Positions 1 to 64,000 of a DNA stretch of 64,000 nt are shown here, one piece after another (within the stretch, counting starts at the first letter, position 1; the number at the start of each line of letters is the position of its first letter). The stretch is from the NCBI RefSeq assembly GCF_018977255.1, contig NW_024704742.1, positions 67,768,001 through 67,832,000 of the forward strand, read 5' to 3'. The notes beneath the pieces are model-generated. The model did not search any database, was not told the DNA's origin, and saw only the letters and a list, made by a program, of their open reading frames with translations. This DNA is from Callorhinchus milii (lineage: Eukaryota). Made by a program: the position numbers and the translations under genes.

Positions 1-35
1 CGCCTTTCTGGCCTCCTCCTCGGCAATGGCATGGC
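1..35 (-). CDS. IMMT: IMMT exon 15, partial ([12 protein letters not shown]...)
   Basis: ttcag| acceptor at 36-37; truncated by the window edge. Confidence 0.93.
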
Positions 36-3000
36 CTGAAAGCATCACACAAGCTGATTAAAACAACATTATCCTTTCAACAAGGTTCATATGTAAATAA
101 ATATTGGTATAAAACAACCATTAAAGCTTTGTGAGCCACAGATGAACTCACTCCAATTCCCCCACACCTTCCCAATGGGGACATATTTATCCTTCACTCT
201 CCTGCAAATTAAACCTCTCACCAAGTGACTTTTAAATTTGAAATTAAAACAAGTGTGGGGAGGGGGGAGGCATCACTAGAAAACCTTTTTGTTTTCCACT
301 TTAATTCATTACAACAAAATTAAATTTATATAACGTTTCTCACATCAGAAAGATGTCCCAAGGCACTGAACAATTAAGGGTTTGCACACCAGCTGATGGT
401 TGGAATCAAGAGGAATGGAAAGTAGGAGAGGTAGGAGAGTGGCCAAAAGCACAATCAAAGTTTTTTTATTCAATACACTACTTAACCGTCAGTCACCTTG
501 TCTGCTTTGCAGCTCTTAGTCCAGTATGATACATCTGCTTAAGCCAGTACCATTCCAGAGGTCATTCAGCCCATTAAGCCTGTTCTACCAGTTTATCATG
601 ACAGATCTTTCAATCCCATTTTCCTGCCTTTTCCACAATTTCCTGAAGTTCACAAGTTTATAGGTTTAATGCCACTAAAACAAGGGCAACAACCAAAAAG
701 ATCTTTGTTCGACCCACCACTCTCCATTTCCTGCTGACAGATTCATATTTGATTGAACCTTGCTTTTAAATTTAAGTTTACAGCGATTCACACAAAAACT
801 CTGATGGCAGGAATGTTAAGTTAAGGCAAAACCCAACCATAATTCATTTGACCCGGCACCAAAATGTTGACTGTTGCCAGACACGACAGGGAAGGAAAAA
901 GATCACCAAAAATTCCAGCATTTCTAAATAATTCCAAGAGTTAAAAAGAAAATATTTCCTTGAAGTAATAATCCTTGCATTTAATATAGTGCCTTATCAC
1001 ATCATTGACACATCTCAAAGTGCTTCACAGAATATACTGTAAAGTGGAGTGACTTTTGTGGATGGAAAAGTGGCAGCCAATTACGCACAGTAATGTCCCA
1101 CAAACAGTTGTGGATTGAGTGATCAAATCAGTATTTTGAATTTTTATTCATTTTTGAAGTATTATTACCCCTCGGAAGGCGGTCCGCTAATCAACTAACA
1201 TCCAGGTTCCTACTTCCTACTTGGTAAATAGAAGCGTGTGGAGTAAGAAAATATACCAAACTTTCGCCCTGCCCGTGAATCGAACCCAGGTGTGTGTGTC
1301 TGTCTCCTATCCCCTGCCTTTCCCCGTTTGTATCTATGTGCACATCTTTCCCCCCACCTCTGCAATAATATTCATAAACTTCCCCTCCGACAATGAGTGC
1401 TCAATATCTCAGTGGTCCCTTGGAGCACTTTGCACAGGGGAGGACAAAGTGCGTCACTCAACCAGTCAGTTGCTTTATACACCCATGAGGGCTGGTCATC
1501 TTAATTGACTACAAGATTAAATAATCACTTACTCTCCACTGCTTTTTCGATTCCCTTCAACCTGGCATGAGCTGCATTTATATCCAGTGTAAAAGTGTCC
1601 ATCTGTTCCTGATTCAAGCGTTTATAATACATTTCATATTCATGTCTCTTTTGTTCCACCTCCTGCAAATTAAAAAAATATATCAATTGACCATTTGTGT
1701 TAAAACAAAGCACCAAACCACCTATGAGACAACATTATAAAAAGGGATTAAAAGAGAAACTGGGTAAATTGCTGGAAATTAAAAAGATTCAGAATTATTA
1801 GATGTATTGAATAAATCTTTTGGAAGTTATAATAATAATTGTTGCATTTGATATTGTGCCTTGGTACAATACAACAAAATGGTGAGTTTACTTTTTTGTT
1901 TTAAAAAAACGCTATAGTGAACAGAAACAAAAATCAGTATACTTGACAAAATGAAACAAAAGTATTGCAAATAAATCTACCTTGATGTTTCTGAACATAT
2001 AAATCCATTGGTCGAAATATGCATCATAGGTTGTGGACCTTGTGGATTCAGAAGCGGTTTGCTCACCAAATGCAGCTTGATTTATTACTATCAATAATCA
2101 TCCTGGAATTTGATATGATGCCTTCACACAGCTCATTGTTGGCCAGGGGACACCAAGATAAAGTCCCTTCTCTTTACGAACAAGCGATAGGATATTCAAC
2201 AGCCAAGTGGGACTGGGCAGTTGGGACCTAGGTTTAATATCTATTCTGAAGGATGGCACCTCCAACAATGCAACACACCCTAGACTGAGTTCAAAGTCCC
2301 AATGTGGGGCTTGCAAATCACTTACATCCTGATAGACGGCTTTGAATTCTTGCTCCTGAACCTTCAGCACTTCTCTCAGGTGATCAGTGTGAGCAGCCGC
2401 CTGCCTGCGGAGCTGGGTTCTCATCTCAGCTTCCATTACTTCCCGGATTTCTTGTGCCTAAAAATAAAACACAAAACAATTTACATTTACATAGCGCCTT
2501 TCACATTGGGAGAATGTTTCAAATCACTTATAAATGCAGGACGGGGACCCGAGCTGGAGGTGGGGGTCAAGGGGGTGGGGAAGGAAAGGATGAAGAAAAT
2601 CGTGGTCAGAGATAGGTTTTGAGATATAAATAATAATGCTTGTATTCAATATAGCTCCTTATATCGTTGAGATGTCTCAAAAGTGCTTCAAAGAATATAT
2701 TGTTAAGTGAATTGACTGCATAATTTGTGGGTGAAAAGCAGCAGCCAATTGCGCACAGCAGTCTCACAAACAGTCGTGGATTGAGTGAACCAATTTTTTT
2801 TTTTTTTTTTTGCTTTGATATGCCTTGAAGGACGGAATAGAGGGAGCGATCATAATTCAATTAATTTCACCTCACCACAATGTAAAATGCAGACAACGCA
2901 AGATTGACAGGTCAGTAATTATGTTTGAAGTCAACATGTTAAACCCTTCAGCTGACAATATACAATAAGGTAAAGCACTCCTAGTAATTTTTCAAAGAAT

Positions 3001-6000
3001 CATCAAAATAAAATCTTAGATGTAACCAGGGGGGAGAGGATAGGACTGTAACAGATCTTCAGTGCAGATACTTGCGCTCTGGGATTCCTTCTTTAAACAA
3101 GGCTCTCTGATTATACCAACGAGTGCAGCAGCAAGGTTTCACTCCCAGTCTTAGCTAAATTTAGTGATCTCACTATCTAAGCTCAGATATGAAGAGGCAA
3201 CAACAACCACAACTTGCATTTATATAACGCCTTTCACTCAGGGCAACATCCCGGAGCCCTTGAGAGGCAGCAGGATACCACAAACCCTCACCTTTTTGTC
3301 CTGTTCTAGGTGTGTTTCTGACTGGTAATGCTCCAAGGCTTTTGCCACGGCGGTTTCCAAAGCTTTCTGGTTTTCCATCTTCTGGTGCTCGAGAGCCACT
3401 TTGATGTGTTGTTGTTCTCGCACGCGCTGCTCTGCCAGCTCCCGGTTCAACTGGTCGATGCGTCGATGACCATGTGCGATCAGGGAGTTCAGGTCATCGG
3501 TGCTCAGCTGCCCGGCTGCAGGTTAGAGGGATAATTAGAACTGCAACCAGGGATACAACACAGGATAGCACAGGGCACTCTCGGCTTCAAACAGGCAGAC
3601 TGAGTGCATCTTCTAACAGGTCATTCAGGCTTAAAAAAAATTATAAAAGCTTGTGATGCAAACAATTAACAGTAAATTAAATAACAGCCTAATGCTGTCA
3701 ACACACTGTTTATACATTTAATGGTGACTGGGCCTCATAACTCACAAAGAACCAAAGTCAAGAATTCCGAAAATCAGCCATTTACTTTTGTGCAATATTC
3801 AACAGGCGATTCATATCCATCCCATCTGTACTGGAAGTGTAACTTTTTTTCCACCAAATCACTTTTTATGTGAATGTGCAGCATTTTCTTGTGCTGCTGT
3901 GTTACATCAAGAGCTTTGAGACATCTCAACAACGTGATAAGACGCATATCAAATGCAAGGATTATTATTACTTTTTAAAATGAATGCACCACTCAAAAAC
4001 TTAAGGACCTCCCGACGTGAAAGGCGCTATACAAATGTAATTTTTGTTGCTGTTGTTAACATGATCTCCTGCTGGAGTGAAGCCCTGTTTACGGAATACG
4101 ATTCTGCCTGGAAAACTACAAGCAGCAATTTAAAAAATGCTGCCCCTGGCACTTTGGGCCTTTGACTGATTTCTGCTTTCCGCTACCCCCAACATCAGTG
4201 TCAAGTTGTGTACCTGGGCAAAGGACACGATGAGCTATATACTTGACTCAACTGTTCTTAAAAACTAACAAACACTTATGCACATATTCCTGAAAGCTAT
4301 TTTAAGAAAACATTATTATCCTTGGATTATTATCTATAAATACTGCAAAACTCACTTACAAGTTTTTAAGATGAAAAATAGTTGATCTACAAGATGTTAA
4401 TGCATACCTATATACATGCAAAATATCAAGACTTCATGCGGAATTAACTTTGTGAAAGCATTATGCAAAACCGCACGTGAAACTACATTTTCTACCCAAA
4501 TAAAACCACGACAAGATTACTATAAAGTTATGGTGCAGCCTTTTTCAATTGCGGCGTGTCTTAAGAATCTTTAAAACGGAAGATCAAACAAGTATTATTT
4601 GCTAAAATTGCACAGACAAGCCGTTCACAAAGAATTTCTTTCATCCACTGCCTACAGTTCTCGACGACTTTGGTCAAAATATACTCGGGCACAAAGATGA
4701 AAGTCTTTGTTTGCAAGTTGTTTATTAAAACAAACTTGACATATGTACACACAAAAGAACACAGATTCAGAACAAGTGCAGTAACACAACCATGTTGCAT
4801 TGCTGCTGTGTTACTTTCCTGCACACAAAAGTAAAAATATTGAATTGAAATATCAAACAAAACTTAGAGGGTCCTACAAATTTAAGAAAGAACTTGCAGG
4901 ACAATGAGTTTAAGAGCAGGGGAGTGGGACTAGTTGGTAGCTCTTTTAAAGAGCCGGCACAGTCACGAAGGGCAGAACGGCCACCGTCTTTCTGTGCTGT
5001 AAAATTTAAACAATGTATATCCAGGGTTGTAATATATAAAATCTCAGAATTCTAATTCTTAATCTGTTGCGTTAACAGATCACTATAAAACCCCTTCATT
5101 TTATAATGTGCTGTGGGTCATTAGACTGAATGTTTGGTGTGCTGAGGAAAGTAACATTCTTCGGGGTGCAGTTACAAAATAGAAAACAACACACATCACT
5201 GCAACTCTGTATGAAGAATATCCAGCCCAGTAATTAAACCAGCATTAAGTACTACAACAGAGCAGAGATTTGTACTGTAACTTTTTTGATGTGCTATGTA
5301 ATTCTGTGCTATGAAAAGGAAGACTTATCCGGGGCGCTTTTGAAACTTACTTGTTAATGGCAGGATCGAGCATTCAATTATAGCTCAGAACAGTTCAGTA
5401 AAGAGCTGATCGGGTATAATGTTCCCCAAATCACAGCAACAATTTGCACAGGCCTCCAGTTCTGAAGAGCTTCTTATAATACAAGTTTTAAATTCTCCAA
5501 ACTGCCCATCCTTAAAGCCAACTGAAGTTACTATTATATATAAACACAGAAGTCGCTGGGAGCATGCAACAGGTCAGGCAGCATCTATGGAGAGAGGCAA
5601 ATGAGTTAACATTTCAGGTCTCTGACCTTTCGTTAGAACCTGAAACATTAACTCATTTTCCTCTCTCCATAAATGCTGCCTGACGTGCTGCAGGATCCCA
5701 GTGACTTCTGCGTTTATACCAATTTCCAGCATCTGCAGCACTTTGCCTTTTGAAGTTATTAATATTATTGTAATAAGTTGGACTTGTAGCTATGCATTTT
5801 TCTCTACTAAATCAAGAATTGTCAAACTTGGTATCTAGGGAGAAAGCTTTCATCTGATTTGTCTATATTGATTCAAACCTGGATTTTAAATGATGCACTT
5901 AATTTAGTAAAGAGCAGTTTCATTAAGAATTACAACTGCAACTATATAATTTTTTTAAAAAAGCATTTAAATATAATATATATTTAGGATTAAATAAGTG

Positions 6001-9000
6001 CTGCTTTCGACCAGATATAGTCCAAAATTCTTGAATGCTGTCTAGACTCTTGGTTGGTTTTTCAACACTATATTTTCTGGAAGTGTTTTGCATTTATTTG
6101 CACGTCTCTAATTTATCTTCTAATTAATCGAAGCGCTCCAGGACACTACACTGTGTGAAAGGCGCTATATAAATGCAAGTTATTGTAGTAGTAATTTAGT
6201 CACATGGCGGCTGGGGATAAATGGGGAAATAATCATTCCAGAATTACAGTGACAGACGTTTAAAAATGTTTTTCCCCTTGTATTGCCCAGAAACTTCTTA
6301 ATAGGTATAAATCTCACAGTTGAATGAAGGTGGTTAAAATGGTAGCCTCACAATAGTACAAAGCAAAACTGTACAGACTCACCTAAGTCAGACACCTCTG
6401 TAACGAAAAGGAAGGGTTGGAAGAGTTACTGCAAATTGACAAAAGCACAACTAAACAACTCATCCACCCTGTGATGTCACTCGGGCAAGTTGTATAAATG
6501 AAGACACGTACACACAGCACATTTTAGAAAGAGAAGCTCTTTCCTTCATTTTCCCTGAGAACATTCAGAACTTCTAAATTAAAAATAAAAACTAGAGAAA
6601 TTAGTAAAAGCACGAATACTACAATGCAAGCAAAAGCCAGTCAGCCTATAGACGATTTTATTCACTTACACCAGTAATAAACAACAGATTTACCGATGTG
6701 CTACAATATTTTGTACCTTGATAAGACTTTAAACATCAGCTAACCTCATGATAACATCTATACGCCACCAGGTCCAAAAAACAGTAAGGTCTCAGGGCAG
6801 TGCACAAACTACACTATCAAGTGCAGCAAAGGGCAATTTACACCTAAAAATCCACAATTCACCCACCTCTAAATTTGATGCCCAAAGGCATAACTAAAAT
6901 TGCTCAGTTTGTGAAGTAACTGTATAATGCACAGTTTTTTTATTACGTTAAGAAAGAGCAAATCCTCTGAAAAACAAAAAAAGGGCTCAGAGCTTCTAAG
7001 TTTGTTTAAATTTAGAACATGCGATTATTTTTTCTAATTTTGTCACCTGTTGGCATACGCCTCTTTGATACTGGTCCCTAACCCCCGCACACCACACCAA
7101 GATATGGTTCCAGGGGTGCTGGTTGTCATCCCATACATTGCCCAAGTGGCCATTATGCACATCTGAAGCTTGACAGTGAGTGTCAGCAGGTTACTTAACC
7201 ATAGAGGCCTTCAAAATTATGACCTCTCCTCAACCAACACAGACACACAACCAGATGCTGAACAGAAACAAGGAGCAGGAACCCAGCTATAAAGATCAGA
7301 AAGTTACAACTTTGATTCTGTCCTGAATCTGTTGATCTCAGCTATTACGATGCTACAATTTATCTCAGTAGCCAGTGCTCCTACTCTTAGTTGCTTCCTA
7401 CAACCACTGTGGTAGATGCCCGTGTGTGAACGATGCAAAGGGCAACATCTTAGCTGCAATATTCCCCACGGTTGCAAAACTCACTGACAAGGCTCACAAC
7501 ATAAATGAAGTCCACAGGGCAAAATACCAGAGAGAGATGGGCACCTGTGAAATTGTACTCCACCTGATACTAGTCAAAGACTTTCAGGAGGGGGAGGAGG
7601 AAGAGTTACCAGGGCTGGGCCAAGCGAAGGCTGAGCCCTCACCATAGGAAAAAGAATGCAAAGTATGTGTGTGTGTGTGTGTCTGTTTGTGTGGTGATGG
7701 GGGGGAGGGGGGCGGAAAGAGAGGATTTAACCTGGATGTTTAGTATGATTGATTGAGAGTGGTATCAGTAAAGGCCTTGGAGGAAATCAACTGTCTGTCC
7801 TCTGGCAGCAAAAGAGCAAAATTAAAAGAGCAAAGTACGACTAATTTTTATAATCTGCAATTTACATTCAATATATTGATACAGGCTGACATCGGTATAA
7901 CCATCCCTGGTTATTACAATTCCTCTGGTTATAACAAACTCCATTTTTTCCGATTGATTCTTATCCCTGATATAACAATCTGCAATCAAGTCAAAATGGC
8001 GGGGATGCTCTCGGCAGTCAATTACAGATTTCCTGTGAACCTCATAGCAAACACCCGGATATAACAATCCCACCCCACCCATCCCCCCCGGGCATTTGTT
8101 ATTACCAAAGGCAGCCTGGATCAATTTTTAGAAACTACAAAATCTGAAGCTGTATCTCTGGTTTTCACCTTTTGGTCGCACTTGCTTAATAAAGAAGCTA
8201 TTTAAGAATTTCAAACATGCATTTTTATTCACGTTAAACCTAAAAACATACAATGTAAAAGTATTGTAAAATGTCTCTGTACAGGAAAAAACAGATTGCC
8301 CATTATTTTATTTGCATTAAACAAACGTGACGCACATAAAACAAAAAATGGTAATTTGCTTCATTACTGTCTGTGGGACATTGCTGTGGGCAAGTTCATC
8401 CACGGAACACAATCACTGTACTTTACAGTATATACAGTTTAATTCAAGGCTTTGGTTTAACATCTCATCTGAAGGATAACACCTTCAGATGATCTCCCGA
8501 CGTAAATGCAATTTATTGTTGTCCTGTGAAGTGCTTTGGGACAACCTCCTGACGTAAAAGACACTATATCAAATGTAAGGATGATTATTATTATCAAGCA
8601 GCTGAGATCCCGGGAACCCTGTAGGTGTAGAAACCTCAACTGTTGTCCTGCATGAGCTCAGCGAATTCAGGACAGAAACCAAACTTAGTTATTCCATCCT
8701 ATACTGTTCAATTCCATGCAACACATTTGCCTGAATCATCAGGAGAAACTCCACAATTTACAAACTCTGGGTACAATCTCATTTTCAGGAATTACATCTG
8801 AAGAGAACAATTCCTATGGGTAAGAGGCAAGAACCAAATCGACTTGCCAATCCTGCAGTAACTGTTGCATGTTGAATAGGCCCAGGTAGAATTTACGGGC
8901 ACACATCTTATTTTACAAATTTATTCCAGAGCATAACAAAAAATAATTTTAAGAGAGATAGGAGACAATTCGCCTTACTGAGAACCGAAATGTGGCATTG

Positions 9001-12000
9001 CACACAGCAAACAAAGTTAATCCTAACAATAACCACTTTCTTTCCCCTCCCTCCAGTAAGAATCAGAATGAAGGTTAATATCATTGAACAAAATTATTGG
9101 GACTATACTGGATTTTGAAAAAAACCTAGAGAAATTTCATGAAATTAGAAGGGATTTGAGATTATTAGGTGATGAGATAGATGTGACTAATAGTCTACTG
9201 CTGTTGAACTTTGCTACTGAATATGCCTCTGTGGTGTGGTAATTGGCACAGGATGTTATAATAACTGGAACCTTTAATTTTGGGGTTGAATTTGTTAGAG
9301 AATGATGGTGCTGAGCAGTAAAATACTTTCTCATCACAAGGCCACCAATGATGTATCACCAGCCTCTGACAGATGCCTCTCCAGTTTCATCCAATAAGAA
9401 GCATTTTTTTGTTGAGAGTCTATTCCCACTATTAGGTGGAGGAAATAAGTCACTTTTATGCTAAAAATATTTTTTGAGGATTCCTAATGTTATGTTTCTG
9501 TCCTCCAGTTCAGGCTGGTAAATAACCTGGTTGCATCAATTTCATTCATTCCTCTGAATATTTTAAAACTTGGGCCATCTGCCATTCTCAATCTGTTTTC
9601 CAATACAAAACCAAGCAGAGTTACCATTGCGAAAGATTGAAATATTCATTTGCCACAGAGGTAGGATAGAAAAATGTTATAATAGCAGATTTTAAACAGC
9701 AAACTGTGCCACAGAAACATATTAATGCCACAAACATTAAAACAAATGCATGAATTTCTAGCTTCTTAATGTAAGAGAAAATTCTATTTCTTCAAGCATT
9801 TACAATGTTGCTTTAGCCTTGCTCTGCAAAAATATTTTACAAAGCTGAATCCAGCTGCACTGATATCCGGTGCACTTCCAGATAAAGAGTGTGGCTCACC
9901 TTCAAATAAAGACATTTGTTTGATATGTAACATAACCATTTTGTGCTCAATTGAGGTTAAGGAATCCAAAGTCAATATTTCAGTCAATGTGCAATTGAGC
10001 TTTGGACTTCCAAGTTGAGCTTCCACTCTCTAAAGCGAGTTAAATTAAAGTGCAGGCATACAATGTAGAACTTACTGAGATTTTTCCAACCAGGTTGTAC
10101 ATCTGGGGTGATGCTGTCCAGTTCTTTGCTGAACTCCTCCCTGGCCACAGATACAAGTTCACTGTATTGTGCAACGATTTTAGCTTCTGACTGAGCCCTC
10201 TGCACCTAAAAACAAAAAGTGTATCTGTCAGTACAAAGACAACTTCAGTTGTACAAATAGAGAAGTTGCATTTTTTTTTGAATGAAGACTTCAATAAAAC
10301 ATTGGTAATGGAGGTTAATAAAAAGTCATCTGAATTGTCGGTGGTTGGAAAACTAGCCCTGAACTACTGTTTAAGCTAACCAGGAACTGCATGTTCTGGG
10401 CCTGCGAACCTCACATCATAGCAACTGTGCATTTATAGGCAAACAGGGCAGTCACATTGCACAGAGCAACGTCCCTGAAACAAACATGAAGAACGCTGGG
10501 ACAAGGAGGGGGCAGGATTAGACTCAGTCGCAAATGTTTCCCGTCCACTAGCCTTTCATTGCCCAAGCTCATGCAATAAAAATGATCACTCGGGCAAAGT
10601 GCATCTATCACCTGTAGTTGTGATTCACAAACTCCAAGAGAGAACAATTTAATACCACCATATCACATTAAACATCTCAAAGTCCCTCACAAGTAATCAT
10701 TGTCAAGGATATTTATTGATTGTTCTTGAAGGCAAACACGGTATTGTTTGAGACAGCAAAGTTCCACAACAGCCATATCATGGGAACTTTTAAAATCCAC
10801 CTGAAGAACATCCCTGGCTACTTGGGTTTCACCCAAAAGATGGCACCTCAACCCTCCGAGTACTACACTGCAGAATCGGCCTCCACCATATCAAGTCCTG
10901 CCATGGGCTTCATAAGGAGAGAAAATTGAGCAGTATGTTTTTTTAAAAAATCATTAGTTATTACCTTTCTTACAACATCATCCAGATCCATCTGCATGTG
11001 GTGTAGATTCTCCTCTGCGGCCAATACCTGTGGTCTGACAGCAGAGATCTGAGTCTGTTTGGCCTCCTCGATCAGACCCCGGAGCTTCTCCAGTTCATCC
11101 CTAAAATTGAACAAATAGAAGAAATTAGAAATAGATCACGGTGACAAAACAAAAGCCACTTGTTCTTTTTCAGTTGGTGAAACTGGAGCATGGGCTGCTC
11201 AAATCTCAATAAAACATTTGTAATGGAGGCTAATAAAAAGTCATCTGGTTTGTCACTGTTGGAAACCTAGCCCTGGAACTACTTTTTAACCTAATCAGCA
11301 ACCAAATGTTATGGGCCTGGGAGCCTCACATCGTCGAGACATCTCAAAGCGCTTCACAGAATTTTACTGTGAAGTATAGCAACTGTGGATTTGTAGGCAA
11401 ATGAGGCAGCCAAATTGCAGGAGTGGAGGGGGGGTGGAGGATAAGATGAGTATCCATGGGGCTGAGCCTCCTTCAGGGTGACAGGCTTGCCAATGAAATG
11501 CTGGAAGCAAGTCAACTCTCTGTGGTGGTCTCAGTAGTCCTGTATCTGAGCCAGGTAGGTCCACAGGAGTCCAGGTCACTGCTGATGACAGACCTGCCAG
11601 CCTGGCACATTGACAGGACTTGGATGGGCAGACCAGTCACTGTGAGCAGGGATTCTTCTGACTCGACTGCTGTAGAGTGGACCTACCTGGAAAAGCAGTA
11701 GATAAGCTTGTTAGACCGTGCTTACAACGGCAAATCATGCAGTTTTAATAATAATAATCGTTAATAATCTTTGCATTTGATTTCGCCTCATCACGTTGTT
11801 GAGACATCTCAAAGTGCTTCACAGAATATACTGTGAAGTGACTTGACTGCGTTTGGTTTCAAGCTGATTAAATTCTAGCAGTTCCCTGACCCACACTCTG
11901 GTGTCCCAAAGCCTTGGTCATGCCAAACATGCACCTGATTAGATAAGTAGCTTGCATCCTTCCATAGGATACGCAAATAGCTCCAGACACAGAAATTTCC

Positions 12001-15000
12001 ATGTGTAGCCCAGCTGATCAGAAATAAAATATTCTGACAAGTGACTTCTCTGCTTAACTTTGCTTCCAGGGTTTTTAAGTAGTTACAATTCTAATTTCAA
12101 TCTTCATCACTTCTTGTTTTGTCTTTGTCTCTTTTACCATGAAGTGAAATGTTACCTGACAGACTGGAGACAGATTGTGTGTCGGCTCACACCCAAGAAA
12201 CTTGCCAAAATCTATAGAGCACCTTTGAATCTTAGTTAAGCAGCATAATCTTGGTTGACATAATCCTTGCGTTTGTCTTATCACGTCTTCGAGACGTCTT
12301 GAAGCGTTTCACAAAATATACTGTAAAATGAATTGACTATTTTTGTGGGTGAAACATGGCAGCCAATTGCACACAGCAGTGTCCCACAAACAGCCGTGGA
12401 TTGAATGACCCAATTTTTTTAAGGGATTATTACCCCCAGAAAAGCAATTTGCCAATCCACTAACAACCAGGTTCCTATTTACTGGCAAGGCAAGTGCTCT
12501 AACCACTAAGCTGGCTGTTGGGAAAGCAGTAGCTAGCCTTCATTTCTAACAGTGATTAATTCAATCTTTTAAAAGCTCTTAAAACAAACCCGAATAGAAA
12601 AAGAGACAACTTACTTGGCCTTCAGCAGTGAATTAGCTGCTCCATCTACAACCTTGCTACGGACAGTTAGTGCGTTCTCCAAGGCTCGCCACTGTTCAGA
12701 CTTCTTATCTATAGTCATCTGACAAAAGAGCAACCTAATAAATTACCGCGAGCAGGAGCTTCACACACATTTTCATAGATTTGTAGACAAGTGAAATCCT
12801 CTGAATCATTACTATTGGGTGAAACACCCAAGGGCTCTGAAGCACTCCCTCTGCCTGAAGGGCATTATATAAATGCAAATTGTTGATCTGTGACAACTAC
12901 ATTCATCACAAGCATCCTAGAAATTAGCACCAAACCTGGAACAAGTATATATACAAGTGAAGGCCTAAGTCTCTTTCTTCCCCTTTCTTAATATTCCTTT
13001 GGACCTTTACATTCACGTCACCCTCTGGTATTTCACCCAAGCAGCCAGTGTCCAGGCTTGAGCCTCAACTGCATGCATCAGCAGGCGATTTGATCCCGGA
13101 GTGACACCCCAAGCTCAATCCGGTCTTTAACCAACATCCACACACATTCAGGTCCATTAAGGTGTCACTTGATAGCAATTAGGAACAGGAACCCCATCTT
13201 ATTTTTCCTTTCCCTAATGCAGAGTGTTGAGGCTAATTCATAGCACCTTATTGCAGCCCCAGAGATTAGCCAACTCACAGCAAACCATGAATCAAACCTG
13301 GGACCTTCGCAATCTGTATGGCTTAGCTATTCACTGGATAAACTCCATTAGCCATGGGGAGTAAGTAGTCTAAAGAATCTTATCTAATAACCTCTAACTT
13401 CAAAAAACAGTGGAATCCCCTAAAACAGTTCTTAGGATGGATAAAATCCCAAGCCTCATTATGGCGAGACCCAATTGACGTCACCACTCACCTGACCGGT
13501 AATGTAACTGCATATGTGCGCAGAAACCCCAGCCAGCTCCCTTGGTGCATAAGAATGAATGGTATTTGACGCCTGCTTCAAAATGCATCGTTAGGCTTTA
13601 GCACTTCAAAATGAATAATCAGTGTGCTTTTCAATGCTACAATGTTGAACGTGATAGAGTATTGCTTTTTGCAACAGGACAAAAATCGCTTTCAATTGGC
13701 TTTTCGAGTTGAACGGCACAATGTTGGGATTTTCAAGTCAGGGAGGATAATTTCAGGGTTCCACATTACAATCAAAACTTGCTATAATGAAGTGTGTTAT
13801 AGCCGGGCTCGTGTAGGTGTTTTTTTGTAAAGATTTTACCTCAGAATTATCCATGGCTTCCTTTAACCTCTGGGCATGAGCATCAATGGCTTGCACTGCT
13901 GTGTCCTGAGTTTCAATGGCCTTGAGTGTTAACTGGGCACTTTTACCAAGGGCGTCCTCCAAAGATGATATTATTGCTTTGTGTTAAAAAAAAGACTATT
14001 TAAAATACAGCTTTACACACACACACAGTTTATTTTTAAAAAACAATACAAAATGTCCGGGAAAAATAGTCACCAAAATTCACTTGCCATCAATCTTGAC
14101 TTGCTCCTCTCGATCTTGTTGAGTTAGGCGTTTAGCAACCTCCTCGGGTGGACGTTCCTTTACTGCAGTGGGCTGGTCCTTTAAGGCATCGCAACCACAG
14201 CTCTCACCTTTGAACAACAAAAATAATAATAATTTGGTCACACAATCCAACGCTGTTTGTGTGACTCTGCTGTGCGCCACTGGCTGCCAAGTTTCGTCCA
14301 AAAAAAGTATATCAAACGCCAGGGTTATTATTATTATTAAAGTATTAATGTCTGAGTTTTCACCTTTCCAAACAGTGTACTCCTAACAACAGCCTAAATC
14401 TTCCATTAAAATCTGGACATTTAAACAAGATTGAGTAGTGGAGATTTTAACATGCTCGCTTCAAACCACTAACAATAATAACTTGTATAGCGCCCTTCAC
14501 ATCAAAAAGACATCCCAGAGGGCTGGACAGTCAGGGATTTGATCCAAGTAGGGTGTTGAGATCAGAGGGGTTGGAGGGCATGGAGAGGGTAGAGGTAGGA
14601 GGTTAGATGAATGTGCAGTCAAAGAGGAGGGTCTCGAGACGTGCTTTGAAGGAGGCAAGGGAGGGAGCAAAATGAAGGCACTGTGGGATGGAGTTACAAA
14701 GGGTGGGAGCAGAGAAACTGAAGGTCCAACCGCTGATGGTGAGGAGGGGTGGGGCGGGGACATGGAGCAGTCCAAGCCTGCTGAGCGGAGGCAGAGGACA
14801 GGTTGATATGGGATTAGCAGATCACAGAGGTAGGAAGCAGCAAGGCCTTGGAGGGACTTGAAAGCAAGGATGAGGATTTTGAACTCTATCCACTGGGGGA
14901 TGGTGAGACAGTAGTATCGGGCGAGAGTGGGAGTAATGGGGTCACGGAGCCTGGTGCAGGAGACGACGCGCTGCAGATTTCTGGATGAGATGAGTTCTGA

Positions 15001-18000
15001 TGTGATGAACCCGTGGATGAGGATTTTGGCGGCCTGAGGGGAGAGGCAGTGACGGAGCCAGGTGATGTTGTGGAGGTGGGGGAGGGCAGAGCGGGTCATG
15101 ACACTGATGTGGGGTAGAAAGGACAGTCGAGGGTCAAACAAGACGCCAAGGTTCCGGACTGGCTTAGTGGGGTGGAGTATGCATCCATGGATGGTGATGC
15201 CTCCAGTGCCGGTGGTGTGGAGGAGTTGATGGGAGCCACTCAAGAGAGCCTCGGTCTCCTATGTTCAATTGTAGAAAGTTCGCTCTCATCCAGGACTTGA
15301 TGTCTGACAGACATTCTGTCAGGACAGCAGTGGTCCTGAGTCGAGGGTGGAGGCAGAGAGATAGAGTTGAGTGTCATCTGCATACATGTGGAAGTTGACC
15401 CCTTGTCTGTGGATGTCGCTAAGAGGAAGCATATACAAGTTGAAGAGGAGAGGACCGAGGACAGAGCCCTGAGGAACACCGCACAAGACGGTGTGGGGGC
15501 TGGAGAAGCTGTTGTGGCTTTGGGACTTACTATTTGTACGTGCAACAAGTTTGACTAATTTTTTAATCAAGTGAAATGCTTCAAGTTCAAGTAGAACTTT
15601 CCCTCTTCCCTTTGTGGGCAGAAATCATTCCAGATTTTCCCTCTTCAATTTGTTCTCCCACTGGATTATTGCTGACATCAATATAATATCCATTGCTCCT
15701 TTTCTCCTCTGTGGTCAGGTCAGGTCTATAGCTGACAGGTACAGATATTTCCTCTCTCTGTTGCTACGTTTACTGCAGGTTGATACATGCACAGTCCTGC
15801 TCTGTTGCTGGGGCTACTGCTGTCCGGATAATACAGCCATGTTCATTTTGTTTCTATGATGACTACCGGCAGGAGGATTCTGCTGCTGGGACCACTGCTG
15901 CCAGGATGATACAGGCACACTCTGTGTTGCTCTCAGTCTCTTTCTCTCTGTGTCTTTCGCTGACTCTTGATGACAAAATTGAACTGGCTGACTATCTTCT
16001 GGTCTGCGTCTGAATTTTTAAACCACAGCCCATCTTCTCTGTTGACAGTTCCACACATAAAAGTAGAATTGAACTGCAGGGGCCAATGGAAGAGGCTTTA
16101 GAGAAGCAACATTACGAAGCAGCAAATTTCCGACTGAATAAAGCATGGTCCTTTGAGGTGTTTTACAGCTATTTGTTTGATTTTAATTTCTGGACATGAA
16201 GGTCTTGATCTATAAAAATGGATTTACATAAATTGCGTTTTGTGTGCTGAGTGAGTGAGTAGAATGAGCAGAGAGAGAAGAAATGGAGGCTTGGTTTGTA
16301 AATACGTATACTGTACTTACCAGGCACTGCACTTGGAAGAGGTTTGTGTTCCATTTGATGCTCAGACTTGGATTCTGAGCTGTGCTGATGGACAGGGGGA
16401 CTGGATTTATCTTGGAGAGCAGAGGCGGGCACAGACGGAACATCGCCAATGGCAGAAATGATTGCAGCGGCATCTTTGGGTGCACCTGAAAACAGGGTGG
16501 AGTTTAGGGTAGGCAGGGGAGAGGCGTTACACAGCTTCAAATACAGGAGCTTTAGGGAAAACTGTTCAGACAAAAGGCCCTCCTTATTTCACACCTCTAT
16601 GTTCCCTAAAGAAAATCGAGGGAAATGTGTAAAATCCTTTTGGAAACCTTCTTCATATACGCACATTTTTCACAACTCTTCCTTTTATGCCTTTCTCTCC
16701 TTATATAATTAGCTCCTTCCTTTTATGCCTAGCTATTTCAAACTTATTTTCTACATCTCCTTTCTTTGTCCTCACCATTTGCTTTTCAATTTCTCAACTT
16801 TTGCAATTTTCGTTCATTAAACCTAGTCCATTCCTTCACTCTTTCTTACATTTTGTTCTTGCTCGTCTCTCTTTTTGGGCCTCCATTTCTTCTTTTCACT
16901 TCTTTGATTTATTTTTCTGTGCTCTTTGTTCTCTCGTTTTCCCTACCACCTTGTTACTGCTTCCGCCTCCTCCTCTGCTAGTCCCAAAAATCCATGATAT
17001 CCAATAAAGTCATATTTGAAAGTCACAAAGGCATACATTTGATCCAAAGCCTATCCTAATACCCTCCGGCTTACCAGACGGACTCCAGGTATCCGAAACT
17101 CAAGCCTAGCTTATTTGCTATATTCTGCTCTCGGGATTCAAGCAATAACAATGCCACGACCTAGCTGGGGTTTAAGGGTATTGGTGAAAGATGGTAGGTT
17201 CTTCTTTCAATTCCTCCTTTCCACAAGAAAAAGAGGTAGAAAGGCAGGCAGGCACAGGCAGACAGGCAGGCACAGGCAGACAGGCAGGTACAGGCAGACA
17301 GGCACAGACACACTTGGACAGACAGAACAGAATACAGGCTGACAGGTAAACAAAAGACCCCAAAAATTTGCACTTATAAAGTTCCCTTCTGGAGGCAGAA
17401 AATTCCAACATTACTCGCACAATTTTTCTCCCAGCCCCAATGAATCTGAACGCTTGGGGCTAAATGCATTACCATGCACAAATATACTCAAAACAAAAAA
17501 TATCACAGCAGTGCAGCATTTCTGCCTATCATCACTTGCACTTCCACTCCATACAAGTGGAGCATTAATTTACTGGAAGGCTCATCTCTACTGCATCACA
17601 CATATTTTTCTTCAGCGATTGCAATGAACTAATTTAAAATAAAAGCAGAAAAACGAGGGAAACGCACTGCAAATCAAGCAGCATGAGAAACAGCAAGATA
17701 GTCTACTGTTTCACCTTAATGTCAATCAACCAGCTGTGTTATTTCCAGCATGTGCTTAAAAATTCAGATTTCTAGAACACATATTTTCATTTTTTTATAA
17801 ATAATTAATGTGCGCGGTGTAATATTTTATATAAGACTTAGAATTACTTTCTTCCCCAGTCTCTTCTTTAGCTGGCTCGCTCCTCTCCCGACTGAACATG
17901 GATTTGGGTTGTTTGGAATCTTTAATCGCCTCGCTATGAGTTGGGATTTTCAACGGACCCTGCGCCTCCTTGTAAGAACAAAAACACAAAGTAATTAAGT

Positions 18001-21000
18001 TAAGCCACGAATTGCTGTTTAAAATCTTCCAAATGTGACTAATAAATACAGAAAATGCTTGGCCCGGTCAGATTTCCAAAAAGTCACTACAATTTCCAGT
18101 ATATCATGTGAGACGTACTCCCACAGTGAAAGGCACTATATCAAATTCAAGGATTATTATTTCTCCCGAGATCCAATTTTGTATCACAAACCCAACCCAC
18201 ACTATGACAAGGTTTAGTTTCATTCAGCACAATGGATTCTAGCTTTAATAAGTAAAGGTTTTTCTACCAGTTAGAAATTCTCACATGAAAAATGCAAAAT
18301 GGCAATTAATTGACTGAGAAACCAGATTTAAAAAGTGCACTATAAGCGCCCCGAAATGCCGTCCGGCATGAAGGGCGTTATATAAATGCAAGTTGTTGTT
18401 GTTGTTGGTGCCTGGGCTGGATTTGAAGTTGTGGGAGAGGAGGGGCAACATATAAAATAGGAAAACAAGAGAAGAAAAACAATATAATCAATCCCAGCCC
18501 ACAGGCCTGAAATCCCTTAGCTTCATGATCATTGTCTTAACTGACAACCTAGAAGTCACCATCTTTACCTTCTTCCTAAGAACATTAGTTGTAGGATAAT
18601 GGACCCAAATAACTGTGTTTATAGGGGATTTGACCTGCATCTTCAAACTCCCCTTTCTTTGGTAACAACAACTTGTACTTAAATAGCACCCTTCACCCAG
18701 GGCAGTCTCTGAGAGCGCTTAACAATGGCGGGGCCTGACTCCGAGCTGGGGTAGTGTGGGGGGGCAGTCGAAAAGAAAGGTTTTAAGGCGGGACTTGATA
18801 AAGGGGAGAGAAGTGGCAAGGCAGAGGAAATGAAGGAGAGTGGTCCAAAGTTTTGGGGGATAGTGGCTGAAAGGGAGACCTCCAATGGTAAATCGGAGGG
18901 AGCAAGAGACAAGCAGGAGGCCAGTACCAGTCGAACTGAAGCACCGGGTGGTGGATTGGGGAGTGAGGAGGTCAGAGAGGTAGGGAGGTGCCAGGGAGTG
19001 AAAAGATTTGAACACGAGTGTGAGGACCTTGAAGTCGATCGGTTTGGTGATGGGGAGCCAGTGGAGCCTGGCCAGAACTGATGAGATGTGGGTACCGAGT
19101 TTGGTCCTGGTCAGTATGTGGGCAACAGAGTTCTGAATGAGCTGGATTTGTGAACGGTGGAGCTGGGGAGATCAGCGAGGGGTGCGTTTGAATAATCCAA
19201 GCGGGAGGTGACAAACTCATGTACGAGTATTTCGGCTGCATTTGGGATACGGTACGGTTAGAGGCAGGCAATGTGGTGGAGGTGGAAGAAGGGGTCCTGG
19301 TCAGGGACCGGATGTAGGGGAAGGAAGGACAGCTGGGGGTCAAACTGGACGCCTAGATTGCACACTGATTCGGTGAGTCTGAGGGAGAGCCCAGGGAGGT
19401 TGAGGAGTTTATATCCGCAGGAGTGAAGATATTGACGGGGGCCAACGAGTACGGATTCCGTCTTGTCCACATTCAGCTGCAGGAAGTTTACACTCATCCA
19501 GGCCCTGATGTCTGCCAGACAAACTGATAGAACATTGGCGAACCTGGAGTCGATGCTGGAGGAGGCAACGTACATTTGTGTGTCATCTGCATACATGCGG
19601 ATATTCACCCCATTTCTGCGGATGACAACGCCAAGAGGGAGCATATAGATCAGGAAAAGAAGGGGGCCATGGATGGATTTGGGGTACCCTATAAGTGACA
19701 GGGCGGGAGCAGGAGGAGAAACTATTTGTCGAGATAAAATGGAGGCAGTTTGTTGAGGAGGACTCGAACCATTCGAATGTGGTCCCACTAAGGTGGATGA
19801 GGGAGGAGAGGCGGTGGAGGAGGGAGAGGGAGCCCTGGTCACAAATAGAGAGGGCGTAGTTTGTGACTTTGACAAGCGCTGTCTCTGTGCTGTGGGCAGG
19901 ACATAAACCAGACTGCAGGGGCTCAAAGAGGGAGTGGAGGGAGAGGTGTGACCAAAATTGACCTGCAACAATGCGTTCCAGGACTTTGGCAAGGAAGGGC
20001 AGGTTGGAGATGGGATGGTAGTTTGCGAGTTTAGAGGGATTGAGGGTGGGTTTTTTGAGGAGGGGTGTGATGGCAGCGGTTTTCAGGGGGAGTGGAATAG
20101 AACCTGAGGAGAGAGAGCATTTTTGAGGGACTGAGATGGAAGCTTTTACCAGGGTGGAAAAAAATGGTGGGGGGCTTGCAAGAGGGGAGGGGTATGTGGG
20201 AGGAGACGGAGATGAGGAAGTGGTCCGAGAAGGCCTTGTCTGGGATGCACAGGTCGGAAATGTCACGGCCATGTGTGATGATGAGGTCGAGGGGGTGGCC
20301 ACGGTTGTGGGTCGGCGAGTTGTTGTGAAGGGTGAAGTTTAGGGAGAAGAGGGCAATAAAATCCAAGGAGGTGGTGCAAGGGGAGTTTAGATGGAGGTTG
20401 AAATCACCCACTATGAGCAGGTATTCAGTGCAGAGGGACAGGGATGAGAGGAGAAAGAAAATATCGGTGAGGAAGGACCCAGGAGGTTTGTGGTGGGGGG
20501 CGTTAAACTAGGATGATTTTGAAAAAGAGAAGGGATGGTAGACGGTGAGGTGCTCAAAGGAGGAGAAACAGACAGAGGAATAGGGGGATAGACAAAGGGA
20601 AGCTTGGGAGATGAGGGCCACCCCACTGCCATGTTGGTTGGGTTGGGGGCTGTGATGAAAAGTACAGCCAGGAGGGGAGGCTTCAATGAGATGGAGTCAC
20701 TGGGGGACAGCCAGGTTTTCGTAAGCCCAAGAATATCAATGTGCTCATCAAGGATAAGGTCATGGATAGTAAGGGCTTTATTGGAGAGGGAGCGGACATT
20801 TTGAAGGGAAATGCGAATAGATTTGCTGGTGGGGGGGTGGAGGAGAGTGCTATAGAGAGGATTTGAGGTCATGGGGGAGAAATGACCTTGAAGTTTGAGG
20901 AGCAGAGAAAGTTGAGGAGGCTATGGATGAGGGAGGGTAAGGGGTGTTTGCCTTTCGGAGGTGATTGGTGCCGAGATAGTGAATGATGGGACAGTTGGGG

Positions 21001-24000
21001 TGGCTGCTCTGGGACAACCAATATCAGGAAACGCGATGGGCATGGCAGAGGTTGCCCAAGCTGGAGCAGAGGGAGGTAATGGTGGGGTACAGGAGAGAGA
21101 GAAGACGAGGAGGGCGGTGGGAGAAAAGGACTGAGTGGGATTAGCGGATTAGCGGAACATTTTCAAGGATAACCCACAAAGTCTTTATAAATCTTTGATA
21201 TATATTAACCTACATAAAAGACGCAAATAGATAGAAGTTGTTGTTGAAAGTACAGAGTTTCCGATGGCTTTACATACCTGTTTCTTTGGCACAGGCAAAC
21301 TGTGTGAGGCAGGACCAAGGGCCAGGTTGAAAAGTTTGTCAGTGTAGGGGACAGTCTTCTCTACGTTCTCTCGGAATTTGGGATCCCATTTAGCATATAG
21401 CATAGTGCCACCAATGCCTCCTCCAACAAACAGGACTCCTGTTCCTATAATTTTTCCTGCTAAGGAGCTGTGTTATTTTAAACACACAAAAAAATTATGA
21501 ACAATTTACATTGCAAACACAAATGTATTGATGGATTAAAAACAGCCTTTTAACCAGAAGCACATAACAGTGTCTTGTTCACAAGTGATACAGTACTCCT
21601 TTTCCATCCAATAATGTTACACAACACTCGCAAGCTAACATTCGGAGTACGTGAGGATACTCCCAGACACTAAATTAATAACTAGATAAACTTTATCTGA
21701 TTTTATTCCTCAAGTTTATAAATGCGTGTGGATAATAAAAAACACATGATGATTACAATCATATAAACTCCTTTGTCAAATAATAGTGCTTCACAGCCTT
21801 GACAAGCTTTCTTGTACCTTCACAAGCATGATCAGCATTCGCAAAAAGATTTCTTGTAACCTTTCAATTTTTTTTAAAAAAAAGTTTTAAAACTATGATT
21901 CCTTAATCCGACCACAAATACAGTGGTATCATGTACCACAAATGATAAAAGGGCAAAAGGAGGGGCAAAACCTGAGCGTAAGTGGGGGTCAGTTCCACAT
22001 GGCCAAGCATCACACTATAGATCCACCAGCAGACCTAACCCTAACCCTAACCCTGATGACCAGTCACATCTGCCCTTTATGGAACAATGTACCTCTCATC
22101 TCAAAGCCGTTTCCCTTTCAGAACGGCCACGTTCTTTTGACTTCTGAGGCCAAGGTTCTGACAACTAATCAAACATATCCATTGAAGCAAGCCTTTAAAT
22201 AAACAATCGTTTCCAATTCATGGTTTGTCATTTACACAAAGGTTACTTTTTTAAAAAAAAACCCAAAAGCCCATACATACCCCGAGGTGCTTCCAGTAGT
22301 GTACCGACGACATTGCTGCAAAGGACGGAGCTGCCATTTACCACAGAGGCACTTCTGGTGTTGGGGGGGGGGGGGGGGGTGGGTTGAATGGAGGCGGAAT
22401 AAAAACAGAACATGCCTTTAATAAAATCTAGCTATCTAGAAAAATACTTTACAGTCAATTATTTTTGCATTGTGCTGTAGAGAAAACACTGTATGGATGA
22501 AAGGCTATCTATTCCCCAGAACTACAAGGCAATTAAATCACAAAAAATAGAGTACATCCATGAATATGTCCTTAAACCATACAGTAATGCTGCCATTATA
22601 TTTTTGGTATCAAATTAGCATTAAGGAGTTACCTGAACTATTTTGCAGCAATTTTTTCTCCATAAGCAGAACAATTTGGATTGTTACAAACGTAACAAAA
22701 AGCTGAATGTAATACAGTGAAACGCATTGTGCAGCTGCATCACTGACTTCAGCTCACCATTCCTTGTTTGCTGTTCAAAGGTAGTAATTACAGAAAATCA
22801 AACGCAGTTAGATGCCAAACTTTTTTAGCAGAGGGTGGGTGGAGGAAGTAACGGATCCTGGGACCGAGCCAGGGGGAGGGGGAGGAAGGTGACCAAAGGC
22901 GCGGTCGAAGAGAAAGTGTCAACAGGGACCTGAAAACAGGAAGAGAGGGGGCGAGGCGAAGGGCGTGAGGAAGGGAATTCCAGAGCCTCGGGGCATAGTG
23001 GCTGAAGGCTCGGCCGCCGAGGCTGGACCAGAGCACTTGGGGGACGAGGAGGAGGCCAGACTGAGAGGAACGAAGGCATCGGGTACTATTTTGAGGAGAG
23101 AGCAGGTCAGAGAGGTAGGGGATGCAGAGGAGTGGAGGGATTTGTATACAAGGGTGAGGATCATGAAGTCAATCCTCTGTGGGACAGGCAGCCAGTGCAG
23201 TCTGGCAAGGACTGGGGTGACTGGGAGCAGAGTTTGTACTATCAGAGATGTACTATCATCTATACTCATTTTCAATGGAGAATTTGATTACCATCCACAC
23301 AAACTAACCCAACAATAGAATTTGGTATTTCTGTTCCATATTCATAATTGCAGAAAAATGACAGATCTAAATTATTTGCAGAGCCCACCGTTAACTCTTG
23401 TGTCAGGAGAAAACAGAACAGGTTTAATAAATGTAAGAAAGTACGAATTCATGAGCAAACACAAACTGCAGGTTGTACGAGTTAACTCATTGTGCTTTGA
23501 CGCTGAGCATGTTGATCTCGGTGAACACCAACATAACTGCTGCAGTCTAATCTATCATGATTAGATTGGCTGATGCGTTTTGCCCATAAAATATACAGTC
23601 TACAACACATTCCGTGAAACGCTTTCAGGCGTCTCAACCATGTGATAAGGTGCTATATCAAATGCAAGGATTATTATTCGCCTTCTTCAGTTCAAATTTT
23701 TTCCTATGTTTTGTATGAAAACCGAGCTTCTGCTTTTGCATTAATGATGAGTGAATCCACATAGTTGATAATGGTTTCTGAGCTCAGGAAGCTGTGAGCA
23801 GACAGGGAAATATGGGCTGAGGAGTATCCTAGGCCAGGGTTTGAATATTTTGATGTGTAGTTGATATGTGAGAACCGTATGCCTTTCTCACCTTGAAATA
23901 ATCCAGTTCCACAAGATTCATTAACTGAAAGCTCTAGAACTGCTGCAGATTGGTCAATTTCCACAAGAAGCGTGACAGAATGACCCAATTTTTAATTATC

Positions 24001-27000
24001 AAAGTAGTTTCAAGGGGAAAGAAAAGTGACTAATGCATACCCTTCACTCTGTAGATACAGCTAGTTTTTCTTTCTCCTATGCATTCACCAACGTCAAAAT
24101 CCATCTAATGAACTGACCCGAATTTCTGGAGTCCTGGATATATTATTCACAGTTTTCACCAAATATAATGAATATTTCTCTTCAAATACATTTAGAGGTT
24201 TTCGTCACATCCCGATTTGACTTTTGCACCCCTTGCTTGTCTATCTAGCTCCACCATTCATTCACAAGCTGTACCAAACTCATCTAAAACTCCACCACCC
24301 GCTCCTAACATGCAGGTCCTCACCCTCACCTACAAGTTCATCCGCACCCTTACCACTCCGATTTCCTCCTACTCTACTCCTCCACTCAGCTAACTTGGGC
24401 TCGCTGCACATCCTCTGCCCTCTCAGCACCACCATCGGTGGCTGAGCCTTCAGTTCCTATGCCATTTAACCTCTGGAATTCCTCCCTTCTATTGATTGCC
24501 CACGAGATTATTGCCCATGACTCCAGGAGAAATTCCCTACTCTTTTCAAATAGTGCCAAGCCTCCGTTTATCATCTCATCCAAAGGACGGACCCTCCAAC
24601 AATGCAGCACATCCCCAGCAAATCACTGGAGTATCAGCCTAACAATAATAATAATCCTTGCATTCGATATAGAGTCTTATCTTCGAGACATCTCAAAGCG
24701 CTTCACAGGAATATACTGTAAAGTGAATTGACTATATATTTTGTGGGTGAACCGCAGCAACCAATTATGCACAGACTAGTAAGTAAAGCATACACTATTT
24801 GTTTCCATTTTAACTGATCTATAAAGATTGGCCAAAACTACTCTACACTGATCAGGTGTAAAACCAACAAGAATAAGGAATACTATATTCGTTGGGTTTT
24901 GGTCTGGGTTATCTTAAATGCAGAGGGCACTTTAAATGGAATGTCTCTCTGCAGAACATTTTCTACAGCCACTTGAAAATTACATTAACTCAAATTAAAG
25001 TTAGAATGGAAGGGCATGTGACAGCTACCACCGTCAGTAGATCTGGTGTTGGTATCTGTGCACAAAATAAATGATATTTATTCTTGTGTCGTGCATGTCC
25101 ATTCTAAGCTTGCCAGTTAAGCAGGCTGGAGATAATTTACTTCTGCAGCTGTTATCAAATACAGCTCTGTAAAACGCTTATCTATCAACAAGAGTTAACT
25201 CGTGGAGTCCTGTAGCTTAGTGGTTAGAGAACTCGCCTCGCAAGTGAGAGGACTTGGGTTCAATTCCCGGGCAGAGTGAAATGTTGAGTAAGTTTCCTGA
25301 CTCTATATGCCTCTGTTTACCTAGCAGTAAGTAGGAACCCATTTGTTAGTCGTTTGGGAGATCTCTTTTCCGGGGTAATAATCCCTTCAAAATAATAATA
25401 ATTTGGTCACTCAAACCACGACTGTTTGTGGGACACTGCTGCGCACAACTGGCTGCTGTGCTTCGCCCACAAAATATACAGTCAATTCACTTTACAGTAT
25501 ATTCTGTGAAGCGCTTTGAGACATCTCAACGACGTGATAAGGCCTCATATCAAAAGCAAGGATTATTATTAATAATGAAAACAAGAACAGTATGCACAAC
25601 AATAAATGACAAGTCATGTCTGAAACAGCCAGCAGCTATGAGTAGGCAGAACCCATTCCACTGCAGACTAGCACACAATCCCAGGAGTCAAGAGATAAAA
25701 CAAATGTTAAATAGTGCCCATTGGAAAGCTAGGAATCTAACTGAAGGGTTTAGATAACCAAACAGACCACAACAAGTTTAAAGTTTTTTGTACTTCACAA
25801 CAATATTCTGAATGCCCAATACTAGATTGATCCCTCGCCATCATTTCCAGTTATTATAAAATATGTACGGTTGATTGCTGTAAACAACAACAACTTGGAT
25901 TTATACAGCGCCCTCTATGCCGGACGGCGTCTCAGAGAGCTTTACAGTAACGGATCCTGGAACCAAGCGAGAGGGAGGGGGAGGAAGCTGACCAAAGGCG
26001 CGGTCAAAAAGAATTTGGGACTTTTTTTTTACACAAAAAGAATGATATAAGTCACCTATTTTGTTGAATAACACCATTGTCGATATCTCAAAGAAACATG
26101 GAGATTTCCTCTCTATTATCTGCCTTATATTCCCTCCTCATCCAAACTTACCCTGTATGCAAAATAACAATTCACCATATTTGTGTAGGCTCTCGCTGGC
26201 TTTAATTAGCTGCTGGATGACATTCACTTAACTTCTGACTGATTGATTGAATGCACTTTGAGATGATTCTTTTTAAGCAAAAGGAACCACATAAATATCA
26301 TCTATTTGTTCAAATAAAAATGCAAATGCTCCTACACTAAATACATGCCGGAACAGACTGGCTATTTAGAGACCTAATTCCAAAATGATGGCTTGCATAA
26401 TGTTAGAACAAGTCAATGAAATTATCTTTTAAAAGAATTCCTGAAATACTGAATGAAGATTCAGAAACTTTTAAGTTGCAGCAGCAAGGCTTTAAGCCCA
26501 ATATAATATAGGTAACATTACCCTCGGCTGGTCTGTAGTTGCTGACAATAGAATTTATGAATCGTGTAATGATTGTCAGGAAGTCGCTTCAAGTCAGTGT
26601 CAAATGATCAATTTGTGACCATCTTCCTGGATGGAGGGGGTGTGGGGGAGGCAGAGGCAAGCAGGGTCTCCTTGGAGCTGAGCTGGCTCCAGGGTGACAT
26701 ACTTGTCAGAAGTGAGTCAATTTTCTGTTGCAGTCGGTTTCTGAATCAGGCAGGTCCGCAGCGTTCCAGGATACTGATGATGACAGACCAGCTATCCTGG
26801 CAAGCCAAATCACTGGGAGCAGGGATTCTTCCTATGCAGCTCCTGTTAACCCTGCAAGCCAAAGCTCTAAAAGGTAGAGTGGTCCTAGCTGGACAAGCTG
26901 TTGGAAACTTACCAGACAGTGTTCCCAATGGTATTAGTTAAACTCCAGCAGAATCCTAAGCAGGGTGATCCAATCCTTTGTCTGCTGGGGGCCGGATTCC

Positions 27001-30000
27001 TTATTAGAGAAAGGTCCGCAGGCCGCATAAGCAATATTTTGTGTTTCCTTTCTAGAAACATAGCAACATTTGCACAGCATCTTTTTCATGTTGGAAGGAC
27101 ATCTTAACCGAGCACCTGAGCTGGGGTTGGGAGCCGAGAGAGGTGGGATTGGAGGAGAGAAGATGGCCCAAAGCATGGTCAAAGAGTGAGGTCTTGACGT
27201 GTGCCTTGAAAGAAGGGAGGGAGAGAGCGAATCGGAGTGACTCCAGCAATGGTACTCCAGAGAGTGGGGCAAAATGGACATGGCGGGGCAGAGGGTGGGG
27301 GGATATGAAACAAGCTGCGTTTGCTCTGCAGAGGGAACGGCCAGGTCAGGAGGTCACAGAGGTGGGCGGAATGAAGAAAGCAGAGAAGTTTTCGACTGGG
27401 GAAAGAAGGAGCTTTCTGTGAGGAAACTGCACAGTCTCTGTCCTTAGTCATCGGCCCACCCCCTGCGCGGCAGCCTGACAATGAATCAAGAAATGCTGAC
27501 GCACTTTTTTCTCTCTCTCTCTGCTCTCTCACTCTTTTTGTTTCTTCTCTCCCCCACTCTCCCTCACGCTCTCTCTCTCATGCACTCTCTCCCTCTCTCT
27601 CACACACTCACTCTCTCTCTCTCTCAATTACTCTTTCTCACTCCCCTCTCACACCTCTCAATCGCTCTCTCCTTCCATTTCTTTCTCTCCCCCTCTCCCT
27701 CACATAGTCTCTCTCTCCCCCTCGAGGGACTCCATGATGGAATTCCAGAGGGTGGGGGCAGAGTGGCAGAAGGCCCACCCACCAATGGTGGGGCGGGAGA
27801 GGCAGAGGATGTTAAACAGGCCAGAGCCCGCTGAGCGGAGGGATTGGGCTGATTGGAAGGGGTTAGAAGATCGCAGAGGTAGGAGGGAGCGAGGCCGTGG
27901 AGGCCTTTGAAGGTGAGGACCAGGATCTTGAACTGTATCCTCTGTGTGATGGGAAGCCAGTGGAGCACAGCGAGGATGGGGGTGATAGGGTCATGGAGCC
28001 TGGTGCAGGAGAGGACATAGGCTGCAGAGTTCTGGATGATCTGCAGTCTATGGAGGGAGGAGTCGGGGAGGCCGACAAACAGGGAATTGGCATAGTCGAG
28101 CCTGGATATTATGAACGCGTGGATGAGGGTCTCGGCGGCCTGCAGTGTAAGACAGTGGCGGAGCTAGGCAATGTTACGGAGGTGGGGGAATGTTTCCGGA
28201 CTGGCTTAGTAAGGTGGAGTGTGCATCCTTGGATGGTGATGCTGTCAATGCCTGAGGTGTGGAGGCGCTGACAGAAGCCTCGGTCTTGTTGACATTCAAC
28301 TGTAAAAAGTTCGCTCTCATCCAGGACTTGATGTCTGACAGATATTCTGTCAGGACAGCAGTGGTCCTGGAGTCGAAGGTGGAGGCAGAGAGGTAGAGTT
28401 GGGTGTCATCTGCATACATGTGGAAAGTGACCCCATGTCTGTGGATGATGTCACCAAGAGGGAGCATATTGATATGGAAAAGGATACCAAGGGCAGAGCC
28501 CTGAGGAACACCGCACAAGATGTTGCGGGAACTAGAGGAGAAGCCATTTGTGGAGATGAAGAGGAGACGGTGTGAGAGGTGTGATCTGAACCAATCAAGG
28601 ACAAAACCATGAAGGTTGAGTTAAGAGAGGCAGTGAAGGAGTTTAAGAGTGGTCAACGGCACTGAAGGCAGGAGAGAGGTCAAAGAGGACGAGGAGGCAG
28701 AGGGAGCCCTGGTCGATGATGGACACTTAGGCAAGTACAGGATCAACTATTATCTCCCCTACATACTGTCAGTGGTGAGCCTAAGTTTAATACCGCTGTT
28801 GATTTGTGAAAATCAGTCATCGAAGTTGGAATTAGAATTAATTTAAGTCTAGATACATCAATCTAATTTTGAGAGGGTAAGGGGAACCTTGAGACTGTTT
28901 TCGGTGATACAAAAGCAAAGAATATATTTTTAATAAATAAAATCCCTGTAAAATTAGCTGATTAAATTATTGACAGCTAAATGATCTAAACCATTTTTGA
29001 CAATAGGTACTATGGTGTTTATTAGATGCAAAAACAACTGCTGTCTGTTAATTGGCAACCTGCCACATTAACAAAACTGAATGCAAGGATTAATTTTACT
29101 GGACTCATTTCTTCCGGACAGCAGCAAAGGATTGCACATGGTTACAAATACATCTAATGGAAACACAGTGATGAGGGCCAATAATTTGTGCTTTGAAGTC
29201 TACTCTAGTTCAAAGCATCTGCGGATTCTGCGGTTAGTGATGGACAAGACTGGGATTTGATTTAAGAATTGGTATTACCTACCCTGAAAAGGGAAAAACA
29301 CAACACGTTCAAATCGGTTTCTAATCTAACTCATTCTTAAAAATCTGAGCCATACTAATTCCCTGACGTCCAATGTCCTATAATTCTATATATCAGCATA
29401 TTAAAAGCTGCAAAAGTTGTAAGGGTTTTTTTGCATTAAAAATCAAAAATGGGGGTGACACAGCAAACGTTTTAAAACGACCAACGTTTCAACGGGGAAC
29501 AAGGTCATGTCCTTTTCCCTGTGTGTGCCGCCTGTCTTTAATGCGAAACCCTTTAAGTTGCACGTGTTCCTCCGAAGAGGAAGACACACATGTGTATGCA
29601 TCTGACTGGATGGAGAGTGGAAAATCGGATTTCTTTCACCGGGTGCCAAAAAAACAAAACGAAATATGTGCAATCACTTTTTCCCCTTCTGTCTCCCAAA
29701 ATGACTGGGGAGCCTCCCTTCTGCAACTCCTGTCATTACCGCGCGACTGCTGCTCAACCTACCCTGGGTAGGACCTGAACTCCCGCCCCTCTCCCTCTCT
29801 GTACACTGATTGGCTGACGGGCCCCGCCAGTCATACCAACGCGGGGTCCCGTTGGGCGCCACCTGCGTCAATCAGACGCACGCCGGTCACGCCCCGCCCA
29901 ACAGGTTAGGCTGCATCCGCTTTAACGGCCTGTGCTGAGGGCTGCTCGCGCCCTTTGCCATTAACCCAATCGATTAGAAAAGGTTACGGCACTGCCTTTT

Positions 30001-30143
30001 TTCAAATAAAATAGTAATATATATCGGAGCGCGCTGCAAACACACAACCATTAGCCCGGGGGGGGAGGGGGGAGAGGAGGAGGGAACCGTTCTTCCTTTC
30101 TCACCTTTAATGTCGGCGCCGCTTTGTGAGGAATCCGCAGCAT
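1..30143 (-). CDS. IMMT: MICOS complex subunit MIC60 / mitofilin; multi-exon gene, 3' end runs off the window
   Basis: 15 exons splice into one open frame of 584 codons: 30105-30143, 22281-22354, 21278-21467, 17848-17968, 16321-16485, 14088-14207, 13840-13976, 12615-12718, 10965-11100, 10076-10205, 6383-6397, 3292-3515, 2326-2457, 1533-1662, 1-35. Recognisable motifs: [14 protein letters not shown] (TM), [63 protein letters not shown]. Confidence 0.97.
967..1291 (-). mobile_element. SINE family A (further copies near 12280-12512, 47030-47345, 59250-59440, 60115-60450, 62150-62375)
   Basis: B-box remnant and the shared tail. Confidence 0.85.
1533..1662 (-). CDS. IMMT: IMMT exon 14 (EVEQKRHE...LKGIEKAVE)
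   Basis: 130 nt; canonical sites. Confidence 0.95.
2326..2457 (-). CDS. IMMT: IMMT exon 13 ([27 protein letters not shown]...YQD)
   Basis: 132 nt; GAT|gtaagt donor. Confidence 0.96.
3292..3515 (-). CDS. IMMT: IMMT exon 12 ([14 protein letters not shown]...EQDKK)
   Basis: 224 nt; canonical sites. Confidence 0.96.
5539..5750. repeat. 180-bp fold-back palindrome, Penelope-like terminal-repeat relic
   Basis: Arms 5539-5619 and 5638-5718 are imperfectly complementary; a more decayed copy lies at about 17640-17790. Confidence 0.75.
6383..6397 (-). CDS. IMMT: IMMT 15-nt microexon (K-VSDL-A)
   Basis: ccttccttttcgttacag|AGGTGTCTGACTTAG|gtgagt; phase 1-1; VSDL is the peptide I recall at this position in mammalian IMMT. 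Confidence 0.88.
   Translation of the reverse strand, partial: RCLT
7090..7605. mobile_element. Two LF-SINE-like relics in opposite orientation (7090-7290 minus, 7290-7605 plus)
   Basis: gcccaagtggccatt...gacagtgagtgtcagcagg...ggagcaggaacccagct, then gatctcagct...ctttcaggagggggagg. Confidence 0.55.
7882..8118. mobile_element. Non-autonomous Tc1/mariner (pogo/Tigger-like) MITE
   Basis: TA|CAGGCTGACATCGGTATAAC ... GTTATTACCAAAGGCAGCCTG imperfect TIRs; internal repeats of (g)atataacaa. Confidence 0.55.
10076..10205 (-). CDS. IMMT: IMMT exon 10 ([14 protein letters not shown]...[12 protein letters not shown])
   Basis: 130 nt; canonical AG/GT sites. Confidence 0.95.
10965..11100 (-). CDS. IMMT: IMMT exon 9 ([14 protein letters not shown]...LDDVVRK)
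   Basis: 136 nt; canonical AG/GT sites. Confidence 0.95.
12615..12718 (-). CDS. IMMT: IMMT exon 8 ([17 protein letters not shown]...LLKAK)
   Basis: 104 nt; tcag| acceptor; AA|gtaagt donor. Confidence 0.94.
13020..13361 (-). mobile_element. LF-SINE-like element
   Basis: Minus strand reads ctaagccatacagattgcgaaggtcccaggtttgattc...gagttggctaatctc...ggttcctgttcctaattgctatc, matching my recollection of the LF-SINE consensus. Confidence 0.65.
13840..13976 (-). CDS. IMMT: IMMT exon 7 ([11 protein letters not shown]...AMDNSE)
   Basis: 137 nt; aaag| acceptor; GAG|gtaaaa donor. Confidence 0.94.
14088..14207 (-). CDS. IMMT: IMMT exon 6 (...[24 protein letters not shown])
   Basis: 120 nt, phase 1-1; donor is non-canonical ATG|gcaagt. 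Confidence 0.88.
14471..15512 (-). mobile_element. 5'-truncated L2 LINE
   Basis: [30 protein letters not shown] and an L2 tail. Confidence 0.9.
16321..16485 (-). CDS. IMMT: IMMT exon 5 ([20 protein letters not shown]...)
   Basis: ttcag| acceptor; CTG|gtaagt donor; 165 nt, phase 1-1. Confidence 0.9.
17243..17345. repeat. 18-bp minisatellite (GGCAGACAGGCAGGCACA)n, degenerating
   Basis: About three near-exact units, then decay. Confidence 0.85.
17848..17968 (-). CDS. IMMT: IMMT exon 4 ([22 protein letters not shown]...)
   Basis: GPLKI motif; aag|GAG tandem acceptor, so the start could be 17965; A|gtaatt donor in phase 1. Confidence 0.85.
18664..21140 (-). mobile_element. Decayed L2-clade LINE with APE endonuclease and RT remnants and an internal deletion
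   Basis: Frameshifted fragments [12 protein letters not shown]...[58 protein letters not shown]; (TTG)n tail at 18664. Confidence 0.9.
21278..21467 (-). CDS. IMMT: IMMT exon 3, transmembrane segment ([28 protein letters not shown]...PKKQ)
   Basis: 190 nt; cag| acceptor and CAG|gtatgt donor. Confidence 0.96.
22281..22354 (-). CDS. IMMT: IMMT exon 2, [25 protein letters not shown]
   Basis: cag| acceptor after a C17 tract; GG|gtatgt donor; 74 nt. Confidence 0.93.
22830..23235 (-). mobile_element. L2 3' fragment
   Basis: [18 protein letters not shown] and APRLWNSLP. Confidence 0.85.
24225..24490 (+). mobile_element. Old L2 3' fragment
   Basis: accatcggtggctgagccttcag...ctctggaattcc matches the other L2 copies. 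Confidence 0.6.
25204..25572 (+). mobile_element. tRNA-derived SINE family A, near full length
   Basis: A-box TAGCTTAGTGG, B-box GGTTCAATTCC, L2-like tail and (TTA)n. Confidence 0.9.
27060..28730 (-). mobile_element. L2 pieces (27060-27380 and 27725-28730) separated by a CT-rich tract
   Basis: [32 protein letters not shown]. Confidence 0.88.
30105..30143 (-). CDS. IMMT: IMMT exon 1 coding part, [13 protein letters not shown] (start of mitochondrial presequence)
   Basis: ATG at 30143 in a CpG island; donor AAG|gtgaga; phase 0 fits exon 2. Confidence 0.88.
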
Positions 30144-30772
30144 CTTTTGTTTATTTGTTTTGTGTAGCGACCGTTTTTTCTCCCTCCAGTGATCGCGCGG
30201 TGAGGCGGGGCCCTGCTCCGGGAGCTGCTAGAACATCGTCTTCCCTTTGGTTAAAATAACAAAACACGAGAGAAAGGGAGAGGGGGGGAGAGAGAGAGAG
30301 AGGGGGGGAGAGAGAGGTGGGCGGCTGCTGTTTGAAACGATGGTGTGAATGGGCCCGAGGCGCCTCTCTCTCTCTCTCTCTCTGTCAGTCGGTTTCTCCT
30401 CTGTGTGGGAGCGCCGCCGCCGCCCCGCCCCCTCACGCAGTACGTACGCCCCCCCGATGACGCGGCCAGGGCACGCACAGCACGTTGTCGTGGTTGGGCG
30501 GTTTCACGCCCAATTTGCCCGCGCGTGAACAAACAAACCGCTTTGGGCGGGTAAGCTGTTTTTTTTTAAAAAAACTGTTGCTTCAACCTGCGAAACGTTT
30601 TTTTTCTCTCCTTTGAAGACCTTTTCTTACACAGTTTCAAAAGCAGTACGACCTAAATTGTCCACTTGGCTGCTACCCCCTCCATCGGAGGCAACGCGTG
30701 ACATTGGGCTACTTTTGGGCTACAAACTGATTTACAGCGGTGACCTTCTCGCGCTGTAAGTGACGGTTGAAG

Positions 30773-30806
30773 ATGGCGGCGGCGGCGGCGCTGCGGACCG
30801 CGAGAG
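30773..30806 (+). CDS. MRPL35: MRPL35 exon 1 ([11 protein letters not shown])
   Basis: aagATGG Kozak context; AG|gtcagt donor; phase 1. Confidence 0.9.
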
Positions 30807-33800
30807 GTCAGTCTGTCTGTTTGCAGTGAACACGAACCGGCAGCGGACACTCCGGGGCCACACAGCGAGAGACAGAGAGAGACAGTCTGAAGGGGGAGAG
30901 ATGGACAATGGTTGACTGAGAGACGAGAGTGTGAGAGACTAACTGTGTGTGAGAGAGGCCCTGTGATGGGGAGAGGGAGAGTGTGAGGAAGTGAGGCTCT
31001 GCCTGTGATGGAGAGTCGGTCTGACACGTTGTGGAGAGAGGAAGTGTGCGTTGAAGAGAGGGAGACCGAGGCTCGACTGTGCAAACTCCCTGTCTGTCAT
31101 CCTCCCCAACCCCTCCCTCCCCAGGCTGCAGGTCATCCAGAGCTCTGCAGCCCGTGTCCTCTCCTGCACCAAACCCCATGACCCTATCACCCCCGTCCTC
31201 GCCCGACTCCATTGGCTTCCCATCACACAGAGGGTACAGTCCAAGATCCTGGTCCTCACCTTCAAAGCCCTCCATGGCCTCGCTCCCCCGTACCACTGCG
31301 ACCTCCTAACCCCCTCCCACCCTGCCCGCTCCCCCCGCTCAGCGGGCTCCGGCCTGCTTCACGTCCCCCGCTTCGCTTGCCCCACCATTGGTGGGCGGGC
31401 CTTCTGCCACTCTGCCGCTGCCCTCTGCAACTCCATCCCGCAGTCCCTCTGTCTCGTCTGCTCCCTCGCCACCTTCAAGACCCATCTCGAGACCCTCCTC
31501 TTCGACTGTGCTTTCGATCACCCTGCTTCCCCCCCTGCCCTCCAGCCTTCCCAATCCCGCCCCCGCAGCTCGGGTCCAAGACACTGACTGTCCAGCGCCT
31601 TGGGACTTCCTCCTGACATGAAAGGCGCTATACAAATGCAATTTTGTTGCTGTTGTCCTGTATGCGATAGACTGTGAGATACTGAGGCATTTTAATAACA
31701 TGCTTTGGAACAACTTGCATTTTATATAAATATTTTATATTTTTGATATAAACTTGCATTTATATAGCTCCCTTCACGCGGGGTAGCCTCTCAGAGCACT
31801 TGACAGTGGTGGGAGTCTGACTCCGAGCCAGGAGAGTGTGCATTTATAAAGCAAATAGCATGTGGACATTTCTCACTGTGTGTGGCCGGCTGGTTCCTAT
31901 GCTACAAATGGCCAACATCCAGGTCATTAGGTCACTTCCTGTGCACTGTGCGGCATGCAGGAAGTGACATCAGCAAAGACCCGATCACCTGGAAGTCGGC
32001 TTTGTTTCCGTGCAAGAACTGGCAGACACGTGGAAACCGAGTCTGACAACCGCACAGTAAAACCAGCTATTAGGTTATAAAGTGGGTTGGGATATATATT
32101 TTATAGATCCAATCATTGTTTTGTGGAGGAGGTCAACTGTTTAACCATTAGTTCTTTAATGAAGTTTGTCATAAGGATAATTGTACTTCTCTCCTTTGTG
32201 GGCACATCAACACCCTTAAGTGCACCTTTTTCTCCTTCGTACTCCCTGTCATTATGTAAAGTGCTTCCAGCCATTAGTCTTATGTGAAAAGTGCTATACA
32301 AGTGCAAGATGCTGTACAATTGCATTGATGGTAAAGGCATCAAGCTTCACCACCGTTAGCACTTCAAGGCACTACCCCATATATTGCTATGTAAATGCAA
32401 GTTGTTGTAATAATTGTGGTTTGTAAAAAAAATTATTGTGACAGATGGATTTGGTAGATAAATGATTATAGGCATAACTGGAAGTATTGTGCTCCACATG
32501 CGCTCATGCAAAGAAAATGCCTTTTTTTCTTTAGGATCCTTGAGGCACGTCCTTTCTCTGGCACACAGAAATGTCCCAAGAGACCCATGTGTTGCACAGC
32601 TCGTCTCCCGGTTTTCCACCTTCAACCTCCGACATATTAAACCACCAGCCGTTTCCACAATAGCCAACCTGACATCTCCTTTGCGGAATAACCTTATCTG
32701 TGGGCATGAATCCTTTGTTCTCAAGAGGTGTGTGTTTAACATCAAAGTCTACTATTCTGAGAGAAAAAGATTGTTTCACTTTGGAGGTTCAGGCAATGAC
32801 TCCCTACCAAAATATTGTGAGCTTATTAAATCATTCAAAACTTTACAGAAGGGGAAGGTATTCAACCCATTATGTCTGTGCTGTTGCTTACTTCCCCATT
32901 GGAGCTATCTGCTCTTTCCCTGTACCTGTAGATTTCAGCTTGGCTCAGCCGGTAGCACTCATGTTGTTGAGTCAGAAGGTTGTGGGTTCAAGCACCACGC
33001 CAGGACTTGGATCACATAGTCTAAGGTGACACCCTAAAGCGGTGTTGCATTGTCAGAGTTGCCATCCTTTGATGAGACATTCAACCATAACTCTCTGCCT
33101 GTTCAGGTGGATGTTAGAGATCCCATAGTGCTACGTGATAAGAGAATGCCATTTCTCCAGGTTGTCCTGGCCAACAATCCCCACAATAAAATTGGTCACT
33201 CACTCCATGGCTATTTGTGGGACATTGCTGTGTACAACCGGCAACTCTTGACTGGCACCTTCTAGCCTGTGCCACCTACTGCGCAAAGCTCATGAGGAGG
33301 TGCTACTTACCCTTGTTTGAACTGGGGTTAAATAGTGGCGATGTAGTGCTGGAAACAATTTGAGGTTATGATTATCGCTCAGTGTTCCCTTAATAGTTCA
33401 GTCTATTTGTCTGGTGTGTAATTGAGCCATATAAACCAGGATGTTCCCAGGGTTAACCCCTGATTTGTACTGAGTTTGCTCATCTCACCCAGGGTGTTTG
33501 TAGGGCTTGCAACTGGTTTCAAAATTTCTGTGTTCAGGAGGGAAAAATCAGTGACTTCCACTTAAAAATGCCTGTATATGGGGTGAGGACAAGGATCTGG
33601 CACGAGCAACACCACTCACTATGAAGGTTCACAAATGAATAATGACCACTTGTGGGAAAGTGCTAGAGGTGTCCATAACACACTGGGAATCTATTCTTCA
33701 ACAAAAAGAAACAAATAGGCAACATGTTCAAGAAAGCGAGGGTGCAGTTGGCATGGGGGGAAAATATCACGCTTAAGAATAGTTGCTTGAGTGTGGCTGA

Positions 33801-36800
33801 TTTTTCTCTTCCCTCCTCCACTCCCCATAACTTATTAATTGTATTGCATTACGTAAGCTCAGTGTATAAGTTTTGTACTGTATTAATGTTGACTCCATTT
33901 TCTTCTATATACAGTGGATCCCCTCCCATTCCACGTTTCCAGCAATCAGTGAGAACACTCACCTATTTCGGTTTGCGTAGAGGAAAGCGGAAAACCGTCA
34001 AAGCTGTTGTGAAGCGGTTCCTGCGACTGCATTGCGGCCTCTGGGTGAGAAGGAAGGTAGGCATTTCCAGTGTTTCATAAGAGAGATTTGGGTGAAACAA
34101 AATCTATGGGCTCATTTGTTCTCTTATTTCCAGAATACCAATCCTACCATCTTCCCATTGTAGCCACATGGTGTTCTTTAAATGAGTCCAGTGTTTGAAC
34201 TCTTCCACCCTTCCCAGTAACGTATTCCATCTGTCAATTACCCATTGTGTAAAGAAATACTTTCTGGTATCAGCCTTAAATTTGACATTCACATCTTTGA
34301 ACGTGTGACCTCTTGTCCTCTTCTACCCTCAACTCCACGACCACCGATGTCCTGACAGACTGCCTGTCCGACATCGAGTCCTGGACGAGAGAGAACTTTC
34401 TTCAGTTCAACGTGCGCAAAACTGAGGCCCTCCTGATTGGCTCACGTCAGCGCCTCCGCACCTCAGGCGCTGACAGCATCAGCATCCAAGGCTGCCCTCT
34501 CCACCTCTCAAAGCCATCAGGAACCTTGGGGTTCTGTTCGACCCTGAGCTGTCCTTTCTCCCTCACATCCGCACCACAACTGGCACCGCCTTCCATCACA
34601 TCCGGAACATCGCCAGACTACAGCACTACCTCACCCCTCACGCCGCTGAAACTCTGGTCCACACCTTTATCACCTCAAGGCTGGACTATGGGAACTCTCT
34701 CCTCGCCGGCCTTCCCGCCACCTCCCTCCACAAGCTGCAGGTCATACAGAGCTCTGCAGCCCATGTACTGTCCCGCACCAGACTTCGCGACCACATCACT
34801 CCCACCCTCGCTCGCCTCCACTGGCTCCCCATCCCCCAGAGGATCGAATTCAACATCCTCATCCTCACCTACAAGGCCATTCACGGCCTTGCTCCCTCCT
34901 ACCTCTCCGACCTACTATCCCCTACCTACCTGCCTGTACCCTCCGTTCCTTTGGCTCCGGTCTGCTCCACATCCCCCGCCCTAACTGCCCTACCATCGGT
35001 GGCCGGGCCTTCAGCCTCTCAGCCCCGAGGCTCTGGAACTCCATCCCCCAGTGCCTTCGCCGCTTCCTCCCTTTCCTCCTTCAAGGCCGGTCTCAAGACC
35101 TTTCTCTTCAACCGTGCCTTCAGCTCCCCTCTCGACTCTCTACCCCCTCCTTGCTCCCTCCCTTCCCTCCCTTCACCATTTTCCCCCCCCTGCTCAGGTC
35201 CCGACCCAACTGTCCAGCGTCTTGGGACGTCCTCCCGACGTGAAAGGCTCTCTATAAATGCAATCTTGTTGTTGTTGTTGTCCTACTGTCTTTGTATACC
35301 AGAAAGCATGATTCTGGTCTTTGGTTCTCTATCCCATTTGGCATATTTTACACACCAAAAAGGTCCCTCCTTGAGACATCACTTTTCAAGGATGAAGACC
35401 CCTTGCTTATATGGTTGTTCTTTGTAGCTTAGTCCCTCTAAGGGATCTCCTCTGCACTGCCTCTATGGCCTGGATAGCTTTATAACATGACGGGGAATGG
35501 AATTAGCATTTGAAGTATTACATAATAACGCGAATACAAAAACGTGCATCATTTTACCTTTAGAAGGCCAAACATAATGAAAGATGTCTGAATCTTTGTA
35601 CTGTTATTTAGGTTCATCTTAAGGAGTTATATGGACAGAATTCCTTGGTACCAAGTCAGTATCCCTTTTCCCCTCCGCTGCAAAGTAGAACGTACGAATT
35701 TCTTCCTTTGATTGCTTCTTTGATTGCACCTGATGCAGACGCATTAGATGGCATCCAACTCCTTGAGTTAACATATGAATGAGACATGGTTACTGCATTT
35801 ATTTTGAGATTAAATTATGAGGATGTGTTTCATAAACTTGGTCTCTATTCACTTGAAGTTAGAAGGTTGAGGGGTGATCTGATTGAGGTTTTTAAGATAA
35901 TAAAGGGATTTGATAGGGTAGATACAGATAAACTATTTCCTCTGGTGGGGGAATCCAGAACGAGGGGCATCATTTTGAAATTAGAGCTAGGCAATTTAGG
36001 AGTGAAATTAGGTGGCAGGTTTTCACCCCAACGGTAGTGGAAATCTGAAACTCTCCCCCAAAAGGCAATGGATGCTGGATCCATTCAAATCTTCAAGACT
36101 AAGGTGTATCCACCTTATTTGTTAGGCCAGGGTAACAAGGGATACAGGGCAAGGGCTGGTAAATGGACTTGAGGTACAGATCAGCCATGACCTTATTGAA
36201 TGGTGGAACAGGCTCGAGGGGCTGAATGGCCTACTCCTGTTTCTATGAGGTCACTACTGTTTCTTCAGAAAGAATTTATTTTACCCTATCATTTTTTCAA
36301 AGATATCAGAAGCTTTGATTTAATCCTATTAGTTTCTTACATTATTACTGTCAATTGTTAATATTATTGTTGTTTAGAGCACTCGCCTTGCAAGCGAGAC
36401 AGAAAACAATGCAAACAAGCAAATTCACCTTCCTGACAAAACCAATTCCAAGTTCAATTCCAGGCAGGGCGAAACCTAAGAATCAGAAGAGCCAGCAAAA
36501 GTCTTGCAAAGAGAGTATGATAGGGTAGACTGGTGAATGGCAAATGATGTTCAATATAGATAATTTAAGGTACTGCATGTAGAAAGTAAAAGCAGAAGCC
36601 ACGTATATTTCCACGTGGAGTCCTGTAGCTCAATGGTTAGAGCACTGGCCTTGCAAGTGAGAGACCTGGGTTCAATTCCAGGCAGAGGGCGAAACCTTGG
36701 GCAAGTTTCCTTACTCCACACAGAGCCTAATAATAATCCCTCCAAAACCAAAAACAATAATAAATTGGTCATTTTCAATCTACGACTGTTTGTGGGACAT

Positions 36801-38436
36801 TGCTGTGCGCAATTGGCTGCCGCGTTCCCCCACAAATATATACAGTCAATTCACTTTACAGTGTGTTCTGTGAAGCGCTTTGGGATGTCCTCCCAACGTG
36901 AAAAGCGCTATGTCAAATGCAAGGATTATTATTATTAAAACTACAATTTCACAGCAACCAGACCTGGCTGATGGCTTTCACCCAGTTGGTTTCAGATTGC
37001 ACACCAGAGGCTGCAAAGGGAGGCGGTAACCAGGGGCCCTATTAATATACTGGAATGTTACTGACATACTGCGTGGGGAGAGATAGATATTTCTGCACCA
37101 GGGTGCTTATAAATAAAGTGAGTAACTAATTATTTCTATTCCTAGCCTTACACACCTGTCTTGTGAAGGGCCCTCTTCCACCTTAGTTTCTACAGTGTCT
37201 AAAATAACAGAGGTTTTTTATTTTATTTCCTAGCTCGATTGAATTTTTTTCTTACAAATTTTGCAGTGTGATTTATCGTGAAGAATTAAGTGTTCCTAAT
37301 ATTCCCAGTTTACCTGTTCCCCCCAGGAATCCCACTGCAGAAGATGCAGAAGAACTTAAAAATATTTCACTTCTGTCATTAAGAAACAAGCAGTGTAAAC
37401 ATTTTGACTGCTCAGGTTAGTGCATTGGTAGCAAAGCCTGCTTTGTGGATCAAGACCCATGTTAGGAATTTTCGAGCTCATAACCTCAGCTGACACTCCA
37501 ATGCAGTGCTGGTGGAGCTTTGCATTGACAGAGGAACCATCCTTCAGTCGAGACGTTAAACCTATGTCCCATCTGCCTGTTCAGGTAGACATTAAAAGAC
37601 TCTGTGACACTGTTTGAAAAGAGAAGGGAGTTTCTCGGGGTGTTCTTTCCAAAATGAAAGTAATGGAGGAAGCCATTTTTTAAATAGTTCCAATCTTCTC
37701 CAGGTTAAAAACGGTCATTCGCTGGATTTGCCTACAAAATACAGTTACTACACTTGACAGCAATTACCAGTGAAGCATTTTGACATGTTTCAACATTGTA
37801 GATGCTATTATTAAATTGAAAGAATTATTATCTTAAAGCTTTAGAGATGTTCCTCCTAAACTGCTAAAAGAAGTAAGAACCCGCTTAAAAACAGCTTTCA
37901 AATTGAGACTTAGTTTAAGGAGCTTCCAAAAATTCTGTACTATCTTCAAATTTAAAATCATAAGGCATTTCAGGCTTCTGGTCTGGAAATTTGCCGCCTA
38001 GTGAAACCGTTGTCAGTTAGGATGCTGTGACAAAGAGAATTGTTTTTAAAAAGCATTGAAGTCAATCAATCCAATTTAATAAGGGCACAAAGCAATCAAT
38101 TTCTTTGGGAATCCCTAATCAATAAAAATCTGCGTTAGCAAATAAAGCAATGAATTGTCTCATTTCTCGGCAGTCCTGTCAGTTTACTGGGCACCAGGGA
38201 TAAAGGCGGCTCTTCCAACCCTAAGTGCTCTTCCATTTTGATTCCAGGCGGGCTACAAGAAAAAACTTTGGAAGAAATCAGCCGACAGGAAGCGACGTCT
38301 CCGACAGCACGTCTTCTGTAACAGAACGCAAAGCAAGCTGCTTGATAAGATGACCACAGACTTCTGGAAAAGGCGGAATTGGTACGTCAACGATCCGTAC
38401 CAGATGTACCACGATCGCACAAACCTGAAGGTTTGA
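30773..38436 (+). CDS. MRPL35: Mitochondrial large-subunit ribosomal protein bL35m, complete, 185 aa
   Basis: Exons 30773-30806, 32535-32727, 33915-34056, 38248-38436 (558 nt). Motifs [26 protein letters not shown] and [10 protein letters not shown]...[33 protein letters not shown]. Confidence 0.97.
31066..31656 (+). mobile_element. 5'-truncated L2 in MRPL35 intron 1
   Basis: [25 protein letters not shown]; tail aaaggcgctatacaaatgca followed by (TTG)n. Confidence 0.9.
32535..32727 (+). CDS. MRPL35: MRPL35 exon 2 (presequence region ...[13 protein letters not shown])
   Basis: Polypyrimidine tract plus ttag|; AG|gtgtgt donor; phases fit the neighbouring exons. Confidence 0.88.
32935..33240 (+). 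mobile_element. SINE family B (others near 2090-2320, 37410-37830, 38860-39185, 48690-48960, 59445-59840)
   Basis: Head ggctcagccggtagcactc...ggttcaagc plus core. Confidence 0.8.
33420..33715 (+). mobile_element. LF-SINE-like element
   Basis: gagccatataaaccaggatgttcccagg...ggtgaggacaaggatc...gaataatgaccacttg; homologous to 13020-13361. Confidence 0.65.
33915..34056 (+). CDS. MRPL35: MRPL35 exon 3
   Basis: L35 family motif; AAG|gtaggc donor. Confidence 0.96.
34104..35500 (-). mobile_element. Old CR1 3' fragment split by the L2 (34104-34319 and 35281-35500)
   Basis: [16 protein letters not shown] motif; the sequence continues after the L2. Confidence 0.7.
34320..35280 (+). mobile_element. 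5'-truncated L2 nested in an older CR1
   Basis: RT C-terminal remnants; (TTG)n tail; flanked by TTGTCCT repeats. Confidence 0.9.
35812..36247 (+). mobile_element. CR1 LINE 3' end
   Basis: [29 protein letters not shown] and 3' UTR ggctgaatggcctactcctg. Confidence 0.9.
36617..36936 (+). mobile_element. tRNA(Ala-TGC-like)-derived SINE family A
   Basis: GGAGTCCTGTAGCTCAATGGTTAGAGCACTGGCCTTGCAAG...GGTTCAATTCC head, no acceptor-stem pairing, (TTA)n tail. Confidence 0.9.
38248..38436 (+). CDS. MRPL35: MRPL35 exon 4 to stop codon
   Basis: ttccag|GCG GGC TAC ... GTT TGA. Confidence 0.96.
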
Positions 38437-38668
38437 GACCTTGGTTTGTGCGTGGGAGAGGGGCAGATTTTTTAAAAATCATTATTGGACAATCCATTCA
38501 TCTACGATCAAGAGGGTTGCCTGTCATGAGCCCTCTTTGGACTGTCTTCCCCGGATGGCAGGAATGTATTTATCTGTGGAAGTCAAAACTTTAGGATTAT
38601 GCACTCGTTGTCTCTTGTCACCCTGATTACATACTTTTAAATCAAGTTTCACTTCTTCAGTGATCGAG

Positions 38669-38674
38669 AATAAA
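38669..38674 (+). terminator. Probable MRPL35 poly(A) signal AATAAA
   Basis: First AATAAA about 230 nt after the stop, followed by GT/T-rich sequence (ttgattgtttattt). Confidence 0.65.
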
Positions 38675-39179
38675 ACTTCCAAAATTTATGACCTTGATTG
38701 TTTATTTAAACCAATATAAATCTGCCTGTTCAGATTGACATTAAAGTTACTTTGTCGCTATTGGAAAAAAGACAGTTGAGGCCAACAATCCTCCAAAAAA
38801 ATTGTCCCTTCACTTCAGTGCTGTTCGTGGGTCATTGCTGACTGCAAAATGTCTGCCTCAATTACCTGTAACTTGCCGTCCTTCAGAGGAAATGTTAAAC
38901 CAAGTTAAACAATGTTAAACCCTGCCTGTCGAGGAGAACTTTAGAGATCCCATGGCACTATTCAAAAAGAGAAGGGAGTTCTTCCAGTGGCCTGGCCAAC
39001 AATCTCCCAAATAAAAGTGATCACTCATTCCATGGCTGTTTGGGGACATTGCTGCGTGCAAATTGTCTGCTATAATTCACCCACAAAATACACAGTCACA
39101 TCAGTTTACAGTGTATCCTGCAAAGTGCTTTGAGATGTTGCCATGATGTGATAAGGTGCTGTATCAAATGTAAGGATTA

Positions 39180-39677
39180 TTATCTTCTCCCACTCCACAC
39201 CCATTAACCCCCCACCACCCAATTGTTCCCAGTATCCTAACAGATTAACGTCAAGATTTCTTATTGAGATCTTCAAATCCCTCCAGGATCTGGTGTCACC
39301 GTGCTTTTCCTACATCCTGCTCAAATCCCCCAATGCTGGTCTACTGCTCAGGCCTCACTCTTTCTCCCCCACCCAACCCCCTCCCCACTTCCAGGTCCAC
39401 TATCGGTGACCAAGCCTTCATCCATTAGATTGTTCTCTGAAAGATTTGCCCCATGTCTTATATTTCATTTCTATGTAGAAGGTGTTTTAAAAAGTTTATC
39501 AAAGTTTAAGGAGTTGTTGATAATGGGGTAAATTTCCACATGTATGCGGATGACACCCAATTCTTATCTTTCTGCCTCCACCCTTGACTCCAGGACCACT
39601 GCTGTCCTGACAGAATGTCTGTCAGACATCAAGTCCTGGATGAGAGCGAACTTTCTACAATTGAACATAGGAGACCA
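39180..39677 (+). mobile_element. L2 fragments between the MRPL35 and REEP1 3' ends
   Basis: Decayed 3' piece (39180-39425) and a YADDTQ piece (39528-39677). Confidence 0.75.
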
Positions 39678-40055
39678 TTTCTGCAGTAAGCGATGATCTG
39701 ATCTCAGGGGGAATCACAATTAGCCTCAGCCAATCCTGAGCAAAAGGTGGAGGGAGTAGGAGGGAAATCGGCCAGACAACTAGCTCCTGATTGCTGTCCT
39801 GTGACCCTCTTTCCTCCCCATATATCACTGCAGAGTGGTTGGATCAAATGACATGTTTTTCTGTGCTGTGTGACTATGTAAATGGATGTGGGAAAGAGCA
39901 AATGATTGGGATTAGAGGGCAGGTACCGGCACAAGGATAGGCTCTAAGAGCTGGATGACCTCTGCAATGTCATTTGTATGAACAGAAGGTGAGTGGAAAC
40001 CTGCTGAGACCAGCATATGACTGAAACACGAGACGGCAGTTCATCTTTCAAGTCT

Positions 40056-40061
40056 TTTATT
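40056..40061 (-). terminator. Probable REEP1 poly(A) signal, implying a 3' UTR of about 3.3 kb
   Basis: tttatt on + (AATAAA on -) at the end of a repeat-poor AU-rich block (about 40050-41250). Confidence 0.55.
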
Positions 40062-43000
40062 ACAATGCCAAGAGTCCCTTGACAAATGTAGAAGACAACA
40101 ATCCTATAATTCATGCAGCACTCTGTGAACGCGATGCCCAGTGTTTACGGCAACACCAAGTTCCCTATATACAGTTCCCGTCAACACAACACAAAACGCG
40201 AATTAATACAACTATAAAGTGCTCTGGCCTGCCAGATTTGCCGTGGCTTTTTTTTGCCGAAAATTTCAAAGGAAACAAAATCTCACATGCATGGCAAAAA
40301 AAAATCATTTTTTTATAATATATAATAATTATAATGGAAATTAAGACAATCGCAATCTTCCTCAGTCATTTTGTAAAGGCATGAAACCAGTGCATCATCT
40401 CACAAAGAAACCACTTAAATAAATGAGTGAAACCTCACAGAAAATACAACTACAGTCCATTTCACAGATACATCATTCATGTACAGTTACACAAACAGTG
40501 TCTTTTTCTAGCACGGTTCTGCATTACAGTCGGACGACAGTAATCATCACACCAAAAAAATCTTTTCGCATTTTGCATTTGTCGTGTGTGTACAGGTAAA
40601 CAAGCTAGCACAGTGATTTAGTACTGGGAGATAAGGCAGCCCAAGTCAACCCACCTCTCTGACTGCCACAGTGTAAAACAAGTCAACTATAACCATGTTC
40701 TCAACAGCTAATATCATTAATATGGTTTGTAACAAATCTACATAATATTTTTCAATTACTGCCTGTTACATTAACCACCATTTCAGGTGGGTGGGATTGA
40801 AAATGCCAAACTGGCATTGGGTAATTGGACCCAACAACTGGATTTTGCACGATTTGCTGCCAAATTCAACACCCGAATACCGAAAAAAAAACACCACTTG
40901 CTTCCTGATCTTTTACCCTTCATCAGTCCAGAAATGCTCTTCAAAGCAAATTAAAAAATCAATGCCGTCAGCCTCTAAGCAAACACCACACTTTCAACCC
41001 AACCAATCCCCCCGCCCCCACCCCCCCCCCCCCCAACTCCAAACCCCTCCATTTTCAGCTACAACAAAAGCTTCCTTTCCAAATCCTACTGAAGCTACAG
41101 TTTCCAACATGTAGGATTCTTTCCCACACATGTATTTGTAAATCTTGCCCCAATGCAATAGAAACTGCTGACATTTTGTGGCTGTGACATGCTTTAGTAA
41201 TGAAAGTGCAGATGTTTCGTTACTTTACCATGTATGAATTCAAGAGCGTTCCAGGGGATTCGAGTGCTCACTAACCTGAGACACTAACCTGAGTGAGGTG
41301 TGCTATATAAATGCAAGTCGTTGTTGTTGAAGATGATGCAGTTTGCCAATCAGTATCCTGTGGGTTTTGAAATAATGATAATAATTATCATAATCCTTAT
41401 GTTGAATGTAAGGACTATGATTATTATTATCATTATTTCAAAGTGTGCAGTATTTGGCAAATTCTGAAACGCAGCCTTAAATTTCAAAGCTGTTTTTTTG
41501 TAAGTTTCTTTCTTTGAAATAGCTACCAATTAGTCCCACTCCCCCACTCTTACTTTTAGCCCGAGAAATGTTTCCTTTTCAAGTACCTATCCAATTCCCT
41601 TCTGAAAGCTACTATCGAATCTGCTTCCAAGAAAATCTAATTACACTTTCTTTATTTTGGTCTAATCAAAAGCCCACCAAAGTCCTCCAATGTTGTTGTG
41701 AGAGCTTCAGGACATTTTTCTCCTAAAATTAACATCTTGGAGTAGAAATTCCATCCGGGTCTTGACTTATTGTATTTTCTTTGCATTGCTGGGTGCGTAT
41801 TGGCTGCCTTGCACAAACAAAATATCCAGTCACTACACTGTACGGTAAATGCCATGAAGCACTTTAAGACTCCCTCCTGATGTGGAAGGCGCTACATCGA
41901 ATATAAGGTTTATGATTATTATCATTATTTCAAAGTGTGCAGTAACTGGCAAATTCTGAAACGCAGTCTTCAATTTCAAAGCTATTCTTCTGCAAGTTTC
42001 TTTCAAGAACTACGGAAAAACGGCTTCAGGGTTAAGACTTAAAAGTTTTACCTAACAAAATACGTGATCGCTACACTTTGCAGAAAATCCTGTGAAGTGC
42101 TTTGAGATGTCCTCCTGATGTAAGTATTGTTATAAATTCAACAATTTACCAAATTCTGGATGCTTGAAATGCTTAGAAAAGTTAAGTATAACAACAATAA
42201 TAATAATCCTTAATAATAATAGTCCTTGCATTTGATTTAGTGCCTTATCATGTCGTTGAAACATCTTAAAACGCTTCACAGCATATACTGTAAAGTGAAT
42301 TGACTGTATATTTCTGTGCGAAAGGAGGCAGCCAATTGCACACAGCAATATCCCACAAATAAATAATAACTTGCATTTATGTAACACCCTTCGTGTGAGG
42401 TAGTGTCTTGGAGTGCTTAGACTCAGGTTCTCCCCTTAGGTTTGAAAAGACAACTATTAAGAAACTGATTACCTGGTCAGTCTTTTTTGTTGTTGTTGTT
42501 ACAGCACTGTTGTTGTAGCACTCTCCATTGAAACAGCCTATTAGATCTCTAGCATGTGCATTAAGACAGGCAGGTGTACAGAATAGCTAGCCTAGCCGGT
42601 GGTCACCTTTTTGGAACAATTCCCACTCAACTTTATACCGCCCTGAAAAGCAAAGAAACCAGGAGACCGCAAATTCCACCTGCCCTGAGCATTGTCGGAC
42701 TATTGGAAAATTCGCCTGCNAAAAATACACAGTCACTACACTACATTTTGCAGCAAATCACTTTGAGGCATCCTGCCGACGAGGGGAAAAAAGCACTATA
42801 TCAAGTATAAGAATTATTATATTATTATTATAATAAAATCCCACAATTCAGTTTTAATTTGGATGCCGACATGAGAATTGGCAATTGCGGTCTTAAAGAC
42901 AAAACAGGTGCTACTGACGAAGACTAGGTGGAATTTGGTGCCTCTGGGTCTGGGTTACTTTATTTCAGGAGCCTCTCATGTGCTGGGAAAAGCCCTTTAC

Positions 43001-43339
43001 AGAAAGGGGAAAGGCTGTGTGAACATTACAAACACTTTAGCATTGATAAATACAATCCTTTTGCTCACTCATTGCCCCGAAACGCTGTGTTAAATACTGC
43101 GAAGCAGAAAAATGTTATATATATACTGTATATTAAAAAAAGATGATGCCTACAGATAATCTTATACTCATGTCAGTTGGCAGCTGAAAGACATCTGCAG
43201 CACAAGCCACTGCTGGCCTTTTCCCGGTGTTGCTCAGTTGGTGTGAATGTGTGTGTGTGTGTTTTTTTTGGCTCGTAAAGGTAGGGCATGGAACAGGAGG
43301 TCTAAACAAGGTCACTGCAGCCTTGGCGGTCATTCGGCA

Positions 43340-43411
43340 TCACATCGTCTCACTGTTGGACGTCGAGCTACATTTCCTTCTGGGAGGTGGTTTGGGGCGC
43401 CTAAGCTCTGC
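43340..43411 (-). CDS. REEP1: REEP1 last exon, dual frame: GRA* (stop 43401-43403) or [23 protein letters not shown] (stop 43340-43342)
   Basis: tttttacag| acceptor; both frames parallel the human short and long C-termini as I recall them. Confidence 0.85.
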   Translation of the reverse strand, partial: AELRRPKPPPRRKCSSTSNSETM

Positions 43412-45775
43412 CTGTAAAAATGTACAATAAAGGGTTACATCTACACATACCAATACCTTCACACCCCCTCCCTGTAAACATATTCACTTACCGATCAATT
43501 CCAGGCCTACCAATTCCTCCGTTCTTTCCCCCCGCACCCGCCCCGCCACCCACTCCGTAAAAATATACATGTTGCATATGAAAAATGTAGGCATATTGGT
43601 CAAATGTACTTGTACCAATTCTTCCCCACCCCCACCCCTCTCACCTACATCCCCCACCCCCGGAAAAATATACACATACTAATCAAATACACATGTACCA
43701 ATTCCTGCCCCCTCTCTGCATTTCCCCCTGTAACACTCTACACATATTGGTCAAATTCACATGAAAACAATCCATCACCCTCTCCATTTTCTTCCCCAAA
43801 AGAACAGGAGAAGGCCATTCAGCCCATCAAGCCCATCAAGCCTGATCCAGACGTCAAATCCTGGATGAGAGCTAAGTTTCTTCAGTTAAACGTCAACAAG
43901 ACCGAGGCTCTCCTGTTTGGCTCCCATCAGCGTCTCCACACCTCAGGCGCTGACAGCATCACCATCCATGGCTGCACACTCCACCTCACTGAGCCAGTCT
44001 GGAACCTTGGCGTCTTGTTTGACTCTCAACTATCCTTTCTGCCCCACATCCATGCCATGACCTGCTCTGCCTTCCCCCACCCAGGAACATCGCCCAGCTC
44101 TGCCACTGTCTCACTCCGCAGTTCGCCAAAACCCTCATATACACATTCATAACATCCAGGCTGGACTAGGCAAACTCCTTCTTTGTCAGTCTCCCCAATG
44201 CCTCCCTCCATAGGTTACAGATCATCCAGAACTCTGAAGCCTGTGTCTTTCCCACATCAGGCTCCGTGACCCTATTACCCCCATCCTCGTCCTACTCCAC
44301 TGGCTTCCCATCACACAGAGGATACAGTTCAAGATCCTGGTCCCCACCTTCAAAGCCCTCCATGGCCTCGTTCCCCCCTCCCTCTGCGACCTCATAACCC
44401 CCTACCAACCTGCCCACTTCATGACCCTTGTCTCGTCCACTCCACCATTGGCGGGTGGGCCTTCTGACACTCTGCCCCCACCCTCTGGAATTCCATCCCA
44501 CAGTCTCTTTGCCTCGCCCCCTCCCTTGCTTCCTTCAAGATCCATCTGAAGACCCTCCTCTTCGACCATGCTTTCGAGCACCCTCCGTCTCCCCCCCGCC
44601 CTCCACCACCCCAATCCCAACCCCCAGCTCGGGTCCGAAACATTGACTGTTCAGCACCTTGGGACATCCTCCCAAAGTGATAGGCACTATACAAATGTAA
44701 TCTTGTTGATCCGCCAGTTTATTAGATAATGGCATACCTTTCAATCCTATTTCCCTGCCTTTTCTCCATACTTCCTACCTATATTTACCTGTGTTCGACT
44801 ACAGAATCAGTCTTCCTATCCCAAACCCTTACCCTCAGTCATGTAGTATTCTCTGGCTCATAGTCATAATATTGAATGCAGCCCACCAGGCTCTGTGGTT
44901 GAGTCACCAGTGGGTGTTATGCTTGAGTGAGATGGCTTGGAAAGTCATCTTACCACCCCCCCACCCCCGTTCCACCCTTCCGCAGAATCCAAGTCAGGCT
45001 CAACGAAGATCAGTAGTGATGCCCTCTTCGAGAAGCTCCTCATTCAAACTGAGATCTCCTCCTTATCTCATATCCACCAAGTCGCAAGGTGACCCTGATG
45101 TAAAGAGGCAGGTTGATCTATTAGGTTTAAAAGGTGGCCGCCTGGACAAAAGTAATGCCGTTGGTTATCTAATTGCACATTCCTTGTGATGCCAGAATGT
45201 TGCAATTACTTTCTCTCTGCCTCTTATCTCACTTCACACAGCAGCCTTCCAACTTGAACCCATCCCATCGATCTTACTCTCTGCTCTAAACTAGTAACTC
45301 TGAAGGGAGGAAGGAGGTTCTCATTAGCTTTTATTTCTATTTTGCTGGCTTGGAATAGAAGAGGTTTAAGGGGGTGTTTTGCTGGGGAGGAGGGGTGGAA
45401 ATTCTGTCCTTTATCCTTCAAGAGGTTGATTGAGTGCTTTGAGATGTTATTCCCACATGAAATGCGCAATATGAGTGTAATTTGTCCTTGATTAAATAAG
45501 ATGGGTAATAGCCCCCACGAGGTAACAATAATAATCCTTGGATTTGATATAGCGTCTTATCACATTATTGAGACGCCTCAAACCCTTACTCTCTACTCTA
45601 AACTAGTAACTGCAGAGGGAAGGTGGAGGTTCTCATTAGCTAATAATAATATTCCTTACATTTGGTACAGCGCCTTTCATGTCAGGAGGATGCCGCAAAG
45701 CACATCACAGGATATATTGTAAAGTGCAGTGACTGTGTTTTGTGGGTGAACACAACAGCCAGTTTGCACACAGCA

Positions 45776-45820
<45 letters not shown>

Positions 45821-48800
45821 CCTTGCGTTTGATATGGTGCCTTATCACATCATTGAGAAGTCTCAAAGCTCTTCCTCTGGGCACTAGAGGGACAGTGACA
45901 TTGATTTACGTATAGCTTGGAAATCCCTTGGTAAACACACATTGTCAGAGTCACAACAGAGTTCTTAAGGTTCTTCACTCTTGAGTTTCCGCATGTGTCA
46001 GATAGACATCCATCTGACCCAAAACAAATTCCATAAGGGTTAATATCTAATTCACTCTAAATGTTATAATAGACATGCCTTCAATAGCCAGTTGCGGTAA
46101 TGCATCCCACATCTTGATATGACTCCAGTAAAATACTTTATGATTCCGATTGATAATTGCAACATTCTGGCATCACAAGGAATGTGCACGATAAGGTGCT
46201 ATTTGCAAATTCATCACCAGTGGAAATAATCTGTCACTATTAGAGGTGAACTGAAGAGATTTCTTATTTGGTCAGCTGGGTGGGACATCTGATACACGTG
46301 GAAACCCATCACAACGCTTAGACTAATAGGCATCTGTCTATGGAGTACACACTCATTACGCTTTACAACATATCATGGGAACAGCTTCGAGACGTGAAAG
46401 GTGCTGAGTCAAATGCCATGATTATTATTATTATTAAATAACAATCGGCCATCGCAAACCACAGCCATCCAGTAAATAACACAAGAAGAGACAAAAGGTC
46501 CCATTCTGGGGGAGGGGACAGTGACATACCTCGGACCGTGGTAACTTTTTCCTAAGTGGTTTCTGGGGGCGTTTGATCACGAGCTGCTCAACCTCATCAT
46601 CAGAGTTCTCTACTGCTCTAGCCTTATACTGCTCCTCCTCTGCCCTTTGACCCTGATCAATGTTTACTTCATCGCCTTTAAAGTCCAGTCACCCGTCTGA
46701 GCGGCCAAGAGAAGGAAACAGAGAGCGAATGAATGGGTTACCTTTGTCTCACTGCTCGTGGCTTAAGATGGTCAAAGTAAAGGAAGATGTAGTTATGTCA
46801 TGCTTGTGGGAAACACGGCGGTCAGTTATCGGATTTAACCTGTTGCTCATCCATTTCTGACATAATATTTATACAACAACAACTTGCATGCCCTGCACAC
46901 GGGGTGGCATCTACGAATGCTCTACAGAGCCGAGCCGGGGGAAGAGGTGACTGTAAGCGTGGTCGAAGAGGAAGGTCTAAAAGAGGGGAAGGAGGGGTAA
47001 AGCGGGGGGATTGAGGGAGAGAGGAACAACATTGCAAGCAAGAAGACCTGGGTTCAATTCCCAGGCAGGGCGAAACCTTAGGCAAATTTCACGCCTGTTT
47101 ACCTAGCAGTAAGTAGGAACTCAGTTGTTAGCTGGATCACTTTTCTGGGGGCAATAATCCCTTCAAAACAAATAATAATAATTTGGTCACTCAATCCACG
47201 ACTGTTTGTGGGACGTAATTGGCTGCCACATTCGGCCCATGAAATATACAGCCAATTCACTTTACAGTATATTATGTGAAGCGCTTTGAGACGTCTTGAA
47301 GACGTGATAAGGTGCTATTTCAAATGTAAGGTTTATTATTATTTTGCTGCTCTCGGGAATTCCACTTTGCGCTTTCGAAACAGAGTAGATCAGCGGAAAT
47401 CGCAATCAGATCTTTCCAACACAACAATAAATTGCATTTACAGTATGTAGCGCCTTTCATTTTGGGAATATGTCCCAAGGTGCCAGACAGTTAAGGGTTT
47501 GCACCCAAGCTGGAGGCTGGAGTCGAGAGGCATGGAGGGAAGGAAGGTAGTGGTGGGAGGATTTTCGAAGGCACAGTCAAAGAGCAAGGGCTTGAGATGG
47601 GCCTTGAAGGAGGCAAGGGAGGCGGTGAGGTGGAGGAGCTTTGGAATGAAGTTCCTAGGGTGGGAGTAGAAAGGCTAAAGGTCTGACCAGACAGAGAGTG
47701 GAACGCGGAACAGGCCAGTACCCGCTGAGTGGAGGCAGCAGCCAGGATGGAAGGGTTTTAGGAGGTCACCGAAGTAGGGTGGAGCAAGACTATGGAGAGC
47801 TTTCAAAGTGAGGAGAAGGATTTTAAACACGATCCGCTGGGGAACAGTAAGCCAGTGAAACCAGACGAGAGTGCTCCATGTCCCCCATCCCCTGAACCCT
47901 GCAAGCTAGACACCAGCGAAGAAAAATCACGAAAAGTGCCAGCAAAGGACTGAGCACCAGGATGCGATCGTTTGAGATGCTCAGTCTTTCAGGCTCATGA
48001 GGTTCACTAATTTATTTTTGTTAAAAAAATCCACAGGATCTGATTGCCTGTGTCACACTGTTATTTTCGATGTGTTTCGCCCACAAAATACACAGTCATT
48101 CTTCACTTTACAGTATATTCTGTGATCCACTTTGAGACGTCTCAATGATGTGATAAGGCACTATATCAAATGCAAGGATTATTATTATTATTTTTGGCTT
48201 TAATGTCTGCCAAATGATAAATTTGCTATGCTTGATAGTTAGCACTTTGAGACATCTCGACGCGACAAAGAGTTGCTATATAAAAAATAGCAAGTTCTTT
48301 AGTTACTTGCAAGGCAGCAATTAGCACCCATGAATGAATGCTATTTAAAACCATGTGTGAGGTTAGTGCTCATCCCACAGCAAAACAAATTATTAATTCG
48401 CAGCTACTGAGTGTAAGGAGAGTTATTTCAATGCACAGCCTGGTTTACTTTCTGAAGCGCAGTTTTCATGCCTCTCGGTGGGACTTACGCCAGCGGCGTT
48501 CCCAAGACGTGGACGGAGAATGAAGAGACGAAAGAGAAAGGAGAGAAGGAAAAGGCATTGAAGAGGCTTTGCAATCTCTGCGGTGAAACGGCACACGTAC
48601 AGCGCTTGCGTACAAATGCACTACACTCTTTTGGATGTCTCAAAAATTGTAAGTAAGAAGTATTGTTATATTACATAATATATAACTGTGTTTGCCTGGT
48701 TTAGTTAATTGTACTTTCACTTCTGAGGCAGAATCTTGTGGGTTCAAATCCTACGTCAAAAAATTGAGCTCACTGTCTAAGCTGACACTACAGTTGTCGG

Positions 48801-51800
48801 AGATGCCATCCTGCCGATGAGACATTAAACCAAGGTCCAGTCTGCCTATTCAGGAGGACACTAATGATCCCACGGGACTACTCAAAAAGAGAAGGGAGTT
48901 TCTCCCTTCCCTCTCCAGGAAACAATCCCCCAGATAAAATTGGTCACTCACTTCAGACAATACAATACAAAATTACATTTATATAGCATAATTCACATTG
49001 GGACAACGTCCAAGGTGCTGGGGTTTCATGGCTGTTTGTGGGAAATTAGTCATTCACTTCATGGCTGTATCTGGGACACTGCTATGTGCAAATTATGGCA
49101 ACCACGTTTGTCTACAAAATAGATGTTTACAACAACAAGATTACATTTGTATAGCACCTTTCATGTCGGGAGGATGTCCCAAGGCGCTGGTCAGTGTACA
49201 GCATTTCAGACCCGAGCTGGGGTCAGGGGGGGAGAAGGGAGGGGAGGGGAAGGGGGGTGGCCGATGGCATGGTCGAAGAGGAGGATTTTGAGGCGGGACT
49301 TGAAGGAGGCTAAGGAGGGGGCGAGGCAGAGTGATTGGGGGATGGAATTCCAGAGGTTGGGGGCAGAGTGGCTGAAGGCTCTCCCGCCAATGGTGGGGCG
49401 GGTGGGTCGAGGGACGTGGAGCAGGCCAGAGCCGGCTGAGCGGAGGGAGCGGGCGGGTTGGTAGGGGGTTAGGAGGTCGCAGAGGTAGGATGGGGCGAGG
49501 TCATGGAGGGCTTTGTAGGTGAGGACCAGGATCTTGAACTGGATCCTCTGAAGGACAGGTTGAGAGTGGGGGAGATGGGGTCACGGAGTTTGGTATGGGA
49601 GAGGACACGGGCTGAGGAGTTCTGGAGTTTACAGCAAAACCTATGAAGTGTTTTGCTGTTGTTATGATGGTGTTTTAGGGCATGTAGGCATGTATACAAT
49701 CTAAAGATTATTAATCATAATAATCTTTGTATTTGATATAGTACCTTATCCCATCGTCGAGATGTTTCAAAGTACTTTACAGGAAACAGTACTGTCAAAT
49801 GGATTGATTGTGTATTTTGTGGGCGAAACGTGGCACACAGTTTTGCACACAGCAATGTTCCACAAACGGTTGTGGAGTGAATGACCAATTTTATTTGGGT
49901 GATTTTTGACCAAGGCATTGGGAGAAACTCACTTCTCTTTTCAAATTGTGCCATGGGATCTTTAATGTCCACCTGAACAGGCAGACAGTTCAACGTCTTA
50001 ACCGAAGAACGGCACCTCCGACAATGCAACACCCCCTCAGCACTGCATTGGGGTGTCAACTTAGACTATGTGATTCCAAGTCCCGACGTGGGGCTTGAAC
50101 CCACACCTTCTGATTCAGAGACGAGAGTGCTACCACTGTGCCAGGCTGACACACAAAACATAATGTGTCCCTCGTTTTCTGTCACATGATATTATTATAA
50201 TTATTGGAAACAAAATGACAGCAAGAATTAATCCTCCAACTAACTCCCTGGTTCTTTACTGGATATGAAATAAAGAGACAGATAGGAGTCAGCCATTCAG
50301 TAAACTGTTTGAATGTGCACAATCCAGCATCATTTCCAGCCGCTGCTGAGCTCATTAATATCATTGCGGCAGAGGTTAAACAGAAGACATGCAGCCACTT
50401 CAAACTCAAGCCTAGTGAGGGCTCAAACCTGCGCTTGTCATATCAAAACCAACTAGTCACATCCTCCTTGGAGATAAGTGGGGTCTCCTTGGAGCTGAAC
50501 TGGCTCCAAGGTGACATGCTTGAATGGAATGAATTAATGTAGGAATCGAGCCAGTTCTCTGCGGGATAGAGTGGATAGAGGGATCCAGGGAGAGAGAGCA
50601 CATTCCATACCAACCATCTATCTCTGGGATTTCCATGTGTAGGTGGGATGAATGGAATTATCAGTTTGGTTTGGATACTCTTAAGCATGGGGATGGGTTT
50701 CCGCGTGTGTCAGACACCCGGTTAACCAAAAGAAACCTCAAGCCTGCTTTTACGCTTGTACAGTTAAAAGACTTGGGGGCTTGACGCAATAATTATAATT
50801 ATTCATATCGTCATATGGCGTGACTCTGTTAATGTCTCAGTTGATGTCTGGGGCTTGGAGGCTGCCTGTTTTCCTTTCAGATTGGAGACTTTCTGTGGCA
50901 GTTTCAAATTTGAGTTAAGCTTGCCAACCGGCGCTGAGATGCAGCATGGCTAATAACAGGCACAGATGGTTATGGGCCCAACCATTGTGATAAAGATGGT
51001 GGAGAGGGTAGGTGAGCAGGGCTGGCGGGGGGGGGAGTGTGGGTGGGGGTGTTCGCAGAAGTGATTTGAGACTTAGTTGCAATAGGACAGTGTTGGTCCC
51101 TTCAATGTCATCATTTGTCACTTGGGATATTATTGCATTGCAGCAACAAGGACCAGCAAGGTCAGTAGCTCTAACATTTGGGTACCTCAGCTGGGACTCC
51201 CCGACGTGCTCTGACTCACCTGTTATGATATTGAATATGATGCCGTTTCTAAAGGCTAGAGAGAGAGAAAAAAATAAAGACCATGAAAAAGAACGAGGGT
51301 GGGGGAATAAACAAATGAAAATGAAACAACAGATGTGCAAGTGGTGTCCTCTCTATGAATGTTTAGACGCCTTGGAGGGAGAAATTGCACTTAAGAAATC
51401 CCACTTGAGTCTAGATTTACTCTATTTTTGTAGCATTTCAGAGAGTGAAGAGTTTGGCAAATTGTTGAATTCAATCTTGACTTGTCAGGTCCTGCAGTGA
51501 ACCAAAATTAAGACAGTGGCTTCAAAATTAACTCTGTGTTTCAGAATGTACCATATTTTGCACATTCTGAAATACTAAGAAAACAAAGTAAATTTCAACC
51601 TGGGTGGAAATTCTACCCATTGACGATAATAATATCTACATTGCAACTGGCACTAACCAGATTCAGCAATGCCAAACACACTCAGTATCTACAGGATATT
51701 CGAAAATTTCTATGTAAGTTGGCATGAGATAAAGATGGGTGAGGCAATGGCTCACTTTCCCATTGGGTCAGAAGATTGTGGGATCAAGCCCCCATCCCCA

Positions 51801-54800
51801 CCAACACCACAACAACAACACATTTGAATAGCGCCTTTCACATCGAGAGGACGTCCCAAGATGCTGGAACAGACAGAGTTTCAGACCCGAGCTGGGAGTC
51901 GGGGTCAAGGAGGGTGGAGGGCAGGGGAGAAGCAGTGAGATTGAAAGCACGGTCGAAGAGGAGGGTCTTGAGATGGGTCTTGAAGGTGGCGAGGAAGGAG
52001 GCGAGGCAGAGGGACGTGGGAGTTCCAAAGGGTGGAGGCAGAGTTGCAGAAGGCTTGCCCGCCAATAGTGGAGCGAGTGAGGCGGGGGACGTGAAGCAGA
52101 CCGGAGCCTGCTGAGCAGAGGGAGTGAACAGGGTGGTAGGGGTTAGTAGATCGCAGAGGTAGGGGGGAGCAAGACCATGGAGGGCACCACACCCACATTG
52201 AGACATCGAGTTCACATTCCAGTGCAATGCCGGTGGGGTGGTGGGCGGGTGGCGGGGGTTGCATTGCTGGAGGTGACATCCTTCAGATGCCACCTACAGC
52301 CAAGGTCCTGACTGCCTGTTCTACAGGGAGATGAAAATATCCCACAACACTATAGCAAGATAAAATGGCCCAACCAGTCAGAGTCCTGGCTGACAATCCC
52401 CCAGAGAAAAGAGGAAGGAGTTTTGTCTCCTGGACAACTATCTTCCAAGTTAAATCGATTATTAACCTCATCGCGACTACCACATTAGCCTCCAAAAAAT
52501 CAAGCACTTAACTCCAATGACAGTGTTTTGTGTCTGCTGGGGTACAACACGCTACAAAAAAGCAAGTTCCTTCTTTGCAAACAAGCCACCCAGCAGACTG
52601 TTATTGTTATTTCACTTAATGGCTTCTCCAACACCCCAGCCTTGTCTCTGCCGCCCAGACAGCTCTTGTGAACAACACCAAACTTTATGCATTATAACAA
52701 ATTGTATTTGTGCGGCTTGGAAATGGGCCACTGGGCCCAACATCCCTCACGTCGGGAGGACGTGTCAAGGAATAAAGATTAAGGTCAAAATGGTAGTATT
52801 CCTAAACAACAACAATTTTACATTTATACAGCGCCTTTCATATCAGGAGGCCGTCTCAAAGCACTTTGCACTGTCCCTGAGAGAGACTGAGGGAGGAGGG
52901 AGCTTGAGATGAGAGTTGAGGGGCAGGAGTTGGGAGGGGAAAGATGACCAAAAGCTCAGTCAAAGAGGTCGCTCCTGAGACAGAGAAAAGAGGAAGGAGT
53001 TTTGTCTTCTGGCCAACTATCTTCTGGGTTAAATAAGTCATTCACCTCACTGGTGCCGACAGGACCTTGCTTTATGTTCAAAATGGCTGCCGCCTGTGGT
53101 TGCAGTATACGCAGCTGTGTGACAATGATTACTTGTAAGGTTCCGGTTAAAATAAAATTGCAAATTCTTTCTTCTTTTCTTCAAGCCTGGAATCTGACTT
53201 GCTCTCTGTGGAGCTGGACATCCCGAAGTATTCTTTGCTATCTCGCCCCCTCCTTCCTCCACGTGTCAGTCAAATGTCACATCAGTCAGGCTGCGTACTC
53301 CAGAATTTCCACCTTGTCCTAGTGTGTAAGATCACTGGACCCAAAATTCCACCTAGCCTTAGCCTATAAGATCACCAGTCTCAAAATTCCAACTAGTCTT
53401 AGCCGGTAGGATTACTGTACCCGAAATTCCACCTAGTCTTAGCCTGCACACCCATTGAAGAATTGAAAACAATTTACCCGCAATTTTCTTGGTACTTTTA
53501 ATATCAAAATGTTAATGATGTGTCAGATAACTGAGCTAAGGGTGGGCAGTTCCGGACCTCATTTGTGTGTCCCCGTGAAGGTTTCCAAGCTTACCCGAGT
53601 TGTCGATGGTCTCTGTGATGTGGCGGGGGGCACTCTGCGTGGGAGCGTGGGCACTGCCTATCCTTGTCGTGGGGCCGTCTTCACCTCGGATTGAGGTCAG
53701 GTCCTGCATGCTGAAGCTCCTCAGCCTCTCCGACAGAGCCCCCTGTCCCTGCAACACAGCAAAACAGCTTACCTTTACCACAGAGTGCATTAACCATGGC
53801 CCTTAATAGAAGGGACTATTTATAGCAGGGTTGTCCAACCTTTTAGCTGCTGAGGGCCGAATGCCTGATTTGAGAAATGTCCATGGGCCTCATAGACAAT
53901 ATTTGATCCTGATTGACCGGTCTCATTGCTGGGCAACGCCTGAGCCCCCAGTGACCATCTCCTGATTGGCTCGGTGGCCCCCCACGAGCCACCTGTTGGA
54001 TTTATACAGTGTCCTGAGAAAAAGGTGGGGTGTCTGTCTGTCTGACTGTCTGTCAGTAACAGACAGCTCTGTGCAGGAGGCTATCACAGCAAAGATCCTC
54101 TGCCTCTCAAAACACTGGTTTCAAAATCACTGCGGGTCATGCCGGCTCCCAAACACTCTCCCACACATATGGTGGGGTCCAACGTTGTTTTATTCCTAAA
54201 CTCATTTGCCGACAATAATTAAGAGACTGTCCAGATATTCTGAGTCCTTTTAAACCTGTCCTGAATAAGAGGTTTGGGACTGAATGGTCAGAGCACCATT
54301 AATTGTCACCGGAGTTAAATATCACAGCATTTGCGATCCGTGATGTGTTAATTAAACAATATCTTGGGATACAATATATAGTTTGGGACATGTCATGTGC
54401 ATGTGACTGCCAGGATGGTGGAAGGCAAATTGAATGAACCTTGGTCTTCCTTCACATAGCGATTCCTATGTTCTTATGTTCTAATTATCACCAGCGTTGT
54501 CTGTCATAGCATTGTTAATTGTCATCAGTGTTAAGTATAACAGCATCGCAACCGTGACTGAACACTTCTCCCTCACCCTCTCTCCATCCCCCCCACCCCT
54601 CCAGTCACCCTCTGCCATCAAACTCATTGCTGCCCCCCTCCCTCCACCATGTCCCCTCTCCCCATGGACTTCAGAAAAATGCTTTTCACAGCCAATTTGG
54701 TCACCATTTTTTTAAAGCAGCTTTTTATTTTACCGCATTATTTATAATGTTACTTTTACCAAAATGATTTTTGAGGCCATTATTAGGCAAAGTTGTTCGA

Positions 54801-57800
54801 AAGCTGTGCAGATCGGGCTCATAGAAATTTACAGAGAAGAAGAAAGCCATTCAGTTCATCATGTACTTTGCTGACTCTTTTGAGAGTAGTCCTTTGCCTG
54901 CCCTCCCCCACATACCCTACAGTTGACTCCTGATAGAACCATCTTTAATCAAAGCTAGTTTGCCAATAACTGGCCAAAAGACCATACAGGGTCCCCTTCA
55001 ATTATGCCTGGTGATAAGGAAGGATCATAATGAGTTTAAAATTTCATAATTTTCATCCCAATAAATATCTTGCGATGTCCTCTCGAAGAGCTACATAAAT
55101 GTAAATTTGTATTGTATCTGGAATAAATCTCAGCCTTCCTAAAATCATTTGATTTACATTTACTTTTAGACAAGACAAAAATCCTAATAATCCCTCAAAA
55201 AAAACAAGATATCTGTGAGATGTAGTGACTGCGTATTTTGTTGGCAAACTCAGCAGCCAATTTGCACACATAAACGACTATGAAGTAAGTGCATGACCAG
55301 TTTTGTCTGGGAGATTGTTGACGAGGATTTAGTGAGAAACTCCCTTCTCTTTTTGAAATAGTCTCGTGGGATTTTTATTGTCTACCTGAACATACAAACA
55401 GGACCTCAGCTTACCATCTCATCTGAAGGATGGCACCTCTGAAAAACACAGCACCCACCCCCAGCACTGCACTGGAGTGTCAGCCGAGAAGGTGCGAGTT
55501 CAAAGTCCCGATATGGGGCTTGAACCCACAACCATCTGACTCAGAGGCGAGAGAGCTACCAACTGAGCCAGCCTGACACCTAAGCCGCCTGACCAGGCTG
55601 TTTGTTCTGCTTCATGCAGATACACAGTCACTTCACTGTACAGCAATTCTGTGTGAAGTGCTTTGAGATGTTTCAACATTATAGGTGCTGTAACAAATAC
55701 AAGGATTGTGTAATAATAAATGCTAATCAATAATAATAATAATCTTCGCATTTGATGTAGGCTTTTCACATCTTCTCGAATATGCTGTAAAGTGAATTGA
55801 CTGTACATTTGTGGGCGAAACGCGGCAGCCAAATTGCGCACAGCAGTGTCCCACAAACAGTCGTGGATTGAAAATGACCAATTCACTATTGTTTTTGGTT
55901 TTGGAGGGATTATTATTAGGCGTGTGGAGTAAGGAAACTTGCCCAAGGTTTCGCCCTCTGCCTGGAATTGAACCCAGGTGTCTCGCTTGTAAGGCGAGTC
56001 CTCTAACCACTGAGCTACAGAATTTTGTGGGCAAAATGCTAACTAGTGCTCCTGTAATGAATCGTCATAGGAGTATCAGTTAGCAATCTATTTTCTCTGG
56101 ATAGGTTATGTCTGCAATCCCATTAACTGCGACCTGAGGTCAGTGCATTCAAAGGGGGAGGGGGGGGGGGGTGCTGTGATAACCCGGTGATAAATTAAAT
56201 CACAGGGTGCATTGCTATGATAATTTACACTGGTGATAATTAACACATTGTGGGTTCCAATCCTCCTGCTCTCCCCCCAACTCGTATGTGCTCCATGAGG
56301 ATTTTAGTGCTTTTTTGAGCAACAACTGAAAAAGCCTAAAAGCCCACCCAGTCTCATGCTGTTGGACCTTTTTTTTTGTCTCAAAAGTTTTTCAGGTTTG
56401 GAAAATTGCGAAATTCATTCTCAATCGTGATTTCATGTTTCATGAACGGAAAAACAGGACCTCGGTTTAACATCTCATCTGAAGGATGGCACCATCATAT
56501 TTCTTAGCAAAGAAACTGGCTTCCAAGTTAATTAGTCAACTAGACTGCTGCATTCACCTACAAACAAGTCACAGTAAATGACTGTGAAGCTCTTCGAGAT
56601 ATCCTCCAGACATGAAAAGGTGCTACAGTAAATTAAAGATTATTATTATTATAATCCTTGTATTTGATGTAACTCCTTATCACATCGTTGAGACGTCTCA
56701 AATCGCTTCTCAGAATATACTGCAAAGTGAATTGACTGTATATTCTTGTGGGCAAAACAACAAAATAAAATCATTAAAACTGAATTTAAGAATTTTCCAC
56801 ATTTCTGCATAATCTTGAATTTTAAGGGAGAAGCGAACGGTTTTAGGGGCTAAGACTAAGGTGGAATTTTGGGGTTCTCAACTTTTGCACAGTGAAAATA
56901 TTAGCAGTCTGTGTGTGTGACTCATGAGCAAGGGCATTTGTGTGTGTATTATTTCAGAATGTAACACATGCAAATAACAATCCGGTCAAGGAGTGACATG
57001 GGTATGAAACATAAGTGTGCACTGTGCTTAATCCAGTGTGAAAGTGCGAGCGTATCACCCGCTCAAAATTACAGCAAACGTGAAAATAAGCATGCAACAA
57101 CATGCAGAGAATAAAATACTTTATCATCAAACATTACGATAGCACCACGGAACGAGCAAAACTGGTCACTGTTAAACCTTGGCACAAAGCATGTAGATCA
57201 AACTCTGCAAGAGCCAGGGTTTTTGGGGGCTGCTCAGTTTTTAATACGTCTTGCACAAGCAGTCACGGTTTGTTAGGGACGTTTGTTAGATACAAGGCTA
57301 TAATGAGTCGGCTGGGCTGTGACTGGACACAATGAAAGAGCTCGCGATCAAGGGTTCCAGCAGCATCTTATGGCTCTCTACACTTTACAGCAAATCCTGT
57401 GAAGTGCTTTGGGATGTCCCCCTGATGTGAGAGAGGCCATACCAAATGTAAGCATTATTATTTTTTAATATTCTTATTATTATTTGATTTCATTTTGGTT
57501 ATCTTCCCACCACCACCCTCCACTCTCCTTGACTTCAGCCCGCAGCTCCTGTGCAAACCAATGTCCCAGTGCATTGGGACATCCTCTCGACATGAAAGGC
57601 ACTATATAAATGTCAATGTGTTGTTAATGTTGTTTCTAAGTATTTTTCGGTGATGGATTAGCCAGACCAATAACATTGACAGGTTGCATACGAATGGATG
57701 TTACTTTTCTTAGCATGTTTGAACTTCCTAGAATACAGCAGTTACCTTTTGCAGGAAGTTGATATTTTGTTCACTGGGTATTTTGTGGAGCCTTTCCGGA

Positions 57801-60800
57801 ATCGTCTTATTAACAGTCCCATTTGCACCAATGACTGTAGGAACTATGTTTAATATATTTCTTAATCTGCTCTAGTTCCTTATTTCTTATGTTCTAATCA
57901 CTTTTTTATTATATTATTATTATCTCCTCTAGGTGTATCCAGAAAAAATTTACAGAATTGGAGAATGTTACAGCACCAAAAGAGGTTGTCAGACCCATCA
58001 AATCTATCAAATACTAGTGCTTTTTTCCATATGACCCACTTAGTCTAATTCCTCACAAAATTCCCTTGCAGTTCCCAACCCCAGCTCGCCAACCCAGCAC
58101 TGTGAAGCAATTTGAGATCTCCTAATGTGCAAGGCGCTGTATCAATGTAAATTGTGTTGCATCAACCGCCAATGGTCTCTTGTCTTCTCTGACGCCATTT
58201 TGGGGTTAACATCTTTAATTTGTGGTATCTCTTAATAAGCAATATACAGCGAGTTGTTCGGATCTGGAATGCATTGCCTGAAAGGGTGGTGCGAGCTGAC
58301 TCGATAACAACTTTCAAGAGAGAAGTCAATAGATATTTGGGGAGGGCAAGTTTGCAGGGATATGGGGAGAGAACGGGGGAGTGGGATTAATATGGATAGC
58401 TCTTCCAAAGAGCCGGCACAGACACGTTGGGCCGAATGGCCTCCTTCTGTGCTGTGATTCTGTGCTATGATTCTATGATTCAATCCAGTAGAAATTCCCG
58501 TCGACCAGCAGGAACTAAGCTCCAAAATGCAGATGGCGCCAGAGTGGAGATCCCGTGAGTTGGGGGCTGACGTGACCTTTGGTTACTGGAAGGAATCCTA
58601 ATTTGCATAACTTGTAATTTTTTATTAAGAAATAGCCCGAAATTAGACCCGTGGTTTGTTTCAGATACAAAAGGGCAAAGATGCTGAGCAAGTTATCAGG
58701 TGCAAGGATTATTATTATTTGTTAAAATGCAAGACATCCTGATACAAAGTGTGGGGGGTTGGTCTATAGTAGTGTTAGTAGCAGTACATTTGGGATTACC
58801 TGCCCCTCTGTACTCTCTTCAGACAGGGTTACGTTGAGAAAGGGAGACACCTAGTATAGAAAAAGGGGTTATGAAATCCTGTGAAAGCCTGCTGTTCGCA
58901 ATACTGTACGTTCTTTTATGTGACATGATCACAACACAGAGACCTGAAATTTCCCCCGCTCTTAGCCTTACAGCCATCGTTTTCAAATCTAAGGTCAGGC
59001 AGAACATTAAGAAAAATCTTCAATTTGTGCTCAAATCAGAAGCTAGGTTTCTGCAGTTTTCTTACAAATAATTGAGCCAGTCTGGAGGGGGAGGAAAGGA
59101 GGGAGGGAGGAGGGGTTTAACAGATGGTGCTATCGTAGGGAAATTCCTTTATAAAAGTGGGGAACCAATAAATTGGTGGAAGCGTTCCATTCATCGTCAC
59201 GGATATCTGTGGATTGATGAGCTACTGTGAAAATAATGACCAGGTCTTCAATAATAATACTTGCATTTAATATGGCGGCTTATCATGTCGTTGAGTCATC
59301 TCAAAGCGCTCCACAGAATATGCTGTAAAGTGAATTGACTGTATAATTAGTGAGCGAAACGCAGCCGCCAATTGCGCACAGTAGTGTCCCACAAACAGTC
59401 ATGGATTGAGTGACCAAATCATTATTATTATTGAAGAGACTATTATTGTGGATTCAAGACCCACATCTGGACTTGGAATCACCAGATGACACTGCAATGC
59501 AGTGCTGGGCGTCTGTTACATTGTGGGAGATGCTGTACTTCGGATGAGATGTTAAATCGAGGTTCCATCTGCCTGTTTAGGCAGACATAAAACATCCCAT
59601 TGCACTATTTGAAAAGTGAAGGGAATTTCTCTCTCCTGATGTCCTGACCAACAAATCCCCCAAATAAAATTGGTCACTTGTTTCATGGCTGTTTTGTAGG
59701 ACATTGCTGTGCTCAATTGTGCTGCTGCATTGGCCTACAAATACACAGTCACTCCATTTCACTGTAAATCTTGTGAACCGCTTTGAGACGTCCTTCCGAC
59801 GTGATAAGGTGCTACACAAATGCAAAGATTATTATTACTCTTATTCTGCCATGTTTGCAGCAGAGTCAGACTGTGGGCTGGGGTCCAGCAGGAAGGCAAG
59901 GCTGGCAATCGGTGACCGTTACCTTGGCAGCGGCTGTCACCGCGGCGCTGGCTGCCACATTCAATCCCCGTCTCCCAAACTGCACCACCGCTTCATAGCT
60001 ACGATCTTTGGCTTGGCTCAGGTACTCGTCAATCTCCTGCAAGACAGGAAATAAAGGGGAGCAGGTCAGGTGGATATTTTATAATCCTCACACTGGGTAT
60101 CACACCTGGAACACGTAGAGTTCCTGTAGAGTTTTGATTAGAGCACTCGCCTCGATTCCCAGGCAGGGCGAAACTTCAGGCAAGTTTCCTTACTCCACAA
60201 GCCTCTGTTTCCCCAGCAATAATTAGCAACCCGGTTGTTCGTCGATTAGCAGAACGCTTTCCAGGAGTAGTAAACCCTTAAAAAAAGCTCAATCCACGAC
60301 TGTTTGTAGGACACTGTTGTGCGTAATTGGCTGCCGGGTTTCACCCACAAAATACACAGTCAATTCACTTTACAGTATATTCTGTGAAGCGCTTTGAAAT
60401 GTCTCAATGGCATGATGAGGAGCTATATCAAATGCAAGGATCATTATTATGCAGAAATGTCTCAACATGCTTACTAATGATAATAGTAATAACTATTTTT
60501 ATTTCTGGCATTTAACTCTGTTTTAAGTACTAAGAGTACTCTTCTTATATATAGAAACAATTTTCAATTTCATGACTTTATGCTCCATTCCATGACGTTC
60601 ATCTGTTCCAAAATTAACAATAATAACAAGAATAATACTCATACTTGAGACAGTGCCTATAACACTCAACCATCTCAAGTATTTTGCACGTAATTTCTGT
60701 ATATTTGTGTAAATATGTAGACAATATAGTGACTGTATATTTGTAGGTAAACCCGGCAGCCACTTGGCACACCGCAATGTCCCACTAACTGCCAAGTAGT

Positions 60801-63617
60801 GAGTGACAAATTTCTACCTGAAAGATTTGGGAGCCAGGACACCAGGAGAAACTCCCTTCTCTTTTTGGATAATGTCACTGGTCCTTTAAGACTCCCCCCA
60901 CACCTCAGTTTAAAGTTCTCGTCTGACAATGCATTGCACCCCCAGCACAGCACCGACTGATGTGTCAGCCTAGATTGTGAGTCCCAACACTACTTACCCT
61001 GGAACAAGCAATAATAATAACAATCATCATTATCATTATTAATCAAATATTACTATTAATCATTATTTTTTACTTTTATCATTATTATTAATAATCCTAG
61101 CATTTGACATGGCGTCTTATCAAGTCACAACAACGACTTGATAAGGCGCTATATCAAATGCAAGGATTATTATTATTATTATTATACCAGAGCTTCATAG
61201 GATTCATTGCAGTGTAGTGACTGTGTATTTTTAGTAGCCATTGAAATGAGTTGAGAACGTTAAGCTGTGTGTTTGAACAAATCCCTGGTTTCCCTCAGCT
61301 TTTCTTCTCCCCCCACCCCCCAACCCATCCCCACCCGAAAAATGTCCCCTCTTGCTTGGGAATATAGAAATGTGCCGACCTGGAAAGACAATTATAAACC
61401 ATCACAGTTCATCCAGCCAATCCCATTTTAAAGTACTGTAATTTTTCTCTCTCTTCTCCTACTGTCTCCCTCTTTCTCTCACTCACTCTCTTTACTGAAT
61501 ATGGTGTATGCAGTATATAGTTTAGGACGTAACATGTCATGAGTCTGTCAGGTGGAAGGTGATCTGGATGCACCTTGGTCTTTCGTCTAGTAATTCTTAT
61601 ATTCTTTACAACCTTTATGCCTTTAGACTAACTCTAGGTTTGATGAGCTAAAGTTAGCACAGAGGAGTGTTTACATCACGGATCACGGGGTTAGTGTTTA
61701 GGAGCTGGCTACCTGCCCTCAGTCATGGGTTGAGCACATTACAGCAGCTTCTAAGAGATCGGGAAGATCAACAACATTGTTCAGCCTTGCCCAATTTGGC
61801 CTGGTGCCCGCTGCTTCAGTGAGTCCTGTACAGGAACGAGTGCTGTGGGGACATTAGAATCATAGAATCCTATATCACAGAAGGAGGCCATTTGGCCCAT
61901 CGTGTCTGTGCCAGCTCTTTGAAAGACCTATGCAATTAGTCCTACTCCCCTACAGCTTCTCTATAGCGTTGCAAATTTTTTCCTCTTCAAGTAAATATCG
62001 AATTCCCTTTTGAAAGTTATTGTTGAATCTGCTTTCATTACTCTTTCAGGCAGTGTATACCAGATGCAAGGGTTTCCATCAGTCTGGTGATTAAGCAAAT
62101 GGAAAAAAATGCTATAAATAAAAAGAGTGATGGTGCTTTGTTGTCATAATAATATTAATAAAAACCCTTGCATTTGATATAGCACCTTATCACATCATTG
62201 AGACGTCTCAAAACCCTTCACAGGATATGCTGTAAAGTGGATTTGACTGTGTATTTTGTGGGTAAAATTCAGTAGCGAATTGGGCACAGCGATATCTCAC
62301 AGACAGCCATGGATTGAGTGACAAAAATTGTTTTGAAATTTTTTTTTGAGGGATTATTACCCCCCAGAAAGCGATCTCACTGTCGAAACTTCTCAAAGCA
62401 TTTCACAGGATTTTCTGTAAATTGTGGCGAATGAGTGTATTTTTTTAATGTGAATGCAGCAGCCAATTTGCACACAGCAATGTCCCATGACCAGCCATAA
62501 AGTGAATGATCAATTTTATCTAATGGATTGTTGGACTGAAAGCCCTTCTCTTTTTGCATAGTGCCGCAAGAACTTTAATGTCTTTAACAAGTAAACCGGA
62601 TCTCGGTTTGACGTCTCATCCAATGCAGCAACAAAACAACAACTTGGATTTATATAGCACCCCTCCTGCAGGATAGTGTCTCATTTATATAGCACTCCTC
62701 CTGCAGGGTAGCGTCTCTCCCGGTGCTTGACAGTGGCAGAGCACGACACCGAGCCTACGCACAGTCGAAGAGGAAGATCTTCAGGCGCGATCCGAAGCAC
62801 TGAATTGAAGCGTCAGACTGGACTGTGTGAGCTCAGAGTCACAATGAACCCGCAACCTTTGGATTCAAAAGGCAGAATGCTGCCAATTGAGCCAGGATGT
62901 CATAGCTATCTACTCTAATCCCTTTCATACTAATTCACTCAAGTATTTGTCCAATTCCCTTTTCAACGCTGCTTTGACTTGACCTAAACAACCATTTATG
63001 TCAAGGAGTTGCACACGAGAACCATTCTGTGTGTAAAGGGAAATCTTCTAACTCCTCTCCTTTTACTTGTAGCACAGTCAATCCTTAATTTCTGCTCCAC
63101 TATTAATGTCTTGCCTGATTCTCACTTTTGGGTTGGGGTGGGGGAATTATTGCCCATGATACTGGGAGAAATTCCCTTCTCTTTTCGAATAGTGCCATAA
63201 AATCTTTAACATCCACCTGAACAGCAAATGGGACATCAGTTTAATATCTCATCTGAAGGACGGCACCTCCGACAATGCAACACCCCCAAAACACTGCATT
63301 GGAGTGTCAGTTTAGACTATGTGATTCCAAGTCCCGACATGGGGCTTGAACCCACAACCTTTTGAGTCGGAGGCGAGAGTGCTACCATTGCGCCATGCTG
63401 ACACACAGTCGCTAAACCCACTCCTGCCATGGGTTATTACCCACTCTGTGGCTTTAGGGAGCATGTTGTGAAGCAGCTATTGTTTTATACACTCACCTGC
63501 TCTTTGGAGGACAGTGTCGGGTGCACAAACTTCCTGTAGAGAACGCTGGCTCCTTTCGTGTAAGGAGACAGCAGCCAAACAATAAAAGCGATTTTGAGTT
63601 CATAATAAAATGGAAAC
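43340..63617 (-). CDS. REEP1: Receptor expression-enhancing protein 1 (ER-shaping REEP/DP1 family); 3' part, first exons lie beyond the window
   Basis: Exons 63497-63617, 59923-60036, 53595-53748, cassette 51220-51255, 46530-46696 (or -46675), last exon from 43411. [18 protein letters not shown] is REEP1-type, and IMMT-MRPL35-REEP1 order matches the human locus. Confidence 0.95.
43848..44710 (+). mobile_element. 5'-truncated L2
   Basis: [30 protein letters not shown], and an L2 tail. Confidence 0.9.
45781..45820. repeat. (TAA)n microsatellite, expanded SINE tail
   Basis: About 13 TAA units directly before ccttgcgtttgatat. Confidence 0.9.
46530..46696 (-). CDS. REEP1: Putative REEP1 long-isoform exon, [11 protein letters not shown]...SDDEVEQL...KLPRSE (in-frame TGA at 46689-46691; alternative acceptor at 46675)
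   Basis: Strong acceptor tttccttctcttggccgctcag|; GAG|gtatgt donor in phase 0; 53 open codons after the TGA, joining the long frame of the last exon. Confidence 0.7.
47420..47875 (-). mobile_element. L2 3' fragment
   Basis: Tail plus a purine-rich antisense body matching the other copies. Confidence 0.8.
49130..49630 (-). mobile_element. L2 3' fragment
   Basis: Matches the 31066-31656 copy in reverse orientation. Confidence 0.88.
49715..50152 (-). mobile_element. tRNA-headed Deu-domain-like SINE (family B), near full length
   Basis: Head gtcagcctggcacagtggtagcactctcg...ggttcaagccc; core gaggtgccgttcttcggttaagacgttgaac...caggtggacattaaagatcccatggcac resembles the DeuSINE core as I recall it; same tail as family A. 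Confidence 0.8.
51220..51255 (-). CDS. REEP1: Putative REEP1 36-nt cassette exon ([12 protein letters not shown])
   Basis: Long polypyrimidine tract plus tag|; consensus CAG|gtgagt donor; symmetric phase 1-1 and open. Confidence 0.65.
51803..52187 (-). mobile_element. L2 3' fragment
   Basis: [17 protein letters not shown] plus tail. Confidence 0.88.
53303..53445. repeat. 39-bp tandem repeat, about 3.6 units
   Basis: Unit approximately aaattccacctagccttagcctataagatcaccagtctc. Confidence 0.85.
53595..53748 (-). CDS. REEP1: REEP1 exon ([24 protein letters not shown]...IDNS)
   Basis: 154 nt; G|gtaagc donor in phase 1. Confidence 0.95.
53826..54000 (+). mobile_element. hAT-like transposon end fragment
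   Basis: Begins CAGGGTTGTCCAACCTTTT...GAGGGCCG, typical of Charlie-type termini; no partner TIR found. Confidence 0.4.
55205..55580 (-). mobile_element. SINE family B
   Basis: Same head and core as 49715-50152. Confidence 0.8.
55725..56020 (-). mobile_element. SINE family A
   Basis: Very similar to the 36617 copy, in reverse. Confidence 0.9.
58245..58482 (+). mobile_element. CR1 3' end with (ATTCTRTG)-like tail
   Basis: tggaatgcattgcctgaaagggtggt...ggccgaatggcctccttctgtgctgtgattctgtg; related pieces at 61855-62065(-) and 4880-5005(+). Confidence 0.85.
59923..60036 (-). CDS. REEP1: REEP1 exon ([38 protein letters not shown])
   Basis: 114 nt; canonical sites; amphipathic helix region. Confidence 0.97.
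63140..63405 (-). mobile_element. SINE family B
   Basis: Same head and core. Confidence 0.8.
63497..63617 (-). CDS. REEP1: REEP1 exon ([41 protein letters not shown])
   Basis: 121 nt; cccag| acceptor; CAG|gtgagt donor; REEP homology domain. Confidence 0.97.
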
Positions 63618-63779
63618 CTGGGAACAAACAGGGTGAAATTACATCAAATACAGTCGGGATACACTCAGGCCAGTTCCTCTCATCTAACTGGACAGGGCTC
63701 AATACCTGCCATTTTCAGACCATTATAAAACCATTTCCTTAAACATTAAATCTTGTGCCGAACTTTCAAAATGCCTTCA

Positions 63780-63905
63780 TTTCTCCTTTCTTCTCTCTGC
63801 CCATTTCTTCCTTTCTCTCTCCCCCTTTCTCTCTCTCTCTCTCTCTCTCTCTTTCTCCCCCTCTCTCTCTCCCTTCCCTCTCTCCCCTCCCCTTCTCTCC
63901 CTCTC
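63780..63905. repeat. CT-rich low-complexity tract (another at 27508-27720)
   Basis: (CT)n polypyrimidine runs. Confidence 0.85.
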
Positions 63906-64000
63906 AAGCACCTTAGCACCAAGTAAAGGGGAGACATATTGAAGAAAACAAAAATACAACCATGAACAGCAATGGAAATATAGTGCTCGCAATGTCCTTT

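What the first reader, a model, noticed from the sequence alone, without database searches (positions are those of the whole stretch)
43340..43411. Dual-reading-frame last exon of REEP1, apparently conserved to human
Seen: spliced directly from the phase-1 donor at 53595 the exon reads G-R-A-stop (11 nt). Entered from the phase-0 donor at 46530 it reads [27 protein letters not shown] (72 nt). From memory, human REEP1 ends in GTA-stop (short form) or APPRILRSRFRKKSTSSSATETT (long form) from the same exon. Inference: the frame switch is ancient in jawed vertebrates, so bases just after the short-form stop, usually treated as 3' UTR in this spastic paraplegia gene (SPG31), are under coding constraint.
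Basis: partly seen in the sequence, partly recalled or inferred. Interest (0 to 1): 0.7.

Follow-up and report, generated by a model that had tools for sequence, protein, structure and literature searches.

The report
REEP1's ancient short and long tails
The elephant shark's REEP1 gene makes a short or a long protein by skipping or keeping one exon that shifts the reading frame of the last exon, an arrangement shared from sharks to humans, so several human paraplegia variants described as non-coding also sit inside the long protein's coding sequence.

Summary
Confirmed. The window holds Callorhinchus milii REEP1. Its last exon (43411, minus strand) reads G-R-A-stop from phase-1 donors and a 23-residue tail from the phase-0 donor at 46530. 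Both joins occur in assembled contigs of presumed RNA runs, and both forms are already in RefSeq. Database proteins show the long tail in sharks, rays, ray-finned fishes, lungfish, amphibians and amniotes including human. Short and long ends fit one DNA in 21 of 22 pairs tested. The short stop lies at exon nt 9-11 in 11 pairs and at nt 18-20 in 10. Only 11-20 nt are read twice, so this is an alternative C-terminal-length switch, a known class, not a long dual-coding exon. REEP2 has a similar tail, so the long form is probably ancestral. Mapped onto the long form, human '3'UTR' variants become R270 missense (+14), silent S279 (+43) and E282K (+50), and a stop-loss allele becomes R265G. Reviews still call the first three miRNA-site variants. 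No earlier scan note on REEP1 was found.

The parts
63497..63617 (-). REEP1 exon 4 (exons 1-3 were not found in the window; they would lie beyond position 64000)
   Evidence: tblastn of RefSeq X1; AG/GT ends
59923..60036 (-). REEP1 exon 5, phase 0 exit
58800..58850 (-). 51-nt in-frame exon between exons 5 and 6, present in the RefSeq models and absent from the UniRef model
53595..53748 (-). Exon 6 (154 nt, carries the RSFSMQDL motif), phase-1 donor at 53595
   Evidence: 100% identity to C. milii REEP1; joints in contigs
51220..51255 (-).
   Evidence: scan; RefSeq X1/X3/X4; both joints in runs X2, X3
46530..46675 (-). 146-nt (3n+2) cassette exon, the frame switch; weak AAG acceptor, phase-0 donor
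   Evidence: joints 51220->46675 and 46530->43411 in contigs
46676..46696 (-). 21-nt extension from a stronger upstream CAG acceptor; brings an in-frame TGA (RefSeq X4 ends ...D-G); predicted NMD target
   Evidence: use not seen among the joints printed; NMD is inference
43340..43411 (-). Coding part of the last exon in the long frame: 23 residues plus TGA
43401..43411 (-). The 11 nt read in both frames; short-form TAG at 43403-43401
   Evidence: RefSeq X3/X5 end in GRA; X4 contig
43407..43411 (-). Possible tandem acceptor 4 nt downstream (GCAG|AG) that would put the short splice into the long frame
   Evidence: sequence; the matching form is annotated in Chiloscyllium, Stegostoma and Mobula; not seen used in C. 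milii
42959..42964 (-). First AATAAA downstream of the stop; candidate polyA signal, untested
33679..34080 (+). Neighbour: frame holding a piece of a ribosomal L35 gene (MRPL35-like)
   Evidence: weak Pfam PF01632 match, E 0.008, below the cut-off; human adjacency recalled
2098..2457 (-). Neighbour: frame holding a mitofilin (IMMT) exon
   Evidence: Pfam PF09731, E 1.5e-9; human adjacency recalled

Best explanation
REEP1 uses a non-triplet cassette exon placed just before its terminal exon as a C-terminal length switch. With the 146-nt exon included, the terminal exon is entered in phase 0 and adds an acidic stretch plus a basic, Ser/Thr-rich 23-residue end (long form, 291 aa in the RefSeq model here, 284 aa in mammals). 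With it skipped, the exon is entered in phase 1 and translation stops after 3 codons (6 in elasmobranchs and two amphibians). That stop is in the last exon, so the message should escape nonsense-mediated decay and give a stable protein lacking about 70-80 tail residues. Shown: splice joins in this species, annotated proteins of both kinds across jawed vertebrates, one DNA fitting both frames. Inferred: NMD escape; that the long form is ancestral and the short form arose in REEP1 before chimaeras and bony fishes split; that the switch is regulated; that the tail tunes microtubule or phospho-dependent partner binding of this ER-shaping protein (conserved R-x-x-S at tail positions 11-14).
For: Joints in contigs. 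RefSeq X1 versus X3/X5. 21 of 22 short/long pairs fit one DNA sequence, against 51 of 258 mismatched pairings. Tail conservation: R4 92/92, R11 88/92, S14 78/92, E21 80/92 distinct tails. Shark, eel and cattle REEP2-like proteins end in an alignable E|...basic...S/T-E-S-A tail, and the Glu before the junction is invariant in 11 of 11 rows; REEP1/REEP2 are 2R sisters (PMC3411107). Human c.478delA is reported with 62 new residues (PMC2492855), which ends at codon 222, exactly the long-frame stop. The C-terminal microtubule-binding region of REEP1 is reported but unmapped (PMC9437294).
Against: No raw reads, no tissue ratios and no protein-level evidence for either form were obtained. The short join rests on one contig, and no DNA run was laid as control. 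Most cross-species proteins are automated models that may share annotation bias. Relatives' DNA was inferred from peptides, not read. The stop position moved in elasmobranchs and amphibians, and one unnamed protein (P0540) runs 20 residues in the short frame. Early stops arise easily in this frame. The fit test can give false parses (one for Erpetoichthys). Intron phases of the paralogs were not seen.
Confidence: 0.72

Rival explanations
1. Only the long form is selected; the short form is tolerated exon skipping that stops early because Arg/Lys codons after T make stops in the shifted frame.
For: Chance of a stop within 7 codons is 13-54%. The stop position differs in 10 of 21 pairs and is absent from the first 7 codons in P0540. 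The cassette acceptor is weak (8 of 18 pyrimidines).
Against: A stop at nt 9-11 needs T at a four-fold site (4-9% by chance), yet it is implied in chimaera, reedfish, sturgeon, seadragon, lungfish, turtle, lizard, platypus, bats and marmot. The tripeptide GTA is the same from lungfish to primates. The 7-exon short transcript was the clinical reference.
Confidence: 0.15
2. The first 11-20 nt and the +43/+50 region are conserved for RNA-level reasons (splice enhancers next to the acceptor, or the predicted miR-140 site), and the frame relation is incidental.
For: Reviews describe a highly conserved miRNA site. The bases lie next to a splice acceptor.
Against: The miRNA evidence is listed as in silico only (PMC5413909). 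Across vertebrates the tail keeps residue classes and length while many residues change, which fits selection on protein.
Confidence: 0.08
3. The short form is the main functional protein and the long tail is a retained ancestral minor form with little present role in mammals.
For: In the papers I read, disease alleles cluster in the N-terminal part and are described on the short transcript. No paper in my 10 searches tests the long tail.
Against: The tail is nearly invariant among mammals, which needs purifying selection. Recent clinical papers use the 9-exon transcript.
Confidence: 0.05

Closest known systems
RefSeq REEP1 isoforms: C. milii XP_042199402.1 (X1, long) and XP_042199406.1 / XP_042199412.1 (X3/X5, short); human NM_001371279.1 (9 exons) and NM_022912 (7 exons)
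   Same: Same exons and the same two readings of the last exon.
   Different: The annotation does not state the conservation or its bearing on variants; I found no paper on it in 10 searches.
Non-triplet alternative C-terminal-length isoforms (PMC13247117, Nat Commun 2026; passages and supplement search seen)
   Same: Frame-shifting cassette, stop soon after the shift, NMD-insensitive, long tail with short UTR versus short tail with long UTR.
   Different: That work covers worm and a human cell line; REEP1 occurs neither in its text nor in its 9 supplementary files. Conservation across all jawed vertebrates is deeper than the passages I saw discuss.
Human dual-coding regions, e.g. TCF7L2 and MADD last exons (PMC13160074; passages and supplement search seen)
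   Same: A penultimate exon decides the frame of the last exon.
   Different: Catalogued regions are 20 nt or longer; the human REEP1 overlap is 11 nt, and REEP1 is absent from its text and 8 supplementary files.
REEP2 (2R sister of REEP1)
   Same: Alignable acidic stretch and basic terminal segment after a Glu.
   Different: No short frame-shifted form among the few REEP2 proteins held; this was not a systematic search.

Membership tests
REEP1 (REEP1-4 subfamily) | TB2/DP1/HVA22 domain | tested here: met
   PF03134, E 1e-29, on the RefSeq models that match the window's exons
REEP1 (REEP1-4 subfamily) | Closest named relatives are REEP1, not REEP2-4 | tested here: met
   top two hits are 100% identical C. 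milii proteins, one named REEP1; nearly all other named hits are REEP1 or REEP1-like (one is labelled REEP2-like, a few carry no paralog number). No tree was built.
REEP1 (REEP1-4 subfamily) | Synteny with IMMT and MRPL35 | tested here: inconclusive
   Mitofilin piece found; L35 piece below cut-off; the human gene order is recalled
Non-triplet alternative C-terminal-length isoform | Alternative segment not a multiple of three | tested here: met
   146 nt; human equivalent 152 nt, derived from c.595, a 36-nt microexon and c.784
Non-triplet alternative C-terminal-length isoform | Both splice forms exist as transcripts | tested here: met
   long join in 2 of 4 runs, short join in 1 of 4; contigs, RNA status guessed
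Non-triplet alternative C-terminal-length isoform | Both forms escape NMD | not testable with these tools
   Inferred from both stops lying in the terminal exon
Dual-coding exon (60 nt threshold of PMC13247117; 20 nt minimum in PMC13160074) | Length read in two frames reaches the threshold | tested here: not met
   11 nt here and in human; 20 nt including the stop in elasmobranchs and two amphibians
Conserved miRNA target site in the 3'UTR | Seed match conserved independently of coding constraint | not tested
   No DNA of related species was available

The most novel reading that the evidence does not exclude
The long REEP1 is the ancestral, REEP2-like protein and a major neuronal or muscle form, and the 201-residue protein on which SPG31 was defined is a regulated truncation. 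The 'conserved miRNA site' is conserved because it codes. The +50 (E282K), +14 (R270) and stop-loss (R265G) alleles act partly through the long tail, and exon-6 single-base deletions make NMD-escaping chimeras carrying that tail. Exons 7-8, not screened in the 7-exon era, would then hold missed disease alleles.
Probability: 0.2. Interest if true: 0.72.

Novelty: new member of a known kind. Interest (0 to 1): 0.43.

Why it matters
REEP1 is cited as a standard example of disease from a miRNA-site variant (PMC9295495; PMC7617937). The 2025 review lists NM_001371279.1:c.808C>T as a 3'UTR variant, although c.808 lies inside that transcript's coding sequence by my arithmetic. A tail conserved from chimaera to human offers a simpler reason for the conservation and a direct test for each allele. 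It predicts that +43 is silent, in line with its frequency in controls, and that +50 and the stop-loss allele change highly conserved residues. It also points to an isoform whose function I found tested in none of the papers I could read.

Tried and rejected
No whole genome was held for this window, so nothing outside it could be read. DNA-level two-frame dN/dS was not possible: no vertebrate DNA collection was available, so codons were inferred from peptide pairs. The idea that the gene is REEP2 (its tail resembles REEP2) was rejected. The CAG acceptor at 46696 was rejected as the long-form acceptor (stop in frame; contigs use 46675). My first conservation count (R4 72/72) was circular because the pattern required that Arg; it was replaced by a profile search, whose 8 seeds also carry the Arg, so some bias remains. 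Phyllopteryx failed the fit test because I cut the tail one residue short; corrected; the 51/258 control included that mis-cut tail. Erpetoichthys X2 fits no parse and probably uses another exon. One pair is cross-species (two turtles) and the sturgeon pair may be two paralogs. No RNA holder was listed as RNA on record. Literature searches for the long-form variant names and for a described long isoform found only PMC7617937. Beetz 2008, Zuchner 2006 and Bock 2018 were not read (the first is not held; the other two were seen only as citations). PMC12786278 (2025, REEP1 exon-5 deletion) was seen only as a listing and may discuss isoforms. ClinVar, gnomAD and GTEx were not available. No fold or complex prediction was run, since the tail is short and low in complexity.

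Full report
IDENTITY. Exon 6 of the window's gene matches two Callorhinchus milii proteins at 100% (59 hits of 483 candidates); one is named REEP1, and nearly all other named hits are REEP1 or REEP1-like. The RefSeq models carry PF03134, and the window also holds a mitofilin exon and a weak ribosomal L35 piece; that these flank REEP1 in human is recalled. No genome beyond the window was held.

OBSERVATION. On the minus strand the acceptor at 43411 and the donors at 46530 and 53595 are canonical. From phase 0 the exon gives 23 residues and TGA (72 nt); from phase 1 it gives G-R-A-TAG (11 nt). The microexon keeps the frame; only the cassette changes it. The cassette's open acceptor is weak (8 of 18 pyrimidines). 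A stronger CAG 21 nt upstream gives a stop after two codons and corresponds to RefSeq X4.

TRANSCRIPTS. I laid 4 of the 14 listed runs, all assembled contigs whose RNA status is the tool's guess. The joint 46530->43411 is in X1 and X2 (two studies). The joints 53595->51255 and 51220->46675 are in X2 and X3. One X4 contig runs from 43000-43410 straight into 53594-53750, the direct short join (piece table; 744 joints were not printed). Contigs give presence, not ratios, and no DNA run was laid as control. RefSeq already has X1 (291 aa, long) and X3/X5 (ending GRA) for this species.

CONSERVATION. Three homolog searches, one representative search and three cluster look-ups gave 540 proteins, 408 of them REEP1-like by pattern. 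A profile from 8 named tails found the long tail in 254, with 92 distinct sequences: Arg4 in 92, Arg11 in 88, Ser14 in 78, Glu21 in 80 (Asp 4, Gly 1, unaligned 7). Position 9 (human R270) is Arg in only 58, with Cys in 2 and His in 4. The seeds all carry Arg4, so that count is somewhat biased. The tail is present in sharks, rays, bichirs, sturgeons, gar, bowfin, teleosts, lungfish, frogs, salamanders, caecilians, turtles, squamates, crocodilians, birds, monotremes, marsupials and placentals. Most of these are automated models.

TWO FRAMES. For 22 short/long pairs I asked whether one DNA can encode both ends; 21 fit, against 51 of 258 mismatched pairings. The stop falls at exon nt 9-11 (TAG, using the AG of Arg4) in 11 pairs: chimaera, reedfish, sturgeon, seadragon, lungfish, turtle, lizard, platypus, two bats and marmot. 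It falls at nt 18-20 in 10 pairs: 8 elasmobranchs, a frog and a salamander. One unnamed protein (P0540) runs 20 residues in the short frame. The simplest history is an ancestral stop at nt 9-11, lost twice (inference; no tree built). Random synonymous recoding puts a stop exactly there in 4-9% of trials and within 7 codons in 13-54%. So a short end is cheap, but keeping the same position, and GTA from lungfish to primates, suggests selection on the short form or on the RNA next to the acceptor. In three elasmobranch genera an acceptor 4 nt downstream is annotated, which puts the short splice into the long frame.

WHICH FORM IS OLDER. Shark, eel and cattle REEP2-like proteins, and two proteins I take to be REEP4 and REEP3 by recalled likeness (one search gave no paralog name), end in an alignable basic segment after a Glu that is invariant in 11 of 11 rows. 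REEP1 and REEP2 are 2R sisters (PMC3411107, passages). I infer that the long form is the family's original C-terminus and the short form a REEP1 derivative. Paralog intron phases were not seen.

HUMAN VARIANTS. Exon 6 ends at c.595 in the 9-exon NM_001371279.1 (PMC12047270, passages) and the short CDS at c.606, so the human short form also takes 11 nt. PMC5413909 (passages) lists +14C>T, +43G>T and +50G>A as in-silico miRNA-site variants. PMC7617937 (passages) writes a REEP1 3'UTR allele as c.808C>T. Taking it as +14C>T, the only C>T of the three, the last exon starts at c.784, in phase 0 at codon 262, which matches the 284-aa mammalian proteins. Then +14 is the first base of R270 (missense, probably Cys since some primates have His there; inference), +43 is the third base of S279 (silent) and +50 is E282K. 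An independent check: c.478delA is reported with 62 new residues (PMC2492855, whole text), ending at codon 222, the long-frame stop; two other frameshifts in that table confirm the counting convention. A stop-loss allele, c.524A>G p.*175Trp on NM_001164731.1 (PMC4082881, passages), shows that the stop is TAG; its middle base is the first base of Arg4, so it reads R265G in the long form (my arithmetic). Against over-reading: +43 has an allele frequency of 0.115% in ExAC Europeans and was in 2 of 1000 controls (PMC6119489, passages), and R270 tolerates Cys and His in other species. ClinVar probably already prints these protein changes (recalled, unchecked).

MECHANISM. Skipping the cassette truncates the cytoplasmic tail by about 70-80 residues without creating an upstream stop, so both messages should be stable (inference). 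The lost part is an acidic stretch followed by a basic Ser/Thr-rich end with a conserved R-x-x-S. REEP1's C-terminus binds microtubules at an unmapped site (PMC9437294, passages), and 14-3-3 binds REEP1 at Ser152 and Ser192. The likeliest role of the switch is to tune such binding by tissue; this is not shown.

COMPARISON AND NOVELTY. The class is known: PMC13247117 calls it alternative C-terminal length and reserves 'dual coding' for 60 nt or more; PMC13160074 lists 1296 human genes with dual-coding regions of 20 nt or more. REEP1 is in neither text nor the supplements searched. The isoforms are annotated. The depth of conservation, the shifting stop and the re-reading of the variants were not found in 10 literature searches, which miss most subscription journals, including the original SPG31 papers. 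Other papers seen: PMC7325443 (parts 1-2 of 3), PMC6878944 (whole text), PMC9959426, PMC7173978 and PMC9295495 (passages).

VERDICT. Real, largely annotated, of a known kind, with a useful and testable consequence for SPG31 genetics. Interest 0.43.

Noticed in passing
window 51220-51255 (-): The 36-nt microexon keeps its length and phase from sharks to mammals, but its peptide is hydrophobic without Cys in cartilaginous fishes and Cys-rich in bony vertebrates; possibly a lipidation or metal site in the latter (inference).
   Followed up: partly
window 46676-46696 (-): A stronger upstream acceptor of the cassette brings an early stop (RefSeq X4), a possible poison route for a third outcome.
   Followed up: partly
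window 43407-43411 (-): A tandem acceptor 4 nt downstream would give a short splice with the long tail; annotated in Chiloscyllium, Stegostoma and Mobula, not seen used here.
   Followed up: partly
window 58800-58850 (-): A 51-nt optional exon between exons 5 and 6, with counterparts in a shark, gar, alligator and opossum.
   Followed up: no
P0418, P0420, P0436, P0461, P0464, P0536: Amphibian REEP1 models have a further, different C-terminus ending in KKPQ, probably a separate terminal exon.
   Followed up: no
P0516, P0524: Bird and elephant-shrew models join exon 5 directly to the last exon in the long frame (162 aa), a further route to the tail.
   Followed up: no
window 14000-52300, both strands: Many decayed fragments that look like non-LTR retroelement reverse-transcriptase ends, and a long remnant near 18700-20900 (label recalled, not searched). 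Intronic repeats near 47000-48400 draw very high contig depth.
   Followed up: no
window 42720: A single N in the region downstream of the stop.
   Followed up: no

Follow-up and report, generated by a model that had tools for sequence, protein, structure and literature searches.

In AS-NMD, alternative 3′ splice sites with close competing AGs can bring in a premature stop that lies >55 nt before the last junction. Use of the downstream AG is related to branch points that lie past the upstream AG or too near it, and the distance from a branch point to the AG used is given as about 8 nt at minimum and usually 19-35 nt (PMC5378181). Stop codon readthrough in vertebrates is described for UGA-CUAG contexts in AQP4, MAPK10, OPRK1 and OPRL1, with UGA-CUA as the conserved core (PMC4132726, sections on this motif). 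In the main text of a deep scan of the motif, every variant active in readthrough has CU at +1/+2, and of 765 changes made to CUAG (+1 to +4) all but one reduced readthrough (764 of 765), the wild type reaching 0.5-1.9%; CUGG is not named there (bioRxiv 10.64898/2026.07.14.738498).

For Callorhinchus milii (elephant shark), RefSeq holds predicted REEP1 models that represent exactly the products of the two acceptors considered here: X1 and X2 (XP_042199402.1, XP_042199405.1) for one, and X4 (XP_042199407.1) for the other. Both tandem-acceptor products of REEP1 are thus already modelled. As predictions, the models carry no information on isoform ratio, on mechanism or on a connection with REEP2.

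Comparison of C. milii REEP1 with these systems shows that, like the AS-NMD sites, it has two close AGs and a stop that precedes the last junction by more than 55 nt; its NMD sensitivity, regulation and branch point are putative. With the readthrough genes it shares a UGA followed by CU, but the third base is G rather than A, and the stop is spliced out of the contigs seen and lies outside the frame of the orthologous proteins. A further likeness is found in the paralogue REEP2, in which the AGs are likewise 21 nt apart before a paralogous exon entered in phase 1, with a TRAC motif at −15 (−14 in REEP1). In REEP2 the spacer has an open frame worth seven extra residues, and sharks and rays have annotated forms of both kinds; in REEP1 it bears a stop and is included in no orthologous protein.

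We consider it probable (about 0.8) that REEP1 exon 8 has two acceptors 21 nt apart, of which the contigs use the one with exon start 46675, leaving the TGA in the intron and yielding the long protein, while the one with exon start 46696 is likely a minor site, left over in decayed form from a tandem acceptor that REEP2 also has. The case is one of ordinary alternative splicing, and readthrough is not needed.

The REEP1 locus and its two exon 8 acceptors

The window, the whole stretch of 64,000 nucleotides analysed, contains REEP1 on the minus strand. Exon 6 gave a database match of 100% identity to C. milii REEP1, the exons match the annotated gene (PF03134 family), and RefSeq isoform X1 aligns exon by exon to the window. 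The stretch is single-copy (1 DNA match), and no second or intronless REEP1 copy was found by this match. Open frames at about 2100-14400 (minus strand) and about 33900-34080 (plus strand) are exon-like and presumably belong to IMMT and MRPL35, which they resemble and which are the neighbours of REEP1 in human. Between REEP1 exons 5 and 6 lies a 51-nt cassette exon (58800-58850, minus strand; 17 residues), which is present in RefSeq X1, X3, X4 and X5 and, judged by length, absent from the 274-aa X2.

On the minus strand, exon 6 (53595..53748) ends in phase 1 and is followed by exon 7, a 36-nt cassette (51220..51255), exon 8 (46530..46675 as spliced; 146 nt, phase 1 in and phase 0 out) and the coding part of the last exon (43340..43411). 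Inclusion of exon 8 puts the last exon into its long frame; entry into the last exon in phase 1 gives three residues and then a stop. Exon 7 encodes a hydrophobic 12-mer that is nearly invariant in sharks and rays. A second AG inside exon 7 was rejected as an acceptor, as the sequence read from it soon meets stops.

The preliminary description, made from the sequence alone, had placed the start of exon 8 at 46696, and the elements that it listed are all present. Behind the AG at 46697..46698 (minus strand), phase-1 entry at 46696 reads D-G-stop, with the TGA at 46689..46691 followed by CTGG and then by 159 nt, or 53 open codons, up to a GT donor after 46530 in phase 0. Entry at 46696 in phase 0 or phase 2 soon meets stops, as read from the sequence. 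A second AG (46676..46677) lies 21 nt downstream of the first, in frame, and gives the exon start 46675. The spacer between the two acceptors (46676..46696) is intronic in the contigs seen and exonic in RefSeq model X4. Two close AGs with one shared exon end have the layout of a tandem 3′ splice site.

Contigs of four runs from two studies, presumed to be RNA, were aligned to 43000-53900; their joints remove introns exactly. Joints from exon 6 (at 53595) to exon 7 and from exon 7 to exon 8 (51220 to 46675), with GT-AG ends, were present in runs X2, X3 and X4 (three of the four runs, both studies), and the joint from 46530 to 43411 was present in runs X1 and X3. The acceptor with exon start 46675 is used, and its joint excises the TGA from the spliced contigs. 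No joint at 46696 was present among the 15 joints listed of 422, and an unspliced contig of run X3 traverses 46696 unbroken. Because contigs lose minor variants and NMD would further deplete a 46696 product, the share of splicing to 46696 may exceed its appearance here. The contig joints suggest that 46675 is the main path, and they are compatible with some use of 46696.

In RefSeq models X1 and X2, exon 7 runs directly into GDEVN at 46675 and the long protein follows. Model X4 encodes 221 aa, enters at 46696 and ends in NIIT-DG at the TGA; it is nearly the same as the 222-aa short form. Exon 8 is skipped in RefSeq X3 and X5. The evidence for use of 46675 comes from the contigs, and that for 46696 only from the predicted model X4.

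Unspliced contigs from two studies (run X1, piece 46593-47063; run X3, piece 46648-47090) cross the TGA with no difference listed at 46689-46691. The TGA is genuine and not an assembly error. A synonymous C/T difference in exon 8 at 46592, present in contigs of runs X1 and X3, is likely an allele. The open frame after the TGA is identical to RefSeq X1 and is real coding sequence.

The preliminary description had also called the upstream acceptor strong and the downstream one weak, and had offered a switch between the two as one explanation. The contrast in sequence holds, with 14 pyrimidines in the 18-nt stretch upstream of the first AG and 7 upstream of the second, and the switch has support, in that 46675 is used in contigs and 46696 in RefSeq X4. 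The roles assigned to the two sites are reversed: 46675 is the working and conserved exon start, and so no stop stands at the head of the exon.

Orthologous proteins and the REEP2 parallel

We compared 83 chondrichthyan REEP1 proteins, comprising 45 with exon 8, 19 short forms, 5 with direct entry into the long frame of the last exon, and 14 with other tails. The 45 exon-8 proteins come from 20 species: C. milii contributes 2, and 19 species of sharks and rays the other 43. In all 45, exactly two residues separate the upstream exon from EVNI, so that none includes the seven spacer codons. All 45 start the exon at the position of 46675, which is therefore a start common to chimaeras and elasmobranchs. 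These two groups split roughly 400 million years ago. The 53 codons, used on their own as a protein query, gave 2 candidates, neither of which was scored, though such proteins exist, and no bony-fish REEP1 was present among the 120 matches listed of 261.

The five shark and ray models that reach the long frame of the last exon without exon 8 (P0035, P0135, P0155, P0157, P0160) would be consistent with a further acceptor lying a few bases inside it (43340-43411, minus strand).

In C. milii REEP2, a CAG is followed by 21 nt, a second CAG and the paralogous exon with its phase-0 donor (8049-8069 of locus L002, G000:C13). The spacer is open in frame, and RefSeq annotates isoforms that differ by seven residues, X1 of 268 aa (XP_007889537.1) and X2 of 261 aa (XP_007889539.1). 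Among 41 chondrichthyan REEP2 proteins, the insert was present in 27, absent from 10 and unparsed in 4, and isoforms with and without the seven residues were found in the chimaera as well as in sharks and rays. A REEP2 insert of 6-7 residues is likewise present or absent at this place in turtles, lizards and birds; these inserts, known here from protein, presumably also reflect tandem acceptors.

As REEP2 has the same 21-nt acceptor pair, the upstream site of REEP1 is likely a decayed ancestral tandem acceptor. The simplest reading is that there was one ancestral pair, which is coding in REEP2 and stop-bearing in REEP1. This reading is likely, the grounds for it being spacing and position only; compared over 19 bases, the two spacers show no significant similarity (shuffle p = 0.17).

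A REEP3-like locus (L004, G000:C7) carries a candidate paralogous exon about 3.4 kb past exon 6, with an SDDE acidic motif and a phase-0 donor. It has one clear acceptor, and does not settle the ancestral state. No clear match to the paralogous exon was found at C28, in the REEP3/REEP4-like loci.

Acceptor choice and alternative readings

The choice between the two AGs may be set by the branch point. Branch-like motifs, which are predicted positions, occur at −42 and −34 relative to the upstream exon start, and at −23 and −14 (TGAC, with the TGA as its core) relative to the downstream one; the REEP2 counterpart is TAAC at −15. The downstream AG would likely win with a branch point located at or beyond the upstream AG, either at the A of that AG (−23) or at the TGAC (−14), and the upstream AG would likely win when one of the farther branch points (−34 or −42) is used. 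If branch choice sets the acceptor, as seems likely, this would account for the success of the AG whose pyrimidine tract is poorer. Two features speak against this account: the tract of the downstream AG is poor (7/18), and −14 falls short of the usual 19-35 nt.

Choice of the upstream AG would give the 221-aa protein ending in DG that is annotated as RefSeq X4. A transcript becomes a target of NMD when its premature stop precedes the last junction by more than 50-55 nt. The 46696 transcript is predicted to be such a target, because its stop lies 159 nt before that junction; if translated, it would nearly equal the short isoform.

The preliminary description had proposed programmed readthrough. 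In this reading, UGA-CUGG in 46696-spliced transcripts would be read to give long REEP1 with seven additional residues. The UGA is followed by CU and the frame downstream is open, but conservation of that frame needs no readthrough, since it is already used through 46675. The seven residues occur in none of the 45 chondrichthyan exon-8 proteins (none of the 43 from sharks and rays), a comparison made at the protein level. The stop is excised from the spliced contigs and so is not kept in the mRNA that would encode the extension, and the context has no CUA core. Its likeness to the readthrough motif, which had been taken as a hint, is no more than chance gives: among 217 minus-strand TGA triplets between exons 6 and 9, the next base is C in 57 and the next two are CT in 18, and 12 precede a 4-mer within one mismatch of CTAG. 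Programmed readthrough is very improbable; a low basal leak on the minor 46696 transcript is possible, and would explain nothing beyond splicing. Reading of the UGA as selenocysteine, for which the in-frame UGA speaks on its own, deserves far less credence still. The orthologues are without the segment and have no Cys or Sec here, and no SECIS was present among 9 Rfam matches (E up to 10) in 39500-47000, all of them below gathering scores. As improbable as readthrough is the proposal that the exon truly starts at 46696 and that the TGA has taken the place of a Trp codon, through a lineage-specific nonsense allele or through an assembly error. The 46696 acceptor is the stronger-looking by sequence, and because the matching 21 nt of REEP2 are open, an open frame may have been lost here long ago. 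A recent nonsense allele is refuted by the contig joints and the orthologous proteins: long REEP1 is spliced intact, and all 43 shark and ray proteins (19 species) start the exon at the 46675 position, without the spacer codons. An assembly error is at odds with the unchanged TGA in two studies. The Trp of amniote REEP1, which had been suggested as the counterpart of the stop, lies in a different exon, namely in a 12-residue cassette that is the counterpart of exon 7 (51255-51220); of the 23 proteins matched, only 2 have Trp there, while 9 have Arg and 12 have Val. This cassette can be skipped (P0064, P0120) or joined directly to the last exon (P0053, P0107). It has the same slot and length as exon 7 of C. 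milii, but is Cys-rich and a different peptide.

A different role for the upstream acceptor would be that of a selected and regulated poison switch across cartilaginous fishes, with NMD tuning the output of long REEP1; its choice would terminate the protein after two residues of the exon. Three shark and ray RefSeq models stop two residues past the same junction, in AG (thorny skate, sawfish) or AC (white shark), to be compared with DG in C. milii. The models are XP_032890871.1, XP_051897698.1 and the X6 model of white shark. Of 11 distinct elasmobranch tails left unexplained, these account for 3 (post hoc binomial p about 0.011; 0.07 with the two AG tails treated as one). The tails, known here from protein, may arise from this upstream acceptor, and it would then be a conserved poison site, or they may derive from other exons. 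Among the proteins fetched, which are not all the models of these species, 16 of the 19 elasmobranch exon-8 species have no such tail. The upstream site keeps a good pyrimidine tract (14/18), but this tract may merely serve the downstream AG. On balance we regard a conserved poison switch as unlikely, though less so than readthrough or a nonsense allele. A fuller version joins it to the REEP2 parallel: an ancestral coding tandem acceptor, giving forms with and without seven residues and still coding in REEP2, would have become the REEP1 poison acceptor after duplication. It would have persisted in chimaeras, sharks and rays as a regulated switch, its stop also serving as the branch point by which the productive AG is selected. 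This version is doubtful to a similar degree. A decayed tandem remnant of minor use remains our preferred reading of the upstream site.

Literature and meaning

REEP1 and REEP2 are both named as spastic-paraplegia genes in a passage of PMC11390104. In the open-access literature, nothing was found on REEP1 readthrough, on REEP1 exon isoforms or alternative splicing, or on the evolution of splicing between REEP1 and REEP2, and isoforms are not mentioned in the accessible part of PMC9959426. The REEP2 parallel is a minor evolutionary point, of which no prior account was found in that literature.

The REEP1 stop is not a new case of readthrough. The main outcome is a correction: an in-frame stop near the start of an exon can be an artefact of choosing the stronger-looking of two AGs. 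A modest by-product is that REEP1 and REEP2 have in common an acceptor pair 21 nt apart, whose spacer is coding in one of the paralogues and carries a stop in the other. The pair constitutes a small natural test of how branch-point position relates to AG choice, and of the loss or repurposing of a splice variant after gene duplication.
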